In this document: piece by piece, positions 1-64,000 of the stretch
Layout of the letters: each line of letters starts with the position of its first letter
Position numbering within the stretch: the first letter of the stretch is position 1
Assembly: GCF_011045215.1 (NCBI RefSeq)
Contig: NZ_CP049201.1
DNA from: Escherichia coli
Lineage (GTDB): Bacteria; Pseudomonadota; Gammaproteobacteria; Enterobacterales; Enterobacteriaceae
Length of the DNA: 64,000 nt
Direction: 5' to 3' (one strand)
Notes under the pieces: generated by a model
What the model was told of the DNA's origin: nothing
Databases searched by the model: none
The model's input: only the letters and a program-made list of their open reading frames with translations
Position numbers and translations under genes: made by a program

Positions 1-147
1 GGCGTGGCCCGGGGCATCACGCTTCATACCGCGGTGAAGGACGACGACAGCGAGGTGGCCGGGATTATCCGCGCACTGCTTGCTGGTGAGGAAAACGCCA
101 GGCTGCGTGCAGCCCACTGGTTACATGAGAGGGGGCTGAAAGTATGA
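1..147 (+). CDS. 3' end of an upstream phage late-region ORF (partial, function unknown)
   Basis: Frame 1 is open from the window edge to TGA at 145-147, overlapping the ATG of the next gene (ATGA coupling). No family recognised from the 48 visible residues. Confidence 0.35.
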   Translation, partial: GVARGITLHTAVKDDDSEVAGIIRALLAGEENARLRAAHWLHERGLKV

Positions 148-521
148 AGCTGATTCTGCCTTTTCCACCCAGCGTGAACACCTACTGGCGACACCCCAAC
201 AAAGGGGCATTTGCTGGTAAGAGCCTGATAAGCGCGGCGGGGCGAAAATTCCAGAGTGCGGCGTGCACAGCAATAGTTGAGCAGTTACGTCGTCTGCCGA
301 AACCAACGTCGGCACCTGCTTCAGTGGAGATCGTGTTGTTTCCTCCGGATAACCGGATCCGCGATCTGGACAACTATAACAAGGCGCTGTTTGACGCCCT
401 GACCCACGCGGGTGTGTGGGAAGACGACAGCCAGGTGAAAAGAATGCTGGTGGAGTGGGGACCGGTTATCCCGGAAACGGATGTTGCGGGTTGTTGTTCT
501 GCGGGTTCTGTTCTTCGTTGA
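144..521 (+). CDS. RusA-family Holliday-junction resolvase-like protein
   Basis: 125-aa ORF with motifs LPFPPSVNTYWRH and RIRDLDNYNKALFDALTHAGVWEDDSQV, matching the RusA signature ([41 protein letters not shown]) including the acidic catalytic residues. Confidence 0.6.
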   Translation: MKLILPFPPSVNTYWRHPNKGAFAGKSLISAAGRKFQSAACTAIVEQLRRLPKPTSAPASVEIVLFPPDNRIRDLDNYNKALFDALTHAGVWEDDSQVKRMLVEWGPVIPETDVAGCCSAGSVLR

Positions 522-689
522 CATGAGGTTGCCCCGTATTCAGTTTCGCTGATTTGTATTGTCTGAAGTTGTTTTTACGTTAAGTTGATGCAGATCAATT
601 AATACGATACCTGCGTCATAATTGATTATTTGACGTGGTTTGATGGCGTAGATGCACGTTGTGACATGTAGATGATAATTATTATCATT

Positions 690-905
690 TTGCGGGTCCT
701 TTCCGGCGATCCGACATGTTACGGGGCGGCGACCTCGCGGGTTTTCGCTATTTATGAAAATTTTCCGGTTTAAGGCGTTTCCGTTCTTCTTCGTCGTAAC
801 TTAATGTTTTTATTTAAAATACCCCCTGAAAAGAAAGGAAACGACAGGTGCTGAAAGCGAGCTTTTTGGCCTCTGTCGTTTCCTTTCTCTGTTTTTGGCC
901 GTGGA
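690..905 (+). other. Lambda-type cos site (cosQ-cosN-cosB); cosN 12-nt cohesive-end sequence GGGCGGCGACCT at about 724-735
   Basis: ...gggtcctttccggcgatccgacatgttacg/gggcggcgacctcgcgggttttcgctatttatgaaaattttccggtttaaggcgtttccg... is near-identical to the joined right and left ends of phage lambda as I recall them, and sits immediately upstream of Nu1. Confidence 0.85.
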
Positions 906-912
906 ATGAACA

Positions 913-1458
913 ATGGAAGTCAACAAAAAGCAGCTGGCTGACATTTTCGGTGCGAGTATCCGTACCATTCAGAACTGGCAGGAACAGGGAATGCCCGTTC
1001 TGCGAGGCGGTGGCAAGGGTAATGAGGTGCTTTATGACTCTGCCGCCGTCATAAAATGGTATGCCGAAAGGGATGCTGAAATTGAGAACGAAAAGCTGCG
1101 CCGGGAGGTTGAAGAACTGCGGCAGGCCAGCGAGACAGATCTCCAGCCAGGGACTATTGAGTACGAACGCCATCGACTTACGCGTGCGCAGGCCGACGCA
1201 CAGGAGCTGAAAAATGCCAGAGACTCCGCTGAAGTGGTGGAAACCGCATTCTGTACTTTCGTGCTGTCGCGGATCGCAGGTGAAATTGCCAGTATTCTCG
1301 ACGGGATCCCCCTGTCGGTGCAGCGGCGTTTTCCGGAACTGGAAAACCGACATGTTGATTTCCTGAAACGGGATATCATCAAAGCCATGAACAAAGCAGC
1401 CGCGCTGGATGAACTGATACCGGGGTTGCTGAGTGAATATATCGAACAGTCAGGTTAA
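913..1458 (+). CDS. nohD: Phage terminase small subunit Nu1 (DNA-packaging protein)
   Basis: 181-aa product MEVNKKQLADIFGASIRTIQNWQEQGMPVLRGGGKGNEVLYDSAAVIKWY... is essentially identical to lambda Nu1; its 3' end overlaps the start of gene A as in lambda. Confidence 0.95.
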   Translation: MEVNKKQLADIFGASIRTIQNWQEQGMPVLRGGGKGNEVLYDSAAVIKWYAERDAEIENEKLRREVEELRQASETDLQPGTIEYERHRLTRAQADAQELKNARDSAEVVETAFCTFVLSRIAGEIASILDGIPLSVQRRFPELENRHVDFLKRDIIKAMNKAAALDELIPGLLSEYIEQSG

Positions 1459-2452
1459 CAGGCTGCGGCATTTTGTCCGCGCCGGGCTTCGCTCACTGTT
1501 CAGGCCGGAGCCACAGACCGCCGTTGAATGGGCGGATGCCAATTACTATCTCCCAAAAGAATCCGCATACCAGGAAGGGCGCTGGGAAACACTGCCCTTT
1601 CAGAGGGCCATCATGAATGCGATGGGCAGTGACTACATCCGCGAGGTGAATGTGGTGAAGTCTGCCCGTGTTGGTTATTCCAAAATGCTGCTGGGTGTTT
1701 ATGCCTACTTCATAGAGCATAAGCAGCGCAATACCCTTATCTGGTTGCCGACGGATGGTGATGCCGAGAACTTTATGAAAACCCACGTTGAGCCGACTAT
1801 TCGTGATATTCCGTCGCTGCTGGCGCTGGCCCCGTGGTATGGCAAAAAGCACCGGGATAACACGCTCACCATGAAGCGTTTCACCAATGGGCGTGGCTTC
1901 TGGTGCCTGGGCGGTAAAGCGGCAAAAAACTACCGTGAAAAGTCAGTGGATGTGGCGGGTTATGATGAACTTGCTGCCTTTGATGAGGATATTGAACAGG
2001 AAGGCTCTCCGACGTTCCTGGGCGATAAGCGTATTGAAGGCTCGGTCTGGCCAAAGTCCATCCGTGGCTCCACGCCCAAAGTGAGAGGCACCTGCCAGAT
2101 TGAGCGTGCAGCCAGTGAATCCCCGCATTTTATGCGTTTTCATGTTGCCTGCCCGCATTGCGGGGAGGAGCAGTATCTTAAATTTGGCGACAAAGAGACG
2201 CCGTTTGGCCTCAAATGGACGCCGGATGACCCCTCCAGCGTGTTTTATCTCTGCGAGCATAATGCCTGCGTCATCCGCCAGCAGGAGCTGGACTTTACTG
2301 ATGCCCGTTATATCTGCGAAAAGACCGGGATCTGGAGGGGAATACCAACATCGCCGGTGTCACGGTGGTGTTCCGGGCAGGTGAACAGGAGCAGACACCG
2401 CCGGAGGGATTTGAATCCTCCGGATCCGAGACGGTGCTGGGTACGGAAGTGA
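1433..2452 (+). pseudogene. Terminase large subunit (lambda gpA) N-terminal ~300 codons, truncated; A-like sequence ends near 2335 and the ORF runs on out of frame to 2452
   Basis: MNISNSQVNRLRHFVRAGLRSLFRPEPQTAVEWADANYYLPKESAYQEGRWETLPFQRAIMNAMGSDYIREV...CEKTGIW matches lambda gpA, then continues as unrelated residues RGIPTSPVSRW... gpA is ~640 aa in lambda. Confidence 0.85.
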
Positions 2453-2823
2453 AATACGACACGCCGATCACCCGGACCATCACGTCTGCAAACATCGACC
2501 GTCTGCGCTTTACCTTCGGTGTGCAGGCACTGGTGGAAACCACCTCAAAGGGGGACCGGAATCCATCGGAAGTCCGCCTGCTGGTTCAGATACAACGTAA
2601 CGGTGGCTGGGTGACGGAAAAAGACATCACCATTAAGGGCAAAACCACCTCGCAGTATCTGACCTCGGTGGTGGTGGGTAACCTGCCGCCGCGCCCGTTT
2701 AATATCCGGATGCGCAGGATGACGCCGGACAGCACCACAGACCAGCTGCAGAACAAAACGCTCTGGTCGTCATACACCGAAATCATCGATGTGAAACAGT
2801 GCTACCTTCTGCCCGTAAGGTGA
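2338..2823 (+). pseudogene. Internal fragment (~160 codons) of lambda-like tail-tip/host-specificity gene J, with no N-terminus or C-terminus
   Basis: Translation ...VVFRAGEQEQTPPEGFESSGSETVLGTEVKYDTPITRTITSANIDRLRFTFGVQALVETTSKGDRNPSEVRLLVQIQRNGGWVTEKDITIKGKTTSQY...IIDVKQCY matches the middle of lambda J. It is in a different frame from the truncated A and ends in unrelated sequence. Confidence 0.8.
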
Positions 2824-4004
2824 ATGGTAAGGCGCTTTCAGCGGATATAACACTGACGCCGAAAGATATTGGTACGCTTAACTCAACAACAATGTCATTC
2901 AGCGGTGGTGCTGGTTGGTTCAAATTAGCAACGGTAACCATGCCACAGGCGAGTTCTGTTGTTTCAATTACGTTGATTGGTGGAGCTGGATTTAACGTGG
3001 GGTCACCTCAACAGGCAGGTATATCTGAACTTGTTTTGCGTGCAGGTAATGGTAATCCGAAGGGGATTACTGGTGCTTTATGGCAGCGCACATCGACAGG
3101 GTTTACAAATTTTGCCTGGGTCAATACATCTGGTGATACTTACGATATTTACGTTGCAATCGGAAATTATGCGACTGGTGTAAATATTCAATGGGATTAT
3201 ACCAGTAATGCCAGCGTGACGATTCATACGTCACCAGCATATTCTGCTAATAAGCCGGAAGGGTTAACGGACGGTACAGTTTATTCACTCTATACGCCAT
3301 CAGAACAGTTTTATCCGCCTGGCGCACCAATCCCGTGGCCATCAGATACCGTTCCGTCTGGCTATGCCCTGATGCAGGGGCAGACTTTTGACAAATCTGC
3401 CTACCCGAAACTTGCAGTCGCTTATCCGTCAGGCGTGATCCCTGATATGCGTGGCTGGACGATTAAGGGCAAGCCCGCCAGTGGTCGTGCCGTATTGTCT
3501 CAGGAACAGGACGGCATTAAATCGCATACCCACAGCGCCAGCGCATCCAGTACGGATTTGGGTACGAAAACCACATCGTCGTTTGATTACGGAACCAAAT
3601 CCACGAATAACACCGGGGCGCATACCCATAGTATTAGCGGGACTGCAAATAGTGCCGGTGCGCACCAACACAAGAGTTCCGGTGCATTTGGTGGCACGAA
3701 CACGAGCATTTTTCCTAATGGTTATACTGCGATTTCAAATCCAAGCGCGGGGATTATGAGCACAACAAGCGGTACTGGCCAGACTCGTAATGCAGGGAAG
3801 ACATCATCAGATGGTGCTCATACCCACTCACTGTCCGGCACTGCTGCAAGCGCAGGTGCACACGCACATACTGTCGGTATTGGTGCTCATACGCACTCCG
3901 TTGCGATTGGTTCACATGGACACACCATCACCGTTAACGCTGCTGGTAACGCGGAAAACACCGTCAAAAACATCGCATTTAACTATATTGTGAGGCTTGC
4001 ATAA
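2799..4004 (+). CDS. Side tail fibre protein, C-terminal receptor-binding portion with His-box repeats (probably a 5'-truncated remnant using an internal GTG)
   Basis: 401-aa ORF with repeated GAHTHS/GAHQH/GAHAHT/GSHGHT motifs and a C-terminal ...[22 protein letters not shown] typical of lambdoid Stf and T4 gp37-like fibre tips. Its stop overlaps the tfa start (TAATGG). The N-terminal tail-attachment region expected for Stf is absent. Confidence 0.65.
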
Positions 4005-4585
4005 TGGCATTCAGAATGAGTGAACAACCACGGACCATAAAAATTTATAATCTGCTGGCCGGAACTAATGAATTTATTGGTGAAGGTGACGCATATATTC
4101 CACCTCATACAGGTCTGCCAGCAAACAGTACCGATATTGCACCGCCAGATATTCCGGCAGGCTTCGTGGCTGTTTTCAACAGTGATGAGGCATCGTGGCA
4201 TCTTGTTGAAGACCATCGGGGTAAAACGGTTTATGACGTGGCTTCCGGCGACGCGTTATTTATTTCTGAACTCGGCTTATTACCGGAAAATGTCACCTGG
4301 TTATCCCCGGAAGGGGAGTTTCAGAAGTGGAACGGCACAGCCTGGGTGAAAGATGCAGAAGCAGAAAAACTGTTCCGGATCCGGGAGGCGGAAGAAACAA
4401 AAAACAACCTGATGCAGGTAGCCAGTGAGCATATTGCGCCACTTCAGGATGCTGTAGATCTGGAAATCGCAACGGAGGAAGAAAACTCGTTGCTGGAAGC
4501 CTGGAAGAAGTATCGGGTGTTGCTGAACCGTGTTGATACATCAACTGCACCTGATATTGAGTGGCCTGTAATACCAGAAGTTTAA
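4004..4585 (+). CDS. Tail fibre assembly protein (Tfa)
   Basis: 193-aa ORF translationally coupled to stf; the C-terminus ...[49 protein letters not shown] is the conserved Tfa motif. Confidence 0.85.
4431..4543 (+). repeat. Direct repeat copy 1: 3' segment of tfa (about 88% identical to 8260-8373)
   Basis: atattgcgccacttcaggatgctgtagatctggaaatcgcaacggaggaagaaaactcgttgctggaagcctggaagaagtatcgggtg... is nearly repeated at 8260-8373. Confidence 0.8.
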
Positions 4586-4589
4586 AATA

Positions 4590-4617
4590 AAAGCCCGCTT
4601 AAAATATCGCGGGCTTC
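4590..4617 (-). terminator. Hairpin (aaagcccgc...gcgggcttt) with a T-run on the minus strand; candidate terminator for the minus-strand catalase operon and possibly for tfa
   Basis: Inverted repeat aagcccgc / gcgggctt between convergent tfa and catalase genes; the minus-strand reading gives the stem followed by TTATTTTA. Confidence 0.5.
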
Positions 4618-4704
4618 GAAATATAAATGTATTTTCAGAGGCTAGAGCTTAGGATATCTCAGCGGCAATTAACTTATGAGGGATAGCTAAATACCAGAAG
4701 ATAA

Positions 4705-5595
4705 TTAGTTTTTACTATTTATCTTTGTTTGTGGTTCTCCTTCAGCAAGCTCAGCGCCAGTGACAGGATTGATGTCTTCATGGGATTTCAACCTTGTTGC
4801 CATAGCTTTTATCATAGCTTCTTGCTTGGTCGAAAGATTTATCGAGGCCTTCCCATCCCCACCGTCAACCGCTGGAACTGGATCGGAAATATAGTCAAAG
4901 TTTTCATCACTGTTCCAACTACCTCTGACGTCTTCACCTTCTGACATGTTGTAATATACGTTTTTGTATTTCTCAATTGGTGGTAATTTTCCTGGTGGAA
5001 AGGTGTTGCGAATTGAATGTAATGCTTTTTCAAATGAAAGCATGTGTGCTGCTTCCCTGGTCATTAAAAATGCCAGAGTGTCTTTTACTCCAGGATCATC
5101 AGTAACATTAATGAGACGTTCGTAAATGATCTTTGCCCGAGCTTCAGCTGCAATATTTGAACGAAGATCGGCCGTGACTTCGCCAATAGTATCAACATAA
5201 GCTGCAGTCCAGGGTACTCCAGCTGAATTAGTTAATGCTGGGCCTCCTCCGTAGAGGAGAGAAGTTATATGGCTGTCATTGCCATTTTGAGTTAAGGAAC
5301 GGTAAAGCTCAGCTTCATTCTCAGTTCCTTCAGCAAGTGCTCCTTTTGCACCTTTGTTGAGCATACCAACAAGAGAACCAATAATTTCGAGATGACTTAG
5401 TTCTTCTGTTGCTATGTCCATCAGCATATCCCTTCGGCCTGCATCTTCATCACTTAAGCCTTGAGTGAAGTATCGGCATGCTGCTGCAAGCTCACCCTGT
5501 GGCCCGCCGAATTGTTCTAAAAGTAGATTAGCCAAGCCTGGGTTTGGCTCACTTACACGTACTGTATATTGAAGTTTTTTCACGTGTCTAAACAT
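4705..5595 (-). CDS. Manganese (non-haem) catalase, KatN-like
   Basis: 296-aa product with ferritin-like Mn-catalase architecture (…EELSHLEIIGSLV…, …TREAAHMLSFEKAL…). It is last in a yciG-yciF-yciE-catalase gene order, as in the Salmonella yciGFE-katN operon. Confidence 0.8.
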   Translation of the reverse strand: MFRHVKKLQYTVRVSEPNPGLANLLLEQFGGPQGELAAACRYFTQGLSDEDAGRRDMLMDIATEELSHLEIIGSLVGMLNKGAKGALAEGTENEAELYRSLTQNGNDSHITSLLYGGGPALTNSAGVPWTAAYVDTIGEVTADLRSNIAAEARAKIIYERLINVTDDPGVKDTLAFLMTREAAHMLSFEKALHSIRNTFPPGKLPPIEKYKNVYYNMSEGEDVRGSWNSDENFDYISDPVPAVDGGDGKASINLSTKQEAMIKAMATRLKSHEDINPVTGAELAEGEPQTKINSKN

Positions 5596-5613
5596 AATGC
5601 CTCCTCAAAAGAA

Positions 5614-6120
5614 TTATTTTTTGGCTTCAACTCCATCAATTTCAGATCTGACCATGAATTGCTCAGTGGTGTCAGGAATATGGTTAAGAAGCCATTCAGC
5701 CATTTGTTTTTCTTCATTAAGAATTGCTTCAATAATGGGTACTGAAGCTGTATCACCCGCATTTTTGGCTGCTGCGAGAAGAGATGTGTAGCACGCAATT
5801 TCAAATTGTTCGAAAACATAGCCACTGATCGAACCTTTGACAATTTCATCAGATGGAAAAATTCCACCAATGGATTGCCCAAACGCGGCCATTTTACTCA
5901 TAGAGTCTTTAATGACAGAGCGCGAAATATTATTACGATCAAGTATGCTTTCAAGCTGTGAAAGCTGGTTCTTTGTTTCGCTAATGTGCTGCTCAATTCT
6001 GGAACGTAACTCTGGATAGTTTTCTATCCGGCTGGCCATAGACTCAAGCATTTTTTCAGCTTGTTTCTCCATCGCATGTGCATCACGAAGCCAGTCATGG
6101 TAATGTTCAATTCTATTCAT
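5614..6120 (-). CDS. YciE-like ferritin-like/DUF892 stress protein
   Basis: 168-aa product MNRIEHYHDWLRDAHAMEKQAEKMLESMASRIENYPELR... closely resembles E. coli YciE. Confidence 0.85.
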   Translation of the reverse strand: MNRIEHYHDWLRDAHAMEKQAEKMLESMASRIENYPELRSRIEQHISETKNQLSQLESILDRNNISRSVIKDSMSKMAAFGQSIGGIFPSDEIVKGSISGYVFEQFEIACYTSLLAAAKNAGDTASVPIIEAILNEEKQMAEWLLNHIPDTTEQFMVRSEIDGVEAKK

Positions 6121-6156
6121 AATCTGTTTATCCTAAAAGAAATTGAAGTCTATAGT

Positions 6157-6663
6157 TCAGGAGTTATCCTGAGCTTTTTTATTAACGTTATTAAATGCCA
6201 GGTCTGTTAATTTGACATCAGTAGCTTTTTCCTCTTCCAGTGTTTCTTTCAGGAGTTTAGCCGCTTTTTTATATCCTAATTGCTCAGCGAGTGTTACCAA
6301 AGTGCCATAACTGGCAATTTCATAGTGCTCTACTTTTTGTGCTGCAGCAATCAATGCAGCATCACGTACTTCATTTTTATCAGTGCTTTCAATTACCTCA
6401 TTCGCCTCTTCGATAAGTCCTTCCATTGCGGCACACTTAATTCTTTTCAATTTAAGACCATCTTCAGAATCAACAATCTGATCGATGCGTTCAATTTGAC
6501 CATGTGTCTCATCAAGATGTGACTGAAAAGCAGCGGTTAATTTATCACTATATGCAGAGCGACTAAGTTTAGACAGTGCCTTTGTTAGTTGTTTCTCAGC
6601 GCTGTATGTATCCGATAATAAGTGGATGAAGATATCTTCAACAGATTTAATTTGCATAATCAC
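6157..6663 (-). CDS. YciF-like DUF892 stress protein
   Basis: 168-aa product ...VEDIFIHLLSDTYSAEKQLTKAL...EVRDAALIAAAQKVEHYEIASYGTL... closely resembles E. coli YciF. Confidence 0.85.
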   Translation of the reverse strand: MIMQIKSVEDIFIHLLSDTYSAEKQLTKALSKLSRSAYSDKLTAAFQSHLDETHGQIERIDQIVDSEDGLKLKRIKCAAMEGLIEEANEVIESTDKNEVRDAALIAAAQKVEHYEIASYGTLVTLAEQLGYKKAAKLLKETLEEEKATDVKLTDLAFNNVNKKAQDNS

Positions 6664-6735
6664 TCCAGAGTTTTCACTGCGAGCCCGTAGGCTCGCAGTT
6701 AGCTTCAGTTATTCACGAATGTAGGGGATGATAAA

Positions 6736-6918
6736 TTAAGAGTCAGATTTACGGCCGCCACCATGGCTATTCTGACCACCTTTTTTCCCTGCTTCTGATG
6801 CTCTTTGTGGATCGTTTTTAAAATTACCGCCACTATGTTGGCCGCCTTTACGACCAGCGTCAGAAGCTTTTTGTCGATCTTCAGCGAAATTACCTGCACC
6901 GCCACGATGTTCGGTCAT
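6736..6918 (-). CDS. YciG-like KGG-repeat general stress protein
   Basis: 60-aa product MTEHRGGAGNFAEDRQKASDAGRKGGQHSGGNFKNDPQRASEAGKKGGQ... with KGG repeats, resembling YciG/YmdF; first gene of the four-gene minus-strand operon. Confidence 0.8.
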   Translation of the reverse strand: MTEHRGGAGNFAEDRQKASDAGRKGGQHSGGNFKNDPQRASEAGKKGGQNSHGGGRKSDS

Positions 6919-7383
6919 ATCATTTCTCCTCTGATTTTCAAATTGTAAATAACATGTGCCTTGTCAGCACCCAATTAACTCTAGTAACAAATAAGAAAGT
7001 GTCAAATAACAGATTGGTATGCGCATTTTGATGTGAGAAATAATAATTGTAAAAATGTGCGCTCAGTGAGTATAATCTATTGATATCTTAGTGATTAACG
7101 GAAAATTTAGGTTGTAACTCAAAAGATTAATAAACCTAAATTTACATTTCTATATTATTTGGTGTGCCTGTTGTTGTTTTTCTCAATAAGAATACTCTGT
7201 AAAATAATTCAATCGTAAGATGGTTGTTATTCATATTTTTTTGAGATAGTTCCTAATAGGGTCCATCCCTTGAATAAATAATTGTTTTAAAATTTCGTCT
7301 AAAGAACTAATTACAAGAAAATTTATATAGTCCAAGGAATCATGATTGTACTTAACCATAAGATTTGAGCGTAAAAATTAATG

Positions 7384-7414
7384 CGCAGCACGTCGTATGC
7401 AAGAACGTGCTGCG
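7384..7414 (-). terminator. Rho-independent terminator candidate downstream of the methyltransferase gene
   Basis: 9-bp perfect stem cgcagcacg / cgtgctgcg; on the minus strand it is followed by ATTAATTTTT. Confidence 0.55.
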
Positions 7415-7422
7415 GTTGGATG

Positions 7423-8091
7423 CTATTTTTTCCCTGAAGCGGAAAACATTACTACAGTACCTTGAACCTTGGTTTTAACATTCTCGAAATGCTCTGAGAG
7501 TATATGTGTTAAGCCTTCTTCGGAATCTCTTGTGTTTGAAAAGATGCCTTTCTGATTGTAAATGCGCATCAGTTTTTGACCGAAGCGATTGTGCACAATT
7601 CCATCGCCAAGAATTGTGGCTCCGTATAGAGTTCCATCGCCAGTTAAGGCCTGCGCCGCATTGCGTATTACACAGCTTTTTGTAGATATATTTCCAGGCA
7701 GGCAGTGAAGAAGGTAAAACATGGAAATGGAATCAAATTGACCATGTAACGCCGCGGGATAAGGTTCAAAAACATCATGGCTAATTTTATGTTTAATTTT
7801 TGATTCCCCAGCCCTTGTAGATGCCGCGTTCAGGCTAGCTTCGTTCAAATCCATTAAAGATATCAGACTACTCTCAGGTACGTGAGTAAGGTAAAACCCA
7901 GTTCCAACACCAATATCCAGATGGTTGTTACCTAAATGTTCCAGAAAGTGTGGAAGAAGGTGTTCCTTTGTAGGACATCCCCATGCAAGCCGATTTGATA
8001 CTCCCAAAACCCACCAGTCATAAAGCTTTAGGGTAAGTGGTGTGTAAATTTTAGCCCCATCATCTGTGTTTTTTTTCATTAATTTCACCAT
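7423..8091 (-). CDS. ybcY: Class I SAM-dependent methyltransferase (YbcY-like), apparently intact
   Basis: 222-aa ORF with the SAM-binding motif LDIGVGTGFY and a Rossmann-type methyltransferase layout. It occupies the ybcY position of DLP12, between the tfa copies. Confidence 0.7.
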   Translation of the reverse strand: MVKLMKKNTDDGAKIYTPLTLKLYDWWVLGVSNRLAWGCPTKEHLLPHFLEHLGNNHLDIGVGTGFYLTHVPESSLISLMDLNEASLNAASTRAGESKIKHKISHDVFEPYPAALHGQFDSISMFYLLHCLPGNISTKSCVIRNAAQALTGDGTLYGATILGDGIVHNRFGQKLMRIYNQKGIFSNTRDSEEGLTHILSEHFENVKTKVQGTVVMFSASGKK

Positions 8092-8147
8092 GTTATAGTT
8101 TTATTTGTGAATTAAATCAATTATGGCAATGAATTACAAGGGGTTAA

Positions 8148-8453
8148 ATGCTGCCGCAGCATGGCGATATTGAAATAGCCTGGTATGCTTCAATACAGCA
8201 GGAGCCGAATGGCTGGAAGACCGTCACCACACAGTTCTACATCCAGGAATTCAGTGAGTATATTGCGCCACTGCAGGATGCTGTAGATCTGGAAATCGCA
8301 ACGGAGGAAGAAAGATCGTTGCTGGAGGCATGGAATAAATATCGGGTATTGTTGAATCGTGTTGATACATCAGTAGCTCTGGGTATGAAGCTGTTTGTAA
8401 CTCATGTTACAGTAACAGCCATTACTATCTCGAAGGTGCAAAATGTATATTGA
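8148..8453 (+). pseudogene. tfaX: Tail fibre assembly gene remnant (tfaX-like), carrying only part of the Tfa C-terminal domain
   Basis: 101-aa ORF with ...[38 protein letters not shown]... but no Tfa N-terminal half, and a divergent C-terminal tail. Confidence 0.7.
8260..8373 (+). repeat. Direct repeat copy 2: tfa 3' segment (pairs with 4431-4543)
   Basis: tattgcgccactgcaggatgctgtagatctggaaatcgcaacggaggaagaaagatcgttgctggaggcatggaataaatatcgggta... Confidence 0.8.
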
Positions 8454-8581
8454 TTTGATATTTTATAAATTTACTTCGAATCTGGCACGTCAACTTTTGA
8501 TTAAAGTAATATCAGTTTTCGGCGAAAAAAGGACCGTGTACATGAGACGATTTCATACAAGAATAACAAAAATATGAATAT

Positions 8582-8615
8582 GCTCCCAATGCAATATATG
8601 TTTTGCATTGGGAGC
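8582..8615 (-). terminator. Rho-independent terminator candidate for the peptidase gene
   Basis: 12-bp stem gctcccaatgca / tgcattgggagc; the minus-strand reading is followed by a T-rich run. Confidence 0.55.
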
Positions 8616-8636
8616 AAATAGCGGAATATTTTGAAA

Positions 8637-10121
8637 TTATTGTATTTCTGCTTCAGAATTTCCTGGGCAGTATATATTTTCTATTTTTTGTGGAGTGATC
8701 AGGTGATGTACAACTGCTTTATCTACACATAAATTAACTCCGGTGAGAGCTAATGTATGCCCATCACCATTTATTGTTAGTAACGGGCTGGAAAATTTCT
8801 CTGCCATCTTACGGGCATTAATCCAGGGCGTTGTTGGATCGTATTTGTGTGCTACAAACAGTAAACCAGAGGGCAGAACAGTATTTTTCAGGCGAGTTTT
8901 GTTCAGGTCGCTATGTATTGGCCATAATTCACAAAAATCAGGTGAATCGGAACGTCCATTGTCAAAGTTAATAGCCGGGAAGGCATTCGCAAGAGCCTCT
9001 TTTCGGAATTTTCGCTCTTCTGGTGTTAATTGCTCATCCCCCTGATCTACACAAAGGATTACCCCCGAAGCATCACTTGACTCTTCTGAGGCTATCGGAG
9101 CACTGAGCGCAGTTTCAATTTCATTACTGACAATCCCCTGAGAGAACTGGCGTATGGCAGTTGCAAGGGTTGGCCATGATGAACGCCATAGCAGAAGGTC
9201 TGTTGTTAATGATATGAGTTCATCTGAAGATATATTTTCTCCCTTACTGTCTAATAAAGGTTTGTGATGTAATTTTGATAATAGCTCATGGAACTGAGTT
9301 ATTGCCTTATCTCTGTCTGAAGAAAGCGGGCAACTTTTTGTACGCGCACACCAGGATGCAAAGCGATCAAACGTTTCCTGATAACTCTGTGCCTGTTTGA
9401 GTTGCCATGTGAAGTTGTTCTCCAGGTCATCGATATCGACGACTCCATCAAGAACGATAGATCTTACGTTGTAGGGAAAACGTTCTGCATATAAGGCTGC
9501 AATTTGAGTTCCATACGAATACGCCACGGCTGTCAGTTGTTTATCCCCCAAGGCTTGCCTAATACGATCAATATCGTATACAGCCTCGTTAGAGCCGATA
9601 TGGCGAATGACTTCGGCTCCGGTATTATGGATACAGGCATTAATTTTATTTAATACTTGTTGCTTTTCGGTTATGTTTTCCTGAGTCTCTGTATCTGATT
9701 GTCGGCAGTTTATTGTCGGAGTGGACTGTCCGACGCCTCGAGGATCAAATCCAATAATATCCCATGACTCACGAAGATTTGTGACTGGCCAGTCAAAGTT
9801 AATATAAGGATTTATGCCTGGCAACCCGGGACCACCACTTATTATCAGGATACTTCCTTTATGCTTGCTTTTTGCCGGCAATTTTGTCAACGCTAGTTTG
9901 ACTTGTGATTTTTTTTCATAAGAAGCATCTCCGCCTGTGTCTGTATATTTTAATGGAACAGACAAATAACCACATAGTAAGTCAGGAGACGGTTTTTCCT
10001 CACCAAACCAGTGGTTGAATTGACTGGCCATACAGGATTGCCACTGTATCTGCTGGGCAGATACGGTTACTGGTAGAAGTAACGTTAAAACAACTTTGAA
10101 ATGAGTAATTATTTTTCGCAT
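8637..10121 (-). CDS. Secreted alpha/beta-hydrolase, S33-type (tripeptidyl/prolyl aminopeptidase-like) peptidase
   Basis: 494-aa ORF with an N-terminal signal peptide (MRKIITHFKVVLTLLLPVTVSA), a GGPGLPG oxyanion-type motif and a nucleophile elbow VAYSYGTQ (G-x-S-x-G variant). Confidence 0.65.
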   Translation of the reverse strand: MRKIITHFKVVLTLLLPVTVSAQQIQWQSCMASQFNHWFGEEKPSPDLLCGYLSVPLKYTDTGGDASYEKKSQVKLALTKLPAKSKHKGSILIISGGPGLPGINPYINFDWPVTNLRESWDIIGFDPRGVGQSTPTINCRQSDTETQENITEKQQVLNKINACIHNTGAEVIRHIGSNEAVYDIDRIRQALGDKQLTAVAYSYGTQIAALYAERFPYNVRSIVLDGVVDIDDLENNFTWQLKQAQSYQETFDRFASWCARTKSCPLSSDRDKAITQFHELLSKLHHKPLLDSKGENISSDELISLTTDLLLWRSSWPTLATAIRQFSQGIVSNEIETALSAPIASEESSDASGVILCVDQGDEQLTPEERKFRKEALANAFPAINFDNGRSDSPDFCELWPIHSDLNKTRLKNTVLPSGLLFVAHKYDPTTPWINARKMAEKFSSPLLTINGDGHTLALTGVNLCVDKAVVHHLITPQKIENIYCPGNSEAEIQ

Positions 10122-10260
10122 TGTGTCTCTGAATATCGGAATAAAGATAAAATTTGAATATATTGAGGTCTTGTGTTGCGGTAAGAGATTACACGTTATG
10201 ACATAGGTTAAATGCTTACAAAATTAGTGGATATTGTCTACTTGTAACTGTAAACAAATT

Positions 10261-10287
10261 CCCCGGGGTTATACAATACCACCGGGG
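10261..10287 (-). terminator. Hairpin (ccccgggg...ccgggg) downstream of ompT; candidate terminator
   Basis: GC-rich inverted repeat about 20-45 nt past the ompT stop on the minus strand. Confidence 0.4.
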
Positions 10288-10307
10288 AGAAAATCTGGTT
10301 AACTTCG

Positions 10308-11261
10308 TTAAAAGGTGTACTTAAGACCAGCAGTAGTGATGAAGTTATAGTTTTCTATGCCTGCACCATTTTTGCTGTAGTCTGAAGTGTTATCATTGTG
10401 ATCATAAAGTGAAGTATTACCTTTTTTATTCGTAACCCGATTCCATGCGCCTTCAACATAAACTTTTGCGTTAGGTGTTACGTAATAACCTGCATTGACT
10501 GCAACAGAATAGTAATTTTGGTCTTTGACCTTACTGCGATAAGTGATTCTTTTTCCCGGGTCATAGTGTTCATCGTTATCAGATGATTCCACCCAGCCGC
10601 TGTATTTAAATGTGCCACCGAGTTCAAAATCTTCATAACGATAACTTCCAGTCAAGCCAATGTAGGGCATTTTAAAACGTTGTTTGTAGCCGATTGCTCT
10701 TTCTCCATTCGGGAAGGAGCCGATATCATCTCTGAATCCCTCCTCAGAACTGTAGATATAGGAACCACCTCTGGCTGTAAAGCTATAACGGCTTTCCTGA
10801 TATCCGGCCATGAGTCCCAGGCGGTAATTGGGTTCGTTGAGGAGCCAGCCTTTGATATTCAGATCAAATTCGTTGGCATAATTGAGTTGTGTATCAGGGT
10901 GCTTACTTTCATCTGTCCAGGTTCCGGGGTTACTGGAATCCATCCAGTCCTGATCGACCATATTGCCACCCCGGCTGCCGAGAGTAGTCCAGCCCGCAGC
11001 CCCAATAGATATCTGGGGCATCAAATCCCAATTAATTGCACCTTTAATAATTGCAGCGTTATTGAATTTCCAGTCGAGTTGACTGACTTTTCGGCCTCCT
11101 TCTTCAGCTAGATAAACGCGCTCTTTTGTTTTTCCGCTCAGAGTTCCAAGACTAATGTCCACATTTATGTTGTCAGGAGTAAACGATATAGTCTCGGTAG
11201 AAGCAAAAGAGCTGATCGCAATAGGGGTTGTCAGGACTATTCCCAGAAGTTTCGCCCGCAT
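10308..11261 (-). CDS. ompT: Outer-membrane protease VII (omptin)
   Basis: 317-aa product MRAKLLGIVLTTPIAISSFASTETISFTPDNINVDISLGTLSGKTKERVYLAEEGG... matches OmpT nearly residue for residue. Confidence 0.95.
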   Translation of the reverse strand: MRAKLLGIVLTTPIAISSFASTETISFTPDNINVDISLGTLSGKTKERVYLAEEGGRKVSQLDWKFNNAAIIKGAINWDLMPQISIGAAGWTTLGSRGGNMVDQDWMDSSNPGTWTDESKHPDTQLNYANEFDLNIKGWLLNEPNYRLGLMAGYQESRYSFTARGGSYIYSSEEGFRDDIGSFPNGERAIGYKQRFKMPYIGLTGSYRYEDFELGGTFKYSGWVESSDNDEHYDPGKRITYRSKVKDQNYYSVAVNAGYYVTPNAKVYVEGAWNRVTNKKGNTSLYDHNDNTSDYSKNGAGIENYNFITTAGLKYTF

Positions 11262-11684
11262 AAAAGTTCTCCATTCAATCGTTTTAATGATTGAATATGT
11301 ATTTTTTATATCTAACTTAATGAGTCAATTACATATTGCTCCACTGTTTATATTTTGTTTAGTATTGAATGATTATCACAATGCGCTATCTATTTTTGGT
11401 TTAATTATCTGTTATTGTTTCATATTGCGGTTTTACTGTGTGTTTTTTTTATGCTTTTGTGGTGCTTTTATCTATTTAAGTGCCATGCCTTTAGAGGCAT
11501 ATAAGCGAAAATAGCACGAGGTTTATCCTCAATTGCTATGTTTTTTAGTACAAAAAAGAGGGACAAAACTGAGACACATAAGGCCTCACAATGGCTTGCA
11601 AGGCTTTACATGTTTTGAGGTAGTGGGACGTGTGAGCGCAGAGATGGCGCGGTAAGTTGTTGACTTAAAATGTCGTTCTAGGAA

Positions 11685-11729
11685 CTTCTAAGTCGTGGGC
11701 CGCAGGTTCGAATCCTGCAGGGCGCGCCA
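11685..11729 (+). other. Prophage attR: duplicated 3' ~45 nt of tRNA-Arg (argU); a tRNA fragment, not a functional gene
   Basis: cttctaagtcgtgggccgcaggttcgaatcctgcagggcgcgcca is the 3' half of argU, with no matching 5' half or D-arm upstream. This is the expected right junction of an argU-integrated prophage. Confidence 0.85.
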
Positions 11730-11774
11730 TTTCTTCTTCATTTATGCCCGTCTTATCCGTTTCCGCTTTGCCCT

Positions 11775-12536
11775 TCACCACATCACTTTTTGTCGCTGTT
11801 TGGCGAGATAATTCAACGGTGTCAGGCCGTAAAACGCCTTAAAAACAGAGATAAAGTACGACGTGCTGCTATAGCCACATAATTGCGCCACCTGAGTGAT
11901 ATTTTTGTTATCCATCAATAACATCTGTACGGCGTAACGCATACGACACTCTGTGACAATCTGGCTATAGCTGGTATTTTCGTTTTTTAATTTCTTTTTG
12001 AGCAGGCTGGGGCTTAAACATAGCGAACTGGCGACAATTCGCAGATTCCAGTAATGCTGAATATCGCTTTGAATAATGCGGCAGACGCTGTCGCGGACGC
12101 TGCTGCGTAAGATATACATCAGTAGGGCAATAAACCGCGATTGCTCAAGAAAGTTAGACAATACGGTAAAAAGCAATGCGCGCGTCAACTCCGCTTCGCA
12201 GGGTTTGCTGGGTTGCTGCTTGCTGTGGTTGGCGGCTAGCCGGAACACTTCCGGTGTACGGCTATGACAAGCGATAACCGGGGTAGCCAGCCGCGACCAG
12301 GGCTTTACACAGGTTAAGTTCTTATTTAAAAACAACAGATAATCGTTGATGATGTTACGGTTGATGTGGGTGATTAATACGTGATTTAACGTTGAGAGTT
12401 CAATGACGTTATTGTTGCACGCGAAGGCGGCCAGGTAGTTTTTCGGAAGGGTAAACGTAGCATGGTTATTGACGCTTACCTCTACCTCTTTTTCGGTCAG
12501 GATCACCACGCAAGGTTCACTGCTGCTCAATTGCAT
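11775..12536 (-). CDS. envY: AraC-family transcriptional regulator EnvY (porin thermoregulation)
   Basis: 253-aa product MQLSSSEPCVVILTEKEVEVSVNNHATFTLPKNYLAAFACNNNVIELS... with a C-terminal AraC HTH. Confidence 0.9.
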   Translation of the reverse strand: MQLSSSEPCVVILTEKEVEVSVNNHATFTLPKNYLAAFACNNNVIELSTLNHVLITHINRNIINDYLLFLNKNLTCVKPWSRLATPVIACHSRTPEVFRLAANHSKQQPSKPCEAELTRALLFTVLSNFLEQSRFIALLMYILRSSVRDSVCRIIQSDIQHYWNLRIVASSLCLSPSLLKKKLKNENTSYSQIVTECRMRYAVQMLLMDNKNITQVAQLCGYSSTSYFISVFKAFYGLTPLNYLAKQRQKVMW

Positions 12537-12718
12537 TTCGCACTCCTCAGATATCAGAAACTCCGCTCAAAGGATCTATGCTTCCTGCATGAGTGATCGG
12601 CCCGTTCGCCGATAACGATCTTCTTTCTTTAGCATGCTTTTTAGCAATTAATCTTGATGGAATTCTGACGAGAGCGAAAGAGGTAAGCCAGGTCGTACCC
12701 GACTTACCTGGAGGAGAT

Positions 12719-13609
12719 TTAATACTCGAGAATGCCGTGCGCGACGGGCAAATAGCGCAGAGAGAAATAGAGAGTGTCTTTACCGCAAGAGGAACGTTTC
12801 GCTAACAGCGAGGCAATTTCTGCGTCCGGTTTCGGTTTCGCTGTAAAGGTTTTGCCTTTGCCGGCGACAAACAGTTCATAAACAATGCCGCTTGCTGGGG
12901 CGGAGCTTTGGCAATCGGCGCTGGCCTGTAGATAACGTTCACGCTGTTCAGCGGTAAGTTTATTCACGCCGCTGCCATCCTGTACCCAGACATTAACGCC
13001 GGTTGCTTTAACGTGTTCCAGCAGTTGGCGATAGCCATCGGGCGACATGTTTCCGGCGAAAAAACTACTGATATAAACCGGTTTTGCTGAAACATCGCTA
13101 ATCAGCCGCTGCGCGTTGTTTAACCATGTTAGCAAAGGCTGACGGGCGGCTTCGCTGCGCCAGTTCAGGTCGTCAATTTCCGCGCTGATGTACCAGCCAT
13201 CCGGCGTTACGCCAGGCGCGGCGCTCCATAATCTGGCTTGCTGGAGATCGGCAGCCAGCAGGCGATTAAGATAGCTTTCCAGCGCTGCGGACGACTGTTT
13301 CTGGTGCATAAAAAATTCCGGATCGGCGTTCAGCCCGACAATCAGCTTCAGGCCAGCCTGTTGCGCAGCTGCGGCCCGCTTAAACAATAACGTGCGCTGT
13401 TCTGGCTGGGTAAATGCATCGCCGTAACGGGTCCATTGCAAAACCAGGGTATCGAAGCCTTGCAAACGTAACTGACTCATCAGCCCCTGCCACTGGGTAT
13501 CGGTAACCTGACTATCACGGTTTTGTGGTTGCCAGATAATACCTTTCATCGCAAAGGAAAAAGGGCTGACCAAAAGCAGTGTCAGCAATACGAAAATGAA
13601 CTTACGCAT
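12719..13609 (-). CDS. ybcH: DUF4434-family periplasmic protein YbcH
   Basis: 296-aa product with signal peptide MRKFIFVLLTLLLVSPFSFA; matches YbcH. Confidence 0.85.
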   Translation of the reverse strand: MRKFIFVLLTLLLVSPFSFAMKGIIWQPQNRDSQVTDTQWQGLMSQLRLQGFDTLVLQWTRYGDAFTQPEQRTLLFKRAAAAQQAGLKLIVGLNADPEFFMHQKQSSAALESYLNRLLAADLQQARLWSAAPGVTPDGWYISAEIDDLNWRSEAARQPLLTWLNNAQRLISDVSAKPVYISSFFAGNMSPDGYRQLLEHVKATGVNVWVQDGSGVNKLTAEQRERYLQASADCQSSAPASGIVYELFVAGKGKTFTAKPKPDAEIASLLAKRSSCGKDTLYFSLRYLPVAHGILEY

Positions 13610-16582
13610 TTACCAGTGCACTCCAATGGTGAGAAACGCGTTGTTGCGCTCTCCGTTACGTTGATTAATCGCCTTAAAGGTATGTTGATACTCGACGCCG
13701 AGACTGACTTTGTGCGGCCAGGCGTCGTAGTGCGTCTCGCCGGTCCAGATATTCCAGCGGACCCCGACACCGCCAAGCTGCGCGCCCTGAGTGCCTTTAT
13801 CACGATAGCCGTTGTCCTGAACGTGAGCGTAAGGCTCAATAGTCTGTCCGTTAGCTACCTTCTGATGCCAGCTGACGCGATAATCTGCCGTCCACGCCTG
13901 AATATCCTGGCGGATATATTGCGCCGCATCGAGGTACAGGTTTTGGGCAAACCAGCCTGAACCGCTCGGGTGCCATTCGTCGCTGTATTTGCCGCCATTA
14001 AAGAATGAGGCGCTGGCGCGCAGCATGGTATCGGATGCGCCATTTTGCCCGTTCAGCGGCAACTGCTGTTCGACGGCGAGGAAAAAGATCTGATCGCGCA
14101 GCGGCTTCCAGCGTAGACCGGTGCCGGACATCGGATTTTTCACCGGCATCATCACCCCGTTTTCTCCGGTATCGGCAAAGACGCGGCTATAAACTGAAAG
14201 CAGGTCGCCTTCCAGCAGCATATTTCGTCCGATGCGGTATTCGGCTTCCAGTTGCCCGTAGCTACGATAGCTTTTCCCTGGCGCTGCGCCGCCGACATTA
14301 TTGTTAGCGGTACTCATTGCGCCGGAACGCAAGCCGATGGAAGAATCGAAACTGAACGTCCAGCGGCGACCGACCTCCTCATGCAAACGGCGGAAATTGA
14401 AGCGTTGCTGATTTTGTTCTGGCGTCAATGGGGTTATCAGCGCCTGATTATCAATGTCATCAATCACCAGCCGGGCGTAGTGCTGCGTCGCAGGCATGTC
14501 ATCCAGACGCTGGTTCACGTAGGCCAGTTGTCGGATCAGTGCCGGATCGTCCGGAAGCCCTTTTTGCGCCTGTTCGAGCATTTCCCGCGACTGTGCGATA
14601 TCACCGCTATCCCACAAGGCGTAACCAAGCGCTGCCTGGATGTTGCTATTATTCGGTTCCAGTTCCAGCGCGGCGCGCAAATCACTCACCGCGGCCGGGA
14701 CATTATGACGTTGGCGATAAATTGTCGCCCGCGCAACGTAAGCGTTGGCAGAAGGCGCAATATTGATTGAGCGCGTGAGATCGTTCAGTGCGAGTTCCGG
14801 CTGACCAGGAATGTAACGTTGCGCATGCAGCCACCAGTAGAGGGCATTGCTTCCCAGTCCACGTTGTTCTGCCTGTTGTAGCCAGCGATCGCGAGCCGCA
14901 CCATTTCCTGCCGCCTGGGCGGTATTGGCAGCAGCAAGCAGATCCTCATTGCTCATGTCGTGAAGACTGATTTTCTGCCAGGCCGCCAGTGCGGTGGCGT
15001 AGTCCTCAACCTGATACGCCTGATAGGCTACCGCACGATGTTGCCAGGCGTTCGGTTGTCGTTGTTCGGCCTGAAGCCATGCATACAACGCCACACCGGG
15101 TAGCGTGTCCCGATAACACTTTGCCAGACGGTTCCAGGCGGCGGCATCGTAGGAAGGCGACATATCGCCCAGCAAGCGAACTATTGCCGGGCAATTATCT
15201 GCAATACCCGGCAACTGACTTTGCCACTGACGTTGCTCCGCCAGCGGTAAGGGTTTCGATAAAATCGCCACCTTCGCCGGCGTTGCCAGGTAAGGATGAC
15301 TTTCCAGCAGAGACGCCAGTCGCGCCATTAAAGTCTGGCTGATACGCGCATCGCCCTGGAAAGGATAGCGTTGCAGCAATAAATCGGCAGCTTCCCGTGA
15401 CTGCTCGTTCTGCATCAGTTGCCAGGTTAGTTGATCCAGGCGGGTAAGATTTGCCGGTTCTTGCTGATACAGCAAGCGTGCCAGACGCAGAGCTTCAGCC
15501 TTGTTACGGGTCGCCACGCTGACAGCATAACGCTCCTCAAGCATTTCATTGGCGGGGAGGGTGGCGAGCAGTTTTTGCGCTGCGTCGTACTGACCTTCTT
15601 TTAACAGCACCGGTAGCGTCGCGCCAACAACATACTGGCGGTTATCGGCAAACTGCACCGTATAATTCGCCAATGCCTGAACGGGGTTGGCGCTGTATTT
15701 AGATAACAGATAGAGCCAACTTTTCTCTTGTGCGTCCGTGGTAAACAGCGGCTTATTTTCAATGAGATAATGCTGGAGGCGTGCTTTTTCGCCACGATAA
15801 GCCAGCGCGGTCGCGTAAGTAATATATGACTGAGGATCGGTGAAGATCCCCTGTGATTGCAGTGCCAGGATCCGATCGTCCAGCTGCCCGGCAAGAAGCA
15901 CGTCAAACCACTGACGGCGTTCTGCCGCGCTTAATGTGTTCTGCTGGCGTGCTTCATTGTATAGCGTATCTGCCTGGGACCATTGTTTCAGGTAGATTGC
16001 CCGTTGCAGCAGATCGGTTCGCAGCGTTTTTCCTTCCGGCGATGCAGCAAACGTCGCATCGTTCAGTTGCGCTCTGGCGACAGGTAACTGTGCCAGCCGC
16101 AGGGCATTCTGCCCGACTTCACTGCGACAACGCAGGGTCGGCGCAGCATCGCACGCTTTTTGCTGGGCAAGCAGTTCTTCAACAGTTGTAATGCTTTTCA
16201 CTTCAACCGGAATAGCCGCCAGACTGCGCTCAAGTCGGGCATCTCCTGGGTGACGTTTCAGTTGATCCTCAAGCAACAGCCGCGCCCGGTCATCATGACC
16301 AAAATGGCGATAGGCTTCCGCAAGGTATAAAGTCAGCGGAATATTATCCGGCACCTGCTGGTGTATATATTCAAATTCGCGGATGGCGGTTGCTTCGTCG
16401 TTATTTTTCTGTGCCTTCAGCGCCTTATCGAGACGGGGATAAATAACAAAATGGCGATAATCGCTCAGCCCCAGCTCTTCTGCGCTGGTGCCGATATTGT
16501 CTGCGAGTGCGCTGGTACTCAATAAAGACGTCAGCAGTAAACCAGACCATCCGATGACGCGATTAAGGTTATTCTCCTTCAT
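13610..16582 (-). CDS. nfrA: Bacteriophage N4 adsorption protein A (outer-membrane TPR protein)
   Basis: 990-aa product from MKENNLNRVIGWSGLLLTSLLSTSALA (the ORF track has an in-frame 7-codon upstream extension); TPR-rich with a C-terminal beta-barrel-like region. Confidence 0.9.
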   Translation of the reverse strand: MKENNLNRVIGWSGLLLTSLLSTSALADNIGTSAEELGLSDYRHFVIYPRLDKALKAQKNNDEATAIREFEYIHQQVPDNIPLTLYLAEAYRHFGHDDRARLLLEDQLKRHPGDARLERSLAAIPVEVKSITTVEELLAQQKACDAAPTLRCRSEVGQNALRLAQLPVARAQLNDATFAASPEGKTLRTDLLQRAIYLKQWSQADTLYNEARQQNTLSAAERRQWFDVLLAGQLDDRILALQSQGIFTDPQSYITYATALAYRGEKARLQHYLIENKPLFTTDAQEKSWLYLLSKYSANPVQALANYTVQFADNRQYVVGATLPVLLKEGQYDAAQKLLATLPANEMLEERYAVSVATRNKAEALRLARLLYQQEPANLTRLDQLTWQLMQNEQSREAADLLLQRYPFQGDARISQTLMARLASLLESHPYLATPAKVAILSKPLPLAEQRQWQSQLPGIADNCPAIVRLLGDMSPSYDAAAWNRLAKCYRDTLPGVALYAWLQAEQRQPNAWQHRAVAYQAYQVEDYATALAAWQKISLHDMSNEDLLAAANTAQAAGNGAARDRWLQQAEQRGLGSNALYWWLHAQRYIPGQPELALNDLTRSINIAPSANAYVARATIYRQRHNVPAAVSDLRAALELEPNNSNIQAALGYALWDSGDIAQSREMLEQAQKGLPDDPALIRQLAYVNQRLDDMPATQHYARLVIDDIDNQALITPLTPEQNQQRFNFRRLHEEVGRRWTFSFDSSIGLRSGAMSTANNNVGGAAPGKSYRSYGQLEAEYRIGRNMLLEGDLLSVYSRVFADTGENGVMMPVKNPMSGTGLRWKPLRDQIFFLAVEQQLPLNGQNGASDTMLRASASFFNGGKYSDEWHPSGSGWFAQNLYLDAAQYIRQDIQAWTADYRVSWHQKVANGQTIEPYAHVQDNGYRDKGTQGAQLGGVGVRWNIWTGETHYDAWPHKVSLGVEYQHTFKAINQRNGERNNAFLTIGVHW

Positions 16583-18806
16583 TTTCGGACTCCAGTTGCG
16601 CAACCTGTTCTGTGTTTAAACCTGCTTTGAGTAATAGTGATTGCATCGAAACTTGTAATTCGCGTTGAATTGTCAGGACGCGATCCAACGTTTCCTGGCT
16701 GATAACGCCTTCGGTGACCAAAAACTTGCCGAGCGGCAGAGAACTGCGTTCATGGCGCAATAACAACACGTTAATTGCTGAACGATTAATATGACCGAGC
16801 GTGGTCAGTATTTCGGCGAACAGGAACTGATGCGGCACATATTGCCGCCAGATTTCACCGGCCTGCTGTTCCGTGAGCCACTGATGCTGAACCGCATTGT
16901 ACAACATTGCCCGCGGATCGTGACCGCGTCGGCGTGCATACCAGTGACGTAACCCCGTGACAATTTGTCCCCGCAGAACAATGACGTAACGCACTTTGCG
17001 TCCGACTTTACGCGTCAGGGCCGCCAGCGAAACCGGGTCAATACCATCTTCACTGCCGACAATTAACTCATCATTTTCCAGACGCAGCGGCAGTACCGCA
17101 TAATGCAGCGCCACGGAGGCCGGCATTTCGGCAATCAGCGAGGAAGGGATCTGCCAGGCATCGATGGATTCCCACGCCACGCCGTTTTGCTCTGCCAGCG
17201 CCTGTGCCAGCTGCTCGGCGCTAATCAGCCCCTGCATCAGCATTGAACCGCCCAGGCGTAGACCTTCGACGCGATTACGCAGTGCTGTATCGAGTTGTTC
17301 TTCAGTGATGACCTGATTTTCCAGCAGAATTTGGCCTAACGGGCGCAACGAGCGGGTATCGCCAGTCACGCTGGGGAAGTCATGCGTTGTTTTATCCCAC
17401 GCGACGCGACGTGGATCGCCGTGTTGGAGTACCTGTTTTAGCGCGCGCCAGTTGGCCATGAAGTTAATCAGGTTGCCCCAGAAAAGACGCAGGACGGAAA
17501 GCAGCCCCTGCGTCAGGCCGTAGTAGCCAGTAACGAAAATCACCCGCTGCACGATGCGGTTAACCATCAAACCAAAGTTTAGCCACAGCAGGGTCATTAA
17601 CCATGCGCTGCCGCTGAAAATAGAAAGGAAATGCCAGGCATCGGGCCACAAACTTTCATACGCCAGCAACAGCAAAAGCTGGATCATCACCAGCATCGCG
17701 AGGAAGCTGACAAAGTTACTGATTGCCCCTTTGCGGTCGCGCCAGAGAAAGTAGTTCAGCGTCAGGCTGGAGGTCCATTTATGGGTTTTAAAGCCCTGGA
17801 AAACAATGCCGATGATCCAGCGGGATTTTTGTCGAACCGCAGTCGAAAAGGTATCGGGGAAATATTCGCGCACGCAGATCATGTTTGATGTCCGTGCGTG
17901 CTGTAAAAATTTACGCTGTTCGCGTTCTTTGGCTTCGTCCACCACCGGAAAACGGACAAAAATTTCCGTCATACCTTTTTCTTTCAGGCGGAAGCCAATG
18001 TCGTAATCTTCAGTAAGACTCTGCACGTCGAAAGCAATACCGTCACCGTCAGCTAACAGTGCGGTCACGGCGCGGCGGCTGAAACAGGTGCCGACGCCTG
18101 CGCTGGGCACTTGTCCGGCGAGGGCTTCACGCACCGGAACATCTTTGCCATGCAGCTCTGAAAACTCATCAATGTAAGTCATGCTGGTGAAGTGCGTCCA
18201 TTCGCGTTCAAACGGATACACTGGGATCTGAATCAGATCTTTACGCTCGACCAGATAGTTGAACAGACGCAATTCCATCGGTGAAATCACATCTTCGGCG
18301 TCATGCAGAATAAAACCAGCAAAAGCGAAATTGGCGCTACGCTCAAACTGGGTGATGGCGTCCAGCACGTTGTTCAGACAGTCGGCTTTGCTGGTGGGGC
18401 CAGGACGCGCGCAGACTACCTTATGCACATTCGGGAAGCGAGCGCACACTTCGTCAACATCACGCTGAGTATCGGGGTCGTTGGGGTAGGTGCCAACAAA
18501 GATATGATAGTTTTCGTAGTCGAGCGTGGTCGCCGCCAGCTCGGCCATATTGCCGATGACGCCCGTTTCATTCCACGCCGGAACCATAATCGCTAACGGT
18601 TTTTCATCTGGTTTATACAGTTCGCGGTAACTCATTCGCGGGTAGCGGCGATAAACACTCAACTTGCGTTTAATGCGGCGTACCCAGTAGACGACATCAA
18701 TAAAAAAATCGTCCAGCCCGCTGATGAACATGATGACCGCTAACGTTATCGCGATTACTTTTAAGCCATAGAGCCAGGTAGCAAAAACATCAAGAAGCCA
18801 GTCCAC
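16569..18806 (-). CDS. nfrB: Bacteriophage N4 adsorption protein B (inner-membrane family-2 glycosyltransferase)
   Basis: 745-aa product MDWLLDVFATWLYGLKVIAITLAVIMFISGLDDFFIDVVYWVRR...; overlaps the nfrA start. Confidence 0.9.
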   Translation of the reverse strand: MDWLLDVFATWLYGLKVIAITLAVIMFISGLDDFFIDVVYWVRRIKRKLSVYRRYPRMSYRELYKPDEKPLAIMVPAWNETGVIGNMAELAATTLDYENYHIFVGTYPNDPDTQRDVDEVCARFPNVHKVVCARPGPTSKADCLNNVLDAITQFERSANFAFAGFILHDAEDVISPMELRLFNYLVERKDLIQIPVYPFEREWTHFTSMTYIDEFSELHGKDVPVREALAGQVPSAGVGTCFSRRAVTALLADGDGIAFDVQSLTEDYDIGFRLKEKGMTEIFVRFPVVDEAKEREQRKFLQHARTSNMICVREYFPDTFSTAVRQKSRWIIGIVFQGFKTHKWTSSLTLNYFLWRDRKGAISNFVSFLAMLVMIQLLLLLAYESLWPDAWHFLSIFSGSAWLMTLLWLNFGLMVNRIVQRVIFVTGYYGLTQGLLSVLRLFWGNLINFMANWRALKQVLQHGDPRRVAWDKTTHDFPSVTGDTRSLRPLGQILLENQVITEEQLDTALRNRVEGLRLGGSMLMQGLISAEQLAQALAEQNGVAWESIDAWQIPSSLIAEMPASVALHYAVLPLRLENDELIVGSEDGIDPVSLAALTRKVGRKVRYVIVLRGQIVTGLRHWYARRRGHDPRAMLYNAVQHQWLTEQQAGEIWRQYVPHQFLFAEILTTLGHINRSAINVLLLRHERSSLPLGKFLVTEGVISQETLDRVLTIQRELQVSMQSLLLKAGLNTEQVAQLESENEGE

Positions 18807-18955
18807 ACAAAAACCTTACATTAACGCTGGTTATGTTTAGGGTGGCGTATATTAAGGTTTTTTATGAATTGTGACAGCTTTTTACCATTAATAGGTATGA
18901 CTATTGCGGCACGTTATTTTTACACTGGTTATAAAAGTTGCCGTTTGCTGAAGGA

Positions 18956-20398
18956 TTAAGCGGGTAATGTGATAACAAATCTTGTTCCCCGCGCATCTGA
19001 CGTTACTGCAACCGTGCCTTTATGTGCGACAACAATCGATTTCACTATCGCCAGCCCAATGCCGCTACCTTCGCCTTTTCGTTGGCGGGAGGGGTCAACG
19101 CGGTAGAAACGGTCAAACAATCGCGGTAAGTGCTCGGGCGCAATGGGCGTACCGGGGTTTTCGACGATAACTTGCACCAGATGATCGACCGTCTGGCAGC
19201 GCACTACAATAGCCTCTCCGGGTGGCGTATAACGCAGGGCGTTCGAAAGCAGGTTGCTTAACGCCCGACGCAGCATCAGCGGATCGCCCGCAACCTGGCA
19301 CTCGTCGCCAACAAACTGCAGCTCCACGCCGCGATCTTCCGCTAAAGCCTCGAAAAAATCGAACACTTTGCCGACTTCATCCGCCAGGTTGAGCATTTTC
19401 TTTTCGGGGATTAACTGGTTGTTATCGGCCTGGGCGAGAAACAGCATATCGCTGACCATTTTCGCCATTCGCGTCAGCTCTTCGAGATTAGAGTAGAGCA
19501 CATCTTCCAGCTCCTTCTGGCTGCGCGACTGGCTGAGGGCGATTTCCGTTTGCGTTATGAGATTAGTAATTGGTGTGCGAATTTCGTGGGCGATATCCGC
19601 TGAGAAATTGGACTGGCGGGTAAAGACATCCTCAATACGCTCGATCATATGGTTGAACGACAGTACCAGCTGTTCCAGCTCAATCGGCACGGTCTGCGGG
19701 TCAAGGCGGACGTCGAGATCTTTCGAGGTGATATTCTGGATTTGACGGCTGACGCTGCGGATCGGCGCGTGACCTTTATGAACCGCCAATAGCACGATAA
19801 AGACGATCAGGATGCTGATGACCGATGCGGTCATAATAAGTTTATTCATCAAATCATTTATGTAATGAAGATGAAAATCGATCGAAAGCGCGATGTAGAG
19901 CGTATAAATCGGTTTGCCGTCAACCAGTGAGCCAACTGGCAAACTGATCATCCGCCAGTTGCTGTGTTCCATATGCCCGTGACCGTGGCCTGGCATCATC
20001 ATCGTCGGGCCGGAGAGGAGAAACACCTCGCCGCCCCGCGCGTCTTTATCGGGTATGGCATCGCGCGCAAACTCGCGGATATCAGGCGCACCGGGGGAGT
20101 GATACACCGTTTTACCGTGGCTATCTGCCAGGGAAATCAACACATTGGAATAACCACTGACGATATCTTCCAGCGTCATTAAGCGTCGGGCTTGCGTTTC
20201 GTCAGGGTGATTTAGTACGCGTTCAAGGGTGGCACTAATCTCTTTTAAATCATTAATATCCTGCTCGGCAAAATGCACTTTTACTGAGTGGATCATGATC
20301 CATGCAAAGGCGAAAAACGCCGCGATGGTGGCCAGGCTGATAAAAAAGGTCAGGCGGGTTGCCAGCGAAAACGGGCGCTGAAATGGCTTACTGACCAT
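18956..20398 (-). CDS. cusS: Copper/silver-sensing histidine kinase CusS
   Basis: 480-aa product from [28 protein letters not shown]...; HAMP, HisKA (H-box [10 protein letters not shown]) and HATPase domains; overlaps cusR. Confidence 0.9.
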
Positions 20399-21071
20399 CC
20401 GGCACCTCAAGCATGTAACCCACGCCGCGCACGGTTTGAATCAGCTTCGGCTCAAAGTCGTTGTCGATTTTGCCGCGTAGCCGCTTCACCGCCACATCAA
20501 TGGCGTTAGTGTCGCTGTCAAAATTCATGTCCCATACCTGCGAGGCGATAAGCGAGCGGGGCAGCACTTCGCCCTGATGGCGGAGAAAAAACTCCAGCAG
20601 AGTAAACTCTTTACTGGTCAGAGTGATGCGCGTGCCGCTGCGGGTGACTTTGCGGCTGACGAGATCGACCATCAAATCGGCAACCTGAAACTGACTTTCG
20701 ATAATCACCGCCGCCCCGCGCCGCAGGAGAGTGCGCACCCGCGCCAGCAGTTCAGCAAACGCGAACGGCTTCACCAGATAGTCATCGGCCCCCAACTCCA
20801 GCCCCTTGACGCGATGTTCAATGGTGCCAAGCGCGGTAAGCAACAGAATCGGCATCCCTTTATTGGCGGAGCGCAACATGCGCACGATATCCCAGCCGTT
20901 CACGTCCGGCAGCATAATATCGAGGATTATCAGGTCATAATCTCCGGTCATCGCCAGATGGTAGCCATTCAGCCCGTTGTCGGCCAAATCGACCACAAAA
21001 CCGGCTTCGGTTAACCCTTTGGTCAAGTATTCTCCGGTTTTCTTTTCATCTTCGACAATCAACAGTTTCAT
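20388..21071 (-). CDS. cusR: OmpR-family response regulator CusR
   Basis: 227-aa product [67 protein letters not shown]... Confidence 0.95.
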
Positions 21072-21136
21072 ATTTCCTCCGCATGTTGCCCGGGCAATTC
21101 TAGAGTAGCGGGATCAGATGGCAATCGCTTATTGGC

Positions 21137-21158
21137 AAAATGACAATTTTGTCATTTT
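21137..21158. promoter_or_regulatory. CusR box: perfect palindrome AAAATGACAATTTTGTCATTTT in the divergent cusR/cusC promoter region
   Basis: Palindrome read directly in the sequence; matches the described CusR-binding motif between cusR and cusC. Confidence 0.8.
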
Positions 21159-21227
21159 CCTGTCACCGGAAAATCAGAGCCTGGCGAGTAAAGTTGGCGG
21201 TATAAAATCACCAGAAATTATGAGCCT

Positions 21228-22610
21228 ATGTCTCCTTGTAAACTTCTGCCATTTTGTGTGGCCCTTGCGCTAACCGGTTGTTCACTGGCACCGGATTATC
21301 AGCGCCCGGCAATGCCCGTACCGCAGCAGTTCTCACTCAGCCAGAACGGCCTGGTTAACGCAGCAGATAACTATCAGAACGCGGGCTGGCGCACCTTTTT
21401 TGTTGATAATCAGGTGAAGACGCTGATTAGCGAGGCGCTGGAGAATAACCGGGATTTGCGCATGGCGACGCTGAAAGTGCAGGAGGCACGGGCGCAATAT
21501 CGTCTGACTGATGCCGACCGCTACCCACAGCTCAATGGTGAGGGCAGCGGCAGCTGGAGCGGCAATCTTAAAGGCGATTCAGCCACGACGCGGGAGTTTT
21601 CTACTGGCCTTAACGCCAGCTTTGACCTCGATTTTTTCGGGCGCTTAAAGAACATGAGCGAAGCCGAGCGACAAAATTATTTAGCCACTGAGGAAGCTCA
21701 GCGCGCGGTGCATATTCTGCTGGTTTCTAATGTCGCGCAAAGCTATTTCAATCAGCAGCTGGCGTATGCGCAATTGCAAATAGCCGAAGAAACGCTGCGT
21801 AATTATCAGCAGTCATATGCGTTTGTCGAAAAACAACTGTTGACAGGTAGCAGTAATGTTCTGGCGCTGGAACAGGCTCGCGGGGTGATTGAAAGTACCC
21901 GCAGCGACATCGCTAAACGTCAGGGGGAACTGGCGCAGGCGAATAATGCATTGCAACTGTTACTGGGAAGCTACGGCAAGCTGCCGCAAGCGCAGACAGT
22001 AAACAGCGACAGCCTGCAAAGCGTTAAATTACCGGCGGGCTTGTCGTCGCAAATCTTATTGCAGCGCCCGGATATTATGGAAGCTGAACACGCGTTAATG
22101 GCGGCTAATGCCAATATTGGTGCTGCACGTGCAGCATTTTTCCCGTCTATCAGCCTGACCAGCGGAATATCAACCGCCAGCAGCGATCTGTCGTCATTAT
22201 TTAACGCCAGCAGCGGGATGTGGAATTTTATTCCTAAAATTGAGATCCCCATTTTTAATGCCGGACGCAACCAGGCCAATCTGGATATCGCCGAAATTCG
22301 CCAGCAGCAGTCGGTGGTGAATTATGAACAGAAAATCCAGAACGCCTTTAAAGAAGTGGCAGATGCGCTGGCATTACGTCAAAGCCTGAACGATCAAATT
22401 AGCGCCCAGCAGCGTTATCTGGCGTCGCTGCAAATTACTTTGCAACGGGCGCGGGCATTATATCAGCACGGCGCGGTAAGTTATCTGGAAGTGCTGGATG
22501 CCGAGCGTTCTTTATTTGCAACCCGACAAACCTTACTTGACCTGAATTATGCCCGTCAGGTCAACGAAATTTCTTTATATACCGCACTTGGTGGCGGTTG
22601 GCAGCAATAA
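21228..22610 (+). CDS. cusC: Outer-membrane efflux channel CusC (TolC-like lipoprotein)
   Basis: Product MSPCKLLPFCVALALTGCSLAPDYQRP... with lipobox LTGC. Confidence 0.9.
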   Translation: MSPCKLLPFCVALALTGCSLAPDYQRPAMPVPQQFSLSQNGLVNAADNYQNAGWRTFFVDNQVKTLISEALENNRDLRMATLKVQEARAQYRLTDADRYPQLNGEGSGSWSGNLKGDSATTREFSTGLNASFDLDFFGRLKNMSEAERQNYLATEEAQRAVHILLVSNVAQSYFNQQLAYAQLQIAEETLRNYQQSYAFVEKQLLTGSSNVLALEQARGVIESTRSDIAKRQGELAQANNALQLLLGSYGKLPQAQTVNSDSLQSVKLPAGLSSQILLQRPDIMEAEHALMAANANIGAARAAFFPSISLTSGISTASSDLSSLFNASSGMWNFIPKIEIPIFNAGRNQANLDIAEIRQQQSVVNYEQKIQNAFKEVADALALRQSLNDQISAQQRYLASLQITLQRARALYQHGAVSYLEVLDAERSLFATRQTLLDLNYARQVNEISLYTALGGGWQQ

Positions 22611-22633
22611 TTTTTAACTCCAGGAGAGAATAA

Positions 22634-22966
22634 ATGAAAAAAGCACTGCAAGTCGCAATGTTCAGTCTGTTTACCGTTATTGGCTTTAATGCCCAGGCTA
22701 ACGAACATCATCATGAAACCATGAGCGAAGCACAACCACAGGTCATTAGTGCTACCGGCGTGGTAAAAGGTGTTGATCTGGAAAGCAAAAAAATCACCAT
22801 CCATCACGATCCGATTGCTGCCGTGAACTGGCCGGAGATGACCATGCGCTTTACCATCACTCCGCAGACGAAAATGAGTGAAATTAAAACTGGCGACAAA
22901 GTGGCGTTTAATTTTGTCCAGCAGGGCAACCTTTCTTTATTACAGGATATTAAAGTCAGCCAGTAA
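22634..22966 (+). CDS. cusF: Periplasmic copper chaperone CusF
   Basis: 110-aa product MKKALQVAMFSLFTVIGFNAQANEHHHETMSEAQPQVISATGVVKGVDLESKKITIHHDPIAAVNWPEMTMRF... Confidence 0.95.
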   Translation: MKKALQVAMFSLFTVIGFNAQANEHHHETMSEAQPQVISATGVVKGVDLESKKITIHHDPIAAVNWPEMTMRFTITPQTKMSEIKTGDKVAFNFVQQGNLSLLQDIKVSQ

Positions 22967-22981
22967 CCCAGGTTTAATGAG

Positions 22982-24205
22982 ATGAAAAAAATCGCGCTTA
23001 TTATCGGCAGCATGATCGCGGGCGGTATTATTTCTGCGGCAGGTTTTACCTGGTTTGCAAAGGCTGAACCACCCGCAGAAAAAACGTCGACCGCAGAACG
23101 TAAAATCTTATTCTGGTACGACCCGATGTATCCCAATACGCGGTTCGATAAACCAGGTAAATCGCCGTTTATGGATATGGATCTGGTGCCGAAATATGCC
23201 GATGAAGAGAGTTCTGCGTCTGGTGTGCGCATTGACCCGACTCAGACGCAGAATCTGGGGGTGAAAACGGCTACCGTCACGCGCGGGCCGCTGACTTTTG
23301 CCCAGAGTTTCCCGGCGAATGTCAGTTACAACGAGTATCAGTATGCCATTGTGCAGGCTCGCGCCGCCGGGTTTATCGACAAGGTGTATCCGCTTACCGT
23401 GGGCGATAAAGTGCAAAAGGGCACACCGCTTCTCGACCTGACCATTCCCGACTGGGTGGAAGCGCAGAGTGAGTATTTACTGCTGCGCGAAACCGGCGGT
23501 ACGGCGACCCAGACTGAAGGCATTCTTGAGCGGCTGCGACTGGCGGGAATGCCGGAGGCGGATATTCGCCGCCTGATCGCCACGCAAAAAATCCAGACTC
23601 GCTTTACGCTCAAAGCACCCATTGATGGCGTGATCACCGCGTTTGATCTGCGCGCGGGAATGAATATCGCCAAAGATAACGTGGTAGCGAAAATTCAGGG
23701 TATGGACCCGGTGTGGGTCACTGCTGCGATCCCGGAGTCCATCGCCTGGCTGGTGAAAGATGCCTCGCAGTTTACGCTCACCGTTCCGGCGCGACCTGAT
23801 AAAACACTCACCATCCGCAAATGGACGCTACTACCTGGCGTGGATGCCGCGACCCGCACGCTGCAGCTGCGTCTGGAAGTCGACAACGCCGACGAGGCGC
23901 TAAAACCGGGAATGAACGCCTGGTTGCAACTCAATACCGCCAGCGAACCGATGCTGCTCATTCCGTCACAAGCGCTGATTGATACCGGCAACGAACAGCG
24001 GGTGATTACCGTTGATGCCGACGGGCGCTTTGTACCGAAACGCGTTGCCGTTTTCCAGGCATCGCAAGGTGTCACCGCGTTACGCTCTGGTCTGGCGGAA
24101 GGTGAAAAGGTGGTTTCCAGCGGCCTGTTCCTGATTGATTCCGAAGCCAATATTTCTGGCGCACTGGAGCGGATGCGCTCTGAAACTGCTACCCATGCGC
24201 ATTGA
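22982..24205 (+). CDS. cusB: Membrane-fusion adaptor CusB
   Basis: 407-aa product MKKIALIIGSMIAGGIISAAGFTWFAKAEPPAEKTST... Confidence 0.95.
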   Translation: MKKIALIIGSMIAGGIISAAGFTWFAKAEPPAEKTSTAERKILFWYDPMYPNTRFDKPGKSPFMDMDLVPKYADEESSASGVRIDPTQTQNLGVKTATVTRGPLTFAQSFPANVSYNEYQYAIVQARAAGFIDKVYPLTVGDKVQKGTPLLDLTIPDWVEAQSEYLLLRETGGTATQTEGILERLRLAGMPEADIRRLIATQKIQTRFTLKAPIDGVITAFDLRAGMNIAKDNVVAKIQGMDPVWVTAAIPESIAWLVKDASQFTLTVPARPDKTLTIRKWTLLPGVDAATRTLQLRLEVDNADEALKPGMNAWLQLNTASEPMLLIPSQALIDTGNEQRVITVDADGRFVPKRVAVFQASQGVTALRSGLAEGEKVVSSGLFLIDSEANISGALERMRSETATHAH

Positions 24206-24216
24206 GGGAATAACCA

Positions 24217-27200
24217 ATGATTGAATGGATTATTCGTCGCTCGGTGGCGAACCGTTTTCTGGTACTGATGGGTGCGTTGTTTCTGAGCATCTGGGGTACC
24301 TGGACCATCATTAACACGCCAGTGGATGCGCTGCCGGATCTCTCCGATGTGCAGGTGATTATTAAAACCAGCTATCCCGGGCAGGCACCGCAAATCGTTG
24401 AAAATCAGGTGACTTATCCGCTAACTACCACCATGTTGTCGGTACCTGGCGCGAAGACTGTGCGCGGTTTCTCGCAGTTTGGCGACTCTTATGTGTATGT
24501 CATTTTCGAAGATGGCACCGATCCGTACTGGGCGCGCTCGCGGGTGCTGGAGTACCTCAACCAGGTACAGGGTAAGCTGCCTGCGGGAGTCAGCGCCGAG
24601 CTGGGGCCAGATGCCACGGGTGTTGGCTGGATCTATGAATATGCACTGGTGGATCGCAGCGGTAAGCACGATCTGGCCGATTTACGCTCATTGCAGGACT
24701 GGTTTCTCAAATATGAGCTAAAAACCATCCCTGACGTTGCGGAAGTGGCGTCGGTGGGCGGCGTGGTGAAAGAGTATCAGGTGGTTATCGATCCCCAGCG
24801 CCTGGCGCAATATGGTATCAGTCTCGCCGAAGTAAAAAGCGCGCTAGATGCTTCAAACCAGGAAGCGGGCGGTTCGTCGATCGAACTGGCGGAAGCGGAA
24901 TATATGGTGCGCGCCAGCGGCTATCTGCAAACGCTCGACGACTTTAATCACATCGTTTTAAAAGCCAGTGAAAATGGCGTGCCTGTTTATCTGCGTGATG
25001 TTGCGAAGGTCCAGGTTGGCCCGGAGATGCGCCGGGGCATTGCCGAACTGAACGGCGAAGGCGAAGTTGCGGGCGGGGTGGTGATCCTGCGCTCCGGCAA
25101 AAACGCCCGAGAAGTGATCGCCGCCGTGAAGGACAAACTGGAAACGCTGAAAAGTAGTCTGCCGGAAGGCGTGGAGATAGTTACAACATACGATCGCAGC
25201 CAGCTCATTGACCGGGCCATCGACAACCTCAGCGGCAAGTTGCTGGAAGAGTTTATTGTGGTGGCGGTAGTCTGTGCGCTGTTTCTCTGGCATGTGCGCT
25301 CGGCGCTGGTGGCGATTATTTCGTTGCCGCTGGGGTTGTGTATTGCTTTTATTGTCATGCACTTCCAGGGGCTGAATGCCAATATTATGTCGTTGGGTGG
25401 CATTGCGATTGCCGTCGGGGCGATGGTCGATGCTGCTATCGTCATGATCGAGAATGCACATAAACGGCTGGAAGAGTGGCAGCACCAGCATCCTGACGCC
25501 ACGCTGGATAATAAAACGCGCTGGCAGGTGATCGCCGATGCGTCTGTTGAAGTGGGGCCGGCGCTGTTTATCAGTCTGCTGATTATCACGTTGTCGTTTA
25601 TCCCGATCTTCACCCTGGAAGGGCAGGAAGGGCGTCTGTTTGGCCCGCTGGCGTTCACTAAAACCTATGCGATGGCGGGTGCGGCGCTGCTGGCGATCGT
25701 AGTGATCCCTATCCTGATGGGTTACTGGATCCGTGGCAAAATTCCGCCAGAAAGCAGTAACCCGCTCAATCGCTTTTTGATTCGTGTTTATCATCCGCTG
25801 TTGCTGAAAGTACTGCACTGGCCGAAAACCACGCTGCTGGTGGCGGCGCTTTCGGTGCTGACGGTTCTCTGGCCGCTCAATAAAGTTGGCGGGGAATTTT
25901 TACCACAGATCAATGAAGGCGACTTGTTGTATATGCCATCGACGTTGCCGGGGATTTCCGCAGCGGAGGCGGCGAGTATGCTGCAAAAAACCGACAAGCT
26001 GATTATGAGCGTACCTGAAGTGGCGCGGGTATTTGGCAAAACCGGAAAAGCGGAAACCGCCACCGACTCTGCTCCGCTGGAGATGGTGGAAACGACCATC
26101 CAGCTTAAGCCACAGGATCAGTGGCGGCCAGGCATGACAATGGACAAAATCATTGAGGAACTGGATAACACCGTGCGTCTGCCGGGGCTGGCGAATCTGT
26201 GGGTGCCGCCAATTCGTAACCGTATCGATATGCTCTCAACCGGCATTAAAAGCCCTATCGGCATAAAAGTTTCCGGCACTGTGCTGGCGGATATCGACGC
26301 GATGGCGGAGCAAATTGAAGAGGTGGCACGAACGGTGCCAGGCGTGGCTTCTGCGCTTGCCGAGCGTCTGGAAGGTGGGCGCTATATCAACGTTGAGATT
26401 AACCGTGAAAAAGCCGCGCGTTACGGTATGACGGTGGCGGATGTGCAGTTGTTTGTGACTTCTGCGGTGGGCGGGGCGATGGTTGGCGAAACGGTGGAAG
26501 GGATTGCCCGTTATCCCATTAATCTGCGTTATCCGCAAAGCTGGCGCGATAGTCCGCAGGCACTGCGCCAGTTGCCGATCCTGACGCCGATGAAGCAGCA
26601 AATCACCCTGGCAGACGTAGCCGACGTTAAAGTCTCTACCGGACCGTCGATGCTGAAAACCGAGAATGCGCGCCCGACGAGCTGGATTTATATCGATGCC
26701 CGCGATCGTGACATGGTGTCGGTGGTTCACGATTTGCAAAAAGCGATAGCTGAAAAAGTGCAGTTAAAACCGGGCACCAGCGTGGCATTCTCCGGGCAGT
26801 TCGAGCTACTGGAGCGCGCCAACCATAAGCTGAAACTCATGGTGCCGATGACACTGATGATCATCTTCGTGCTGTTGTATCTGGCATTCCGTCGGGTGGG
26901 CGAAGCGTTGCTGATTATCAGCAGCGTACCGTTTGCGCTGGTGGGCGGCATCTGGTTGCTGTGGTGGATGGGCTTTCATCTTTCTGTGGCGACGGGCACC
27001 GGTTTTATTGCCCTTGCCGGGGTCGCCGCCGAATTTGGCGTGGTGATGCTGATGTATTTACGTCACGCCATAGAGGCCGAGCCGTCGTTGAATAATCCGC
27101 AAACATTCAGCGAGCAGAAGCTGGATGAGGCGTTGTATCACGGCGCGGTACTGCGCGTGCGCCCGAAAGCGATGACGGTGGCGGTGATTATCGCTGGTCT

Positions 27201-27360
27201 GCTGCCGATTCTGTGGGGAACAGGAGCAGGGTCAGAGGTGATGAGCCGGATTGCCGCGCCGATGATTGGCGGCATGATCACCGCGCCTTTGCTGTCGCTG
27301 TTTATTATCCCGGCGGCGTATAAGCTGATGTGGCTGCACCGACATCGGGTACGGAAATAA
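24217..27360 (+). CDS. cusA: RND heavy-metal efflux pump CusA
   Basis: 1047-aa product [71 protein letters not shown]... Confidence 0.95.
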
Positions 27361-27461
27361 AAGCAGGATACCCCGTTTAACCGTGTGGATTGTGTCTTGC
27401 GACGATGGGCACTAAATGTTAAAAGGTGCCCCTCAACAAAAAAGACACACAGGGGAAAGGC

Positions 27462-28838
27462 GTGAAAAACGCGTCAACCGTATCGGAAGATACTGCGTCG
27501 AATCAAGAGCCGACGCTTCATCGCGGATTACATAACCGTCATATTCAACTGATTGCGCTGGGTGGCGCAATTGGTACTGGTCTGTTTCTTGGCATTGGCC
27601 CGGCGATTCAGATGGCGGGTCCGGCTGTATTGCTGGGCTACGGCGTCGCCGGGATCATCGCTTTCCTGATTATGCGCCAGCTTGGCGAAATGGTGGTTGA
27701 GGAGCCGGTATCCGGTTCATTTGCCCACTTTGCCTATAAATACTGGGGACCGTTCGCGGGCTTCCTCTCTGGCTGGAATTACTGGGTGATGTTCGTGCTG
27801 GTGGGAATGGCAGAGCTGACCGCTGCGGGCATCTATATGCAGTACTGGTTCCCGGATGTTCCAACGTGGATTTGGGCTGCCGCCTTCTTTATTATCATCA
27901 ACGCCGTTAACCTGGTGAACGTGCGCTTATATGGCGAAACCGAGTTCTGGTTTGCGCTGATTAAAGTGCTGGCAATCATCGGTATGATCGGCTTTGGCCT
28001 GTGGCTGCTGTTTTCTGGTCACGGCGGCGAGAAAGCCAGTATCGACAACCTCTGGCGCTACGGTGGTTTCTTCGCCACCGGCTGGAATGGGCTGATTTTG
28101 TCGCTGGCGGTAATTATGTTCTCCTTCGGCGGTCTGGAGCTGATTGGGATTACTGCCGCTGAAGCGCGCGATCCGGAAAAAAGCATTCCAAAAGCGGTAA
28201 ATCAGGTGGTGTATCGCATCCTGCTGTTTTACATCGGTTCACTGGTGGTTTTACTGGCACTCTATCCGTGGGTGGAAGTGAAATCCAACAGTAGCCCGTT
28301 TGTGATGATTTTCCATAATCTCGACAGCAACGTGGTAGCTTCTGCGCTGAACTTCGTCATTCTGGTAGCATCGCTGTCAGTGTATAACAGCGGGGTTTAC
28401 TCTAACAGCCGCATGCTGTTTGGCCTTTCTGTGCAGGGTAATGCGCCGAAGTTTTTGACTCGCGTCAGCCGTCGCGGTGTGCCGATTAACTCGCTGATGC
28501 TTTCCGGAGCGATCACTTCGCTGGTGGTGTTAATCAACTATCTGCTGCCGCAAAAAGCGTTTGGTCTGCTGATGGCGCTGGTGGTAGCAACGCTGCTGTT
28601 GAACTGGATTATGATCTGCCTGGCGCATCTGCGTTTTCGCGCGGCGATGCGACGTCAGGGACGTGAAACACAGTTTAAGGCGCTGCTTTATCCGTTCGGT
28701 AACTATCTTTGCATTGCCTTCCTCGGCATGATTTTGCTGCTGATGTGCACGATGGATGATATGCGCTTGTCAGCGATCCTGCTGCCGGTGTGGATTGTAT
28801 TCCTGTTTGTGGCATTTAAAACGCTGCGTCGGAAATAA
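27462..28838 (+). CDS. pheP: Phenylalanine-specific permease PheP (APC family)
   Basis: 458-aa product from a GTG start (MKNASTVSEDTASNQEPTLHRGLHNRHIQLIALGGAIGTGLFLG...); the ORF track extends 12 codons upstream. Confidence 0.9.
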   Translation: MKNASTVSEDTASNQEPTLHRGLHNRHIQLIALGGAIGTGLFLGIGPAIQMAGPAVLLGYGVAGIIAFLIMRQLGEMVVEEPVSGSFAHFAYKYWGPFAGFLSGWNYWVMFVLVGMAELTAAGIYMQYWFPDVPTWIWAAAFFIIINAVNLVNVRLYGETEFWFALIKVLAIIGMIGFGLWLLFSGHGGEKASIDNLWRYGGFFATGWNGLILSLAVIMFSFGGLELIGITAAEARDPEKSIPKAVNQVVYRILLFYIGSLVVLLALYPWVEVKSNSSPFVMIFHNLDSNVVASALNFVILVASLSVYNSGVYSNSRMLFGLSVQGNAPKFLTRVSRRGVPINSLMLSGAITSLVVLINYLLPQKAFGLLMALVVATLLLNWIMICLAHLRFRAAMRRQGRETQFKALLYPFGNYLCIAFLGMILLLMCTMDDMRLSAILLPVWIVFLFVAFKTLRRK

Positions 28839-28869
28839 GGCATTCACGCTACATCCGACAAAACGATGT

Positions 28870-28903
28870 CCGCTCTCATCCATTCGATGAGAGCGGTTTT
28901 TTT
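28870..28903. terminator. Bidirectional rho-independent terminator between convergent pheP and ybdG
   Basis: Stem ccgctctcatc / gatgagagcgg followed by TTTTTTT. Confidence 0.7.
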
Positions 28904-28905
28904 AA

Positions 28906-30201
<1,296 letters not shown>

Positions 30202-30260
30202 TTATGCAAATCAGGAGAATCTGAGGGGAAATAGCCGGGCAGATGCCCGGCAAGAGAGAA

Positions 30261-30914
30261 TTACACTTCGGTTAAGGTGATGTTTTGCGGCAGACGAGAT
30301 TTCGGCAGCGTAGCGTTAAAATCTTCAACGCTGTGATGACCTACCGGAACAACCACCAGACTGGTGTAGCCTTTCTCTTTCAGACCAAATTCTGCATCGA
30401 GGATGGCGGCGTCAAAACCTTCGATGGGTACCGCGTCCAGACCCAGAGCCGCCACGCCGAGCAGGAAGTTACCGACGTTGAGATAAACCTGTTTTGCCAT
30501 CCACTCTGCATCATCATGCAGATCTTTACGGTGCATATCGGCGAAGAACTTGCGACCTTTATCGTTCGCGGCTTTCGCTTCCGGCGTGGCAAAGCGGCCA
30601 TCAGCATCTTCCTGGTCAACAACCAGCTTCAGCCAGGCATCGTCCATCGCGGTTTTTGCACAGAACACCACGACGTGCGAGGCATCAAGTATTTTACGTT
30701 CGTTGAACACATAATTACCGGCAGCGGATTTGGCAACACGCGCTTTACCTTCTTCCGTGCTGGCAACAATAAAATGCCACGGCTGGGAGTTGGTGCTGGA
30801 TGGGCTGTATTGCAGGAGAGTTTTGATCTGCTCGGCCTGTTCCGGGGTAAGTTTTTTGCTGGCATCAAATGCCTTAGTGGAATGACGCTTTAAGGCGACA
30901 GAAATGATATCCAT
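30261..30914 (-). CDS. nfsB: Oxygen-insensitive NAD(P)H nitroreductase NfsB
   Basis: 217-aa product from [53 protein letters not shown]... Confidence 0.95.
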
Positions 30915-31007
30915 AAAGACTCCATGTGAAAGTAATTTTGCGTGCCAGCAGATTACAAGGTTCAACGAGAAATGGTAAGCGAGAAAAATGCGCTATAGAT
31001 TTCCGCT

Positions 31008-31376
31008 TTAGCCTGGACGCACTCTTTTTTGATCGCGTTTAGCCAGACCATCAACCACCAGATTCCACGAATCGTTGATCAGATCGCGAAGTAACGCTTC
31101 GGAGATTTCCTCGCCGGGATACACCGAAATCCAGTGCTTTTTATTCATGTGATACCCTGGCTTAATGCTTGGGTATATTTGCTGATTTAACAGGGATTTT
31201 TGTGGATCGGACTTCAGATTGATAAAGGGGACGCCGCGTATCTCCGACGACAGCATAAAAATCTTGCCGCCAATTTTAAAAACATCGAACTCCGGGCCAA
31301 AAGGCCAGCAAAGCTCGACAAAGGGTAACTCAAGGGCCAGGCGTTTCGCCGTTTCGTGCAGTGATTGCTTATCCAT
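31008..31376 (-). CDS. ybdF: YbdF (DUF419-family protein)
   Basis: 122-aa product [55 protein letters not shown]... Confidence 0.85.
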
Positions 31377-31440
31377 AAACGTTCCTTTAGGCGAAGGAGA
31401 ATAAGCAAAGTATGCCGCGAAGTACGGCGATAATCGACGT

Positions 31441-31689
31441 TTAATCCGCCAGCGAGAACCAGCGTCGCCAGATAAAGCGCAGAACAAAATACTCAATAGC
31501 GCCCAGCACTAAAAACCACAGACAAAACAATAAAGTGTAAAGCTGACTAAGATCCATCAGATGGAACGTGGTCACCAGTTTTTGTGCCAGCGTAAGCCCC
31601 AGTGCGGGGGCGGGCAGCAGCAGGCAAGAGAGGAAAGCCATCAGCAAAATGCCTGCTGCGGTGGTCAAGGTTTCTAAAGGGTGTTTCAT
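31441..31689 (-). CDS. ybdJ: Small inner-membrane protein YbdJ
   Basis: 82-aa product [72 protein letters not shown]... Confidence 0.85.
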
Positions 31690-31754
31690 AACATTGTTAA
31701 ATGTAAGTTAAAACACCATTGTCAGGGATATTCTTCTGTAAGGCAATTCCAGGC

Positions 31755-32882
<1,128 letters not shown>

Positions 32883-33322
32883 TTATGTTGGCGTTTTCTA
32901 TTCAGTATAGAAGTCGGAGCGGCTGGGCGAGATGCGGAAGTTCTGGAATGTTTCTTTTTTTGGTGATGGTGAACTGATGGTGCCTGAAGCAATTTGGCTA
33001 CTTTTGCAATGTGACAAGTTATGGCACGGCTGGCTGGTGGCGAAGAATTTTGACGATTGAGGCATGTAGAAAAAACGGGCTCAGCTTCAGTTGATTAAAT
33101 GAGGAGTGAGAAGTCCGAAACAGGATTTACTGTATAAATAAACAGCCATTTTGTTGAGGAAGGGTAAGATAACGGCGGGTGCCTGAAGCTTTCCGGTTTC
33201 AGGTTTACTCTGAGGTCTGGAAAGATGAAGCCCCAGGAGATATTTCTATCAACCCTGGGGCTGCCACTCCAAACCAGACAATTTGGATGGTAGTTCCTTC
33301 TTCGCATGGAGGCAATATAAAC

Positions 33323-33475
33323 ATGCTGACGAAATATGCTCTTGTGGCAGTCATAGTGCTGTGTTTGACGGTACTGGGATTTACGCTTCTGGTCGGAGAC
33401 TCGCTGTGTGAGTTTACGGTGAAGGAACGTAATATTGAGTTCAGGGCTGTTCTCGCTTACGAACCGAAGAAGTAG
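33323..33475 (+). CDS. hokE: Hok-family type I toxin HokE (small membrane peptide)
   Basis: 50-aa product [50 protein letters not shown]; an in-frame upstream-extended ORF (33179-33475) is consistent with a mok-like leader frame. Confidence 0.85.
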
Positions 33476-33596
33476 CCGTTGTGCGGGGAGTAATCCCCGC
33501 ATATCCGGTTGTCAGGTCAGGATGGTAAGGCACCTGCTTTACACTTTCGCCCGCGGTCAGTGATGGCTGCGGGCGAATCGTACCAGATGTTGTCAA

Positions 33597-34226
33597 TTAA
33601 TCGTGTTGGCACAGAGTTATGACTATTTTTTCTTTTATCTGCCAGTGCACAGCAAACATCTCATTCTCACGATGAATGATGACCTGCTGTTTATTCCAGC
33701 TAATTATCTGATAGTCCAGAAAACCTGCATCAGTTTGGATCTCACTTGCCTTAAATGCGCTCTCTTTGGCGGAAAATGCCAGTGTCAGCGCCAGAGAAAA
33801 GGCTAAACCGCAGTCTGCGAGTCGCTCGTGTTCTGCTGGTGTAATAATGTTGTCTGTCAATTCGGTCGCTGTTTGCGCAGAAAAAATTTCTTCGATATCA
33901 ACGCCAATCGGTTGACGGGAAACCACGGCCAATGCCGTAGCCCCGCAGTGGCTAATACTGCCGTATACCTCCGCAGGCCACACCGGTTGGCGTAGCTCGC
34001 CGATTGTGGGCACACATTTATAGCCATATTCCCGCAAGGCATAAACAGCAGCGATCCGTCCGGCTAAATGCTCTGTTTTACGTTTACGTCCAGCGTGTTG
34101 CAGTTGTGCGTAGTGCGGCAGCCAGAGTAAATCCTGCTCACAAAAATTCGCCGGATCGAACTCAACAAAATGCAGCGTATGTCCGGCAAAGGGGAGGGAG
34201 GTATGCGTAGTTTTCATATCGACCAT
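33597..34226 (-). CDS. entD: Enterobactin synthase phosphopantetheinyl transferase EntD
   Basis: 209-aa product from MVDMKTTHTSLPFAGHTLHFVEFDPANFCEQDLLWLPHYAQLQHAGRKRKTEHLAGRIAAVYAL... Confidence 0.9.
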   Translation of the reverse strand: MVDMKTTHTSLPFAGHTLHFVEFDPANFCEQDLLWLPHYAQLQHAGRKRKTEHLAGRIAAVYALREYGYKCVPTIGELRQPVWPAEVYGSISHCGATALAVVSRQPIGVDIEEIFSAQTATELTDNIITPAEHERLADCGLAFSLALTLAFSAKESAFKASEIQTDAGFLDYQIISWNKQQVIIHRENEMFAVHWQIKEKIVITLCQHD

Positions 34227-34249
34227 ATTCGAGACTGATGACAAACGCA

Positions 34250-34355
34250 AAACTGCCTGATGCGCTACGCTTATCAGGCCTACATGGTCCTGCAATATAT
34301 TGAATTGGCAAGATTTTTGTAGGCCGGATAAGGCGTTCACGCCGCATCCGGCATG
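34250..34355. repeat. REP/BIME palindromic elements between entD and fepA
   Basis: gcctgatgcgctacgcttatcaggcctaca and tgtaggccggataaggcgttcacgccgcatccggca are canonical E. coli REP units. Confidence 0.85.
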
Positions 34356-34391
34356 AACGACGCGCACTTTGTCAACAATCTGACGTTAGCA

Positions 34392-36632
34392 TCAGAAGTG
34401 AGTGTTTACGCTCATATACCACGTACGTCCCGGCTCGTTATAGGTATACGCCCCGGCACCGGCGATATAGTTGGCCCCTGCCAAATCGCCCGTGGTCTGG
34501 GCATTACCCGCACGCCACAAACGTTTGTCGAACAGATTGTCCACGCCGCCGGTCAGACTGACATTCTTCGTCACATCCCACGTCGCGCTCAGCCCAACAA
34601 TGCTGTAAGGACTAATTTCTTTGGTTTCCGGTCCAACCGCTGGCTGACCTTTATAGTTGTACTTCTTCGGCTGCTGCTTACCGTACCAGGTGAAGGTCGT
34701 TTGCATCGACAAATCTTCTCGTGCCTGCCAGCTCAGCGTTGAGTTCAACGTATACTCCGGGATGATCGACAAACGGTCGCCCGTGGTTTTGTTTTCACTC
34801 TTCAGCATATAAGTGATGTTATTAGTCCACATCACCGTTTCGCTAACCGGTACGTTTAACGATCCTTCCAGACCTTCAACCACCGCTTTCGGCACGTTAT
34901 CCCACTGATAGAGATCGGTGCCGACTGCGTTTTGCCCTACAGCAACATAGCCTGCTTCAATCTTATTGCGATAATCGTTACGGAACCAGGTGATGCCCGC
35001 CAGCCAGCCGTCGCGTTTGAACTCCAGACCAATCTCTTTGTTGATGCTGGTTTCTGCTTTCAGGTCATCGTTACCTTGCAGATAGCAGCCGCCCGCGCTG
35101 GCATAGCAGCCCTGACCTTTACTGTAGAGAATGTAGTTCGGGTTAGTCTGGTACAGGCTCGGCGCTTTATAGGCGCGGGCAATGCCCATTTTCAGCGTGA
35201 AGTCATCGCCTAAACCTTGCGATATGTTCAGCGCCGGGCTCCAGTTATTGCCGACAATACTGTGATGATCGAAACGCAGCCCCGGCGTTACGATGGTGCT
35301 GTCAGTCAGCTCCATGTTGTTTTCGGCAAACAGCGAGAAAATTTCTGCTTTTGAATACGGGCTACGGTCGGTGGCACTCACGCCATCAATAGCGCCACCG
35401 GTATTCGTTCCGGTCAGTGCCTGGGTGTTGGAACTTAAGTCCTTCATCCGTTGCTGATTCCACTCCGTACCCAGCGTCAGCGTCTGGTTAACGAGGAAAT
35501 CAATCGGCAGGTTAACTTCGCTGTGCAGCATCACGTCATCAAGATCGATATCGACGAAATCCTGTGTCGCTTTTTCGTTAAATTTCCCTTCGGTACCGCC
35601 CGCCAGACCTTCCGGAATACGCGAGTTACGGGTGTGTTCGTACTGCACCCAGTTGCTGGTGGTCACGCCGTTATCCCAGCCACCGTTCCAGGTCAGCGAG
35701 TAGTTCTGGCGATACAGGCGGTTGGTTTCATCGCCATATTTCGAGCGAGTGTAAGCGTCAGAGTTGGTGTTCTGGGTATCGCCCGCATACAGGTTACCCT
35801 GGCGGCTGTAACCCGCTTCCAGTTCCAGCGATTGCAATGGCGCGAAGTCCCAGCGCACCACGCCATTAATATCTTTGTTGATCACCCCTTCGCGCCCGGC
35901 TGGTAACGTCGTGGCATACGTTCCGGCACGCGCGGACTGATGACCCTGGTTGATATCCCACGCGTCAGCCTGGGTTTTGTCGAGGTTGCCATACAAGCGG
36001 AAGCTGAATTCGTCGCCCAGCGGACCGGTCAGGCTGAAGTTGGTGCGTTTGGTGGCACCTTCCTCTTTATGTTCTGGCGCATTGAAATATGCGTCCCAGG
36101 AGCCGTGCCACTCGCCGCTGCCTTTTTTGGTAATGATGTTAACCACGCCGCCCGCCGCGCCGTTGCCATAACGCGCAGCTGCCGGACCACGCAGAACTTC
36201 AATACGTTCAATCATTTCAGGTGGCACCCAGGAGGTATCACCACGGGTATCGCGCTCGCCACGCCAGCCCTGACGCACCGAGTTACGGCTGCTTACCGGC
36301 TTGCCGTCAATCAAAATCAGCGTGTTTTCCGGACCCATACCGCGAATATCAATCTGTCGGTTATTCCCACGCTGACCACTGGTGGAGTTACCGGTCAGGT
36401 TAACGCCTGGCATGGTACGGATGATCTCCGACACATCGCGGGCAACGGGGTTTTTGCGGATTTCATCTGCGGTGATGGTCGAAACGCCAGGCGCCTGTAA
36501 GTTCTGCTCGGCGGCGGTAACGACAATAGTATCGTCATGTGAAACAGGAGTATCGGTCGGCTCTTGTGCCTGCGCTACCCCATAAATCCCCAGATTGACC
36601 AACAAGGCCAGGGAATGAATCTTCTTGTTCAT
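34392..36632 (-). CDS. fepA: TonB-dependent ferric-enterobactin outer-membrane receptor FepA
   Basis: 746-aa product from MNKKIHSLALLVNLGIYGVAQAQEPTDTPVSHDDTIVVTAAEQ...; TonB box DTIVVTA; C-terminal ...YMSVNTHF. Confidence 0.95.
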   Translation of the reverse strand: MNKKIHSLALLVNLGIYGVAQAQEPTDTPVSHDDTIVVTAAEQNLQAPGVSTITADEIRKNPVARDVSEIIRTMPGVNLTGNSTSGQRGNNRQIDIRGMGPENTLILIDGKPVSSRNSVRQGWRGERDTRGDTSWVPPEMIERIEVLRGPAAARYGNGAAGGVVNIITKKGSGEWHGSWDAYFNAPEHKEEGATKRTNFSLTGPLGDEFSFRLYGNLDKTQADAWDINQGHQSARAGTYATTLPAGREGVINKDINGVVRWDFAPLQSLELEAGYSRQGNLYAGDTQNTNSDAYTRSKYGDETNRLYRQNYSLTWNGGWDNGVTTSNWVQYEHTRNSRIPEGLAGGTEGKFNEKATQDFVDIDLDDVMLHSEVNLPIDFLVNQTLTLGTEWNQQRMKDLSSNTQALTGTNTGGAIDGVSATDRSPYSKAEIFSLFAENNMELTDSTIVTPGLRFDHHSIVGNNWSPALNISQGLGDDFTLKMGIARAYKAPSLYQTNPNYILYSKGQGCYASAGGCYLQGNDDLKAETSINKEIGLEFKRDGWLAGITWFRNDYRNKIEAGYVAVGQNAVGTDLYQWDNVPKAVVEGLEGSLNVPVSETVMWTNNITYMLKSENKTTGDRLSIIPEYTLNSTLSWQAREDLSMQTTFTWYGKQQPKKYNYKGQPAVGPETKEISPYSIVGLSATWDVTKNVSLTGGVDNLFDKRLWRAGNAQTTGDLAGANYIAGAGAYTYNEPGRTWYMSVNTHF

Positions 36633-36798
36633 TGTTTTATTCCTGCATTTTTGCCACGAATTGCAACTGTCGGGCATGGTCGTCATCAACACGACGCATC
36701 CCGCTACCGCGAAAACCTTTGATCCTGAAAGACACGCAGTGCAGTTGGTTAATTAATGTCCGCGCTTCCCACGGCGCGCCATTACGCTATTGCAAATG

Positions 36799-36827
36799 CA
36801 AATAGTTATCAATAATATTATCAATAT
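36799..36827. promoter_or_regulatory. Fur box(es) in the divergent fepA / fes-ybdZ-entF promoter region
   Basis: aatagttatcaataatattatcaatat resembles the Fur consensus GATAATGATAATCATTATC. Confidence 0.7.
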
Positions 36828-36874
36828 ATTTCTGCAATCAATGAAAAATTGCACAGTAAACATGGGGTTATGGT

Positions 36875-38077
36875 GTGACGGCGTTAAAAGTAGGAAGTGA
36901 GAGCTGGTGGCAGTCGAAACATGGCCCGGAATGGCAGCGTCTGAATGACGAAATGTTTGAGGTCACTTTCTGGTGGCGTGATCCCCAAGGTTCTGAAGAA
37001 TACTCGACGATAAAGCGCGTATGGATCTACATCACTGGTGTGACCGATCATCATCAGAACAGCCAGCCCCAGTCGATGCAGCGAATTGCAGGTACTGATG
37101 TCTGGCAGTGGACGACACAACTCAATGCCAACTGGCGCGGCAGCTACTGCTTTATTCCCACCGAACGCGATGACATTTTTTCTGCACCATCCCCCGATCG
37201 CCTCGAATTACGTGAAGGCTGGCGAAAACTATTACCCCAGGCAATAGCCGATCCGCTGAATCCACAAAGCTGGAAAGGCGGGCGAGGGCACGCTGTTTCT
37301 GCACTCGAAATGCCGCAAGCGCCTCTGCAACCGGGATGGGATTGTCCGCAAGCGCCAGAAATACCAGCCAAAGAAATTATCTGGAAAAGTGAACGGTTGA
37401 AAAATTCACGTCGTGTATGGATTTTTACCACCGGCGATGTAACAGCAGAAGAACGCCCGCTGGCAGTTTTGCTCGATGGCGAATTTTGGGCGCAAAGTAT
37501 GCCCGTCTGGCCTGTGCTGACTTCGCTGACCCATCGTCAGCAACTTCCTCCCGCCGTATATGTGTTGATCGACGCTATCGACACCACGCACCGCGCCCAC
37601 GAACTGCCGTGTAATGCGGATTTCTGGCTCGCAGTACAGCAAGAGTTATTACCCCTGGTGAAAGCTATTGCCCCTTTTAGCGATCGCGCCGATCGCACCG
37701 TGGTTGCCGGGCAGAGTTTTGGTGGGCTTTCCGCGCTGTATGCCGGACTGCACTGGCCTGAACGCTTTGGCTGTGTATTAAGCCAGTCAGGATCGTACTG
37801 GTGGCCGCATCGGGGCGGGCAGCAAGAGGGCGTGTTACTTGAAAAGCTAAAAGCTGGTGAAGTTAGCGCCGAAGGTCTACGCATTGTGCTGGAAGCGGGT
37901 ATTCGCGAGCCGATGATCATGCGGGCCAATCAGGCGCTGTATGCGCAATTACACCCTATAAAAGAATCCATTTTCTGGCGTCAGGTTGACGGCGGACATG
38001 ATGCGCTTTGTTGGCGCGGTGGCTTGATGCAGGGGTTAATCGACCTCTGGCAACCACTTTTCCATGACAGGAGTTGA
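36875..38077 (+). CDS. fes: Enterochelin esterase Fes
   Basis: Product MTALKVGSESWWQSKHGPEWQRLNDEMFEVTFWWRDPQGSEEY... from a GTG start; serine-hydrolase motif GQSFGG. Confidence 0.9.
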   Translation: MTALKVGSESWWQSKHGPEWQRLNDEMFEVTFWWRDPQGSEEYSTIKRVWIYITGVTDHHQNSQPQSMQRIAGTDVWQWTTQLNANWRGSYCFIPTERDDIFSAPSPDRLELREGWRKLLPQAIADPLNPQSWKGGRGHAVSALEMPQAPLQPGWDCPQAPEIPAKEIIWKSERLKNSRRVWIFTTGDVTAEERPLAVLLDGEFWAQSMPVWPVLTSLTHRQQLPPAVYVLIDAIDTTHRAHELPCNADFWLAVQQELLPLVKAIAPFSDRADRTVVAGQSFGGLSALYAGLHWPERFGCVLSQSGSYWWPHRGGQQEGVLLEKLKAGEVSAEGLRIVLEAGIREPMIMRANQALYAQLHPIKESIFWRQVDGGHDALCWRGGLMQGLIDLWQPLFHDRS

Positions 38078-38079
38078 AT

Positions 38080-38298
38080 ATGGCATTCAGTAATCCCTTC
38101 GATGATCCACAGGGAGTGTTTTACATTTTGCGCAATGCGCAGGGGCAATTCAGTCTGTGGCCGCAACAATGCGCCTTACCGGCAGGCTGGGACATTGTGT
38201 GTCAGCCGCAGTCACAAGAGTCCTGCCAGCAGTGGCTTGAAGCCCACTGGCGTACTCTGACACCGGCGAATTTCACCCAGTTGCAGGAGGCACAATGA
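38080..38298 (+). CDS. ybdZ: MbtH-like protein YbdZ (NRPS adenylation-domain partner)
   Basis: 72-aa product MAFSNPFDDPQGVFYILRNAQGQFSLWPQQCALPAGWDIVCQPQSQESCQQWLEAHW...; overlaps the fes stop and the entF start. Confidence 0.9.
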   Translation: MAFSNPFDDPQGVFYILRNAQGQFSLWPQQCALPAGWDIVCQPQSQESCQQWLEAHWRTLTPANFTQLQEAQ

Positions 38299-41200
38299 GC
38301 CAGCATTTACCTTTGGTCGCCGCACAGCCCGGCATCTGGATGGCAGAAAAACTGTCGGATTTACCCTCCGCCTGGAGCGTGGCGCATTACGTTGAGTTAA
38401 CCGGAGAGGTTGATGTGCCATTACTGGCCCGCGCGGTGGTTGCCGGATTAGCGCAAGCAGATACGTTGCGGATGCGTTTTACGGAAGATAACGGCGAAGT
38501 CTGGCAATGGGTCGATGATGCGCTGATATTCGAACTGCCAGAAATTATCGACCTGCGAACCAATATTGATCCGCACGGTACTGCGCAGGCATTAATGCAG
38601 GCGGATTTGCAACAAGATTTGCGCGTCGATAGCGGTAAACCACTGGTCTTTCACCAGCTGATACAGGTGGCAGATAACCGCTGGTACTGGTATCAGCGTT
38701 ATCACCATTTACTGGTCGATGGCTTCAGTTTTCCGGCCATTACCCGCCAGATCGCCAACATTTACTGCGCATTGCTGCGTGGCGAACCAACGCCTGCTTC
38801 GCCGTTTACGCCTTTCGCTGATGTAGTGGAAGAGTACCAGCAATACCGCGAAAGCGAAGCCTGGCAGCGTGATGCGGCATTCTGGGTGGAACAGCGTCGC
38901 CAACTGCCACCGCCCGCGTCACTTTCTCCGGCACCTTTAGCGGGGCGCAGCGCCTCGGCAGATATTCTGCGCCTGAAACTGGAATTTACCGACGGGGAAT
39001 TCCGCCAGCTGGCTACGCAACTTTCAGGTGTGCAGCGTACCGATTTAGCCCTTGCGCTGGCAGCCTTGTGGCTGGGGCGATTGTGCAATCGCATGGACTA
39101 CGCCGCCGGATTTATCTTTATGCGTCGACTGGGCTCGGCGGCGCTGACGGCTACCGGACCCGTGCTCAACGTTTTGCCGTTGGGTATTCACATTGCGGCA
39201 CAGGAAACGCTGCCGGAACTGGCAACCCGACTGGCAGCACAACTGAAAAAAATGCGTCGTCATCAACGTTACGATGCCGAACAAATTGTCCGTGACAGCG
39301 GGCGAGCGGCAGGTGATGAACCGCTGTTTGGTCCGGTACTCAATATCAAGGTATTTGATTACCAACTGGATATTCCTGGTGTTCAGGCGCAAACCCATAC
39401 CCTGGCAACCGGTCCGGTTAATGACCTTGAACTGGCCCTGTTCCCGGATGAACACGGTGATTTGAGTATTGAGATCCTCGCCAATAAACAGCGTTACGAT
39501 GAGCCAACGTTAATCCAGCATGCTGAACGCCTGAAAATGCTGATTGCCCAGTTCGCCGCGGATCCGGCGCTGTTGTGCGGCGATGTCGATATTATGCTGC
39601 CAGGTGAATATGCGCAGTTGGCGCAGATCAACGCCACTCAGGTTGAGATTCCAGAAACCACGCTTAGCGCGCTGGTGGCAGAACAAGCGGCAAAAACACC
39701 GGATGCTCCGGCGCTGGCAGATGCGCGTTACCAGTTCAGCTATCGGGAAATGCGCGAGCAGGTGGTGGCGCTGGCGAATCTGCTGCGTGAGCACGGCGTT
39801 AAACCAGGGGACAGCGTGGCGGTGGCATTACCGCGCTCGGTCTTTTTGACCCTGGCGCTACATGCGATTGTTGAAGCAGGTGCGGCCTGGCTACCGCTGG
39901 ATACCGGTTATCCGGACGATCGCCTGAAAATGATGCTGGAAGATGCGCGCCCGTCGCTGTTAATCACCACCGACGATCAACTGCCGCGCTTTGCCGATAT
40001 TTCCGGTTTACCCCGCCTTTGCTACAACGCCCCGCTTACCCCGCAGGGCAGCGCGCCGCTGCAACTTTCGAAGCCGCACCACACGGCTTATATCATCTTT
40101 ACCTCTGGCTCCACTGGCAGGCCAAAAGGGGTAATGGTCGGGCAGACGGCTATCGTTAACCGTCTGTTGTGGATGCAAAATCATTATCCACTTACAGGTG
40201 AAGATGTCGTTGCCCAAAAAACGCCGTGCAGTTTTGATGTCTCGGTGTGGGAGTTTTTCTGGCCGTTTATTGCCGGGGCTAAACTAGTGATGGCTGAACC
40301 GGAAGCGCACCGCGACCCGCTCGCTATGCAGCAATTCTTTGCCGAATATGGCGTAACGACTACGCACTTTGTGCCGTCGATGCTGGCGGCATTTGTTGCA
40401 TCGCTGACGCCGCAAACCGCTCGCCAGAGTTGCGCGACGTTGAAACAGGTTTTCTGTAGTGGTGAGGCCTTACCGGCTGATTTATGCCGCGAATGGCAAC
40501 AGTTAACCAGCGTGCCGTTGCATAATCTATATGGCCCGACGGAAGCGGCGGTAGATGTCAGCTGGTATCCGGCTTTTGGCGAGGAACTGGCACAGGTGCG
40601 CGGCAGCAGTGTGCCGATTGGTTATCCGGTGTGGAATACGGGCCTGCGCATTCTCGATGCGATGATGCATCCGGTGCCGCCGGGTGTGGCGGGAGATCTC
40701 TATCTCACCGGTATTCAACTGGCGCAGGGGTATCTTGGACGACCCGATCTGACCGCCAGCCGCTTTATTGCCGATCCTTTTGTCCCTGGTGAACGGATGT
40801 ACCGTACCGGAGACGTTGCCCGCTGGCTGGATAACGGCGCGGTGGAGTACCTCGGGCGCAGTGACGATCAGCTAAAAATTCGCGGGCAGCGTATTGAACT
40901 GGGCGAAATCGATCGCGTGATGCAGGCGCTGCCGGATGTCGAACAAGCCGTTACCCACGCCTGTGTGATTAACCTGGCGGCAGCCACCGGTGGTGATGCG
41001 CGTCAGTTGGTGGGCTATCTGGTGTCGCAATCAGGTCTGCCGTTGGATACCAGCGCATTACAGGCACAGCTTCGCGAAACATTGCCGCCGCATATGGTGC
41101 CGGTCGTTCTGCTGCAACTTCCACAGTTACCTCTTAGCGCCAACGGCAAGCTGGATCGCAAAGCCTTACCGTTGCCTGAACTTAAGGCACAAACGCCGGG

Positions 41201-42176
41201 GCGTGCGCCGAAAGCGGGCAGTGAAACGATTATCGCTGCGGCATTCGCGTCGTTGCTGGGTTGTGACGTGCAGGATGCCGATGCTGATTTCTTCGCGCTT
41301 GGCGGTCATTCGCTACTGGCAATGAAACTGGCAGCGCAGTTAAGTCGGCAGTTTGCCCGTCAGGTGACGCCGGGGCAGGTGATGGTTGCGTCAACCGTCG
41401 CCAAACTGGCAACGATTATTGATGGTGAAGAGGACAGCTCCCGGCGCATGGGATTCGAAACCATTCTGCCGTTGCGTGAAGGTAATGGCCCGACGCTGTT
41501 TTGTTTCCATCCGGCATCCGGTTTTGCCTGGCAGTTTAGCGTGCTCTCGCGTTATATCGATCCACAATGGTCGATTATCGGCATTCAGTCGCCGCGCCCC
41601 AATGGCCCCATGCATACCGCGGCAAATCTGGATGAAGTCTGTGAAGCGCATCTGGCAACGTTACTTGAACAACAACCGCACGGCCCTTATTACCTGCTGG
41701 GGTATTCCCTTGGCGGTACGCTGGCGCAGGGTATTGCGGCGCGGCTGCGTGCCCGTGGCGAACAGGTGGCATTTCTTGGCTTGCTGGATACCTGGCCGCC
41801 AGAAACGCAAAACTGGCAGGAAAAAGAAGCTAATGGTCTGGACCCGGAAGTGCTGGCGGAGATTAACCGCGAGCGCGAGGCCTTCCTGGCGGCACAGCAG
41901 GGAAGTACTTCAACGGAGTTGTTTACCACCATTGAAGGCAACTACGCTGATGCTGTGCGCCTGCTGACGACTGCTCATAGCGTACCGTTTGACGGTAAAG
42001 CGACGTTGTTTGTTGCTGAACGCACGCTTCAGGAAGGTATGAGTCCTGAACGCGCCTGGTCGCCGTGGATTGCGGAGCTGGATATCTATCGTCAGGATTG
42101 TGCGCATGTGGATATTATCTCTCCAGGGGCATTTGAAAAAATTGGGCCGATTATTCGCGCAACGCTAAACAGATAA
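38295..42176 (+). CDS. entF: Enterobactin synthase component F (NRPS: C-A-PCP-TE, serine-activating)
   Basis: 1293-aa product MSQHLPLVAAQPGIWMAEKLSDLPSAWSVAHYVELTGEVD...; core motifs HHLLVDG (C), FTSGSTGRPKG and YRTGD (A), FFALGGHSL (PCP), GYSLGG (TE). Confidence 0.95.
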   Translation: MSQHLPLVAAQPGIWMAEKLSDLPSAWSVAHYVELTGEVDVPLLARAVVAGLAQADTLRMRFTEDNGEVWQWVDDALIFELPEIIDLRTNIDPHGTAQALMQADLQQDLRVDSGKPLVFHQLIQVADNRWYWYQRYHHLLVDGFSFPAITRQIANIYCALLRGEPTPASPFTPFADVVEEYQQYRESEAWQRDAAFWVEQRRQLPPPASLSPAPLAGRSASADILRLKLEFTDGEFRQLATQLSGVQRTDLALALAALWLGRLCNRMDYAAGFIFMRRLGSAALTATGPVLNVLPLGIHIAAQETLPELATRLAAQLKKMRRHQRYDAEQIVRDSGRAAGDEPLFGPVLNIKVFDYQLDIPGVQAQTHTLATGPVNDLELALFPDEHGDLSIEILANKQRYDEPTLIQHAERLKMLIAQFAADPALLCGDVDIMLPGEYAQLAQINATQVEIPETTLSALVAEQAAKTPDAPALADARYQFSYREMREQVVALANLLREHGVKPGDSVAVALPRSVFLTLALHAIVEAGAAWLPLDTGYPDDRLKMMLEDARPSLLITTDDQLPRFADISGLPRLCYNAPLTPQGSAPLQLSKPHHTAYIIFTSGSTGRPKGVMVGQTAIVNRLLWMQNHYPLTGEDVVAQKTPCSFDVSVWEFFWPFIAGAKLVMAEPEAHRDPLAMQQFFAEYGVTTTHFVPSMLAAFVASLTPQTARQSCATLKQVFCSGEALPADLCREWQQLTSVPLHNLYGPTEAAVDVSWYPAFGEELAQVRGSSVPIGYPVWNTGLRILDAMMHPVPPGVAGDLYLTGIQLAQGYLGRPDLTASRFIADPFVPGERMYRTGDVARWLDNGAVEYLGRSDDQLKIRGQRIELGEIDRVMQALPDVEQAVTHACVINLAAATGGDARQLVGYLVSQSGLPLDTSALQAQLRETLPPHMVPVVLLQLPQLPLSANGKLDRKALPLPELKAQTPGRAPKAGSETIIAAAFASLLGCDVQDADADFFALGGHSLLAMKLAAQLSRQFARQVTPGQVMVASTVAKLATIIDGEEDSSRRMGFETILPLREGNGPTLFCFHPASGFAWQFSVLSRYIDPQWSIIGIQSPRPNGPMHTAANLDEVCEAHLATLLEQQPHGPYYLLGYSLGGTLAQGIAARLRARGEQVAFLGLLDTWPPETQNWQEKEANGLDPEVLAEINREREAFLAAQQGSTSTELFTTIEGNYADAVRLLTTAHSVPFDGKATLFVAERTLQEGMSPERAWSPWIAELDIYRQDCAHVDIISPGAFEKIGPIIRATLNR

Positions 42177-42193
42177 ATTAACATTATCTATAA

Positions 42194-42232
42194 ACCCATA
42201 ATTGCAGGAAATAATTATGGGTTTATCATTTA
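42194..42232 (+). terminator. Rho-independent terminator candidate after entF
   Basis: Stem aaacccataatt / aattatgggttt followed by a T-rich tract. Confidence 0.6.
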
Positions 42233-42391
42233 TATAATTTATAAGTTTGCTGGTTCTTTTTCTTAAATAGAGTGAATGTTGCATTCAGTGGAATGAATTT
42301 ACAAACTTCAGCTTCGGATAATTCTCACCAGCTGGTAAAGTGAGCGCCGTGGAGATTTCCCCCTATTGGACTCATTTTCAGGTTATACCCC

Positions 42392-43525
42392 ATGTCATCA
42401 CTGAATATTAAACAGGGAAGTGACGCTCATTTTCCCGATTATCCTCTGGCGTCGCCCAGTAATAATGAAATTGATTTACTTAATCTAATCTCAGTTTTAT
42501 GGCGGGCCAAAAAAACGGTCATGGCGGTCGTTTTTGCGTTTGCCTGCGCAGGCTTGCTGATCTCTTTCATCCTGCCGCAAAAATGGACCAGCGCGGCGGT
42601 TGTCACGCCTCCAGAACCTGTTCAGTGGCAAGAGTTGGAGAAAACATTCACTAAGCTTCGTGTGCTGGATCTGGATATCAAAATTGATCGTACAGAAGCA
42701 TTTAACCTGTTTATCAAGAAGTTTCAGTCGGTTAGCTTGCTGGAAGAGTACCTGCGTTCATCACCTTATGTGATGGACCAATTAAAAGAGGCGAAAATCG
42801 ACGAACTGGATTTGCATCGCGCAATTGTCGCATTGAGCGAAAAAATGAAAGCGGTTGATGACAATGCCAGTAAGAAAAAAGATGAACCGTCACTGTATAC
42901 CTCCTGGACGCTAAGTTTTACCGCGCCAACCAGTGAAGAGGCGCAGACCGTTTTGTGCGGGTATATCGATTATATCTCTGCGTTGGTGGTGAAAGAGTCG
43001 CTAGAAAACGTCCGTAATAAGCTGGAGATCAAAACCCAGTTTGAAAAAGAAAAACTGGCTCAGGATCGCATTAAAACGAAAAATCAACTTGATGCAAACA
43101 TTCAGCGCCTCAATTATTCACTCGACATTGCCAACGCGGCAGGAATTAAAAAGCCCGTATACAGTAATGGTCAGGCCGTTAAAGATGACCCCGATTTCTC
43201 TATTTCTCTCGGCGCAGACGGTATTGAACGCAAACTGGAAATTGAAAAAGCGGTTACTGACGTTGCGGAACTGAATGGTGAATTACGTAATCGTCAGTAT
43301 CTTGTCGAGCAATTAACAAAAGCAAATGTCAACGATGTGAATTTTACGCCGTTTAAATATCAGTTAAGTCCGTCATTGCCAGTGAAAAAAGACGGTCCGG
43401 GTAAGGCGATTATTGTGATCCTTTCCGCGTTGATCGGCGGGATGGTGGCTTGTGGTGGTGTGCTGTTGCGTCATGCGATGGCATCCAGAAAACAGGATGC
43501 CATGATGGCAGACCACTTAGTTTAA
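42392..43525 (+). CDS. fepE: Wzz-family polysaccharide co-polymerase FepE (very-long O-antigen chain-length regulator)
   Basis: 377-aa product MSSLNIKQGSDAHFPDYPLASPSNNEIDLLNLISVLWRAKKTVMAVVFAFACAGLLISF... Confidence 0.9.
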   Translation: MSSLNIKQGSDAHFPDYPLASPSNNEIDLLNLISVLWRAKKTVMAVVFAFACAGLLISFILPQKWTSAAVVTPPEPVQWQELEKTFTKLRVLDLDIKIDRTEAFNLFIKKFQSVSLLEEYLRSSPYVMDQLKEAKIDELDLHRAIVALSEKMKAVDDNASKKKDEPSLYTSWTLSFTAPTSEEAQTVLCGYIDYISALVVKESLENVRNKLEIKTQFEKEKLAQDRIKTKNQLDANIQRLNYSLDIANAAGIKKPVYSNGQAVKDDPDFSISLGADGIERKLEIEKAVTDVAELNGELRNRQYLVEQLTKANVNDVNFTPFKYQLSPSLPVKKDGPGKAIIVILSALIGGMVACGGVLLRHAMASRKQDAMMADHLV

Positions 43526-44337
43526 ATCTTTGCGGTTGAAGGTGCCGTTCGTCCGAGCGGCACCACAAGCGGCGTTCCGGCTACCGGATCGTCAATAATC
43601 ATGCAGCGTAGACCATAAATGCGCTCGATCAATTCAGCAGTGATAATCTCCTTCGGCGCTCCCTGAGCAACAATTTTCCCTTCCCGCAACGCAATCAAAT
43701 GGCTGGCGTAACGACAGGCCTGATTAAGATCGTGCAGCACTGCCGCCAGGGTATAGCCTTTCTCACGGTTCAGTTCGCTTAACAGTTCCAGGAGATCAAT
43801 CTGATGACTGATATCCAGCCAGGTCGTGGGTTCATCGAGCAGCATAATTGCCGTTTCCTGGGCCAGCACCATCGCGATCCACGTTCGCTGGCGTTGTCCG
43901 CCAGAAAGGGTATCCACGCTTTGATCTGCCAGATGAGTTATTCCCGTGGCCTGCATCGCTTTCGTTACCGCTTCTTCATCCTCTTTGCGCCAGCGGGTAA
44001 ACAGCGGTTGATGCGGGTAACGCCCACGCGCCACCAGCTCCTGCACGGTGATATCGCCCGGCGTGGTAGCATTTTGCGCCAAAAGACCAATCCGGCGTGC
44101 AACTTCTTTACTGGCGTAATGTTGAATGTGCTCGCCATCCAGCCAGACATGCCCATGAGCAGGCGTCATCAGGCGGCTTAAGGTACGCAGTAACGTGGAT
44201 TTACCGCAGCCATTTGGCCCGATAATTGCCGTGAAGTGACCATCAGGTATTTCTACAGTCAGATTTTCCGCAACGGTATATTTGCCATATCCCAGGGTTA
44301 ACTGTTCGCCGCGCAAACGGGCTACAGATTCGGTCAT
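43522..44337 (-). CDS. fepC: Ferric-enterobactin ABC transporter ATPase FepC
   Basis: 271-aa product from MTESVARLRGEQLTLGYGKYTVAENLTVEIPDGHFTAIIGPNGCGKSTLL...; Walker A and LSGGQRQR signature. The track ORF extends 47 codons upstream. Confidence 0.9.
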   Translation of the reverse strand: MTESVARLRGEQLTLGYGKYTVAENLTVEIPDGHFTAIIGPNGCGKSTLLRTLSRLMTPAHGHVWLDGEHIQHYASKEVARRIGLLAQNATTPGDITVQELVARGRYPHQPLFTRWRKEDEEAVTKAMQATGITHLADQSVDTLSGGQRQRTWIAMVLAQETAIMLLDEPTTWLDISHQIDLLELLSELNREKGYTLAAVLHDLNQACRYASHLIALREGKIVAQGAPKEIITAELIERIYGLRCMIIDDPVAGTPLVVPLGRTAPSTAKI

Positions 44338-45326
44338 TTTTTGCGAGACTCCTGAATTAACAAGACGATAAGGTAAATACCGCCGAGGCTGACGGTAACG
44401 ACGCCAACCGGAAGTTGATACGGCATAAACAGTTGTTGGGCGCAGAGATCGGCCGCCAGCAGTAACAACGCTCCGCACAGCGCCGCCTGGGTCAGCCCCC
44501 AGCGAGCGGTGCCGCTAATGCGTCGGGCAATGTGCGGCGCGACTAAAGCAATAAAGGAAATCGGCCCGGCAAGCGCCGTTGCCGCAGCGGTAAGCACCAC
44601 TGCAACCAGCATCATTAACAGACGCGAACGTTCGACGCTGACGCCCAGCGCGCAGGCGGTATCATCGCCCATCTCCAGCAAGCGCATTCGCCGCACCAGC
44701 AAGGCGGCGGCAATTAGCATCAATATAATGATGGGTGCGGAAGGCGAAGTTTTTGCCCACGTCAGGCCATTGAGCGATCCGGCATTCCACAAACCCGCTG
44801 TTAGCGCCGTTTCTAAAGACGCTTTCAGCAACAGCCAGGTATTAAAGGCCACCAGCATGGCGCGAACGCCGATACCGATAATAATCAACCGAAAGGTGTC
44901 GATGCCGTTGCGCCAGGCGAGCAGCCAGACCAGCAGCGAAGTGACAATGCCGCCCACCATTGCTGACAGCGCGATAGCCGTCAGGTCCTGACCAAACAGC
45001 ACCATCGCCACCAGCACGCCGCTCCACGCCCCGGTGTTAAAGCCCATTACGTCAGGGCTACCGAGCGGGTTACGCATCAGCGACTGAAAAATTGCGCCGC
45101 TGACGCCCAACGCCGCGCCAATCAACAGCGCCATCAGCACGCGTGGTAAACGCCATTCGGTGACTACCATCGTCATACTGCGCGGCGCATCGCCCATCAG
45201 CGCGGCGAATACCTGCGAGGTTTCCAGCGTGACGGCACCGCTGCGTAATCCCCAGATACCTGCAACCACACAGGCGGAAATCAGCAGCAAACAGGTGATG
45301 AGTAATCGGCGAGAGACGTAAATCAT
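44334..45326 (-). CDS. fepG: Ferric-enterobactin ABC transporter permease FepG
   Basis: 330-aa product MIYVSRRLLITCLLLISACVVAGIWGLRSGAVTLETSQVFAAL... Confidence 0.9.
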   Translation of the reverse strand: MIYVSRRLLITCLLLISACVVAGIWGLRSGAVTLETSQVFAALMGDAPRSMTMVVTEWRLPRVLMALLIGAALGVSGAIFQSLMRNPLGSPDVMGFNTGAWSGVLVAMVLFGQDLTAIALSAMVGGIVTSLLVWLLAWRNGIDTFRLIIIGIGVRAMLVAFNTWLLLKASLETALTAGLWNAGSLNGLTWAKTSPSAPIIILMLIAAALLVRRMRLLEMGDDTACALGVSVERSRLLMMLVAVVLTAAATALAGPISFIALVAPHIARRISGTARWGLTQAALCGALLLLAADLCAQQLFMPYQLPVGVVTVSLGGIYLIVLLIQESRKK

Positions 45327-46327
45327 GCACCACCTCGCGTTTTACGTCGCACGAGGAAGATTAGCACCGGTGCACCAATAAACGCACTGACCACAGAAAC
45401 GCGCAGCTCGCCGGGCACAATCACCCGCCCGATGATATCGGCAAACAGCAGCAGGGCAGGGGTAGCAAGTAGCGTGACGGGCAGCGACCAGCGATGATCG
45501 GCACCCACCAGCCAACGCGCCATATGCGGCATCATCAGGCCAATAAAGGCAATCGGGCCAACTACTGCCGTCGCACTACCACAAAGCACGGTAATCGCCA
45601 GCAGACCAATCAACTGTGTGCGCGCCACGCGACTGCCCAGCGCCGTCGCGGTGTCGCTGCCGAGGCTCAAACTGTTCAGCGCGCGGCTCAGTAATAGCGC
45701 AGTTGCTCCGGCGATCAGCACCGGGATCAGCACCACTTTTAAGGTATGTAGATTGCGAATATCCAGCGAACCGGCTTGCCAGAGACGCAGTTGATCGTAG
45801 ACGTCAGGATTAAGCAGGGCGATGCCGCTGGTCAGCCCTTCAAGCACCGCCGCCAGCGCCACGCCCGCCAGGGTTAAACGCACCGGACTTAACTGCCCGC
45901 CGCCCTGGCTGCCGGTAAAGGCAACAATCAACGAGGCCACCAGCGCCCCGGCGAAGGCCATCGCCAGTTGTTCCTGTGCGGAAGAGTAACCAAACAGCGC
46001 CGCACCCAGCACAATGGCAAAGCTGGCTCCGGCGTTCACGCCAAGCAAGCCGGGGTCGGCAAGTGGGTTTCGGGTGAGGGTTTGCATTAACGCCCCGGCA
46101 AGGCCAAGCGCGCCGCCTGCCAGTAAACCGGCAAGGGTACGCGGCAGCCGCGCGTCGAGCACGATGGTGCAGTCGGCGCTCTGGCAGGTGCCGGAGAAGG
46201 CCTCCAGCACTACGGAAGCGGGGAGTGATTTTGCCCCAATGAGCAGACTTAATGCCGTCGCGATAATCAGTAATAACAGCAATCCGGGCACGGCAATGGC
46301 GCGTGTCACGGCAACAGAACCAGACAT
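45323..46327 (-). CDS. fepD: Ferric-enterobactin ABC transporter permease FepD
   Basis: Product MSGSVAVTRAIAVPGLLLLLIIATALSLLIGAKSLPAS... with GGAAG upstream of this ATG; an in-frame ATG 4 codons upstream (46339) is the alternative start. Confidence 0.85.
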   Translation of the reverse strand: MSGSVAVTRAIAVPGLLLLLIIATALSLLIGAKSLPASVVLEAFSGTCQSADCTIVLDARLPRTLAGLLAGGALGLAGALMQTLTRNPLADPGLLGVNAGASFAIVLGAALFGYSSAQEQLAMAFAGALVASLIVAFTGSQGGGQLSPVRLTLAGVALAAVLEGLTSGIALLNPDVYDQLRLWQAGSLDIRNLHTLKVVLIPVLIAGATALLLSRALNSLSLGSDTATALGSRVARTQLIGLLAITVLCGSATAVVGPIAFIGLMMPHMARWLVGADHRWSLPVTLLATPALLLFADIIGRVIVPGELRVSVVSAFIGAPVLIFLVRRKTRGGA

Positions 46328-46339
46328 ACGAACTTCCAT

Positions 46340-46368
46340 GATAATGAAATTAATTATCGTTATCGATC
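46340..46368. promoter_or_regulatory. Fur box in the divergent fepDGC / entS promoter region
   Basis: gataatgaaattaattatcgttatcgat immediately upstream of the fepD start. Confidence 0.7.
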
Positions 46369-46437
46369 TTATTTGGATATGTTAGCATGTGCAGCCTAAG
46401 AATAGGTATTTAAAATATTTGATGGCAAGGCATTGTA

Positions 46438-47688
46438 ATGAATAAACAATCCTGGCTGCTTAACCTCAGCCTGTTGAAAACGCACCCGGCGTTTCGCGCA
46501 GTATTCCTCGCTCGTTTCATCTCTATTGTTTCTCTGGGTTTGCTCGGCGTCGCGGTGCCGGTGCAGATCCAGATGATGACACATTCCACCTGGCAGGTGG
46601 GGCTTTCGGTGACGCTGACCGGCGGCGCGATGTTTGTTGGCCTGATGGTCGGCGGTGTGCTGGCGGATCGCTATGAACGCAAAAAAGTGATTTTGCTGGC
46701 GCGCGGTACCTGTGGCATTGGCTTCATTGGATTGTGCCTTAATGCACTGCTGCCTGAACCGTCATTGCTGGCAATCTATTTACTTGGTTTATGGGATGGT
46801 TTTTTCGCATCGCTTGGCGTTACGGCGCTACTGGCGGCGACACCTGCACTGGTAGGGCGTGAAAACTTAATGCAGGCCGGGGCGATCACCATGTTGACCG
46901 TGCGTCTGGGGTCGGTGATTTCGCCCATGATTGGCGGTTTATTGCTGGCGACCGGTGGCGTAGCCTGGAACTACGGGCTGGCGGCGGCGGGCACGTTTAT
47001 TACCTTGCTACCGTTGTTAAGCCTTCCGGCGTTGCCACCGCCACCGCAGCCGCGTGAGCATCCGTTGAAATCATTACTGGCAGGATTTCGTTTTCTGCTC
47101 GCCAGCCCGCTGGTAGGAGGGATTGCGCTGCTGGGTGGTTTATTGACGATGGCGAGCGCGGTGCGGGTACTGTATCCGGCGCTGGCTGACAACTGGCAGA
47201 TGTCAGCGGCACAGATTGGTTTTCTCTACGCGGCGATCCCGCTCGGCGCGGCTATTGGCGCGTTAACCAGCGGGAAGCTGGCGCATAGCGCGCGACCAGG
47301 GTTATTGATGCTGCTCTCCACGCTGGGATCGTTCCTCGCCATTGGTCTGTTTGGCCTGATGCCGATGTGGATTTTAGGCGTGGTTTGTCTGGCGCTGTTC
47401 GGCTGGTTGAGTGCGGTCAGCTCGTTGCTGCAATACACAATGCTGCAAACGCAAACCCCGGAAGCGATGTTAGGGCGGATTAACGGTTTGTGGACGGCAC
47501 AAAACGTGACGGGCGATGCCATAGGCGCGGCGCTGCTGGGTGGTTTGGGAGCGATGATGACACCGGTTGCTTCCGCAAGCGCGAGCGGTTTTGGTTTATT
47601 GATTATCGGCGTGTTGTTATTGCTGGTGCTGGTGGAGTTGCGACGTTTTCGCCAGACGCCGCCGCAGGTGACAGCGTCTGACGGTTAA
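46438..47688 (+). CDS. entS: Enterobactin exporter EntS (MFS)
   Basis: 416-aa product [50 protein letters not shown]... Confidence 0.95.
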
Positions 47689-47691
47689 TGC

Positions 47692-48648
47692 TTAAAACAG
47701 CGCCTTAAGTCGTTCCAGCACTTGCATGGCGCTGTAGTAATCCAGACGGAACGTCTCGGTTCCCAGCGCATAAACCTGCTTGTTTTGTACTGCAGGCAGG
47801 TGCGCGAGCAGCGGATTAGCATAAATAGCATCGGCATCTTTCTGATCACCGGCGAACAGGAATAGTGACTCGCCATTTAACCCTGCAGCCAGATTTTCCC
47901 CACCAAGCTGAATGATGTCATGGCGTTTACCCTGGCTTTGGCTGGCATTTAACCCTGCGGGTAACTTCGCCAGCGTAAAGCCGAGTTGTTCCAGCATCTG
48001 CCCTTGTGCTGATTCCGGCGTCCAGAGATTGGCACTGTGTGCAGCGGCAGTATAGACAATGGCAGTGACCGGCTGCGGCGGTAATTTGATTTGCTCTTTC
48101 GCCGCCGCCAGTTGCTTATCAAACTGCGCAATCCGCTCTGCCGCTTGTTTCTCATGCCCGGTAATTTCGCCAAGTTGCGTTAACAGCGCCTGCCAGCTTT
48201 TGTCGTCGTAATTGATGATTAATGTCGGGGCGATGGTGGAAAGCTGATCATACAGCGCCAGCGCCGAATCCCCGCCGGTTGCGCTAATTAAAATCAGATC
48301 CGGCATTTGCGCGGCAACGGCTTCGGCGCTCGGTTCGCCGATATAGAGCCGTTGCAGTTTGCGTTCTTTCGCCACCTTGCTCCACTGGCGTAAAAAGCCC
48401 TGGTCATCCGCGACGCGGTTATTCGGCGTGGTCGCGCCGCTGGCGATCACCGGAGCATCAATCGCCAGCAGTGAGCCGGTCAGGGTGACGCTGGTGGAAA
48501 CAATACGCTGCGGCTGGCTTTCCAGGGTATGAGTGCCACGGCTGTCAGTAATCTGACGCGGCCAGTCGGCGGCCTGAACTGCGGCTATTCCTGAAAACAA
48601 AAGTCCTGTTAATAGAAGGGCATTGCGGTAGAGCGGGGCGAGTCTCAC
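47692..48648 (-). CDS. fepB: Periplasmic ferric-enterobactin binding protein FepB
   Basis: 318-aa product [46 protein letters not shown]... Confidence 0.95.
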
Positions 48649-48788
48649 AAATCAGCTTCCTGTTATTAATGAAGTTAATGCTTCTCATTTTCATTATAAC
48701 CACAACCAGATGCAACCCCGAGTTGCAGATTGCGTTACCTCAAGAGTTGACATAGTGCGCGTTTGCTTTTAGGTTAGCGACCGAAAAT

Positions 48789-48809
48789 ATAAATGATAAT
48801 CATTATTAA
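48789..48809. promoter_or_regulatory. Fur box in the divergent fepB / entCEBAH promoter region
   Basis: aaatgataatcattatt is a near-consensus Fur box about 30 nt upstream of entC; a second weaker match lies near 48680-48705. Confidence 0.8.
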
Positions 48810-48836
48810 AGCCTTTATCATTTTGTGGAGGATGAT

Positions 48837-50012
48837 ATGGATACGTCACTGGCTGAGGAAGTACAGCAGACCATGGCAACACTTGCGCCCAATCGCTTTT
48901 TCTTTATGTCGCCGTACCGCAGTTTTACGACGTCAGGATGTTTCGCCCGCTTCGATGAACCGGCTGTGAACGGGGATTCGCCCGACAGTCCCTTCCAGCA
49001 AAAACTCGCCGCGCTGTTTGCCGATGCCAAAGCGCAGGGCATCAAAAATCCGGTGATGGTCGGGGCGATTCCTTTCGATCCACGTCAGCCTTCGTCGCTG
49101 TATATTCCTGAATCCTGGCAGTCGTTCTCCCGTCAGGAAAAACAAGCTTCCGCACGCCGTTTCACCCGCAGCCAGTCGCTGAACGTGGTGGAACGCCAGG
49201 CAATTCCGGAGCAAACCACGTTTGAACAGATGGTTGCCCGCGCCGCCGCACTTACCGCCACGCCGCAGGTCGACAAAGTGGTGTTGTCACGGTTGATTGA
49301 TATCACCACTGACGCCGCCATTGATAGTGGCGTATTGCTGGAACGGTTGATTGCGCAAAACCCGGTTAGTTACAACTTCCATGTCCCGCTGGCAGATGGT
49401 GGCGTTCTGCTGGGGGCCAGCCCGGAACTGCTGCTACGTAAAGACGGTGAGCGTTTTAGCTCCATTCCGTTAGCCGGTTCCGCACGTCGTCAGCCGGATG
49501 AAGTGCTCGATCGCGAAGCGGGTAATCGTCTGCTGGCGTCAGAAAAAGATCGCCATGAACATGAACTGGTGACTCAGGCGATGAAAGAGGTACTGCGCGA
49601 ACGCAGTAGTGAGTTACACGTTCCCTCCTCTCCACAATTGATTACCACGCCGACGCTGTGGCATCTCGCAACTCCCTTTGAAGGTAAAGCGAATTCGCAA
49701 GAAAACGCACTGACTCTGGCCTGTCTGCTGCATCCGACCCCCGCGCTGAGCGGTTTCCCACATCAGGCCGCGACCCAGGTTATTGCTGAACTGGAGCCGT
49801 TCGACCGCGAACTGTTTGGCGGCATTGTGGGTTGGTGTGACAGCGAAGGTAACGGCGAATGGGTGGTGACCATCCGCTGCGCGAAGCTGCGGGAAAATCA
49901 GGTGCGTCTGTTTGCCGGAGCGGGGATTGTGCCTGCGTCGTCACCGTTGGGTGAGTGGCGCGAAACAGGCGTCAAACTTTCTACCATGTTGAACGTTTTT
50001 GGATTGCATTAA
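48837..50012 (+). CDS. entC: Isochorismate synthase EntC
   Basis: 391-aa product from [39 protein letters not shown]... (the track ORF starts 4 codons upstream). Confidence 0.95.
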
Positions 50013-50021
50013 GGAGCGAGG

Positions 50022-51632
50022 ATGAGCATTCCATTCACCCGCTGGCCGGAAGAGTTTGCCCGTCGCTATCGGGAAAAAGGCTACTGGCAGGATTTGCCGC
50101 TGACCGACATTCTGACTTGCCACGCTGCGAGTGACAGCATCGCGGTTATCGACGGCGAGCGACAGTTGAGTTACCGGGAGCTGAATCAGGCGGCGGATAA
50201 CCTCGCGTGTAGTTTACGCCGTCAGGGCATTAAACCTGGTGAAACCGCGCTGGTACAACTGGGTAACGTCGCTGAACTTTACATTACCTTTTTCGCACTG
50301 CTGAAACTGGGCGTTGCGCCGGTGCTGGCGCTGTTCAGCCATCAGCGTAGTGAACTGAACGCCTATGCCAGCCAGATTGAACCGGTGTTACTGATTGCCG
50401 ATCGCCAACATGCGCTGTTTAGCGGGGATGATTTCCTCAATACTTTCGTCACAGAACATTCCTCCATTCGCGTGGTGCAACTGCTCAACGACAGCGGTGA
50501 GCATAACTTGCAGGATGCGATTAACCATCCGGCTGAGGATTTTACTGCCACACCGTCACCTGCTGATGAAGTGGCCTATTTCCAGCTTTCCGGCGGCACC
50601 ACCGGCACACCGAAACTGATCCCGCGCACTCATAACGACTACTACTACAGCGTGCGTCGTAGCGTCGAGATTTGTCAGTTCACACAACAGACACGCTACC
50701 TGTGCGCGATCCCGGCGGCTCATAACTACGCCATGAGTTCGCCAGGATCGCTGGGCGTCTTTCTTGCCGGAGGAACGGTTGTTCTGGCGGCCGATCCCAG
50801 CGCCACGCTCTGTTTCCCATTGATTGAAAAACATCAGGTTAACGTTACCGCGCTGGTGCCACCCGCAGTCAGCCTGTGGTTGCAGGCGCTGACCGAAGGC
50901 GAAAGCCGGGCGCAGCTTGTCTCGCTGAAACTGTTACAGGTCGGCGGCGCACGTCTTTCTGCCACCCTTGCGGCGCGTATTCCCGCTGAGATTGGCTGCC
51001 AGTTGCAGCAGGTGTTTGGTATGGCGGAAGGGCTGGTGAACTATACCCGTCTTGATGATAGCGCGGAGAAAATTATCCATACCCAGGGTTACCCAATGTG
51101 TCCGGATGACGAAGTATGGGTTGCCGATGCCGAAGGAAATCCACTGCCGCAAGGGGAAGTCGGACGACTGATGACGCGCGGGCCGTATACCTTCCGTGGC
51201 TATTACAAAAGCCCGCAGCACAATGCCAGCGCCTTTGATGCCAATGGTTTTTACTGTTCCGGCGATCTGATCTCTATTGATCCAGAGGGTTACATCACCG
51301 TGCAGGGGCGCGAGAAAGATCAGATCAACCGTGGCGGCGAGAAGATCGCTGCCGAAGAGATCGAAAACCTGTTACTGCGCCATCCGGCGGTGATCTACGC
51401 CGCACTGGTCAGTATGGAAGATGAGCTGATGGGCGAAAAAAGCTGTGCTTATCTGGTGGTAAAAGAGCCGCTTCGCGCGGTGCAGGTGCGTCGTTTCCTG
51501 CGTGAACAGGGTATTGCCGAATTTAAATTACCGGATCGCGTGGAGTGTGTGGATTCACTTCCGCTGACGGCGGTCGGGAAAGTCGATAAAAAACAATTAC
51601 GTCAGTGGCTGGCGTCACGCGCATCAGCCTGA
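50022..51632 (+). CDS. entE: 2,3-dihydroxybenzoate-AMP ligase EntE
   Basis: 536-aa product [31 protein letters not shown]...; adenylation motifs SGGTTGTPK and YCSGD. Confidence 0.95.
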
Positions 51633-51645
51633 AGGAGAGAACACG

Positions 51646-52502
51646 ATGGCTATTCCAAAATTACAGGCTTACGCACTGCCGGAGTCTCACGATATTCCGC
51701 AGAATAAAGTTGACTGGGCCTTTGAACCGCAACGTGCCGCGTTGTTAATCCATGATATGCAGGACTATTTTGTCAGCTTCTGGGGCGAGAACTGCCCGAT
51801 GATGGAGCAGGTGATCGCGAATATTGCTGCGCTGCGCGACTACTGCAAACAGCACAATATCCCGGTTTATTACACCGCCCAGCCGAAAGAGCAGAGCGAT
51901 GAAGATCGGGCGCTGTTGAATGATATGTGGGGGCCGGGCCTGACCCGTTCGCCGGAACAGCAAAAGGTGGTGGATCGACTGACGCCAGATGCCGACGACA
52001 CGGTGCTGGTGAAGTGGCGCTACAGCGCGTTTCATCGTTCTCCGCTGGAGCAAATGCTCAAAGAGAGTGGACGTAACCAGCTGATTATTACCGGGGTATA
52101 TGCCCACATTGGCTGTATGACCACCGCAACCGACGCATTTATGCGCGATATTAAACCGTTTATGGTGGCGGATGCGCTGGCCGATTTCAGCCGTGACGAG
52201 CATTTGATGTCGCTGAAATATGTGGCCGGACGTTCTGGCCGGGTGGTGATGACCGAAGAATTACTGCCAGCACCTATCCCCGCCAGCAAAGCGGCGCTGC
52301 GTGAGGTGATCCTGCCGTTGCTGGACGAGTCCGATGAACCGTTCGATGACGACAACCTGATCGACTACGGTCTGGATTCGGTGCGCATGATGGCGCTGGC
52401 GGCGCGCTGGCGCAAAGTGCATGGCGATATCGACTTTGTCATGTTGGCGAAAAACCCGACCATCGACGCCTGGTGGAAGCTACTCTCCCGCGAGGTGAAA
52501 TA

Positions 52503-52503
<1 letters not shown>
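51646..52503 (+). CDS. entB: Isochorismatase / aryl carrier protein EntB
   Basis: 285-aa product MAIPKLQAYALPESHDIPQNKVDWAFEPQRAALLIHDMQDYFVSFWG...; C-terminal carrier motif GLDSVRMM. Confidence 0.95.
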
Positions 52504-53665
<1,162 letters not shown>

Positions 53666-53845
53666 ACCCGACAGAATTATATGAGATTGCAGGAAAACTC
53701 GGTTAACGGAGTGATCGAGTTAACATTGTTAAGTTAAATATTGGTTTCAACTCCGATTTACATGGTTGCTGTGTTGTTAAATCGTACAAAGATGTTATAG
53801 AAACAAAATGTAACATCTCTATGGACACGCACACGGATAACAACT

Positions 53846-55951
53846 ATGAACAAATCAGGGAAATACCTCGTCTGGACAGTGCTCTCTGTAATGGGAGCAT
53901 TTGCTCTGGGATACATTGCTTTAAATCGTGGGGAACAGATCAACGCGCTGTGGATTGTGGTGGCGTCGGTCTGTATCTATCTGATCGCTTACCGTTTTTA
54001 TGGGCTGTATATCGCCAAAAATGTGCTGGCGGTTGACCCGACGCGTATGACGCCAGCGGTGCGCCATAACGACGGGCTGGACTATGTGCCGACGGACAAG
54101 AAAGTGCTGTTCGGTCACCATTTTGCGGCCATTGCCGGAGCAGGTCCGCTGGTGGGGCCGGTGCTGGCGGCGCAAATGGGTTACCTGCCGGGGATGATCT
54201 GGCTGCTCGCCGGGGTGGTTCTCGCCGGTGCGGTGCAGGATTTCATGGTGCTGTTTGTTTCTACGCGCCGTGACGGTCGTTCGCTGGGTGAGCTGGTCAA
54301 AGAAGAGATGGGGCCAACCGCCGGGGTGATCGCGCTGGTGGCCTGCTTTATGATCATGGTCATTATCCTTGCAGTACTGGCGATGATCGTGGTGAAAGCC
54401 CTGACTCATAGCCCGTGGGGAACGTATACCGTTGCGTTCACCATTCCGCTGGCGCTGTTTATGGGAATCTACCTGCGCTATCTGCGTCCGGGGCGTATTG
54501 GTGAAGTGTCGGTCATCGGTCTGGTATTCCTGATTTTCGCCATTATTTCTGGCGGCTGGGTGGCAGAAAGTCCGACCTGGGCACCGTACTTTGACTTTAC
54601 CGGCGTGCAGCTGACCTGGATGCTGGTGGGTTACGGTTTTGTGGCGGCGGTGCTGCCGGTGTGGTTGCTGCTGGCTCCGCGTGACTACCTCTCTACCTTC
54701 CTGAAAATCGGGACGATCGTCGGTCTGGCGGTAGGCATTTTGATTATGCGCCCGACGCTGACCATGCCTGCGCTGACCAAATTTGTCGATGGCACTGGCC
54801 CGGTATGGACCGGTAACCTGTTCCCGTTCCTGTTTATCACCATCGCCTGTGGTGCGGTGTCTGGCTTCCATGCGCTGATCTCTTCCGGTACCACGCCGAA
54901 GATGCTGGCGAACGAAGGGCAGGCGTGCTTTATCGGCTACGGCGGGATGTTGATGGAATCCTTCGTGGCGATTATGGCACTGGTTTCCGCCTGTATCATC
55001 GATCCGGGCGTCTATTTCGCCATGAACAGCCCGATGGCGGTGCTGGCTCCGGCAGGGACGGCGGATGTGGTCGCTTCTGCGGCGCAAGTGGTGAGTAGCT
55101 GGGGCTTTGCGATTACCCCGGATACGCTAAACCAGATTGCCAGCGAAGTGGGTGAACAGTCGATCATTTCCCGTGCGGGCGGTGCGCCGACGTTGGCGGT
55201 GGGGATGGCTTACATCCTGCACGGTGCGCTGGGTGGTATGATGGATGTGGCGTTCTGGTATCACTTCGCCATTCTGTTTGAAGCTCTGTTTATTCTGACG
55301 GCGGTAGATGCGGGTACGCGTGCTGCGCGCTTTATGTTGCAGGATCTGCTGGGCGTGGTTTCTCCGGGCCTGAAACGGACCGATTCACTGCCTGCTAACC
55401 TGCTGGCAACGGCGCTGTGCGTGCTAGCGTGGGGCTACTTCCTGCATCAGGGTGTGGTCGATCCGCTGGGCGGTATTAACACTCTGTGGCCGCTGTTTGG
55501 TATTGCCAACCAGATGCTGGCAGGGATGGCGCTGATGCTCTGTGCCGTGGTGCTGTTCAAAATGAAACGTCAACGTTACGCCTGGGTGGCGCTGGTACCA
55601 ACGGCCTGGCTGCTGATTTGTACCCTGACCGCAGGCTGGCAGAAAGCGTTTAGCCCGGATGCGAAAGTCGGCTTCCTGGCCATTGCTAACAAGTTCCAGG
55701 CAATGATCGACAGCGGCAATATTCCGTCGCAGTATACTGAGTCACAGCTGGCGCAACTGGTGTTCAACAACCGTCTGGATGCCGGGTTAACCATCTTCTT
55801 TATGGTGGTCGTGGTGGTTCTGGCACTGTTCTCGATTAAGACGGCACTGGCGGCATTGAAAGAGCCGAAGCCAACGGCGAAAGAAACGCCGTATGAGCCA
55901 ATGCCGGAAAATGTCGAGGAGATCGTGGCGCAGGCAAAAGGCGCGCACTAA
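53846..55951 (+). CDS. cstA: Carbon starvation protein A (peptide/pyruvate transporter) CstA
   Basis: 701-aa product MNKSGKYLVWTVLSVMGAFALGYIALNRGEQINALWIVVASVCIYLIAYRFYGLYIAKNVLAVD... Confidence 0.95.
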   Translation: MNKSGKYLVWTVLSVMGAFALGYIALNRGEQINALWIVVASVCIYLIAYRFYGLYIAKNVLAVDPTRMTPAVRHNDGLDYVPTDKKVLFGHHFAAIAGAGPLVGPVLAAQMGYLPGMIWLLAGVVLAGAVQDFMVLFVSTRRDGRSLGELVKEEMGPTAGVIALVACFMIMVIILAVLAMIVVKALTHSPWGTYTVAFTIPLALFMGIYLRYLRPGRIGEVSVIGLVFLIFAIISGGWVAESPTWAPYFDFTGVQLTWMLVGYGFVAAVLPVWLLLAPRDYLSTFLKIGTIVGLAVGILIMRPTLTMPALTKFVDGTGPVWTGNLFPFLFITIACGAVSGFHALISSGTTPKMLANEGQACFIGYGGMLMESFVAIMALVSACIIDPGVYFAMNSPMAVLAPAGTADVVASAAQVVSSWGFAITPDTLNQIASEVGEQSIISRAGGAPTLAVGMAYILHGALGGMMDVAFWYHFAILFEALFILTAVDAGTRAARFMLQDLLGVVSPGLKRTDSLPANLLATALCVLAWGYFLHQGVVDPLGGINTLWPLFGIANQMLAGMALMLCAVVLFKMKRQRYAWVALVPTAWLLICTLTAGWQKAFSPDAKVGFLAIANKFQAMIDSGNIPSQYTESQLAQLVFNNRLDAGLTIFFMVVVVVLALFSIKTALAALKEPKPTAKETPYEPMPENVEEIVAQAKGAH

Positions 55952-55994
55952 AGTCAGAGTGAGGGGGGATGTTGGCGAATGTTGGCATAGTGCC

Positions 55995-56100
55995 GAGGGT
56001 TCCCCCTCACCCTAACCCTCTCCCCGATGGGGCGAGGGGACTGACCGAGCGCGTTGATAGCATTTGTAGGCCGGATAAGGCGTTCACGCCGCATCCGGCA
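55995..56100. repeat. REP/BIME-type palindromic elements between cstA and ybdD
   Basis: ccctctccccgatggggcgagggg palindrome followed by tgtaggccggataaggcgttcacgccgcatccggca (canonical REP). Confidence 0.8.
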
Positions 56101-56132
56101 CTCTTTCAGCAACATGGTTAGCGGAGGCCAAG

Positions 56133-56330
56133 ATGTTTGATTCACTGGCAAAAGCCGGAAAATATTTAGGTCAGGCGGCGAAGCTGATGATTGGTATGCC
56201 TGATTACGACAACTATGTCGAACATATGCGGGTTAACCATCCCGATCAAACGCCGATGACCTACGAAGAGTTTTTCCGTGAGCGGCAGGACGCGCGCTAC
56301 GGTGGAAAAGGCGGCGCGCGCTGCTGCTAA
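56133..56330 (+). CDS. ybdD: Small DUF466 protein YbdD (CstA-associated)
   Basis: 65-aa product [65 protein letters not shown]. Confidence 0.9.
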
Positions 56331-56339
56331 ATTTGCACG

Positions 56340-57428
56340 TCAGGCTTTAAACGATTCCACTTTTTCGAACGCTGCACGCAACGTATCTGGTGTCAGCGTG
56401 ACTGGCAGGTAATGAATGGACTCCACCGGGCGCAAGGTGTGGGCAATCACTTTGTCGATCTCCGCCTGATTATTGATATCCACTTCCAGCTCCGCCAGCG
56501 TAGTCGGCAGATGAAAACGCTGATACGCTCCAGTTAATTGCGCCAGAACATCATCCTGACCCAGCAAGGCGCTTTGCACCAGAATTCCGTAGGCGACTTT
56601 GGTGCCGTGAAGAAACTTCTCGGTTTGCGGCAGCACGGTCAGACCGTTATGCACGGCATGAGCCGCCGCCACACGCGTAAAACGATCGCCCAGACCACCG
56701 ACCATCCCACCACCAGCAATAATAGCATCCACCACATCGCAAAATGATTGCGTTAACTGTTGATTTTGCTGATCGCTCAGCGCCTGTTCGCTACTGTTTA
56801 ACAAGACGTCGCGAATGGCCTGCGCATTATTGATCCCCAGTCGCACGGTTAGCGGCAACGTTTCTGGTTGCGGAGCCAGCACCACCGCTTCATACCATTT
56901 CGCCAGCGTGTCACCGATCCCCGCCAGCAGATATTGTTGCGGCGCATTGAGGATAATCTCTGGTTCCACCAGCACCATAAAATTGGCGTCGTCGAAAATC
57001 TCATAATGCAGCGCCTGTCCGGCATCGTTATACCAGACGGAGAGCGGTGTCCAGGCGGCGCAGGTGGCGGCGATCGTCGGAGCGGCAACAAATGGCAGAC
57101 CGAGACGGCGGGCGAGGGCTTTCGCGGTGTCGAGCAGTGCGCCGCCGCCGACGCCAATCACCACGCTGCGATCGTCACCGGACTCAGCCGCCAGTTGCTG
57201 TACATCGCTTTCGCTGCAATGACCACGAAACAAAATATGCTTTGCCCCTGGAAGTCCAAACGCTGGCGGAAGTTTGGTTTGCGCCGCAGCAATGGCGCGT
57301 TTGCCGTAGATCCACACAGCGCGAGAAAGTTGTTCATCAGTGAAAAAATCGTGCAGGTGATTGAAACTTCCTGGATGTGAAAAGTAGTTAGCCGGGCCGA
57401 CGACCACGCGGATAGGATTGTGAGGCAT
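56340..57428 (-). CDS. ybdH: Iron-containing alcohol dehydrogenase family (glycerol dehydrogenase-like) hydroxycarboxylate dehydrogenase YbdH
   Basis: 362-aa product MPHNPIRVVVGPANYFSHPGSFNHLHDFFTDEQLSRAVWIYGKRAIAAAQ... with a GGGALLD-type motif. Confidence 0.9.
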   Translation of the reverse strand: MPHNPIRVVVGPANYFSHPGSFNHLHDFFTDEQLSRAVWIYGKRAIAAAQTKLPPAFGLPGAKHILFRGHCSESDVQQLAAESGDDRSVVIGVGGGALLDTAKALARRLGLPFVAAPTIAATCAAWTPLSVWYNDAGQALHYEIFDDANFMVLVEPEIILNAPQQYLLAGIGDTLAKWYEAVVLAPQPETLPLTVRLGINNAQAIRDVLLNSSEQALSDQQNQQLTQSFCDVVDAIIAGGGMVGGLGDRFTRVAAAHAVHNGLTVLPQTEKFLHGTKVAYGILVQSALLGQDDVLAQLTGAYQRFHLPTTLAELEVDINNQAEIDKVIAHTLRPVESIHYLPVTLTPDTLRAAFEKVESFKA

Positions 57429-57536
57429 GTTGTGTTGTCCTTATTGTTTTATTTAGACATCTAAACGTCTTGATTGCCAAATACTAGCATCGTGTTATAG
57501 TGCCTTCAACACGCAACTTCGTCAGGTACAATAAAA

Positions 57537-58697
57537 ATGACAAATAACCCTCTGATTCCACAAAGCAAACTTCCACAACTTGGCACCACTATTTTCACCC
57601 AGATGAGCGCGCTGGCGCAGCAACACCAGGCGATTAACCTGTCGCAAGGCTTTCCTGATTTTGATGGTCCGCGCTATTTACAGGAGCGGCTGGCGTACCA
57701 CGTTGCCCAGGGGGCAAACCAATACGCGCCCATGACCGGCGTGCAGGCCTTGCGCGAGGCGATTGCTCTGAAAACGGAACGTTTGTATGGCTATCAACCA
57801 GATGCCGATAGCGATATCACCGTAACGGCAGGGGCGACGGAAGCGTTATACGCGGCGATTACCGCACTGGTGCGCAATGGCGATGAAGTGATTTGTTTTG
57901 ATCCCAGCTATGACAGTTACGCCCCCGCCATCGCGCTTTCTGGGGGAATAGTGAAGCGTATGGCACTGCAACCACCGCATTTTCGCGTTGACTGGCAGGA
58001 ATTTGCCGCATTGTTAAGCGAGCGCACCAGACTGGTGATCCTCAACACTCCGCATAATCCCAGTGCAACTGTCTGGCAGCAGGCTGATTTCGCCGCTTTG
58101 TGGCAGGCGATCGCCGGGCACGAGATTTTTGTCATTAGCGATGAAGTCTACGAGCACATCAACTTTTCACAACAGGGCCATGCCAGTGTGCTGGCGCATC
58201 CGCAGCTGCGTGAGCGGGCAGTGGCGGTTTCTTCATTTGGCAAGACCTATCATATGACCGGCTGGAAAGTGGGTTATTGTGTTGCGCCAGCGCCCATCAG
58301 CGCCGAAATTCGCAAGGTACATCAGTATCTGACCTTTTCGGTAAATACCCCGGCACAGTTGGCAATTGCGGATATGCTACGTGCAGAACCTGAGCATTAT
58401 CTTGCGTTACCGGACTTTTATCGCCAGAAGCGCGATATTCTGGTAAATGCCTTAAATGAAAGTCGGCTGGAGATTTTACCGTGCGAAGGCACATACTTTT
58501 TGCTGGTGGATTACAGCGCGGTTTCTACCCTGGATGATGTTGAGTTTTGCCAGTGGCTGACGCAGGAGCACGGCGTGGCGGCGATTCCGCTATCGGTGTT
58601 TTGCGCCGATCCCTTCCCACATAAACTGATTCGTCTCTGTTTTGCCAAGAAGGAATCGACGTTGCTGGCAGCAGCTGAACGACTGCGCCAGCTGTAG
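57537..58697 (+). CDS. ybdL: PLP-dependent methionine aminotransferase YbdL
   Basis: 386-aa product MTNNPLIPQSKLPQLGTTIFTQMSALAQQHQAINLSQGFPDFDGPRYLQERL...; PLP lysine in SFGKTYHMTGWKVGY. Confidence 0.9.
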   Translation: MTNNPLIPQSKLPQLGTTIFTQMSALAQQHQAINLSQGFPDFDGPRYLQERLAYHVAQGANQYAPMTGVQALREAIALKTERLYGYQPDADSDITVTAGATEALYAAITALVRNGDEVICFDPSYDSYAPAIALSGGIVKRMALQPPHFRVDWQEFAALLSERTRLVILNTPHNPSATVWQQADFAALWQAIAGHEIFVISDEVYEHINFSQQGHASVLAHPQLRERAVAVSSFGKTYHMTGWKVGYCVAPAPISAEIRKVHQYLTFSVNTPAQLAIADMLRAEPEHYLALPDFYRQKRDILVNALNESRLEILPCEGTYFLLVDYSAVSTLDDVEFCQWLTQEHGVAAIPLSVFCADPFPHKLIRLCFAKKESTLLAAAERLRQL

Positions 58698-59327
58698 TTA
58701 TTTGACAGTCCAGGCGCGGGAATATTGACGGTCGGCAAACAGCTCTTGCAGACCGTTAATTTGCTTCAGGCGCAGCACTTCGTCGCTGTCCATTCCCAGC
58801 TCTTTGCCAATTTTATTATCGTCCCATCCCAACTGGCTAAGTTCACGGACGATTTCCGACATGGCGGTGATTTGATGGCGTCCACGAGCGCGATTATGAC
58901 GAATAGTCGCGGCGATGCGTTGATTACGCGTACCTTCCAGACAGGTCACCGGCAAATAACCTTTTAAGCGTAATTTTAATGATGATGAGCCTTTACCAAT
59001 TTCATGGCGGTGAAAACCATCCACGATTTCCAGGGCATTTTTATCCGTATGCGTGACCACAATGGGTTGGGTAAAACCATCTATTTCAATGGATTTTTTC
59101 AGCAGTTTTTTTTCGGGTGGTGCCACGTTGTTTGGGTTGTAATCATTAGGCATAAGTTGGCTGTTTTTAACCCACAGAACGCAATCCACTGGCTCTTCAC
59201 GAAAGGGGCTAACCTGATGGATCGCCATGCGGATTTCATTAATCGCGTTGATGCGATCATCTTCCGGCAAGCTGGCGAGAAATTGCGTTAAATCCTGCGT
59301 TAATCGTTGTTGCATAGTATCCCCCAT
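58698..59327 (-). CDS. ybdM: ParB-like nuclease-domain protein YbdM
   Basis: 209-aa product MGDTMQQRLTQDLTQFLASLPEDDRINAINEIRMAIHQVSPFREEPVDCVLWVK...; convergent with ybdL (stop codons abut). Confidence 0.85.
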   Translation of the reverse strand: MGDTMQQRLTQDLTQFLASLPEDDRINAINEIRMAIHQVSPFREEPVDCVLWVKNSQLMPNDYNPNNVAPPEKKLLKKSIEIDGFTQPIVVTHTDKNALEIVDGFHRHEIGKGSSSLKLRLKGYLPVTCLEGTRNQRIAATIRHNRARGRHQITAMSEIVRELSQLGWDDNKIGKELGMDSDEVLRLKQINGLQELFADRQYSRAWTVK

Positions 59328-60520
59328 TCCTGACGTTTTCCTTTTATCCGTTCGTTATAACGCTGATAGTTCTTCGCTTTCGTAGGACTAAATGATAATG
59401 CCCGACACCAGTAATCGTTATTGAGTAAAACTTTGCATATCCGCCGCCAGGAGGGGATATCTTTCGCGCCAATGTCCCCTTGCTGGGTTTGTGGAACCTC
59501 GATGCCTTTTTTCTGATACCCGTGCAAATAAATGGCGATTTTATTGCGGTAATGCTCAGCTGTTTTTTCCGGCATGCTATTGAGCAGCAATAATGCATAT
59601 TCTTGCCAGTCTAAATGTTCTGGCTTGAGGATTTTCCGATGCCCATAGAAATGATTGTCATGTCCGGCGTAAATGCCGCCACTTTTTACCCCGCTGACTC
59701 GTGCGCACATAGCAGCCCAGCGATCCGGTTCGATAACGTGATAGAGCCATAATCCTTGTCGTTGCTCCGGGCCAAAAGGTTCGCAAATTCGCATATGACG
59801 CAGAGGAACGCCTGCCTGATACATTAGGTTATACAGTGGGTTGCAGAGACTTTGATGATTTGCATACTAGGTCCAGATATCAGCCACTTTCCAGTCGTAA
59901 ATGGGGTAAATGTACCAGCTATGACCGCCTGGTGCGGCCGTAGTCCAGGGTTTATCGTCGGCAAAACGTTGTTTATTTAAACTGGCGATGGCGACAAAAC
60001 GGTTGTAGGACTCATCCGCACGGATGCCGATCATCATCGCCGCCGGACGTTTTTGTGAAAACCATTCGGCAAACTCACGTACAAATTGTTCGAAGGTCAT
60101 GCCTGGCTGGTAAAAGGAGAAAAAGTCAGGATCGGTTATCGCATCTTGCGGGGGCTGACGCACCCATTCGACATCAGGTTCCCAGCACTGCCATTCGGGT
60201 TGGTATTGTGAAAGGGAATTTTGCGTCGTAAGCGGGAGCGCAACCCAGTAAAACTCTTCGATGACATCGGTGTACAACTCGCGCAGGGACTGAACATAGT
60301 TAATGGTGCAAGAGAATTGCGCCTCCCAGTCGATAAACAAAACGCAGATTTTTTTGCCCATTTGTCGGGCAAGTTCGGCTGTCAGATGCAGCATTAAACT
60401 AGAGTCTTTGCCGCCAGAAAATGAGACACAAACGCGGGGTAGGGTGTTGAGTGTCCAGGTAATACGCTCTCGTGCAGCTTCCAGAATATTGAGCGGAAGA
60501 GGAATTTTATAAATAGACAT
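59300..60520 (-). pseudogene. ybdN: PAPS-reductase-like protein YbdN interrupted by an in-frame TAG (amber) stop at about 59867-59869
   Basis: Two same-frame ORFs, 59867-60520 (217 aa, PP-loop SFSGGKDSSLMLHL) and 59300-59824 (174 aa), are separated only by one TAG and 14 sense codons (…VADIWT*YANHQSLCNPLYNLMYQAGVP…); together they total 406 codons. Confidence 0.75.
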
Positions 60521-60666
60521 CTAAAGACGCTCTCTGAACGTTACAGGGTGATCAGTGAGATAAGACTGTTAATTATAAAGTAAACACTGAAAAGCAGAGT
60601 GTTTTATTTTTCATTCGCGCTGTGAATAAATAGGTGAAAGTTATAGTAGCTGTCTGAGGTTATATA

Positions 60667-61569
60667 TCAAAAACACTCATTTAGACGGTCAATAAATCGT
60701 GAGAACACCAGATTGTTTAAAGAAGATTTATTATAGGAAATGTAAAGCTTTATTGAAGGTAACGGATGTTCTAGTTTTATCTCTTTTAAATTAAGAAAGT
60801 CACGGTGGGAGTTATAAAGTTCATAGGGGACTATTCCCAGTAAATCTGTAACTGCAATGCTATTAATGATTGTCAGCAAAGAGGAACCACGAAATGAAAT
60901 TTTGCGATTCATAAATCTCTCGTCTATTTCCATTTGAATATCATCAACCCCTGCTGATTTAGATATTAATTGGGTGAACTCTTCTGCCATAATTTGTTCA
61001 TAAGTGCTATTGTCAGTAATTCGTGGATGCCTATTACTACAAATGAGAGTATTGCGAATCGTATGCAATGGCATGCATATGACGGAACGGCTGATCACTG
61101 GCATTTGGGTGATCACCAGATCGGCTTTGCGGTGAACCAACAGTTCTTCAGCATTCTCTGCTGACATGAGGATATCATGGCACTCAATCTCGACAGAGGC
61201 ATCTTGCCGTAGGCAGCGGATCAGCATACTATTATTAGAGCAAGAAATGAGCTGAGGGCCGTAGATAATAAAGTTTTTCTTTAGTTCGGACTTATTGACT
61301 ATATTAATTGTTTGTTCAAGGCCTCTGAGATTTTTCTCAAGATGGTGATGCAGATTTAACCCTGTTGTCGTCGGCGCGATACCTTTTCCTGAGCGAATGA
61401 ATAAAGGGTCATTAAATTGCGCACGTAAGCGTTGTAACGACTGGCTCACGGCTGATGGGGTGATATATAGTGATTCAGCAGCTTTGCTAATGCTTAAATG
61501 CTGGTAAATACACTCAAATATGACAAGAAGATTTAAGTCGAACTTTTTCAAGTCGTAGAGATTGGTCAT
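60667..61569 (-). CDS. ybdO: LysR-family transcriptional regulator YbdO
   Basis: 300-aa product MTNLYDLKKFDLNLLVIFECIYQHLSISKAAESLYITPSAVSQSLQRLRAQFNDPLFIRSGKG... (N-terminal HTH). Confidence 0.9.
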   Translation of the reverse strand: MTNLYDLKKFDLNLLVIFECIYQHLSISKAAESLYITPSAVSQSLQRLRAQFNDPLFIRSGKGIAPTTTGLNLHHHLEKNLRGLEQTINIVNKSELKKNFIIYGPQLISCSNNSMLIRCLRQDASVEIECHDILMSAENAEELLVHRKADLVITQMPVISRSVICMPLHTIRNTLICSNRHPRITDNSTYEQIMAEEFTQLISKSAGVDDIQMEIDERFMNRKISFRGSSLLTIINSIAVTDLLGIVPYELYNSHRDFLNLKEIKLEHPLPSIKLYISYNKSSLNNLVFSRFIDRLNECF

Positions 61570-61777
61570 ACACTACTCCGGTTATATTTTTCTTCCATGA
61601 TATATTCACTTAATCAATGTTTTTTGCGTATATATTTTTATTGATTATGTTTTTTTGCTTAACTCAGGATTAAGTTTTTCTAAAATAGCACAGCCACTTA
61701 GGGCAGAGTGAGCAATTCATGCTTTTTTAGGATGGTTGAAAATCAGGGATATAGTTCAACCATCCATGAATTACCTT

Positions 61778-62524
61778 TTATTTATTTCCCATAATGATAT
61801 TAAGCGTTTTCTGATCGGGCAACCCCACGGCCTGTTGCAGCGTATTTTCCTTACTCATGTAATAGATAGCCGGAGTGACATTTGCCCCCAGATCGTCCAT
61901 GAGTTTCTCGTTGTCGCTTAACACTTTCATTTGCTCTGTACTTACGTTTGCAGGCACGTTTAGCTTAAGCTTGCCACCAGAGGCTTCATATTCTTGCCAG
62001 GTTTTTGCGGGATCTTTGGAGGCAAGAATTGCCGCGGCTGTCGCCGGACTTTCTGGTTTGATAACCCCAACCAACAATGTTCTCAACTGTACTTTGCCAG
62101 AATCTACCCACGGGCGCGCCTGCTGCCAGAACTGTTTACAATATGGGCAGAACGGATCGGCGAAGACGTAGACAATGACCGGCGCGTCTTTTTTACCGTC
62201 GAGGAGCCAGTGGGATTGTTCCATCCGTTGCCACATTTCGCGTCCGGCTGGTGCGTAAATTTCTTTTTCGATAAGTGTGTTACTCAGGTTTTCACCTTTC
62301 TCGTTGTACATGTAACCAGAGATAGCGTGCTTACCATCTGGAGTCAGGTAGATGGTGACGCCCATATCCTGATACTTTCCGAGATAACCTTTCATTCCTC
62401 CGGGGGCATCGAACGTTTTGATGATCGTAATACCCTGTTTTTCAATCGCTTTTACTGGAGCAGGAAGTTCCTCTGCGAAGGCGATTGCAGGAAGCAGAGC
62501 CAGTAAAAGTATCTTTTTTAACAT
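61778..62524 (-). CDS. dsbG: Periplasmic thiol:disulfide oxidoreductase DsbG
   Basis: 248-aa product from [38 protein letters not shown]...; CPYC active site. The track ORF extends 20 codons upstream. Confidence 0.9.
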
Positions 62525-62895
62525 TAATTTGTCCTTTTCAGTCAGTGCAAAAGTCGAGTAAAAGGCATAACCTATCATTGTCATAGGTAAGAGCTTAGAT
62601 CAGGTGATTGCCCTTTGTTTATGAGGGTGTTGTAATCCATGTCGTTGTTGCATTTGTAAGAGCAACACCGCAGCCTGCAGACAGGCGCTGAAGATACCAA
62701 AGGGTAGTTCAGATTACACGGTCACCTGGAAAGGGGGCCATTTTACTTTTTATCGCCGCTGGCGGTGCAAAGTTCACAAAGTTGTCTTACGAAGGTTGTA
62801 AGGTAAAACTTATCGATTTGATAATGGAAACGCATTAGCCGAATCGGTAAAAATTGGTTACCTTACATCTCATCGAAAACACGGAGGAAGTATAG

Positions 62896-63459
62896 ATGTC
62901 CTTGATTAACACCAAAATTAAACCTTTTAAAAACCAGGCATTCAAAAACGGCGAATTCATCGAAATCACCGAAAAAGATACCGAAGGCCGCTGGAGCGTC
63001 TTCTTCTTCTACCCGGCTGACTTTACTTTCGTATGCCCGACCGAACTGGGTGACGTTGCTGACCACTACGAAGAACTGCAGAAACTGGGCGTAGACGTAT
63101 ACGCAGTATCTACCGATACTCACTTCACCCACAAAGCATGGCACAGCAGCTCTGAAACCATCGCTAAAATCAAATATGCGATGATCGGCGACCCGACTGG
63201 CGCCCTGACCCGTAACTTCGACAACATGCGTGAAGATGAAGGTCTGGCTGACCGTGCGACCTTCGTTGTTGACCCGCAGGGTATCATCCAGGCAATCGAA
63301 GTTACCGCTGAAGGCATTGGCCGTGACGCGTCTGACCTGCTGCGTAAAATCAAAGCAGCACAGTACGTAGCTTCTCACCCAGGTGAAGTTTGCCCGGCTA
63401 AATGGAAAGAAGGTGAAGCAACTCTGGCTCCGTCTCTGGACCTGGTTGGTAAAATCTAA
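62896..63459 (+). CDS. ahpC: Alkyl hydroperoxide reductase peroxiredoxin subunit AhpC
   Basis: 187-aa product [65 protein letters not shown]... Confidence 0.97.
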
Positions 63460-63481
63460 GTTCCGCAATCGCGTAATTAAT

Positions 63482-63506
63482 CGGGTGCTGCGGCACCCGA
63501 TTTTCT
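63482..63506 (+). terminator. Hairpin (cgggtgctgcggcacccg) plus T-tract between ahpC and ahpF; attenuating terminator candidate
   Basis: Perfect 7-bp GC-rich stem with a 4-nt loop followed by ATTTTCTT. Confidence 0.65.
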
Positions 63507-63587
63507 TCCCCGCACCATGATGCAAGCTGCATCCAGGTAGCCGTAGAGGCCGCTTGCATGATGATGTTTAAAGCCCAGGAGATAAAC

Positions 63588-64000
63588 ATGCTCGACACAA
63601 ATATGAAAACTCAACTCAAGGCTTACCTTGAGAAATTGACCAAGCCTGTTGAGTTAATTGCCACGCTGGATGACAGCGCTAAATCGGCAGAAATCAAGGA
63701 ACTGTTGGCTGAAATCGCAGAACTGTCAGACAAAGTCACCTTTAAAGAAGATAACAGCTTGCCGGTGCGTAAGCCGTCTTTCCTGATCACCAACCCAGGT
63801 TCTAACCAGGGGCCACGTTTTGCAGGCTCCCCGCTGGGCCACGAGTTCACCTCGCTGGTACTGGCGTTACTGTGGACCGGTGGTCATCCGTCGAAAGAAG
63901 CGCAGTCTCTGCTGGAGCAGATTCGCCATATTGACGGTGATTTTGAATTCGAAACCTATTACTCGCTCTCTTGCCATAACTGCCCGGACGTGGTGCAGGC
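63588..64000 (+). CDS. ahpF: Alkyl hydroperoxide reductase flavoprotein subunit AhpF (5' part; continues past the window end)
   Basis: Product [56 protein letters not shown]...[13 protein letters not shown].. is open to the window edge. Confidence 0.95.

Follow-up and report, generated by a model that had tools for sequence, protein, structure and literature searches.

The CusR box of the Escherichia coli cus locus, an operator shared with HprR and PhoB, and the promoter geometry around it

The CusR box is the described operator of the Escherichia coli cus locus. It is quoted as AAAATGACAAnnTTGTCATTTT, between cusRS and cusC(F)BA, in a passage of PMC11195947 that follows Yamamoto & Ishihama 2005, and a DNase I footprint of CusR on the box is cited in the supplement of Gao & Stock (PMC9725139 S1 Text). 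Binding of CusR, HprR, and PhoB at this locus and copper induction of both of its promoters have been demonstrated by others. ChIP-chip with tagged CusR yields one peak, located in the cusR/cusC spacer, and a cusR-lacZ fusion reveals positive autoregulation of cusR (bioRxiv 10.1101/2020.08.17.251918). Genomic SELEX recovers a CusR peak in the same spacer, which also contains the sole high-level HprR peak (PMC8249747). In addition, the cusC promoter is activated in a copper-dependent manner in Reg-Seq (PMC12132413), and in the literature copper induction of PcusC and of cusR-lacZ depends on CusRS. These binding data apply to the K-12 box, which is identical to the one described here.

Several related sites provide a frame for comparison. 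HprR (YedW) is a paralogue 51.6% similar to CusR, and both are reported to recognize the same sequences with different affinities. Its own box, CATTACAAAATTGTAATG in the hprRS/hiuH spacer, is likewise a hyphenated dyad and belongs to the same length class; however, its half-site in E. coli is TTACA/TGTAA rather than TGACA/TGTCA, and the signal is peroxide/HOCl rather than copper. SilR is approximately 87% identical to CusR, and the silR/silC, silE, and pcoE promoters, of which the sil ones are controlled by SilR/SilS and that of pcoE depends on CusR, share the TGACAAnnTTGTCA core with cus, but they are plasmid-borne and their outer A/T tracts are less symmetric (ATAATGACAATGTTGTCATTTT; AAGGTGACAAAATTGTCATCAT). 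The palindromes of Pseudomonas CopR/CusR (ATTCATnnATGTAAT; CTGACAn5GTAAT) resemble the cus box in that a single site in a divergent spacer drives both operons, and they are common to several paralogous heavy-metal response regulators (PMC11195947). They differ from the E. coli site in half-site sequence and in that CopR can act negatively at one of the two promoters.

Here, we analyze the corresponding element in a window of E. coli DNA, by which we mean the whole stretch of 64,000 nucleotides. The box and its flanking genes are as follows.

18956-20398, minus strand: cusS, Cu(I)/Ag(I) sensor histidine kinase, 480 aa (NCBIfam NF007345, 981.9 bits)
20388-21071, minus strand: cusR, OmpR/PhoB-family response regulator, 227 aa (NCBIfam NF007346 equivalog, 507.9 bits against a cutoff of 420)
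21137-21158, no strand: CusR box, AAAATGACAATTTTGTCATTTT, that is, AAAATGACAA-TT-TTGTCATTTT (from the sequence and inverted-repeat detection)
21137-21146, 21147-21148, and 21149-21158: left arm, central TT, and right arm of the box
21228-27360, plus strand: cusCFBA operon (NF007347, NF007348, NF007303, and TIGR00914, all above cutoffs)
21228-22610, plus strand: cusC, outer-membrane channel (NCBIfam, above cutoff)
22634-22966, plus strand: cusF, metallochaperone (NCBIfam, above cutoff)
22982-24205, plus strand: cusB, adaptor (NCBIfam, above cutoff)
24217-27360, plus strand: cusA, RND pump (NCBIfam, above cutoff)

The box is located between the divergent cusRS and cusCFBA, all six genes of which are matched by NCBIfam models above the curated cutoffs. 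The same cus genes are named by RefSeq on identical DNA, both in an O157:H7 genome and in K-12 DH1, the cusR protein being WP_000770953.1. The cusS ATG lies at 20398, and the gene overlaps the 3' end of cusR by 11 nt.

We identify the element with near certainty as the CusR operator (CusR box) of the E. coli cus locus, and nothing found in this analysis speaks against that identification. All 20 specified positions of the published box AAAATGACAAnnTTGTCATTTT are present in the window, with TT as nn; a comparison with the described motif, proposed by an earlier note made from the sequence alone, thus yields no mismatch. The 22 nt, the flanking genes, and the position within the spacer are the same as in E. 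coli K-12. That note had given AAAATGACAATTTTGTCATTTT at 21137-21158, and both sequence and coordinates are exact. It had further described the box as a perfect 22-bp palindrome, which holds for the 10-nt arms (10+2+10, 100% complementary) but not for the central TT, which is not self-complementary, leaving 20/22 positions in agreement between the box and its own reverse complement. "Perfect" is therefore slightly wrong, and the box is a hyphenated dyad, just as the published consensus with its "nn" is written. The noncoding cusR/cusC spacer spans 156 bp from start codon to start codon (21072-21227), and the box sits in the middle of this divergent promoter region, as had been claimed: its center (21147.5) is separated from the start codons of cusR and cusC by 76.5 and 80.5 bp, respectively, and is thus central to within 2 bp.

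In the 64-kb window, the pattern AAAATGACAANNTTGTCATTTT has a single match, even with 3 mismatches allowed, and 100 dinucleotide-preserving shuffles of the window give 0 matches, with 0 expected. The 14-nt core TGACAANNTTGTCA likewise has one exact match in the window; at 2 mismatches four further matches appear, which is the chance level (5 found against 2.9 expected).

The element is strongly conserved within the species. Of 5426 complete E. coli genomes, 5333 contain the 156-bp spacer at 95% identity or more, and 5147 contain the exact 30-mer formed by the box and 8 flanking bases on its left, all at 99% identity or more. This 30-nt query was run with megablast and a 28-base word, and the 5147 matches obtained at these settings show the box to be essentially invariant in E. 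coli. The spacer of the window is 100% identical to that of O157:H7 strains, while the K-12 spacer differs at 2 of 156 positions, namely 21159 (C in the window, T in K-12) and 21201 (T in the window, C in K-12). Both differences fall outside the box, and the window alleles are those found in an O157:H7 genome.

To follow the box beyond E. coli, we scanned one genome per species (approximately 100,000 species genomes) for AAATGACAANNTTGTCATTT; figures from the matches listed are lower bounds, and the spread of the box is under-sampled. Among the matches listed, the box is found beside cusRS/cusCFBA homologues in at least three Providencia species, whose CusR is approximately 70% identical, and beside cus homologues also in Shimwellia, “Candidatus Schmidhempelia,” and E. 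coli. In Providencia, Shimwellia, and Schmidhempelia the flanks have diverged although the box is kept. Upstream of a Ralstonia CusR homologue (70.7% identical), we find no comparable palindrome within 330 bp.

Two of these loci show arrangements of their own. In “Candidatus Schmidhempelia bombi,” the box forms part of a longer perfect palindrome of 46 bp with four half-sites, aaacatgacagtTAAATGACAAAATTGTCATTTAactgtcatgttt (5116-5161 of the retrieved locus); cusRS are the only adjacent cus genes, and the other neighbor is convergent. In Shimwellia pseudoproteus, the box lies downstream of cusS and not between cusR and cusC (5075-5541 of the retrieved locus), and it faces a run of same-strand open reading frames. 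The last two of these are homologous to CusB and CusA, and the first three appear to resemble a DUF305 protein, a CusF-like protein, and an outer-membrane channel, a layout similar to that of silE.

An IncHI2 sil/pco plasmid contains box-like sites in the silR/silC spacer (ATAATGACAATGTTGTCATTTT), upstream of pcoE (TGACAATTTTGTCA), and upstream of silE (TGACAAAGATGTCA). The sil genes were reached via a CusR protein search and not via the spacer DNA, which at blastn sensitivity retrieves no sil from the plasmid collection and just 11 E. coli records, all with an identity of at least 97%. Several of these PLSDB “plasmids” are of chromosome size, three of them at 4.8-4.9 Mb, and evidently represent chromosomes or misassemblies; such “plasmid” matches to the cus spacer are no sign of mobility. 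When the cus, sil, and pco sites are aligned, both arms are conserved and the central dinucleotide is free (TT, AT, AA, CG, and CA). Fixed arms with a variable center are the pattern expected for a protein that reads two half-sites.

The geometry around the box is conserved as well. We aligned 11 cus, sil, and pco promoters from Enterobacterales and Orbales on the side of the effector gene, in a common register on the box. Positions +3..+7 after the box read TG[T/A]CA, or AGTCA in the case of pcoE, in 11/11 promoters, with varying neighboring columns, and positions +31..+36 read TAnnnT in 11/11, being TATAAT in silE and pcoE and TAAAGT in silC and cusC. The columns between these two features are poorly conserved, aside from A(A/T)CAG(A/G)(A/G) at +15..+21, which is present in 10/11; the window copy is ATCAGAG at 21173-21179 and falls within the predicted cusC promoter spacer. 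The silR/silC, silE, and pcoE promoters thus share with cus, besides the core, (T/A)GTCA at +3..+7, the +15..+21 motif, and the -10 at +31..+36, whereas silE and pcoE differ from cusC in having a consensus TATAAT as -10. The same layout of box, +3..+7, and +31..+36 is seen in Pantoea hprR-uraH, with TATAAC at the -10 position, and an Acinetobacter cop promoter fits solely with the register shifted by 2 bp. For the window, this gives the following observed or predicted promoter features.

21097-21124, minus strand: predicted cusR promoter, -35 TTGCCA (21124..21119), 16-bp gap, -10 TAGAAT (21102..21097), scan 10/12
21161-21165, plus strand: third TGTCA half-site, 11 bp after the TGTCA of the right arm (21150-21154), on the cusC side only
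21165-21172, plus strand: cusC -35 position, matching TTGACA at 1-3/6 and unusable
21189-21194, plus strand: predicted cusC -10, TAAAGT, from positional conservation in 11/11 promoters

The earlier note had suggested that -10 and -35 elements be placed on both strands relative to the box. On the cusR side this gives TTGCCA-16-TAGAAT, which is close to the sigma-70 consensus and the only sigma-70-like promoter that the scan finds in the spacer; on the cusC side it gives a -10 without a -35, both placements being predictions. A sigma-70 promoter scan of the plus strand of the spacer returned no promoter, and the -35 search covered spacers of 16-18 bp. CTGTCA at 21160-21165 was also considered as the cusC -35 and was rejected, the gap to the conserved -10 being 23 bp. 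From these elements we infer that cusC starts near 21201 and cusR near 21090. The box center would then lie near -53.5 of the cusC promoter and near -57.5 of the cusR promoter, and the third half-site would occupy about -40 to -36 of the cusC promoter; the exact start sites are to be read accordingly as predicted. In the diagram of Gao & Stock, the -35 of PcusR is labeled on the left, TGGCAA-containing side of the box and that of PcusC on the right (PMC9725139 S1 Text), and with these labels on the two sides of the box the predicted placements fit. With TAAAGT 30 bp past the box, no -35, and the third half-site, the cusC layout looks typical of an activator-dependent promoter. A second -10-like hexamer, TATAAA/TAAAAT at 21201-21208, is nearer to the ATG and may instead serve as the cusC -10. 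The window T at 21201, one of the two differences from K-12, coincides with the predicted cusC start and makes TATAAA.

A natural disruption of this arrangement is present in E. coli O19:H7 strain 730V1, in which IS903B (3109-4222 of the retrieved locus) is inserted after spacer position 109, at approximately window position 21180. It separates the third half-site from the predicted cusC -10, and a second insertion, of ISKpn26, splits cusC. The efflux operon of this strain is probably uncoupled from CusR.

Taken with the published work, the locus operates as follows. CusS senses periplasmic Cu(I)/Ag(I) and phosphorylates CusR. The phosphorylated CusR then binds its hyphenated dyad, AAAATGACAA-nn-TTGTCATTTT, midway along the 156-bp spacer and, from this single site, activates the cusCFBA promoter and, more weakly, its own cusRS promoter. 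The third TGTCA half-site lies where a -35-proximal activator contact would be expected. HprR, of the peroxide/HOCl system, binds the same box, and PhoB an overlapping direct repeat made up of the right arm and the third half-site. The earlier note had proposed copper-responsive control of cusCFBA and cusRS, and on this point flanking genes, published box, ChIP-chip, and SELEX all agree. CusR as the regulator stands too, with the refinement that the box is not exclusive to it, as HprR and PhoB share the same or overlapping bases. The chromosomal system for copper/silver efflux is controlled from this one box, at which, as has been documented, three paralogous two-component systems converge: CusSR (copper), HprSR (oxidants), and PhoBR (phosphate).

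The PhoB site in the window can be described thus.

21150-21167, plus strand: published PhoB site, a pho-box-like direct repeat, TGTCATTTTCCTGTCACC, i.e., TGTCATTTT(T/C)CTGTCACC, overlapping the right arm of the box

The consensus pho box for PhoB, which we take to be two 11-bp direct repeats CTGTCATAWAWCTGTCAY, is matched at 14/18 positions by TTGTCATTTTCCTGTCAC at 21149-21166. Two other 14/18 matches occur in the window, CTGTCAGTAATCTGACGC at 48542-48559 (plus strand) and CCGCCATAAAACTGAGAT at 42488-42505 (minus strand), and this is probably the chance level. In classical pho promoters, the repeat replaces the -35 and the -10 lies approximately 10 bp away. At cus, about 22-23 bp separate the end of the repeat (21166) from the first base of the -10-like hexamer (21189), which departs from the classical layout.

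Fitzgerald et al. report TGTCATTTTTCTGTCACC as the PhoB ChIP-seq site for cusR/cusC (PMC10294691), to which window positions 21150-21167 are identical at 17/18. The C at 21159, the other difference from K-12, falls within this site. Under low phosphate, cusC RNA amounts to 208 in the wild type and 50 in delta-phoB, a drop of approximately 4-fold, and the PhoB ChIP signal at the cus site is low relative to phoA or phoE (PMC10294691). The PhoB ChIP-chip peak of Yang et al., centered 77.5 bp from the start of cusR and 79.5 bp from that of cusC, falls at window position 21148.5, and PhoB binding at cusR/cusC was in addition observed by EMSA and a reporter assay (PMC3465305). The cus site resembles a pho box in its direct repeat, which consists of the right arm and the third half-site at a spacing of 11 bp and is bound by PhoB in vivo, as published; it differs from one in its extra inverted left arm, its more distant -10, and its modest PhoB effect.

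The third half-site was at first listed as a new observation and was dropped as such, since it lies inside the PhoB site of PMC10294691 and is remarked on in the supplement of PMC9725139. There, Gao & Stock describe the head-to-head half-sites of the footprinted site as unusual for the OmpR subfamily, mention that SELEX suggests head-to-tail binding by phospho-CusR, and state that “an additional half-site may exist downstream” (PMC9725139 S1 Text). Our comparison adds that the third half-site keeps its position in the cus, sil, pco, and hpr promoters examined, which argues that it is an ancestral part of the promoter design and not an E. coli-specific PhoB add-on. It is possible, though we hold it only tentatively, that the operator of the CusR/SilR/HprR clade is not the 22-bp palindrome but a unit of three half-sites, an inverted pair plus a promoter-proximal tandem TG(T/A)CA 11 bp further on and at a fixed distance of 23 bp from the -10. 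Were this true, the third half-site would be used by the phosphorylated regulator, which would sit head-to-tail on the tandem pair, in the manner of PhoB, and contact RNA polymerase, and the head-to-head pair would be occupied by unphosphorylated protein or act on the divergent promoter. The cross-binding of PhoB at cusC would in that case follow from the common architecture as a side effect, and PhoB would also be expected to target the silE, silC, and pcoE promoters on plasmids. This proposal is less novel for the published remark on the extra half-site (PMC9725139) and the published PhoB site (PMC10294691); the comparative geometry lends modest support to the existing suggestion and leaves the known picture unchanged.

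Could phosphate, and not copper, be the main input? One might argue that the element is mainly a PhoB site, with the tandem repeat TGTCATTTTCCTGTCAC tying cus to phosphate starvation and the palindrome being secondary. The ChIP-seq and ChIP-chip peaks on the spacer, the EMSA and reporter results (PMC10294691, PMC3465305), the fall of cusC RNA from 208 to 50 in delta-phoB under low phosphate, and the 14/18 pho-box match would all fit. However, the left arm is conserved as much as the right one across genera and in sil/pco, and a two-repeat pho box has no need of it; CusR ChIP-chip and SELEX peaks are found in the spacer, copper induction needs cusRS, and the PhoB ChIP signal is low compared with phoA or phoE. 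Left-arm conservation, the CusR data, and the low PhoB signal point to PhoB as a secondary input that does not replace CusR, and we regard a primarily PhoB-directed element as very unlikely.

Any inverted repeat can fold, and this one gives as a single strand a 9-bp stem with a 4-nt loop (-10.6/-10.9 kcal/mol for the two strands, z -3.7/-4.2), which could be taken for an RNA or DNA hairpin, a terminator or attenuator, in place of a protein site. We consider this extremely improbable: both predicted start sites lie downstream of the element, which would thus be absent from either transcript; apart from two G-C pairs the stem consists of A-T pairs, where an intrinsic terminator has a G+C-rich stem followed by a T-run; and a terminator scan of the spacer was empty. 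The 2-nt center moreover varies while the arms stay fixed, which fits two half-sites read by a protein.

That the box might be a chance AT-rich intergenic palindrome with no function is more improbable still, since only the composition of the spacer (45% G+C against 51% in the whole window) speaks for it, against the absence of matches in the shuffles, the exact 30-mer in 5147 genomes, the retention of the box across genera with diverged flanks, and the published binding.

The CusR box string nevertheless has look-alikes. Approximately 90 of the 120 matches listed in other genomes are a Collinsella sequence, GCGAAATGACAACGTTGTCATTTCGC, a 26-bp perfect palindrome with the CusR-box core. In Collinsella sp. 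WCA1-178-WT-3, it lies (3557-3582 of the retrieved locus) approximately 100 bp upstream of a LacI-family gene (3681-4742), and in none of the listed Collinsella loci are cus homologues found within 4 kb of it. Cre-type operators follow the pattern TGWNANCGNTNWCA. The idea that the E. coli element is itself the operator of a LacI/cre-type repressor could appeal to the occurrence of GCGAAATGACAACGTTGTCATTTCGC in about 90 Collinsella genomes, to its position upstream of a LacI-family gene in the one locus examined, and to its fit to TGWNANCGNTNWCA, but its probability is negligible given the center of TT rather than CG in E. coli, the lack of an adjacent LacI-family gene, and the fact that, among the matches listed, every proteobacterial locus with nearby cus homologues has cusRS/cusCFBA as neighbors. 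The Collinsella palindrome is a coincidental look-alike, and as such look-alikes dominate the scan, the box string alone is not diagnostic outside the cus context.

The element remains, as the earlier note put it, a textbook site and a clean internal control: the CusR box was already known, its use by HprR and PhoB has been documented, and a third half-site has been proposed in the literature. What the present analysis shows is the identity, uniqueness, and conservation of the box in this window, together with its conserved surrounding geometry. The element is useful as an internal control in that a real, characterized operator was recognized from raw sequence with the right coordinates and genes.

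Finally, the surroundings of the locus differ between strains. In the window, nfrB (16569-18806) adjoins cusS, while the O157:H7 genome with the identical cusR/cusC spacer carries vgrG, a DcrB-related gene, and a frameshifted rhs in place of nfrB, making the left side of the cus locus strain-variable. Elsewhere in the window, Rfam matches above the gathering score comprise the IS009 RNA (4347-4545, plus strand), the sok antitoxin RNA (33177-33331, plus strand), the ES036 sRNA (34276-34317, minus strand), and the STnc70 sRNA (62658-62751, plus strand).

What the first reader, a model, noticed from the sequence alone, without database searches (positions are those of the whole stretch)
33179..33596. 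hokE type I toxin locus, apparently without an IS between hokE and entD
A complete hokE ORF with a mok-like in-frame leader, and a 3' hairpin (tgcggggagtaatccccgca, about 33483-33502), is followed after only ~120 bp by entD. In K-12 MG1655 I recall an IS186 copy between hokE and entD; here there is none. The antitoxin RNA (sok) and the fold-back elements were not mapped.
Basis: partly seen in the sequence, partly recalled or inferred. Interest (0 to 1): 0.3.

Follow-up and report, generated by a model that had tools for sequence, protein, structure and literature searches.

The report
Intact hokE/sokE toxin locus, IS186-free
This is the ordinary hokE/sokE small-toxin/antisense-RNA locus of Escherichia coli in its uninterrupted form, which about two thirds of sequenced strains carry; the IS186 insertion in laboratory strain K-12 is the derived state and was already described.

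Summary
Window 33323-33475 encodes a complete 50-aa HokE (Pfam Hok/Gef). It sits between ybdK and entD, 121 bp from the entD stop, with no insertion sequence. In MG1655 IS186B lies between hokE and entD.

The empty site is the common state. 3,646 of 5,426 complete E. coli genomes have this stretch uninterrupted, and E. albertii, E. whittamii and other Escherichia species also lack the IS.

I mapped the regulatory parts by homology to plasmid R1 hok/sok:
- LexA box and hok -10 element
- 5' tac element pairing with a 3' fbi element
- ucb/SD-like hairpin and dcb
- SokE gene with its promoter and terminator
- hok SD hairpin
- post-stop stem-loop
- terminal hairpin

- The "3' hairpin" is not the fold-back or terminator element. 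It is the homologue of the stem-loop that ends the processed hok mRNA, and it is the IS186 target.
- The long in-frame "mok-like leader" from GTG 33179 is an accident of this allele. No R1-position mok start exists.

Inactivation of K-12 hokE by an IS is attributed to Pedersen & Gerdes 1999. Already known; low interest.

The parts
33130..33145 (.). LexA (SOS) box CTGTATAAATAAACAG, overlapping the expected -35 region of the hokE promoter
   Evidence: It is the only CTGT-N8-ACAG in the 64-kb window (0.45 expected by chance, so the motif alone is not significant). It is invariant in 11 E. coli alleles. hokE is reported as SOS-induced (PMC11951105 and PMC8406316, citing Fernandez De Henestrosa 2000).
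33165..33170 (+). Predicted hokE promoter -10 element (TAAGAT); transcription start about 33177
   Evidence: It aligns with the R1-type TATGAT located 6-7 nt before the mRNA 5' end GGCGCUU. The Rfam model starts at 33177. The strict consensus scan did not call it.
33177..33576 (+). Predicted full-length hokE mRNA (about 400 nt)
   Evidence: Colinear with the R1-type hok mRNA. Fold energy is -170.9 kcal/mol, z = -7.2 against shuffles. The transcript ends are inferred, not measured.
33177..33184 (+). tac element (mRNA 5' end, GGGUGCCU)
   Evidence: Pairs with 33528-33535 in both the MFE and centroid structures, with pair probabilities 0.88-1.0.
33189..33224 (+). 5' leader stem-loop
   Evidence: Present in the Rfam model and the RNAalifold consensus. 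Two pairs show compensatory changes across 36 HokE-like loci.
33230..33261 (+). ucb / SD-like (GGGG) hairpin; sense copy of the SokE terminator hairpin (sokT region)
   Evidence: pairs invariant. It aligns with R1 GCCCCGU...ACGAGGC.
33221..33279 (-). sokE antisense RNA gene (59 nt)
   Evidence: Coordinates mapped from the MG1655 annotation b4835. The RNA folds into a strong hairpin followed by CUUCAUCUUU, -33.8 kcal/mol, z = -5.4.
33287..33315 (-). SokE promoter: -35 TTGCCT (33315-33310), 17-nt spacer, -10 TACCAT (33292-33287)
   Evidence: It occupies the homologous position to R1 TTGCGC-17-TATCCT. It matches 8 of 12 consensus positions, below the scan threshold.
33288..33297 (+). dcb element (UGGUAGUUCC), which pairs with the GGGG region in the truncated-mRNA fold
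   Evidence: Seen in the fold of 33177-33506.
33294..33312 (+). Anti-SD (UUCCUUC) / hokE Shine-Dalgarno (GGAGG, 33308-33312) hairpin
   Evidence: RNAalifold alternatively pairs 33294-33304 with hokE codons at 33465-33475.
33323..33475 (+). hokE CDS (50 aa, [50 protein letters not shown])
   Evidence: It differs from MG1655 HokE at A8V and K41R. It is identical to a HokE of Escherichia sp. MOD1-EC7003.
33458..33461 (+). UACG motif at Tyr46 codon (TadA A-to-I editing site, Tyr to Cys)
   Evidence: CTCGCTTACGAA is invariant in 36 loci, including synonymous positions. hokE mRNA is reported as 40% edited (PMC12214031).
33482..33501 (+). Post-stop stem-loop TGCGGGG-AGTAAT-CCCCGCA; homologue of the 3' stem-loop of processed hok mRNA; empty IS186 target site
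   Evidence: IS186B of MG1655 sits in its loop, with duplication GGAGTAATCC. The hairpin is conserved, with compensatory pairs, in 36 loci. R1 data show that this stem protects the truncated mRNA from 3' exonucleases (PMC9841398).
33528..33535 (+). fbi element (AGGCACCU), complementary to the mRNA 5' end
   Evidence: It lies 52 nt after the stop codon, within the family range of 43-69 nt. The window-only duplex is weak statistically: 93 of 1000 shuffles do as well.
33547..33576 (.). Terminal G+C-rich hairpin (12 bp), presumed 3' end of hokE mRNA; faces the convergent entD
   Evidence: No U tract follows on either strand, and the terminator scan is negative. Its function is inferred from its position relative to the R1 terminator.
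33597..34217 (-). entD (convergent neighbour)

Best explanation
Window 33130-33576 is the chromosomal hokE/sokE type I toxin-antitoxin locus of E. coli in its uninterrupted, ancestral configuration.

How it most likely works, inferred by homology to plasmid R1 hok/sok:
1. A LexA-controlled promoter makes a ~400-nt hokE mRNA from about 33177 to the hairpin at 33547-33576.
2. The mRNA 5' end (tac, 33177-84) pairs with the 3' fbi element (33528-35). This holds the mRNA in a closed form that is neither translated nor bound by SokE.
3. Slow 3'-exonucleolytic trimming stops at the stem-loop 33482-33501. That removes fbi and lets the leader refold (the GGGG region pairs with dcb).
4. The short antisense SokE RNA (33279 to 33221), made from its own TTGCCT-17-TACCAT promoter, then pairs with the leader and triggers decay.
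5. If SokE runs out, the 50-aa membrane toxin HokE is translated.

In K-12 and about a third of sequenced strains, IS186 has landed in the loop of the 33482-33501 stem-loop. This GGGG-N6-CCCC site splits the hairpin and detaches fbi and the terminal hairpin.

Shown here: the identity of the locus, its synteny, the IS186 position, the conservation of the elements, and the predicted pairings. Inferred: transcription ends, 3' processing, SokE action and toxicity of this allele.

The confidence of 0.85 is for the statement as a whole. The identity of the locus and the IS186 story are about 0.97; the R1-like regulatory mechanism is about 0.6.
For: Identity and synteny:
- Pfam Hok/Gef hit and Rfam RF01794 hit at 80 bits.
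- RefSeq annotates hokE at the same ybdK-entD site.

IS186:
- MG1655 annotation. Alignment puts the IS in the hairpin loop with a 10-bp duplication.
- K-12 hokC carries IS186A in the loop of the homologous hairpin GGCGGGGagtgatCCCCGCC.

Population:
- 3,646 of 5,426 genomes are uninterrupted.
- 1,874 genomes carry the K-12-type junction.
- The reverse-orientation junction also exists.

Regulatory elements:
- Alignment to an R1-type hok/sok locus.
- The full-length fold shows 5'/3' end pairing with probabilities of about 1 and z = -7.2.
- The truncated fold forms the GGGG/dcb stem.
- SokE folds as a hairpin plus a U-rich tail.
- 54 of 56 hok loci from many genera have an fbi complementary to tac 43-69 nt after the stop. 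Position 7 covaries as C-G in 16 loci and U-A in 17.
- The 5' hairpin and the post-stop hairpin show compensatory pairs.

Literature:
- R1 mechanism, and protection of the truncated mRNA by its 3' stem-loop (PMC9841398).
- K-12 hokA, hokC and hokE inactivated by insertion elements (PMC12214031 and PMC2654758, citing Pedersen & Gerdes 1999).
- SOS induction of hokE (PMC11951105).
Against: - No sigma-70 promoter or intrinsic terminator passes the consensus scan in 32874-33640. The terminal hairpin has no U tract.
- The tac-fbi duplex in this allele is only 8 bp (-15.2 kcal/mol), against 11-12 bp in many relatives. Taken alone it is not significant: 93 of 1000 shuffles of the downstream region match it.
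- No mok start exists at the R1/hokC position in any HokE-like locus, so the R1 translational-coupling step cannot simply be transferred.
- No expression data were available for this allele.
Confidence: 0.85

Rival explanations
1. The locus is an intact-looking but functionally decayed relic. Even without IS186 it does not work as an R1-like toxin-antitoxin switch: the toxin is never translated from its own mRNA and the conserved RNA features are residual.
For: - No canonical mok start or SD at the R1 position; GAGG is GGGG in Escherichia hokE.
- The tac-fbi pairing is shortened.
- The frame of the upstream ATG 33225 relative to hokE drifts among alleles (0/+1/+2 in about 13/24/18 of 60 sampled genomes).
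- Roughly a third of genomes tolerate IS186 in the locus.
- IS-free chromosomal hokA and hokC were reported inactive in killing assays (bioRxiv 10.1101/2025.08.07.668861).
Against: - The leader, hokE codons, post-stop hairpin and SokE promoter are strongly conserved across about 12 genera, with compensatory pairs.
- The LexA box is invariant, and SOS induction is reported (PMC11951105).
- hokE mRNA is edited at the conserved UACG site (PMC12214031).
- HokE is toxic when expressed (bioRxiv 10.1101/2025.08.07.668861).
Confidence: 0.3
2. The site was once occupied by IS186 and became empty by precise excision, so the window represents a revertant rather than the ancestral state.
For: IS186 at the lon promoter is reported to excise precisely (PMC3861542).
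Against: - The hairpin carries no duplication or scar.
- The same empty hairpin is present in E. albertii, E. whittamii, two other Escherichia species and HokE-like loci of other genera.
- Two thirds of E. coli genomes are empty.
Confidence: 0.03
3. The 98-codon in-frame ORF 33179-33475 (or the ORF from ATG 33225) is a genuine Mok-type leader protein fused to HokE.
For: - The frame is open from GTG 33179 in this allele.
- K-12 mokC is an in-frame N-terminal extension of hokC.
- ATG 33225 is preceded by GAGG at 9 nt and is conserved in 11 E. coli alleles.
Against: - GTG 33179 is 2 nt from the predicted 5' end.
- One-nt indels at two sites change the frame in most alleles. In this window the ATG 33225 ORF stops at TAG 33291-33293 after 22 codons.
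- ATG 33225 is absent outside Escherichia.
- MG1655 annotates no mokE.
Confidence: 0.05

Closest known systems
hokE/sokE of E. coli K-12 MG1655 (b4415/b4835)
   Same: Same ybdK-hokE-entD position. The 5' leader, SokE region, CDS and 3' region are about 97% identical. The LexA box, SokE promoter and fbi element are the same.
   Different: K-12 has IS186B in the loop of the post-stop hairpin, and the window does not. The window has a 1-nt deletion in the leader (at 33275) and the substitutions A8V and K41R in HokE.
hok/sok of plasmid R1 (and R1-type loci on IncF plasmids, L004)
   Same: The order of elements is the same: -10, tac, 5' hairpin, ucb/SD hairpin, Sok promoter over dcb, hok SD hairpin, hok, post-stop hairpin, fbi, terminal hairpin. 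The tac/fbi pairing is kept through two compensatory changes (C-G to U-A and U-A to C-G).
   Different: - There is no mok start 8-9 nt after the SD-like box.
- The terminal hairpin lacks a U tract.
- fbi is shorter.
- A LexA box lies upstream.
- The locus is chromosomal, and post-segregational killing has not been shown for chromosomal loci.
hokC/mokC/sokC of K-12 with IS186A
   Same: IS186 sits in the loop of the homologous GGGG-N6-CCCC post-stop hairpin.
   Different: hokC has a canonical GAGG-N8-ATG mokC start in frame with hokC. hokE has none.
HokE-like loci in Citrobacter, Klebsiella, Kluyvera, Kosakonia, Phytobacter, Atlantibacter and Pseudocitrobacter, and a second E. coli paralog (cysH-iap site)
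   Same: MLTKYAL... toxins, the same tac sequence, and the same leader and post-stop hairpin.
   Different: Most have GAGG where Escherichia hokE has GGGG, and a longer fbi (11-12 bp). Their 12-codon leader ORF from the ATG homologous to 33287 is out of frame and ends just inside hok.

Membership tests
Hok/Gef toxin family (Pfam PF01848) | About 50-aa hydrophobic peptide matching the HOK_GEF profile above its gathering score | tested here: met
   33.3 bits against a cutoff of 22, covering profile positions 1-42 of 42. NCBIfam Hok models match below their cutoffs.
[quoted passage not shown] | cis-encoded antisense Sok gene overlapping the hok leader, with its own promoter and a hairpin/U-rich 3' end | tested here: met
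   - Rfam RF01794 hit at 80.2 bits against a gathering score of 59.
- Coordinates mapped from MG1655 sokE.
- TTGCCT-17-TACCAT promoter at the R1-homologous position.
- SokE fold z = -5.4.
- Transcription itself was not tested.
[quoted passage not shown] | 5' tac / 3' fbi end-pairing of the full-length mRNA | tested here: met
   An 8-bp pairing (33177-84 with 33528-35) has probability of about 1 in the fold. It lies at the family-typical distance after the stop codon and shows family covariation. Caveat: the window-only duplex is not significant on its own (93 of 1000 shuffles).
[quoted passage not shown] | mok reading frame whose translation is coupled to hok, with its SD sequestered by ucb or dcb | tested here: inconclusive
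   The ucb/SD-like and SD-like/dcb stems are predicted, but no start codon follows the SD-like box in any HokE-like locus. ATG 33287 is conserved in 29 of 36 loci. It coincides with the SokE -10 element and has no SD.
[quoted passage not shown] | 3' processing of the full-length mRNA to a truncated, translatable form ending at a protective stem-loop | not testable with these tools
   The homologous stem-loop (33482-33501) is present and conserved. Processing itself needs RNA experiments.
[quoted passage not shown] | Post-segregational or SokE-depletion killing | not testable with these tools
   Literature reports are negative for other IS-free chromosomal hok loci (bioRxiv 10.1101/2025.08.07.668861).
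hokE ortholog (as opposed to other hok paralogs) | Position between ybdK and entD, and an upstream LexA box | tested here: met
   Synteny is shown. The LexA box at 33130-33145 is shown.
IS186 target site | G-run, short spacer, C-run. The published consensus G>=4 N3-6 C>=4 (SaiSree et al. 2001) is recalled from memory because the paper was not readable here. | tested here: met
   GGGG-AGTAAT-CCCC lies at 33485-33498. The actual IS186 insertions in K-12 hokE and hokC lie in exactly this motif. The title of the consensus paper is cited in PMC3045373.

The most novel reading that the evidence does not exclude
The conserved post-stop stem-loop of hok mRNAs (GGGG-N4-6-CCCC, present in all 36 HokE-like loci examined) acts as a built-in landing pad for IS186, so that this IS has disarmed hok loci repeatedly. 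It is found at hokE in both orientations, at hokC, and at the cysH-iap hok paralog, and about a third of complete E. coli genomes are occupied at hokE.

Separately, HokE-type loci lack an R1-type mok and may couple hok translation to a 12-codon leader ORF that starts inside the SokE -10 element, whatever its frame.
Probability: 0.3. Interest if true: 0.3.

Novelty: already known. Interest (0 to 1): 0.1.

Why it matters
It matters little beyond annotation. The result confirms that K-12 is atypical at hokE and that wild-type alleles keep the fbi element and the protective stem-loop. Experiments on hokE regulation, SOS induction or RNA editing done in K-12 therefore use a truncated locus, and an IS-free allele like this one is the proper substrate. 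The population figures show how often IS186 uses this hairpin, which extends an observation attributed to a 1999 paper: about two thirds of genomes empty, about one third occupied, both orientations, and at least three hok paralogs hit.

Tried and rejected
- The consensus promoter/terminator scan of 32874-33640 found nothing. The hok and Sok promoters match only 8 of 12 positions or fewer, and the hairpins lack U tracts. Promoters were therefore placed by homology only.
- The 20-mer LexA consensus gave no hit at 3 or fewer mismatches (the box has 4). The core CTGT-N8-ACAG motif hits once.
- Pedersen & Gerdes 1999 (PMID 10361310) and SaiSree et al. 2001 (PMC95536) are not held. Their content is cited second-hand or from memory and is marked as such.
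- A search for 'mokE' returned only magneto-optics papers.
- ATG 33225 was considered as the mokE start and rejected as a conserved element. It is Escherichia-specific and its frame varies.
- GTG 33179 as a mok start was rejected for the reasons given above.
- RNAalifold on the MAFFT alignment did not recover tac/fbi because the fbi columns are misaligned between subgroups. A per-locus duplex search was used instead.
- The reverse-orientation junction count of 1,057 is inflated by other hok paralogs. Evenly spaced sampling suggests only about 300 records at hokE itself.

Full report
**Observation**

The window carries ybdK (31755-32873, minus strand), a 723-bp intergenic region, then entD (stop at 33597-33599, minus strand) and fepA. 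Within the intergenic region:
- 33323-33475 encodes a 50-aa peptide that matches Pfam Hok/Gef above threshold.
- RefSeq annotates hokE at the same position in thousands of E. coli genomes.
- The distance from the hokE stop to the entD stop is 121 bp.
- No insertion sequence is present.

**The K-12 comparison**

Aligning the window to MG1655 with the IS removed shows that the IS sits in the loop of that same hairpin. The flanks read ...GTGCGGGGAGTAATCC | IS | GGAGTAATCCCCGCA..., a direct repeat of about 10 bp (GGAGTAATCC). The window has the unduplicated sequence.

K-12's other copy next to a hok gene, IS186A at hokC, lies in the loop of the homologous hairpin GGCGGGG-AGTGAT-CCCCGCC. Both sites fit a G-run/spacer/C-run target. 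I recall this as the published IS186 consensus (SaiSree et al. 2001, whose title is cited in PMC3045373), but I could not read that paper here.

**How common is the empty site?**

- A 141-nt probe across the hairpin (33430-33570) is uninterrupted in 3,646 of 5,426 complete E. coli genomes.
- The K-12 hokE/IS186 junction is present at 80% coverage or more in 1,874 genomes. A few of these are hokC-type junctions.
- A junction with IS186 in the opposite orientation also exists at 100% identity. In strain LS4 the transposase is indeed inverted.
- Evenly spaced sampling of the ranking suggests about 300 records with the reverse junction at hokE itself. The remaining matches are IS186 behind another hok paralog between cysH and a CRISPR array and behind mokC/hokC.
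- E. albertii, E. whittamii and two unnamed Escherichia species have IS-free hokE.

The empty site is therefore the ancestral and majority state, and the hairpin is a repeatedly used IS186 target.

**Anatomy**

I aligned the locus to an R1-type hok/sok locus from an IncF plasmid and folded it. In order along the sequence:
- A LexA box, CTGTATAAATAAACAG, at 33130-33145. It is the only CTGT-N8-ACAG in the window and is invariant in 11 alleles.
- A -10-like TAAGAT at 33165-33170.
- A predicted mRNA start at about 33177, which is also where the Rfam model begins.
- The 5' eight nucleotides (tac, 33177-33184) pair with 33528-33535 (fbi) in the minimum-energy and centroid folds of 33177-33575, with pair probabilities 0.88-1.0. 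The whole fold has z = -7.2.
- A 5' stem-loop at 33189-33224.
- A hairpin at 33230-33261 corresponding to R1's ucb/mok-SD stem. Here the SD-like box is GGGG rather than GAGG.
- The dcb element at 33288-33297.
- An anti-SD/SD hairpin that sequesters the hokE GGAGG (33308-33312).
- The CDS, then the post-stop stem-loop, then fbi.
- A 12-bp G+C-rich hairpin at 33547-33576.

On the minus strand, SokE maps to 33279 to 33221 by transfer of the MG1655 annotation. A TTGCCT-17-TACCAT promoter sits at the position of R1's TTGCGC-17-TATCCT. The RNA folds into a strong hairpin with a U-rich tail.

The strict promoter/terminator scan called none of these elements, and the terminal hairpin has no U tract. 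The promoters and transcript ends are therefore inferences from homology.

**Family evidence**

A scan of one genome per species for the tac sequence GGGTGCYTGARGCTKTCYG gave 114 stretches of DNA carrying 119 pattern matches, and 56 of those matches are followed by a Hok-like ORF.
- In 54 of the 56, a sequence complementary to tac lies 43-69 nt after the stop codon. In the window it lies 52 nt after.
- Where tac position 7 varies, the partner varies with it: C-G in 16 loci, U-A in 17, U-G in 5.
- Between R1 and hokE the pairing is kept through two double changes.
- As a caution, the 8-bp duplex in this window (-15.2 kcal/mol) is shorter than the 11-12 bp of many relatives. Shuffles of the downstream 140 nt reach it in 93 of 1000 trials. 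The support therefore comes from position, family covariation and the global fold, not from the window alone.
- An alignment of 36 HokE-like loci from about a dozen genera and its RNAalifold consensus support the 5' hairpin (two pairs with compensatory changes), the invariant ucb/SD-like hairpin, and the post-stop hairpin (compensatory C-G/U-A at one pair in 12 sequences).

It is not the fold-back element or the terminator. It is the homologue of the R1 stem-loop just after the hok stop codon. In R1, mutations weakening that stem abolish toxicity because the processed mRNA loses protection from 3' exonucleases (PMC9841398). IS186 in its loop therefore both destroys this stem and separates the hokE CDS from fbi and the terminal hairpin. 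That is a sufficient rationale for the literature statement that K-12 hokA, hokC and hokE are inactivated by insertion elements (PMC12214031 and PMC2654758, both citing Pedersen & Gerdes 1999, which I could not read).

**The 'mok-like in-frame leader'**

- The 98-codon ORF from GTG 33179 starts 2 nt into the predicted transcript.
- Two 1-nt indel sites in the leader differ among alleles.
- In a 60-row evenly spaced sample of 5,408 matching records, the net length of the leader segment relative to the window was 0, +1 or +2 in about 13, 24 and 18 rows. The long frame is therefore open in only a minority of alleles.
- ATG 33225 (GAGG 9 nt upstream) is conserved within E. coli. It gives a 22-codon ORF ending at TAG 33291-33293 in this window, an in-frame fusion in K-12, and an out-of-frame overlap in other alleles. 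It is absent outside Escherichia.
- No start codon follows the SD-like box at the position of R1 mok or K-12 mokC in any HokE-like locus. MG1655 annotates no mokE.
- The only widely conserved upstream ATG is 33287, present in 29 of 36 loci. It is in frame, 12 codons upstream, in Escherichia. In 16 other loci it is out of frame: in 14 the ORF ends just inside hok (ATGCTGA) and in 2 it ends 67 nt past the hok ATG.
- ATG 33287 coincides with the SokE -10 element and has no SD, so its conservation may have nothing to do with translation.

Whether hokE has a functional mok is unresolved.

**Mechanism and confidence**

I take the locus to work like R1 hok/sok: a closed full-length mRNA, 3' trimming to the stem-loop, refolding, SokE-triggered decay, and HokE translation only when SokE is lacking. 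Transcription is under LexA control; SOS induction of hokE is reported in PMC11951105 and PMC8406316.

- The identity of the locus and the IS186 story are essentially certain.
- The regulatory mechanism is inference, and I put it at roughly 0.6.
- The main rival is that chromosomal hokE is a conserved-looking but functionally decayed switch. Supporting it, IS-free chromosomal hokA and hokC failed in killing assays (bioRxiv 10.1101/2025.08.07.668861), and hokE lacks a canonical mok and has a short fbi.
- Against that rival stand the nucleotide-level conservation across genera, the invariant LexA box, the reported 40% A-to-I editing of hokE mRNA at the conserved UACG (Tyr46 to Cys; PMC12214031), and the toxicity of expressed HokE.

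**Novelty**

Everything essential is in the literature or in current annotation: hokE/sokE, its SOS control, IS186 downstream of hokE and hokC in K-12, and IS-free loci in natural isolates. The population figures, the reverse-orientation insertion, the third hok paralog hit by IS186 and the frame polymorphism of the leader are small extensions. Interest is low.

**Provenance**

Over 16 kb around the locus, the best complete E. coli genomes are 99.0% identical. At the intergenic region, the best match is strain A30 from a baboon at 99.3%.

Noticed in passing
window 33177-33331 (+): The Rfam family RF01794, named 'sok antitoxin', matches the hok-sense (plus) strand over 155 nt. The annotated SokE of MG1655 is a 60-nt minus-strand RNA. 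The model therefore describes the hok leader rather than the antisense RNA.
   Followed up: partly
window 33095-33502 (-): A 135-codon ORF runs antisense to the whole hokE leader and CDS. PGAP annotates its equivalents in other genomes as an 89-aa 'hypothetical protein' or as a frameshifted pseudogene. Its frame is not conserved, so it is probably spurious.
   Followed up: partly
L003 4215-5220; L092; L106: O157-type E. coli, E. whittamii and Escherichia sp. MOD1-EC7003 carry two tandem hokE/sokE units. The period is about 502 bp and each unit runs from upstream of the LexA box to the terminal hairpin. The two copies are diverged from each other. The window has a single copy that resembles copy 1 internally but has the copy-2 junction to entD.
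   Followed up: partly
L127 1690-3500 (E. coli S43); L126 (E. coli LS4): IS186 also sits behind a HokE-like paralog located between cysH and a CRISPR array/iap. At hokE in strain LS4 it is in reverse orientation, and there the right flank is an SDR oxidoreductase gene instead of entD, which suggests a later rearrangement.
   Followed up: partly
window 33452-33463: CTCGCTTACGAA around the Tyr46 codon (TAC, 33458-33460) is invariant in 36 HokE-like loci, including synonymous positions. This matches the TadA UACG editing site that recodes Tyr46 to Cys, with hokE reported as 40% edited (PMC12214031).
   Followed up: partly
window 33294-33304 with 33465-33475: RNAalifold predicts a conserved long-range pairing between the anti-SD region upstream of hokE and the last codons of hokE (CGAAGAAGTAG). 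It is kept in nearly all 36 sequences by invariant or one-sided changes.
   Followed up: no
window 34276-34363: There are Rfam hits to ES036 (40.5 bits, above its gathering score) and naRNA4 (a REP-type palindrome, below its gathering score) in the entD-fepA spacer.
   Followed up: no
window 32932-33060 (+): A 42-codon ORF between ybdK and the hokE LexA box is annotated as hypothetical protein WP_032280461.1 in strain A30. It was not examined further.
   Followed up: no

Follow-up and report, generated by a model that had tools for sequence, protein, structure and literature searches.

Does the enterobactin locus found in a stretch of 64,000 nucleotides of Escherichia coli DNA (hereafter the window) represent the complete and intact system of the species, and how many Fur operators would control it? 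In K-12, EntC, EntB and EntA make 2,3-dihydroxybenzoate (DHB), and the cyclic DHB-serine trimer is built by EntE, the aryl-carrier domain of EntB, and EntF. Priming of the carrier domains falls to EntD and proofreading to EntH, and YbdZ acts as a helper of EntF. The siderophore leaves the cell via EntS, and the ferric complex returns via the TonB-dependent receptor FepA, FepB and FepDGC and is hydrolysed by Fes, leading to iron release. The K-12 literature describes six transcription units that depart from three spacers, namely fepA-entD and fes-ybdZ-entF(-fepE), fepDGC and entS, and fepB and entCEBAH, with entD and fepE as presumed members. The architecture of the locus has been summarised elsewhere (PMC4911079). 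As outlined below, positions 33597-53665 of the window almost certainly constitute the canonical chromosomal enterobactin locus of E. coli, which would belong to the core backbone and be subject to textbook Fur control. Both this locus and the sites of its Fur switch are already known, and the analysis is no discovery; its significance is one of annotation only, this being conserved core chromosome that needs no further attention.

Gene content and integrity of the locus

All 16 K-12 ent/fep/fes genes, from entD to entH (b0583 to b0597 in MG1655), are present in the window in K-12 order and orientation, and each has its K-12 length, with unchanged start and stop codons and no gaps, frameshifts or internal stops. 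Identity to K-12 ranges gene by gene from 95.9 to 99.3% at the nucleotide level and from 94 to 100% at the amino-acid level, and the aligned blocks diverge by 2.1-2.4% of nucleotides. The DNA is collinear with K-12 across 33486-55952, a single 183-bp indel excepted, and the arrangement is shared by 5412 of the 5426 complete genomes of the species; the annotation of the nearest genome likewise supports the canonical gene order. The complete, intact system that the preliminary description had claimed is thus borne out by the gap-free mapping of every gene on the K-12 alignment, and its reading of the locus as backbone fits both the sequence and the literature. The span that it gave, 36633-48836, covers the middle of the system, but entD/fepA and entCEBAH fall outside it. 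At gathering thresholds, no Rfam RNA family was found in 36633-48836.

Curated NCBIfam equivalog or family models are passed by 14 of the proteins. EntD, Fes, EntC, EntE, EntA, EntH, EntS, FepB, FepC, FepD and FepG pass equivalog models, and FepA passes a family model. EntB and YbdZ have no NCBIfam model above cutoff and were assigned instead by their identity to K-12 (285/285 and 68/72 residues, respectively). On the minus strand, entD (33597-34217) encodes the phosphopantetheinyl transferase (206 aa, 201 as in K-12; EntD equivalog 430.9 bits, cutoff 169) and fepA (34392-36632) the TonB-dependent ferric-enterobactin receptor of the outer membrane (746 aa, 741 as in K-12; FepA-family model 1281 bits), in which the TonB box DTIVVTA is kept. 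The plus-strand genes that follow are fes (36875-38077), which starts with GTG and encodes the enterochelin esterase (400 aa, 394 as in K-12; equivalog 709 bits), ybdZ (38080-38298), encoding the MbtH-like partner of EntF (72 aa, 94% identity), and entF (38295-42176). EntF is a nonribosomal peptide synthetase (NRPS) of 1293 aa, of which 1262 are as in K-12, and scores 2797.6 bits with the EntF equivalog model (cutoff 2400). Its C-A-T-TE module, for which the Pfam domains Condensation, AMP-binding, PP-binding and Thioesterase are found, keeps the motifs HHLLVDG, TSGSTGRPK, GGHSL and GYSLG, including those of the catalytic His, the phosphopantetheine Ser and the thioesterase Ser.

The next plus-strand gene, fepE (42392-43525; 377 aa, 372 as in K-12), had been counted among the expected ent/fep genes. 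It is indeed present and intact, but by the NCBIfam equivalog Wzz(fepE), which scores 625.1 bits over residues 1-368 (cutoff 300), its product is a Wzz-family regulator of O-antigen chain length, and fepE is a resident of the cluster without an enterobactin function. Pfam MbtH and Pfam Wzz are recorded for the ybdZ and fepE products, respectively, on a contig with an identical EntF allele, identity there being shown for EntF only.

The inner-membrane ABC importer is encoded on the minus strand by fepD-fepG-fepC (43522-46327), whose products of 334, 330 and 271 aa share 332, 329 and 267 residues with K-12, respectively, and all pass their equivalog cutoffs; FepC keeps its Walker A and LSGG motifs. 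The exporter of the major facilitator superfamily (MFS), EntS, is encoded on the plus strand at 46438-47688 (416 aa, 414 as in K-12; equivalog 715 bits), and the periplasmic ferric-enterobactin binding protein FepB on the minus strand at 47692-48648, with a GTG start (318 aa, 315 as in K-12; equivalog 519.5 bits). The plus-strand genes entC-entE-entB-entA-entH (48837-53665) account for DHB synthesis and activation, the aryl carrier and the proofreading thioesterase, and their products match K-12 at 391/391, 532/536, 285/285, 245/248 and 137/137 residues, respectively. In EntB the phosphopantetheine site GLDSV, which contains the aryl-carrier Ser, is kept.

The ent genes are inactive in some lineages of Shigella, and here too an intact appearance could conceal functional decay or silencing of the locus, such as by missense inactivation. 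In line with such decay, the complete RefSeq E. coli genomes reach at most 99.0% identity over 20 kb, the exact EntF allele is rare, being found on only two contigs, and 31 of the 82 nonsynonymous differences from K-12, any of which may or may not affect function, lie in EntF, including a patch at residues 567-574. However, the comparison with K-12 revealed no stops, frameshifts or IS elements in the locus, every catalytic and transport motif checked (in FepA, FepC, EntF and EntB) is retained, and the entD-fepA, fepA-fes and fepD-entS spacers (526 bp) are without differences from K-12. Moreover, the 19 kb of coding sequence have a pN/pS relative to K-12 of 0.076, with values of 0 to 0.20 for individual genes, and the 16-gene set is under strong purifying selection. 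Decay is therefore a very improbable account of this locus, and an intact enterobactin system is the reading followed here.

Fur operators in the three divergent spacers

In the presence of iron, Fe2+-Fur dimers would polymerise on overlapping sites spaced by 6 bp and occlude promoters or 5' ends, and in its absence the dimers would dissociate, leading to derepression of the whole enterobactin system. Overlapping sites with this spacing typify all footprinted Fur regions of E. coli (Chen 2007, PMC2189734). The window was scanned with a Fur position weight matrix trained on 14 K-12 sites, none of them from ent genes, which makes it independent of the scored locus; leave-one-out scores of the training sites range from 5.5 to 20.5 bits. 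For single sites, the null was the best score per simulated 64-kb window (mean 14.1 bits, 95th percentile 17.4). A cluster score, the sum over four sites at 6-bp spacing, was set against 200 simulated windows, in which the best score per window has a mean of 21.0 and a 95th percentile of 28.7, and against 1000 dinucleotide shuffles per spacer. K-12 DNase footprints were moved to the window by an offset of +777, which was derived here from the gene-relative positions in Table 4 of Chen 2007 (PMC2189734) and agrees with the K-12 matrix matches within 3 bp.

The operators found in this way consist of overlapping sites at 6-bp steps, and their best matrix scores (20.0, 19.5, 19.4, 18.6 and 12.9 bits) lie within the leave-one-out range of known sites. 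The fepA(-entD)/fes(-ybdZ-entF) operator occupies 36783-36830, the equivalent of a K-12 footprint (PMC2189734 Table 3), in a divergent control region whose spacer of 242 bp shows 100% identity with K-12. Sites at 36792, 36798, 36804 and 36810 score 12.5, 12.9, 9.7 and 8.5 bits, respectively, so that even the better boxes (12.5-12.9 bits) fall below the 17.4-bit 95th percentile of the best single null scores. This site is weak as a lone box and highly significant as a cluster; it is convincing only because of its phased arrangement and its identity to footprinted DNA, and a scan can pick it up only through its phased sites taken together, no one box being strong. The fepDGC/entS operator (46340-46370) lies in the divergent fepD/entS spacer, which is 110 bp long and also 100% identical to K-12, and scores 19.4 (46340-46358), 19.5 (46346-46364) and 8.5 bits at 6-bp steps. 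The strongest fepD/entS site of Chen 2007, at -25 from fepD and -86 from entS (PMC2189734), maps to 46352.

The fepB/entC spacer contains two operators. That of entC (entCEBAH), known as Fur box 2, occupies 48783-48831, is identical to the K-12 sequence and equivalent to a K-12 footprint (PMC2189734), and scores 20.0 bits at 48789-48807, flanked by 13.5 bits at -6 and 12.5 bits at +6, then 5.2. That of fepB, Fur box 1 (AAAATGAGAAGCATTATT; PMC5020551), occupies 48668-48698, to which the fepB footprint of K-12 corresponds (PMC2189734), and scores 18.6 bits at 48674-48692. Matrix scores at the equivalent K-12 positions are the same as in the window except at the fepB operator, which scores 19.6 bits in K-12 and has one G/A difference from it, at 48696. 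This difference, which gives TATAAT on the fepB strand, was considered as a special feature and rejected, as it is common to O157:H7, 88-3493 and PapM-32-1 and hence an ordinary polymorphism.

The preliminary description had placed Fur-box-like sequences at about 36799-36827, 46340-46368 and 48789-48809. These three sit within the window equivalents of K-12 footprints (PMC2189734 Tables 3 and 4) and are supported by the matrix scan, with a cluster of 8.5-12.9 bits at 36792-36828, 19.4/19.5 bits at 46340/46346 and 20.0 bits at 48789. Could such sequences match by chance, the intergenic DNA being rich in A+T (57-69% in the spacers)? A simulated 64-kb window does contain about two single sites that score 12-13 bits. 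Yet the cluster scores of entC (51.2), fepD/entS (49.5) and fepA/fes (43.6) are each attained by none of the 200 null windows and none of the 1000 shuffles, and their sequences are identical to footprinted operators (PMC2189734). Furthermore, four of the six window positions that match the 19-bp Fur consensus at 15 or more bases fall in ent/fep spacers (three sites match at 15-16 of 19 bases, fepA/fes at 13 of 19). Chance is accordingly the least probable of the alternatives weighed here, to be put aside with near certainty. The fepB operator has a cluster score of 27.9, a value reached in 11 of 200 null windows, and the top five cluster scores of the 64-kb window are those of the four ent operators, which we retain as genuine candidates for Fur control, and of a known phage nohA-type site. 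A Fur-like site within fepE (42461-42479, 13.0 bits, cluster score 23.9) was rejected as a fifth operator, since it is within the null range and in coding sequence.

Implicit in the preliminary description was a simpler model in which each divergent spacer shares one Fur box, giving three in all. At fepA/fes and at fepD/entS, the overlapping sites between the divergent genes do form just one cluster. The fepB/entC spacer, however, contains two strong sites 115 bp apart (48674-48692 and 48789-48807), which match two distinct K-12 footprints (PMC2189734) and the two non-overlapping Fur boxes, one per direction, described for this spacer in K-12 (PMC5020551). One box per spacer is thus highly unlikely to hold for the locus. 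Of the claim of three Fur-controlled divergent regions, the three spacers stand, but the operators number four, fepB's own (48668-48698) having been missed. Fur scans of the enterobactin locus should expect four operators.

The relation between Fur operators and promoters has been described for K-12 only (PMC5020551), and promoter positions follow the K-12 literature, not a consensus scan. A simple scan of 34000-53950 for the sigma-70 consensus and terminators gave no enrichment, with 11 promoter-like sites against 15.3 expected from shuffles; its candidates over operators, within a total not above chance, are TTGATT-18-TATTAT at 36841-36812 and TCGATA-17-TATCAT at 46366-46338. For this strain, the binding of Fur, the extent of the transcripts and the production of siderophore are predictions made from the DNA.

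The fepB leader and comparison genomes

A palindromic repeat of 183 bp, which K-12 carries in its fepB leader between TAA flanks and at the fepB operator's edge, is missing from the window; nothing else inside the cluster differs structurally from K-12. The empty site in the window is the TAA at 48676-48678, at the fepB-proximal edge of that operator. About half of E. coli, K-12 included, carry the repeat, and the short, repeat-less fepB-entC junction is found in 2355 of 5426 complete genomes (~43%). The repeat folds strongly (-94.7 kcal/mol, z = -4.85). It may be of the GC-rich 'box C' type, which it resembles. In the fepB mRNA the repeat would be preceded by just a few bases, and the empty site would leave a leader of about 30 nt. 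It is conceivable, although we consider it rather doubtful, that the repeat alters how fepB is translated, how stable its mRNA is or how far Fur occupies the operator, so that the two allele classes tune the uptake and synthesis arms differently; if true, K-12-based data on fepB regulation would not be transferable to short-allele strains. A literature search for the repeat in the fepB leader found nothing relevant.

K-12 also differs from the window in carrying IS186B between hokE and entD. The earlier statement that nothing atypical is seen holds relative to E. coli overall but not relative to K-12, from which the window departs in lacking both the 183-bp repeat and the IS186 beside entD, both common natural states.

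As a separate observation, the three perfectly conserved control spacers (526 bp) contrast with synonymous sites, 7.5% of which differ from K-12, and the fepB leader exists in two forms within E. coli. Over 221 aligned bp that comprise the fepB-entC spacer with its flanks, E. coli 88-3493 and PapM-32-1 do not differ from the window, and O157:H7 (Z1626) differs by 1 nt. A 50-mer containing 7 bases peculiar to the window had no exact counterpart among the GTDB representative genomes. At best, these short-allele genomes are only 99.0% identical over a 20-kb query (window 36000-56000). Upstream of entD, PapM-32-1 has two copies of hokE, whereas the window has one.

Gene content and integrity of the enterobactin locus

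The enterobactin locus of the window is ordinary, already known E. coli backbone, an interpretation of the preliminary description that is supported with three small corrections, which concern its span, the existence of a fourth operator and the kind of gene that fepE is. When each gene of the cluster in E. coli K-12 MG1655 (hereafter K-12) was mapped onto the window, all 16 aligned over their full length, without gaps or internal stops and with unchanged start and stop codons, at identities of 95.9–99.3% (nucleotide) and 94–100% (amino acid). The claim of a complete and intact ent/fep set is thus borne out. On the minus strand lie entD (33597–34217) and fepA (34392–36632), followed on the plus strand by fes (36875–38077), ybdZ (38080–38298), entF (38295–42176) and fepE (42392–43525), on the minus strand by fepC (43522–44337), fepG (44334–45326) and fepD (45323–46327), and then by entS (46438–47688, plus), fepB (47692–48648, minus) and the plus-strand genes entC (48837–50012), entE (50022–51632), entB (51646–52503), entA (52503–53249) and entH (53252–53665). 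The system therefore occupies 33597–53665; the span originally assigned to it, 36633–48836, takes in just the middle part, beginning with the fepA/fes spacer and ending with the fepB/entC spacer. FepE had been counted as an enterobactin gene; it is present, but it passes its NCBIfam model as Wzz.

The window is E. coli chromosome; of 5426 complete RefSeq genomes of this species, 5412 match a 20-kb query (36000–56000) across 80% or more of the query. The top match is strain PapM-32-1, in which the genes are annotated in the same order from entD to entH, at 99.0% identity, the highest value among these complete genomes. EntD, FepA, Fes, EntF, FepC, FepG, FepD, EntS, FepB, EntC, EntE, EntA and EntH likewise pass NCBIfam equivalog or family models. 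No NCBIfam model scores above cutoff for EntB, yet this protein is the same as in K-12 at 285 of 285 residues; YbdZ is identical at 68 of 72. Conserved motifs are kept in EntF (HHLLVDG, TSGSTGRPK, GGHSL and GYSLG), EntB (GLDSV), FepA (TonB box) and FepC (Walker A and LSGG). Judged by substitution patterns across the 16 genes (pS = 0.075, pN/pS = 0.076), the divergence from K-12 is natural and under strong purifying selection rather than decay, and by its sequence the locus belongs to the known E. coli enterobactin cluster on all the defining features tested.

Six amino-acid substitutions are clustered at EntF residues 567–574 (39991–40040), in the adenylation domain. A 50-mer of this patch was not found among GTDB representative genomes, and the exact EntF allele occurs on only two contigs of a large contig collection. 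Ahead of entD, the region 33100–33600 contains a single hokE/sok copy (Rfam sok, 33177–33331) and no IS186, whereas K-12 carries IS186B between hokE and entD, and PapM-32-1 has two hokE copies.

Fur operators of the divergent spacers

To avoid circularity, a symmetric 19-bp Fur matrix was built from 14 K-12 sites that are not part of the ent locus (fhuA, fur, gpmA, fiu, tonB, cir, mntH, exbB, bfd, ryhB, sodA, fecA, fecI and fhuF; positions as given in Tables 3 and 4 of Chen et al., 2007, PMC2189734), which score 5.5 to 20.5 bits in leave-one-out. Sites were found at entC (48789–48807; 20.0 bits, with 13.5 at −6 and 12.5 at +6), fepD/entS (46340 and 46346; 19.4 and 19.5 bits), fepB (48674–48692; 18.6 bits) and fepA/fes (36792, 36798, 36804 and 36810; 12.5, 12.9, 9.7 and 8.5 bits). 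Taken one by one, the fepA/fes boxes do not stand out, since the top single score per simulated 64-kb window has a mean of 14.1 bits and a 95th percentile of 17.4 bits. Overlapping sites 6 bp apart are typical of footprinted Fur regions (PMC2189734), and a cluster score summed over four such sites reaches 51.2 for entC, 49.5 for fepD/entS and 43.6 for fepA/fes, values that were never attained, either in 200 simulated windows or in 1000 dinucleotide shuffles per spacer; that of fepB (27.9) is attained in 11 of the 200 windows. Only six window positions agree with the 19-base consensus GATAATGATAATCATTATC in at least 15 bases; four of them are in ent spacers, and the other two belong to a phage site. 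Matrix and plain consensus count thus agree, and the Fur boxes initially proposed do not fall below threshold. A Fur-like site in the 5' end of fepE (42461–42479; 13.0 bits), with the same score and sequence in K-12, was rejected, its cluster score (23.9) being within chance range.

No base differs from K-12 in the fepA-fes spacer (36633–36874, 242 bp), the fepD-entS spacer (46328–46437, 110 bp) or the entC operator. The NC_000913.2 coordinates of Chen et al. (2007) were converted to NC_000913.3 by a +777 offset derived here, which was set by the "-25, -86" of Table 4 for fepD/entS and falls within 3 bp of the K-12 matrix hits. The footprint equivalents are then 36783–36830 (fepA-fes), 48668–48698 (fepB) and 48783–48831 (entC), and 46352 is the centre of the strongest fepD/entS site; each of the three Fur-box intervals first proposed lies inside these equivalents. 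Two separate footprints lie between fepB and entC in K-12 (PMC2189734), described as two non-overlapping Fur boxes, each controlling one direction of transcription (PMC5020551), and there are therefore four operators in three divergent regions. The three Fur-controlled regions had been recognized, but fepB's own operator (48668–48698) had been missed.

The entD-fepA, fepA-fes and fepD-entS spacers show no difference from K-12 in 526 bp, while synonymous sites differ by 7.5% and the entF-fepE spacer (42177–42391) has 18 differences in 215 bp. Such conservation is, at the sequence level, the pattern expected for functional control and leader regions. The fepA-entD spacer (34218–34391, 174 bp), identical to K-12, contains two repetitive extragenic palindrome (REP) units, one coinciding with an Rfam ES036 match (34276–34317, minus strand). 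A possible terminator between entF and fepE is an AT-rich hairpin (42190–42226) that directly follows the stop codon of entF; its stem is 15 bp long, and a T-rich tail comes next.

In the textbook model, Fe2+-Fur on these operators would block transcription of six units, and iron limitation would derepress DHB synthesis (EntC, EntB, EntA), NRPS assembly (EntE, EntB and EntF with EntD, YbdZ and EntH), export by EntS, re-import via FepA, FepB and FepDGC, and iron release by Fes. By analogy with K-12, Fur binding, transcript ends and enterobactin production would be alike in this strain.

Dimorphism of the fepB leader

Compared with K-12, 33486–55952 is collinear and gapless save for 183 extra K-12 bases between fepB and entC, where the spacer measures 374 bp in K-12 and 188 bp in the window (48649–48836). 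The K-12 segment carries imperfect inverted repeats at its ends and a GC-rich palindrome in its interior, folds at −94.7 kcal/mol (z = −4.85), is flanked by TAA and belongs to a repeat family with a median copy number of 14 per E. coli genome. Its insertion point, the TAA at 48676–48678 (the empty site), is at the edge of the fepB operator that faces fepB; the matrix score of this operator is alike in both alleles (18.6 bits in the window, 19.6 in K-12). Judging from promoter spacing, the fepB transcript would start only a few bases before this point; the K-12 leader would therefore be long and structured and that of the window short. The short junction occurs in 2355 of 5426 complete E. coli genomes (~43%) and the K-12-type insert in ~2721 (~50%), and the window's spacer with its flanks (221 bp aligned) is identical to 88-3493 and PapM-32-1 and one base off O157:H7. 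Absence of the repeat is therefore nothing anomalous but one state of a natural dimorphism that is common in the species.

Prophage remnant and other matches

Positions 1–4600 are a lambdoid prophage deletion remnant, with a RusA-like resolvase (144–521), a nohA/Nu1-like terminase small subunit (913–1458), a terminase large subunit (1433–2452) cut after ~323 aa and abutting a tail-J fragment (2365–2823), a tail fibre (2799–4004) and a tail-fibre assembly gene (4004–4585), the 3' end of which is overlapped by an Rfam IS009 match (4347–4545, 227.6 bits). On this side, the best E. coli genomes match only 3836–25000. The strongest Fur-matrix match of the window (668–692; 17.0 and 21.9 bits, 6 bp apart) is located ~233 bp upstream of the nohA-like gene, in the same relative position as the nohA site of Chen et al. 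(2007), which was confirmed by gel shift, with a site upstream of nohB being predicted (Table 4, PMC2189734). At the other end, an Rfam STnc70 match (62658–62751, 43 bits) is barely over its gathering score.

Follow-up and report, generated by a model that had tools for sequence, protein, structure and literature searches.

Class I promoters, both natural and synthetic ones, reportedly carry a distal CRP site centred at -61.5, -71.5, -82.5 or -92.5. The cstA promoter resembles this group in that it has a single CRP site upstream of the -35 element and on the activating face of the helix, weak hexamers and full crp dependence, but it differs in that its CRP site is adjoined by an ArcA box and by proposed Fis sites. 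With lac P1, a class I promoter with CRP at -61.5, it shares activation by recruitment and an imperfect palindrome in which one half-site is good and the other weaker. In contrast to lac P1, however, the cstA site is located three helical turns further upstream, and its weaker half is TTAACA and not the lac variant. Closest of all described systems is the CRP site published for cstA itself (Schultz and Matin 1991, via Gasperotti 2020; Haycocks et al. 2015). In the strain analyzed here, the 16-mer is identical, the gene context is the same and the position falls into the same range relative to the ATG; we found nothing of substance that sets this strain apart. The CRP site at cstA is already known and is an ordinary one. 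What we add in this work is its correct placement, a -92.5 class I geometry obtained from two start-site maps and a footprint of conservation across genera.

Our analyses covered a 64,000-nucleotide stretch of Escherichia coli DNA, in the following called the window. Since the last base of entH is 53665 and cstA begins with its ATG at 53846, as given by the open reading frame list and the annotation, the interval 53666-53845 corresponds to the entire entH-cstA intergenic region. This region has 180 bp with 36% G+C and is embedded in a gene neighborhood of entE-entB-entA-entH and cstA-ybdD, followed by hcxA on the opposite strand. A 701-bp query across the interval had a match in 5419 of the 5426 complete E. 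coli genomes, annotated as entH and then cstA. Compared with MG1655, the window contains two intergenic substitutions, at 53680 and 53783, both outside the CRP site. An Rfam search of 53500-56400 returned no family. Furthermore, 53666-53845 contains no intrinsic-terminator-like structure between entH and the promoter of cstA, so that transcripts of the iron-regulated entCEBAH operon could run on into cstA. Downstream, ybdD has its own start at U00096.2 631232 (window 55961), 10 nt past the cstA stop and with a 173-nt 5' UTR, according to Kim 2012. Features of the cstA control region are compiled in Table 1.

Table 1. Features of the cstA promoter, leader and coding sequence, in window coordinates
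Feature	Coordinates	Strand	Remarks
CRP binding site AGTGATCGAGTTAACA	53710..53725	.	Centre 53717.5; -92.5 from the transcription start, -128.5 from the ATG
Predicted ArcA box AAGTTAAATATTGGTTTCAAC	53731..53751	+	Directly downstream of the CRP site; Park 2013
-35 hexamer TTGTTA	53774..53779	+	4/6 against TTGACA; -36 to -31; placed from the mapped start
-10 hexamer TAGAAA	53798..53803	+	4/6 against TATAAT, without the -7 T; -12 to -7; 18-bp spacer; placed from the mapped start
String quoted in the initial annotation, aaatgtaacatctctatggacacg	53806..53829	+	Promoter -4 to +20; not the CRP site; overlaps the mapped start and ACAAAATGTAACATCTC
Transcription start of cstA (G)	53810..53810	+	36-nt 5' UTR; TSS-seq and Cappable-seq, mapped via MG1655
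ATGGA, CsrA-type GGA motif	53821..53825	+	Leader RNA; read from the sequence; listed primary motif; candidate for one of the footprinted sites
ACGGA, CsrA-type GGA motif	53833..53837	+	Overlaps the Shine-Dalgarno sequence, 9-13 nt before the ATG; conserved in 22 genera
cstA coding sequence	53846..55951	+	701 aa, pyruvate/proton symporter, the regulated gene; open reading frame list and RefSeq annotation of identical DNA
AGGGA, CsrA-type motif	53857..53861	+	Codons 4-6; read from the sequence; listed primary motif; candidate site
CTGGA, CsrA-type secondary motif	53872..53876	+	Early coding region; read from the sequence

For the CRP search, a symmetrised 16-bp matrix was built from the 106 ChIP-seq sites of Haycocks et al. 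2015 (Table 1 therein, PMC4287617); the cstA entry was excluded from the training set, and the whole 64-kb window was then scanned. The initial annotation had proposed a CRP site upstream of cstA that should be recovered by a matrix scan within about 150 bp of the cstA start, and such a match, AGTGATCGAGTTAACA, is indeed present, centred 128.5 bp upstream. It scored 11.6 bits, which is rank 2 of roughly 64000 window positions and above 34% of the training sites, compared with only about 3.0 bits for the second-best 16-mer in the intergenic region. The site can be parsed as aGTGA-tcgagt-TaACA, with 8 of the 10 core positions and the correct 6-bp spacing. The top match of the window was found elsewhere, in the ybdG-nfsB region, where TGTGATCGATCTCAAT at 30099-30114 reached 12.4 bits; it is absent from the ChIP-seq list of Haycocks.

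A score of 11.6 bits is expected about 2.5 times per 64 kb. AGTGATCGAGTTAACA might be read as a chance match in AT-rich intergenic DNA, with the CRP dependence of cstA being indirect. In agreement with this, dinucleotide shuffles of the 180-bp region reached the score in 343 of 20000 cases (1.7%; region-level p ~0.017), and matches to TGTGA-N6-TCACA with 2 mismatches stayed below chance density in the window, with 12 found in 64 kb against 25 expected from shuffles, so that this consensus search was non-discriminating. Sequence statistics alone thus give modest support and are only moderately convincing. Accordingly, the case for the CRP site rests on conservation and on published binding data.

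As for binding, Haycocks et al. 2015 (PMC4287617) obtained the identical 16-mer AGTGATCGAGTTAACA as the MEME-called motif under the cstA CRP ChIP-seq peak in ETEC H10407, and in the H10407 genome we confirmed it 136-121 bp before the cstA ATG. The ChIP peak coordinate of cstA is about 200 bp below the RefSeq site coordinate in this strain. The rnk peak, however, shows the same shift (~185-210 bp), and the MEME search was restricted to sequence within 50 bp of peak centres (Haycocks et al. 2015); we hence read the discrepancy as a coordinate offset and not as a displaced peak. RefSeq calls the H10407 cstA gene a pseudogene with an internal stop (our locus L084, NC_017633.1 683300-683600), and its promoter keeps the CRP ChIP-seq peak. 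Among other resources, genomic SELEX lists cstA as a CRP target, and cstA has been used as a reporter gene for CRP; the only coordinate given for cstA in the Crp ChIP-exo supplement falls at the 3' end of the gene, and in the PredCRP supplement a cstA entry is absent.

Genetic data point in the same direction as occupancy in vivo. In the work of Gasperotti 2020, crp deletion abolished the activity of a PcstA-lux fusion, and induction was delayed until glucose was exhausted. In Gasperotti 2020, the CRP site of Schultz and Matin 1991 is assigned to the segment -200 to -120 from the ATG, and AGTGATCGAGTTAACA, at -136 to -121, lies within it. We infer that AGTGATCGAGTTAACA mediates the CRP dependence of cstA. 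In the literature covered, we found no mutation of the cstA site and no footprint with purified CRP.

To follow the site across species, one genome per species was scanned with the CstA N-terminus, which yielded 80 loci. Within 300 bp upstream of cstA, the best match reached at least 8 bits in 62 of these 80 loci, compared with 5 in a 300-bp coding control. The same element, AGTGATC-N4-TTAACA, recurred about 120-135 bp before the ATG in Escherichia, Citrobacter, Salmonella, Klebsiella, Enterobacter, Kosakonia, Buttiauxella and others. Among 26 distinct site variants from about 54 enterobacterial loci, positions 2, 4, 5, 7, 12, 15 and 16 were invariant and positions 8-11 accepted any base. Near-invariant half-sites around a variable spacer are thus found across more than 20 enterobacterial genera, and invariant half-sites with a free spacer are the pattern expected of a CRP operator. 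Within the species, a 30-mer centred on the CRP site was identical in 5130 of the 5426 complete E. coli genomes. A chance match is contradicted by this combination of invariant half-sites and free spacer in more than 20 genera, by the fixed distance to the core promoter described below, and by the ChIP-seq peak with AGTGATCGAGTTAACA together with the genomic SELEX match; we consider it highly improbable.

The transcription start fixes the geometry of the promoter. In the Kim et al. 2012 TSS-seq data, the cstA start is U00096.2 629081, with 43 reads and a UTR of 36 nt, and the promoter string given for cstA ends in GAAACAAAATG. Cappable-seq also has its major cstA start at 629081, with a score of 36.0 versus 2-3 for neighboring minor starts. 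Because both genome-wide maps place the start at 53810 and the CRP site has its centre at 53717.5, the site is centred at -92.5. It is thereby located upstream of the -35 hexamer and does not overlap it, as in class I promoters. In 53750-53790, no 16-mer scored above 1.9 bits, and hence a class II site, i.e., one near -41.5 that overlaps the -35 hexamer, was not found. Also the core promoter is weak in the manner of class I promoters: both hexamers match at four of six positions, a sigma-70 and terminator consensus scan of 53500-54000 gave no match, and activity is lost without crp. The empty promoter scan and the crp dependence fit weak hexamers in an activator-dependent promoter.

Sequence conservation follows this layout. 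In the alignment of 22 genera, TGTTAA at 53775-53780 is invariant and TAGA of the -10 hexamer is invariant or nearly so. The distance between the CRP centre and the start-site block was 90.5-92.5 in 51 of 54 related loci, with leader lengths that varied between 35 and 53 nt. According to Haycocks et al. 2015 (PMC4287617), CRP sites form clusters around -40.5 and -92.5. Given the centre at -92.5, the preserved spacing and this clustering, class I activation is the simplest mechanism. AGTGATCGAGTTAACA is very probably the cAMP-CRP operator of the cstA promoter, centred at -92.5 and activating a weak sigma-70 core in the class I mode, and its position suggests that CRP contacts the C-terminal domain of the RNA polymerase alpha subunit (alpha-CTD).

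An older view of the promoter leads to a different geometry. In Park 2013, the ArcA box is numbered -44 to -24, so that transcription would have to start at U00096.2 629046 (window 53775), in conflict with the mapped start at 53810; this position looks like a stale database start. If transcription began near 53775, AGTGATCGAGTTAACA would still bind CRP, at about -57.5; alternatively, with the site where it is, a second factor might be needed between CRP and the polymerase. For the latter, Gasperotti 2020 regards the distance between site and start as atypical of a sigma-70 promoter and reasons that a further factor is required, as do Schultz and Matin according to the same paper, and a conserved block is present between the CRP site and the -35 hexamer. 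However, in the TSS-seq and in the Cappable-seq data there is no start near 629046 and 629081 is dominant in both, and by eye an acceptable -10 hexamer is absent upstream of 53775. Moreover, a site at -57.5 would be out of phase with the usual class I positions, whereas one at -92.5 is in phase, and in 51 of 54 loci this spacing is preserved to within 1 bp. The remark on an unusual distance is weakened as well, because -92.5, counted from the start found in two maps, is a standard class I distance. We therefore regard both the alternative start and the obligatory second factor as unlikely and keep to class I activation from -92.5.

The initial annotation had looked for the CRP site in a TGT-rich string, aaatgtaacatctctatggacacg, and had suggested a comparison with the mapped promoter. 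Its hypothesis of a CRP site is partly supported: a site does exist in the intergenic interval and lies upstream of the promoter, but the placement was wrong, as the true site is found about 90 bp further upstream and the quoted string covers -4 to +20. Within this string, transcription starts and the conserved initial transcribed sequence follows, and the string also takes in the first CsrA-type GGA motif. Could it, or the neighboring TGTTATAGAAACAAAATGTAACA, nevertheless be the CRP site, bound at or over the start? Pentamers of the TGT and ACA type (TGTTA ... TAACA) do occur in it, and its conservation across genera is very strong. Yet its likeness to TGTGA-N6-TCACA is only loose, as the initial annotation itself had remarked, and we agree, since no overlapping 16-mer exceeded 2.7 bits; this best value is below 104 of the 106 ChIP-derived sites, with only 2 of the 106 scoring that low. 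The pentamers are 13 bp apart and not 6, and the ChIP-seq motif call is the upstream 16-mer and not the quoted element. Furthermore, CRP bound at -4 to +20 would repress and not activate, whereas crp deletion abolishes expression. CRP binding at the start site is thus hardly credible, and we retain AGTGATCGAGTTAACA as the operator.

Around the start, 53805-53821 (ACAAAATGTAACATCTC, -5 to +12) is nearly invariant in 22 genera, which is more than a start site seems to need. A dyad in this region, ATGTTA-N13-TAACAT at 53792-53816, was considered as an operator and dropped because its left arm is conserved only in Escherichia, Citrobacter and Salmonella. Gasperotti 2020 found DeoR about 2-fold enriched on cstA promoter DNA, with DeoR deletion having no effect.

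Several further layers of control are superimposed on the CRP-dependent promoter. The 5' part of the ArcA box contains a conserved A/T block, TAAAT (53734-53738), 19 bp from the CRP site centre, and its AA at 53736-53737 is conserved in 22 of 22 aligned genera. By analogy with the CAP-alphaCTD-DNA structure, the TAAAT block is a candidate for alpha-CTD docking DNA at cstA. The ArcA box itself is listed in the supplement of Park 2013 at U00096.2 629002-629022 with 12.5 bits and a ChIP peak in one of two replicates, and in the arcA mutant cstA was derepressed 21.5-fold (Park 2013). For Fis, the effect of a fis deletion on cstA is an experimental result of Gasperotti 2020. The Fis motif used in that work (GNNNRNNNNNYNNNC), however, occurs at chance density, with 1078 matches versus 1040 expected in 64 kb, and the two predicted Fis sites hence carry no sequence evidence of their own.

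At the RNA level, CsrA footprints on cstA have been described at several sites around the Shine-Dalgarno sequence, and CsrA is described as blocking ribosome access at cstA. In the list of CsrA motifs, CTGGA is classed as a secondary site and credited to the cstA paper.

The CRP and ArcA elements lie side by side. On the opposite strand, the right half-site of the CRP site (TTAACA) gives TGTTAA, the core of the ArcA direct repeat, and the published ArcA box lies right next to this half-site. Among the 26 site variants (loci L002-L077), 22 have A at position 13, where the consensus C never occurs, and 22 have A at position 1. A composite operator might be envisaged, in which selection would favor an intermediate CRP affinity together with an overlap with ArcA (or Fis), although we rate this as a rather doubtful proposition. 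If it were true, anaerobiosis or fast growth would displace CRP and not merely occlude the polymerase.

In Raoultella and one Enterobacter sp. (L013, L014, L015, L018), the block just downstream of the CRP site has the sequence TGTGAGATAAATCCCT or TGTGATGTAAATCCCC, with a score of 9.6-11.3 bits, and is located at about -110.5 relative to the ATG. The primary site scores lower, with 9.4 bits in Raoultella and 10.9 bits in Enterobacter sp. L015, and the block could, judged by its sequence, be a shifted or second CRP site in these genera. For E. coli, a second CRP site of the TGTGATGTAAAT type 18 bp downstream was rejected because no 16-mer there scores above 0.

We may thus picture cstA control as follows. 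When glucose is exhausted and cAMP rises, a CRP dimer would occupy 53710-53725. From -92.5, and on the same face of the helix, it would recruit RNA polymerase via the alpha-CTD in the class I manner, with the alpha domain probably resting on the conserved A/T block that follows the CRP site. ArcA, whose box adjoins the CRP site, would add anaerobic repression, and Fis might add a mild repression in early growth. Finally, CsrA would block translation at the GGA motifs around the Shine-Dalgarno sequence.

Beyond annotation, the finding matters little; it corrects the placement of the CRP site to 53710-53725. What the cross-genus footprint provides is a clean map of cstA control, with the CRP site, an A/T or ArcA block, the -35 and -10 hexamers, the start and a combined CsrA/Shine-Dalgarno motif.

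Follow-up and report, generated by a model that had tools for sequence, protein, structure and literature searches.

An inherited amber codon splits ybdN in an Escherichia coli lineage, most likely by Dcm-linked mutation of a CCAGG site

Why does ybdN of one Escherichia coli strain read as two open reading frames (ORFs) instead of one, and is the stop codon that separates them a genuine nonsense allele or an error in the sequence? The question arises from a 64,000-nt stretch of genomic DNA (here referred to as the window), in which the original prediction had seen ybdN split by one in-frame TAG into ORFs of 217 and 174 codons with 14 sense codons between them. The ORF list and the translation agree with this division. 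Moreover, the codon tally (217 + 1 + 14 + 174) adds up to 406, the same as K-12 b0602 (1221 nt), such that the pieces together correspond to a full-length gene, as had been expected. The features at the locus, with positions in the window, are as follows:

59300-60520, minus strand: ybdN (b0602 orthologue), 406-codon frame, collinear with K-12 over 1221 nt and, in our reading, now a pseudogene.
59867-60520, minus strand: N-terminal ORF, 217 amino acids plus stop, with the PP-loop and most of the PAPS_reduct domain.
60401-60418, minus strand: PP-loop motif SGGKDS, residues 35-40, from the translation.
60398-60400, minus strand: G41S (GGT to AGT), lineage-specific missense change immediately after the PP-loop; changed base 60400.
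59867-59869, minus strand: amber TAG at codon 218, in place of Trp TGG; the plus strand reads cta.
59825-59866, minus strand: 14 sense codons from the stop to the next in-frame ATG, from the ORF list and translation.
59519-59521, minus strand: W334G (TGG to GGG), lineage-specific missense change; changed base 59521.
59300-59824, minus strand: C-terminal ORF, 174 amino acids (Met233-Asp406), same frame, ATG start, with the entire DUF3440 domain.
59867-59871, plus strand: destroyed Dcm site, CTAGG, changed base 59868 (C to T); the site is CCAGG in PapM-32-1, 88-3493, and K-12.

Gene order at the locus is ahpC-dsbG-citR-ybdN-ybdM-ybdL-hcxA, and the neighbours match those of intact ybdN. Over the 171 nt around the stop, alignment with both K-12 MG1655 and 88-3493 reveals a single difference, TGG (Trp218) to TAG; TGG is one of the three sense codons (TGG, CAG, or TAT) that had been guessed for this position. 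Over the whole gene, the window allele is 13 nt from the K-12 allele and 3 nt from that of 88-3493 and PapM-32-1. These three differences, G41S, W218*, and W334G, all alter the protein. The other base is found in four comparators at G41S and W334G and in three at W218, and on this basis the three changes are taken to be derived in the window lineage.

The first possibility to consider is that the strain really has TGG at codon 218 and that the TAG was introduced in sequencing or assembly, one variant being a methylation-motif consensus error in a nanopore-only assembly. CCWGG-type methylation motifs are recognised trouble spots for nanopore consensus calling, and the changed base falls exactly in such a motif. 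However, other assemblies argue against an error. The 217- and 174-residue products are recorded once each, both on one 50.6-kb Logan contig from SRR11014969, a k-mer assembly with 100% identity to the window across their 7,926 shared nt. In addition, the separately deposited genome GCA_910592685.1 (L017) has the TAG in common with the window and departs from it at just 3 of 3,654 nt. L017 also carries three SNPs in ybdM and ybdL that set the window apart from PapM-32-1, and it lacks G41S and W334G while having a private change of its own, A236T. Since L017 shares the TAG together with these flanking SNPs, the TAG is, on this evidence, inherited within a small clade that has been sequenced more than once. 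Here, the base call at 59868 rests on agreement between assemblies, not on reads.

The comparison with PapM-32-1, the nearest complete genome (99.3% over 24 kb), bears on the same issue. Among 465 SNPs, only that at 59868 falls on the inner C/G of a CCWGG motif, while 186 CCWGG sites in the window are intact, and a systematic methylation-motif consensus error is therefore disfavoured. Against an error also stand the other orthologous window genes, all of which (41/41) align gap-free to PapM-32-1 with neither frameshift nor internal stop, and the two further missense changes in ybdN, which lie outside Dcm sites and fit real decay. We consequently find an error hardly credible. The original prediction had allowed for either a real nonsense allele or a sequencing error; of the two, the former is favoured, given that TAG is found both in an identical assembly of a public run and in a near-identical, distinct genome. 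Hence, ybdN of the window strain is in all likelihood a true nonsense pseudogene, formed by an ancestral C-to-T change at CCAGG that was most likely Dcm-linked and followed by decay. The allele would be an ordinary inherited loss-of-function nonsense allele, where we infer the loss of function, and not a new kind of feature.

Outside ybdN, the window shows a number of other features. Positions 1-11700 hold what is left of a lambdoid prophage, with genes for tail fibre, terminase, and portal, and then ompT and envY; at the junction matching this region, PapM-32-1 has tRNA-Arg and then fimZ and the sfm fimbrial genes. A 160-nt direct repeat with 83% identity between its copies is present at 4412-4571 and 8241-8400. 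Divergence from PapM-32-1 is mosaic when 38295-46339 is set against 53252-63459: ahpC, dsbG, citR, hcxA, ybdD, cstA, entH, entE, and entC are 100% identical, whereas fepC (95.7%), fepG (97.1%), and entF and fepE (both approximately 98.3%) are more divergent. This mosaic identity suggests recombination blocks in the fep/ent cluster. At 33323-33475, both hokE copies of PapM-32-1 match a single site (95.4% and 98.7% identity), and the window may carry just one hokE. At 61778-62584, the dsbG ORF runs for 268 amino acids from an upstream ATG compared with 248 (747 nt) for the annotated DsbG, a matter of start-codon choice only. A pseudogene- and IS-rich background of the Shigella type was considered and rejected, as the window has no IS-like repeats and the other genes compared are all whole. 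In Shigella and E. coli, decay likewise includes ybdN fragments and stops at other Trp codons; the difference is that the pseudogene- and IS-rich Shigella genomes contrast with a window in which the 41 other compared genes are whole.

How much of the protein would be left? In intact YbdN, Pfam assigns PAPS_reduct (PF01507) to residues 30-234 (E = 1e-13), DUF3440 (PF11922) to residues 237-383 (E = 5e-23 for the match at 237-344), and ATP_bind_3, a PP-loop family, to residues 30-68. Together with the SGGxDS motif (here SGGKDS), PF01507 and PF11922 fit a member of the PAPS-reductase/PP-loop superfamily with DUF3440, i.e., the YbdN/IbrA type. In the window strain, translation would end after 217 residues, giving a product without DUF3440 and without the last part of the PAPS-reductase fold. 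The complete PP-loop motif is present in the N-terminal fragment, as had been noticed from the sequence, while approximately the last 17 aligned residues of PAPS_reduct and the whole of DUF3440 are gone. Gene callers list the 174-residue C-terminal ORF as a separate gene in other assemblies.

The substitutions that followed the stop are informative with respect to function. In the clade, three changes are found in 3.65 kb after the stop arose (G41S and W334G in the window and A236T in L017); each of them lies in ybdN and is nonsynonymous, and the window and L017 have no post-stop substitutions relative to each other in 2.4 kb of ybdN flanks. Relative to PapM-32-1, the other 41 genes have 342 synonymous and 74 nonsynonymous changes, compared with 0 and 3 in ybdN, the latter being small numbers. 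With selection on ybdN gone, the sublineages would gain protein-altering changes, G41S and W334G here and A236T in the relative. This pattern, small as the numbers are, is best read as neutral decay under relaxed constraint after inactivation.

Could ybdN still be functional? The stop is an amber, the class suppressed by glnV44-type alleles, and it might be read through by a supE-like tRNA or by near-cognate decoding. Alternatively, two polypeptides might be made by reinitiation at Met233, as the downstream ORF is in frame, its ATG is just 42 nt past the stop, and the entire DUF3440 lies inside it; ybdM is also intact. However, in both sublineages every substitution that ybdN gained once the stop was present changes an amino acid, which argues for relaxed constraint on both halves. 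Inspection of the sequence upstream of the Met233 ATG gave no Shine-Dalgarno-like sequence, and the break takes away part of the PAPS_reduct domain. Nor does the site behave as one of programmed read-through or recoding: the stop is not conserved, codon 218 being TGG in K-12, 88-3493, and PapM-32-1 and in nearly all of the approximately 4,870 complete genomes matched by a 61-mer spanning it. With regard to suppressor tRNAs, ARAGORN identified no tRNA gene in the 64,000-nt window, and the K-12 glnV locus is situated some 60 kb beyond the window end. Functional read-through is unlikely because of the decay pattern, and we give a ybdN that still works, by either route, only a very small chance. 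The preferred reading remains a ybdN pseudogene.

The break may also be felt by the neighbouring gene. In this context, the two relevant features are:

58698-59327, minus strand: ybdM (ParB/IbrB-like), the downstream operon partner, intact, with no window-specific change.
60667-61569, minus strand: citR (ybdO), LysR-type repressor of ybdNM, intact, 100% identical to PapM-32-1.

The K-12 ybdNM operon is repressed by CitR/YbdO, the LysR regulator encoded next to it (PMC9068703). We found nothing in the literature on YbdN function beyond this repression. The K-12 YbdN/YbdM pair is encoded by the orthologous two-gene operon with the same 28-nt overlap and the same Pfam architecture, the difference being that K-12 ybdN is intact; in the window, ybdM overlaps the 3′ end of ybdN at 59300-59327. 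In the strain studied here, 567 nt before the ybdM start would no longer be translated, and it is plausible that ybdM expression is reduced through polarity. Some gene calls place the start of ybdM 12 nt further in (205 amino acids), a start with a better-spaced GGGGGA upstream than the annotated ATG. IbrA and IbrB are paralogues of YbdN and YbdM, and they likewise comprise a PAPS-reductase-like protein with DUF3440 and a ParB-like protein. Searches with the two proteins did not place them in a known system. PADLOC gave no full-length match for YbdN or YbdM, with partial weak matches to DndC (E = 2e-5, 100 residues) and BrxP (E = 1e-4, 74 residues). All NCBIfam matches are far below the curated cut-offs, and a PDB sequence search returned only weak partial matches and no solved relative of YbdN. 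With weak and partial matches to the DndC, BrxP, and CysH-type models, YbdN could not be assigned to a known defence system (Dnd or BREX) or to a sulfur-assimilation system.

The position of the changed base raises the question of how the stop arose. On the plus strand, positions 59867-59871 changed from an ancestral CCAGG to CTAGG, the substitution falling on the inner cytosine. In CCWGG sites it is this second C that Dcm methylates; the dcm gene itself lies outside the window. There are six CCWGG sites in ybdN, four of which (at codons 22, 192, 218, and 358) are of the form xxC-TGG, where deamination of a template-strand 5-methylcytosine turns TGG into TAG. In an ancestor of the small clade, the inner C of the plus-strand CCAGG (59868) became T, and Trp218 thereby changed from TGG to amber TAG. 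The likeliest cause would be spontaneous deamination of a Dcm-made 5-methylcytosine that was missed by very-short-patch repair. We consider a Dcm origin of the stop likely. There is a well-known parallel. Coulondre, Miller, Farabaugh and Gilbert reportedly found, in 1978, amber hotspots in lacI at Dcm sites (CCAGG), caused by 5-methylcytosine deamination. As at ybdN W218, C to T at the inner C of CCWGG makes TAG in these hotspots and recurs at the same sites. The lacI changes are CAG to TAG, on the coding strand and in laboratory mutants, whereas that in ybdN is TGG to TAG, with a template-strand C (whose methylation is putative) and in natural isolates.

Has the same change occurred elsewhere? 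The TAG-containing 61-mer is found exactly in 3 of the 4,870 complete genomes that it matches, nearly all of which have TGG. Three dog isolates in RefSeq carry the W218 amber (Z1323PEC0010, Z1323PEC0011, and Z1323PEC0013; NZ_CP148282, NZ_CP148277, and NZ_CP148269), and in them PGAP labels ybdN a pseudogene with "internal stop". Codon 218 has undergone the same TGG-to-TAG change in these isolates and the 61-mer is identical to that of the window; the difference lies in the allele, which is K-12-like, has T23I but neither G41S nor W334G, and is 13 nt from that of the window. Their amber most likely arose independently of that in the window. The TGG218-to-TAG change in ybdN is consequently already annotated in RefSeq as an internal-stop pseudogene and is not new. 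The W218 amber is further found in a Logan assembly whose ybdN allele is 61 nt from the window allele, and in nine further loci. With stop codons masked, the ybdN backgrounds that carry W218-TAG number at least five. For three of them, the sample also contains a TGG allele that is the same in every other respect, and two others lie 40 and 59 nt from the closest other allele sampled. In the most divergent W218-TAG allele, the first differences from the window allele on either side of the mutated base come at 32 nt (upstream) and at 7 nt (downstream). Such close flanking differences make import of W218-TAG by recombination unlikely.

Stops in ybdN are not confined to codon 218. Truncations are found in public assemblies at all ten of the ten Trp codons tested, on 7 to 387 contigs each (for one protein background), and C-terminal ybdN fragments of 157-180 amino acids are on record for Shigella flexneri and E. 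coli. One assembly (SRR29188683) has two ybdN stops, W192* and W258*. In two others, GCA_019269155.1 (CP078566.1; W358*) and ERR4843243 (W334*), ybdM is also split, into ORFs of 81 and 111 amino acids.

Deamination also predicts which stop codon is formed. In the loci returned by the look-up, which are not a random sample, all 25 loci with a stop at Trp codon 192, 218, or 358, in each case in Dcm context, have TAG (14 haplotypes) and none has TGA, whereas the non-Dcm Trp codons 202, 258, 305, and 334 have 5 TAG and 11 TGA loci (5 to 5 by haplotype). The TAG-only bias at Dcm relative to non-Dcm codons gives a Fisher p = 0.006 on haplotypes, a value that overstates the evidence because haplotypes are not fully independent events, the window and L017 being two haplotypes from one event. 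The TAG-only pattern fits 5-methylcytosine deamination. As a test of a Dcm hotspot, the contig counts of exact truncated proteins did not separate Dcm from non-Dcm codons; they reflect clonal abundance. The counts (233, 43, and 96 at Dcm codons compared with 67, 19, 17, 387, 7, 65, and 42 at non-Dcm codons) are dominated by clonal sampling, as illustrated by W258*, with 387 contigs and a single haplotype, and a rank-sum calculation by hand on these clonally confounded counts gives a one-sided p of approximately 0.13 for Dcm above non-Dcm. The hotspot was thereafter judged by stop-codon identity and haplotype backgrounds.

These data also bear on a simpler explanation, namely that the stop is real but stems from ordinary replication error, with the Dcm context coincidental and the recurrence a product of the huge sampling of E. 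coli. G-to-A transitions are frequent in any case (C to T or G to A accounts for 171 of the 465 SNPs relative to PapM-32-1), truncations are known at every Trp codon tested, and the Dcm codons do not stand out in the contig counts. However, replication error does not lead one to expect only TAG at the three Dcm-context codons, when TAG and TGA are mixed elsewhere, and the W218 amber has appeared on several distinct backgrounds. Replication error is accordingly the less probable origin, although of the alternatives discussed here it is the one that we take most seriously. Deamination at the Dcm site remains our preferred account.

A different view of the same recurrence is that loss of ybdN is adaptive, i.e., that repeated inactivation has been selected instead of reflecting neutral decay plus a mutational hotspot. 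This view draws on the nonsense alleles found for each of the Trp codons tested, in some cases in hundreds of contigs, on the strain with two ybdN stops (L019, the SRR29188683 assembly above), on those in which ybdM is broken as well (L031, GCA_019269155.1, and L050, ERR4843243), and on the fragments in Shigella. The stop counts, however, are for ybdN alone and give no measure of an excess over other non-essential genes, and the largest of them (that of W258*) represents one clone. Furthermore, 5,398 of 5,426 complete genomes keep a match over at least 80% of ybdN, a figure that includes intact and broken copies alike. Adaptive loss is, in our judgement, improbable. A broader formulation would be that either loss of ybdN is selected, such that shedding the CitR-repressed ybdNM is advantageous in some niches, or the split halves work through reinitiation at Met233; we regard this as a long shot. 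If true, it would provide the first functional handle on the uncharacterised ybdNM operon. Neutral decay after an amber mutation remains the reading that we adopt for the window lineage.

What does this mean for ybdN? The consequence is mainly one of annotation: the gene in the present genome should carry the label pseudogene with internal stop, as PGAP applies to other genomes with the W218 amber. Natural ybdN knock-outs such as this clade could also be a convenient starting point for comparing phenotypes. In a wider perspective, ybdN would offer an example, from natural populations, of a textbook mechanism: the Dcm-context Trp codons of ybdN examined here (three of four) repeatedly become amber and never opal.
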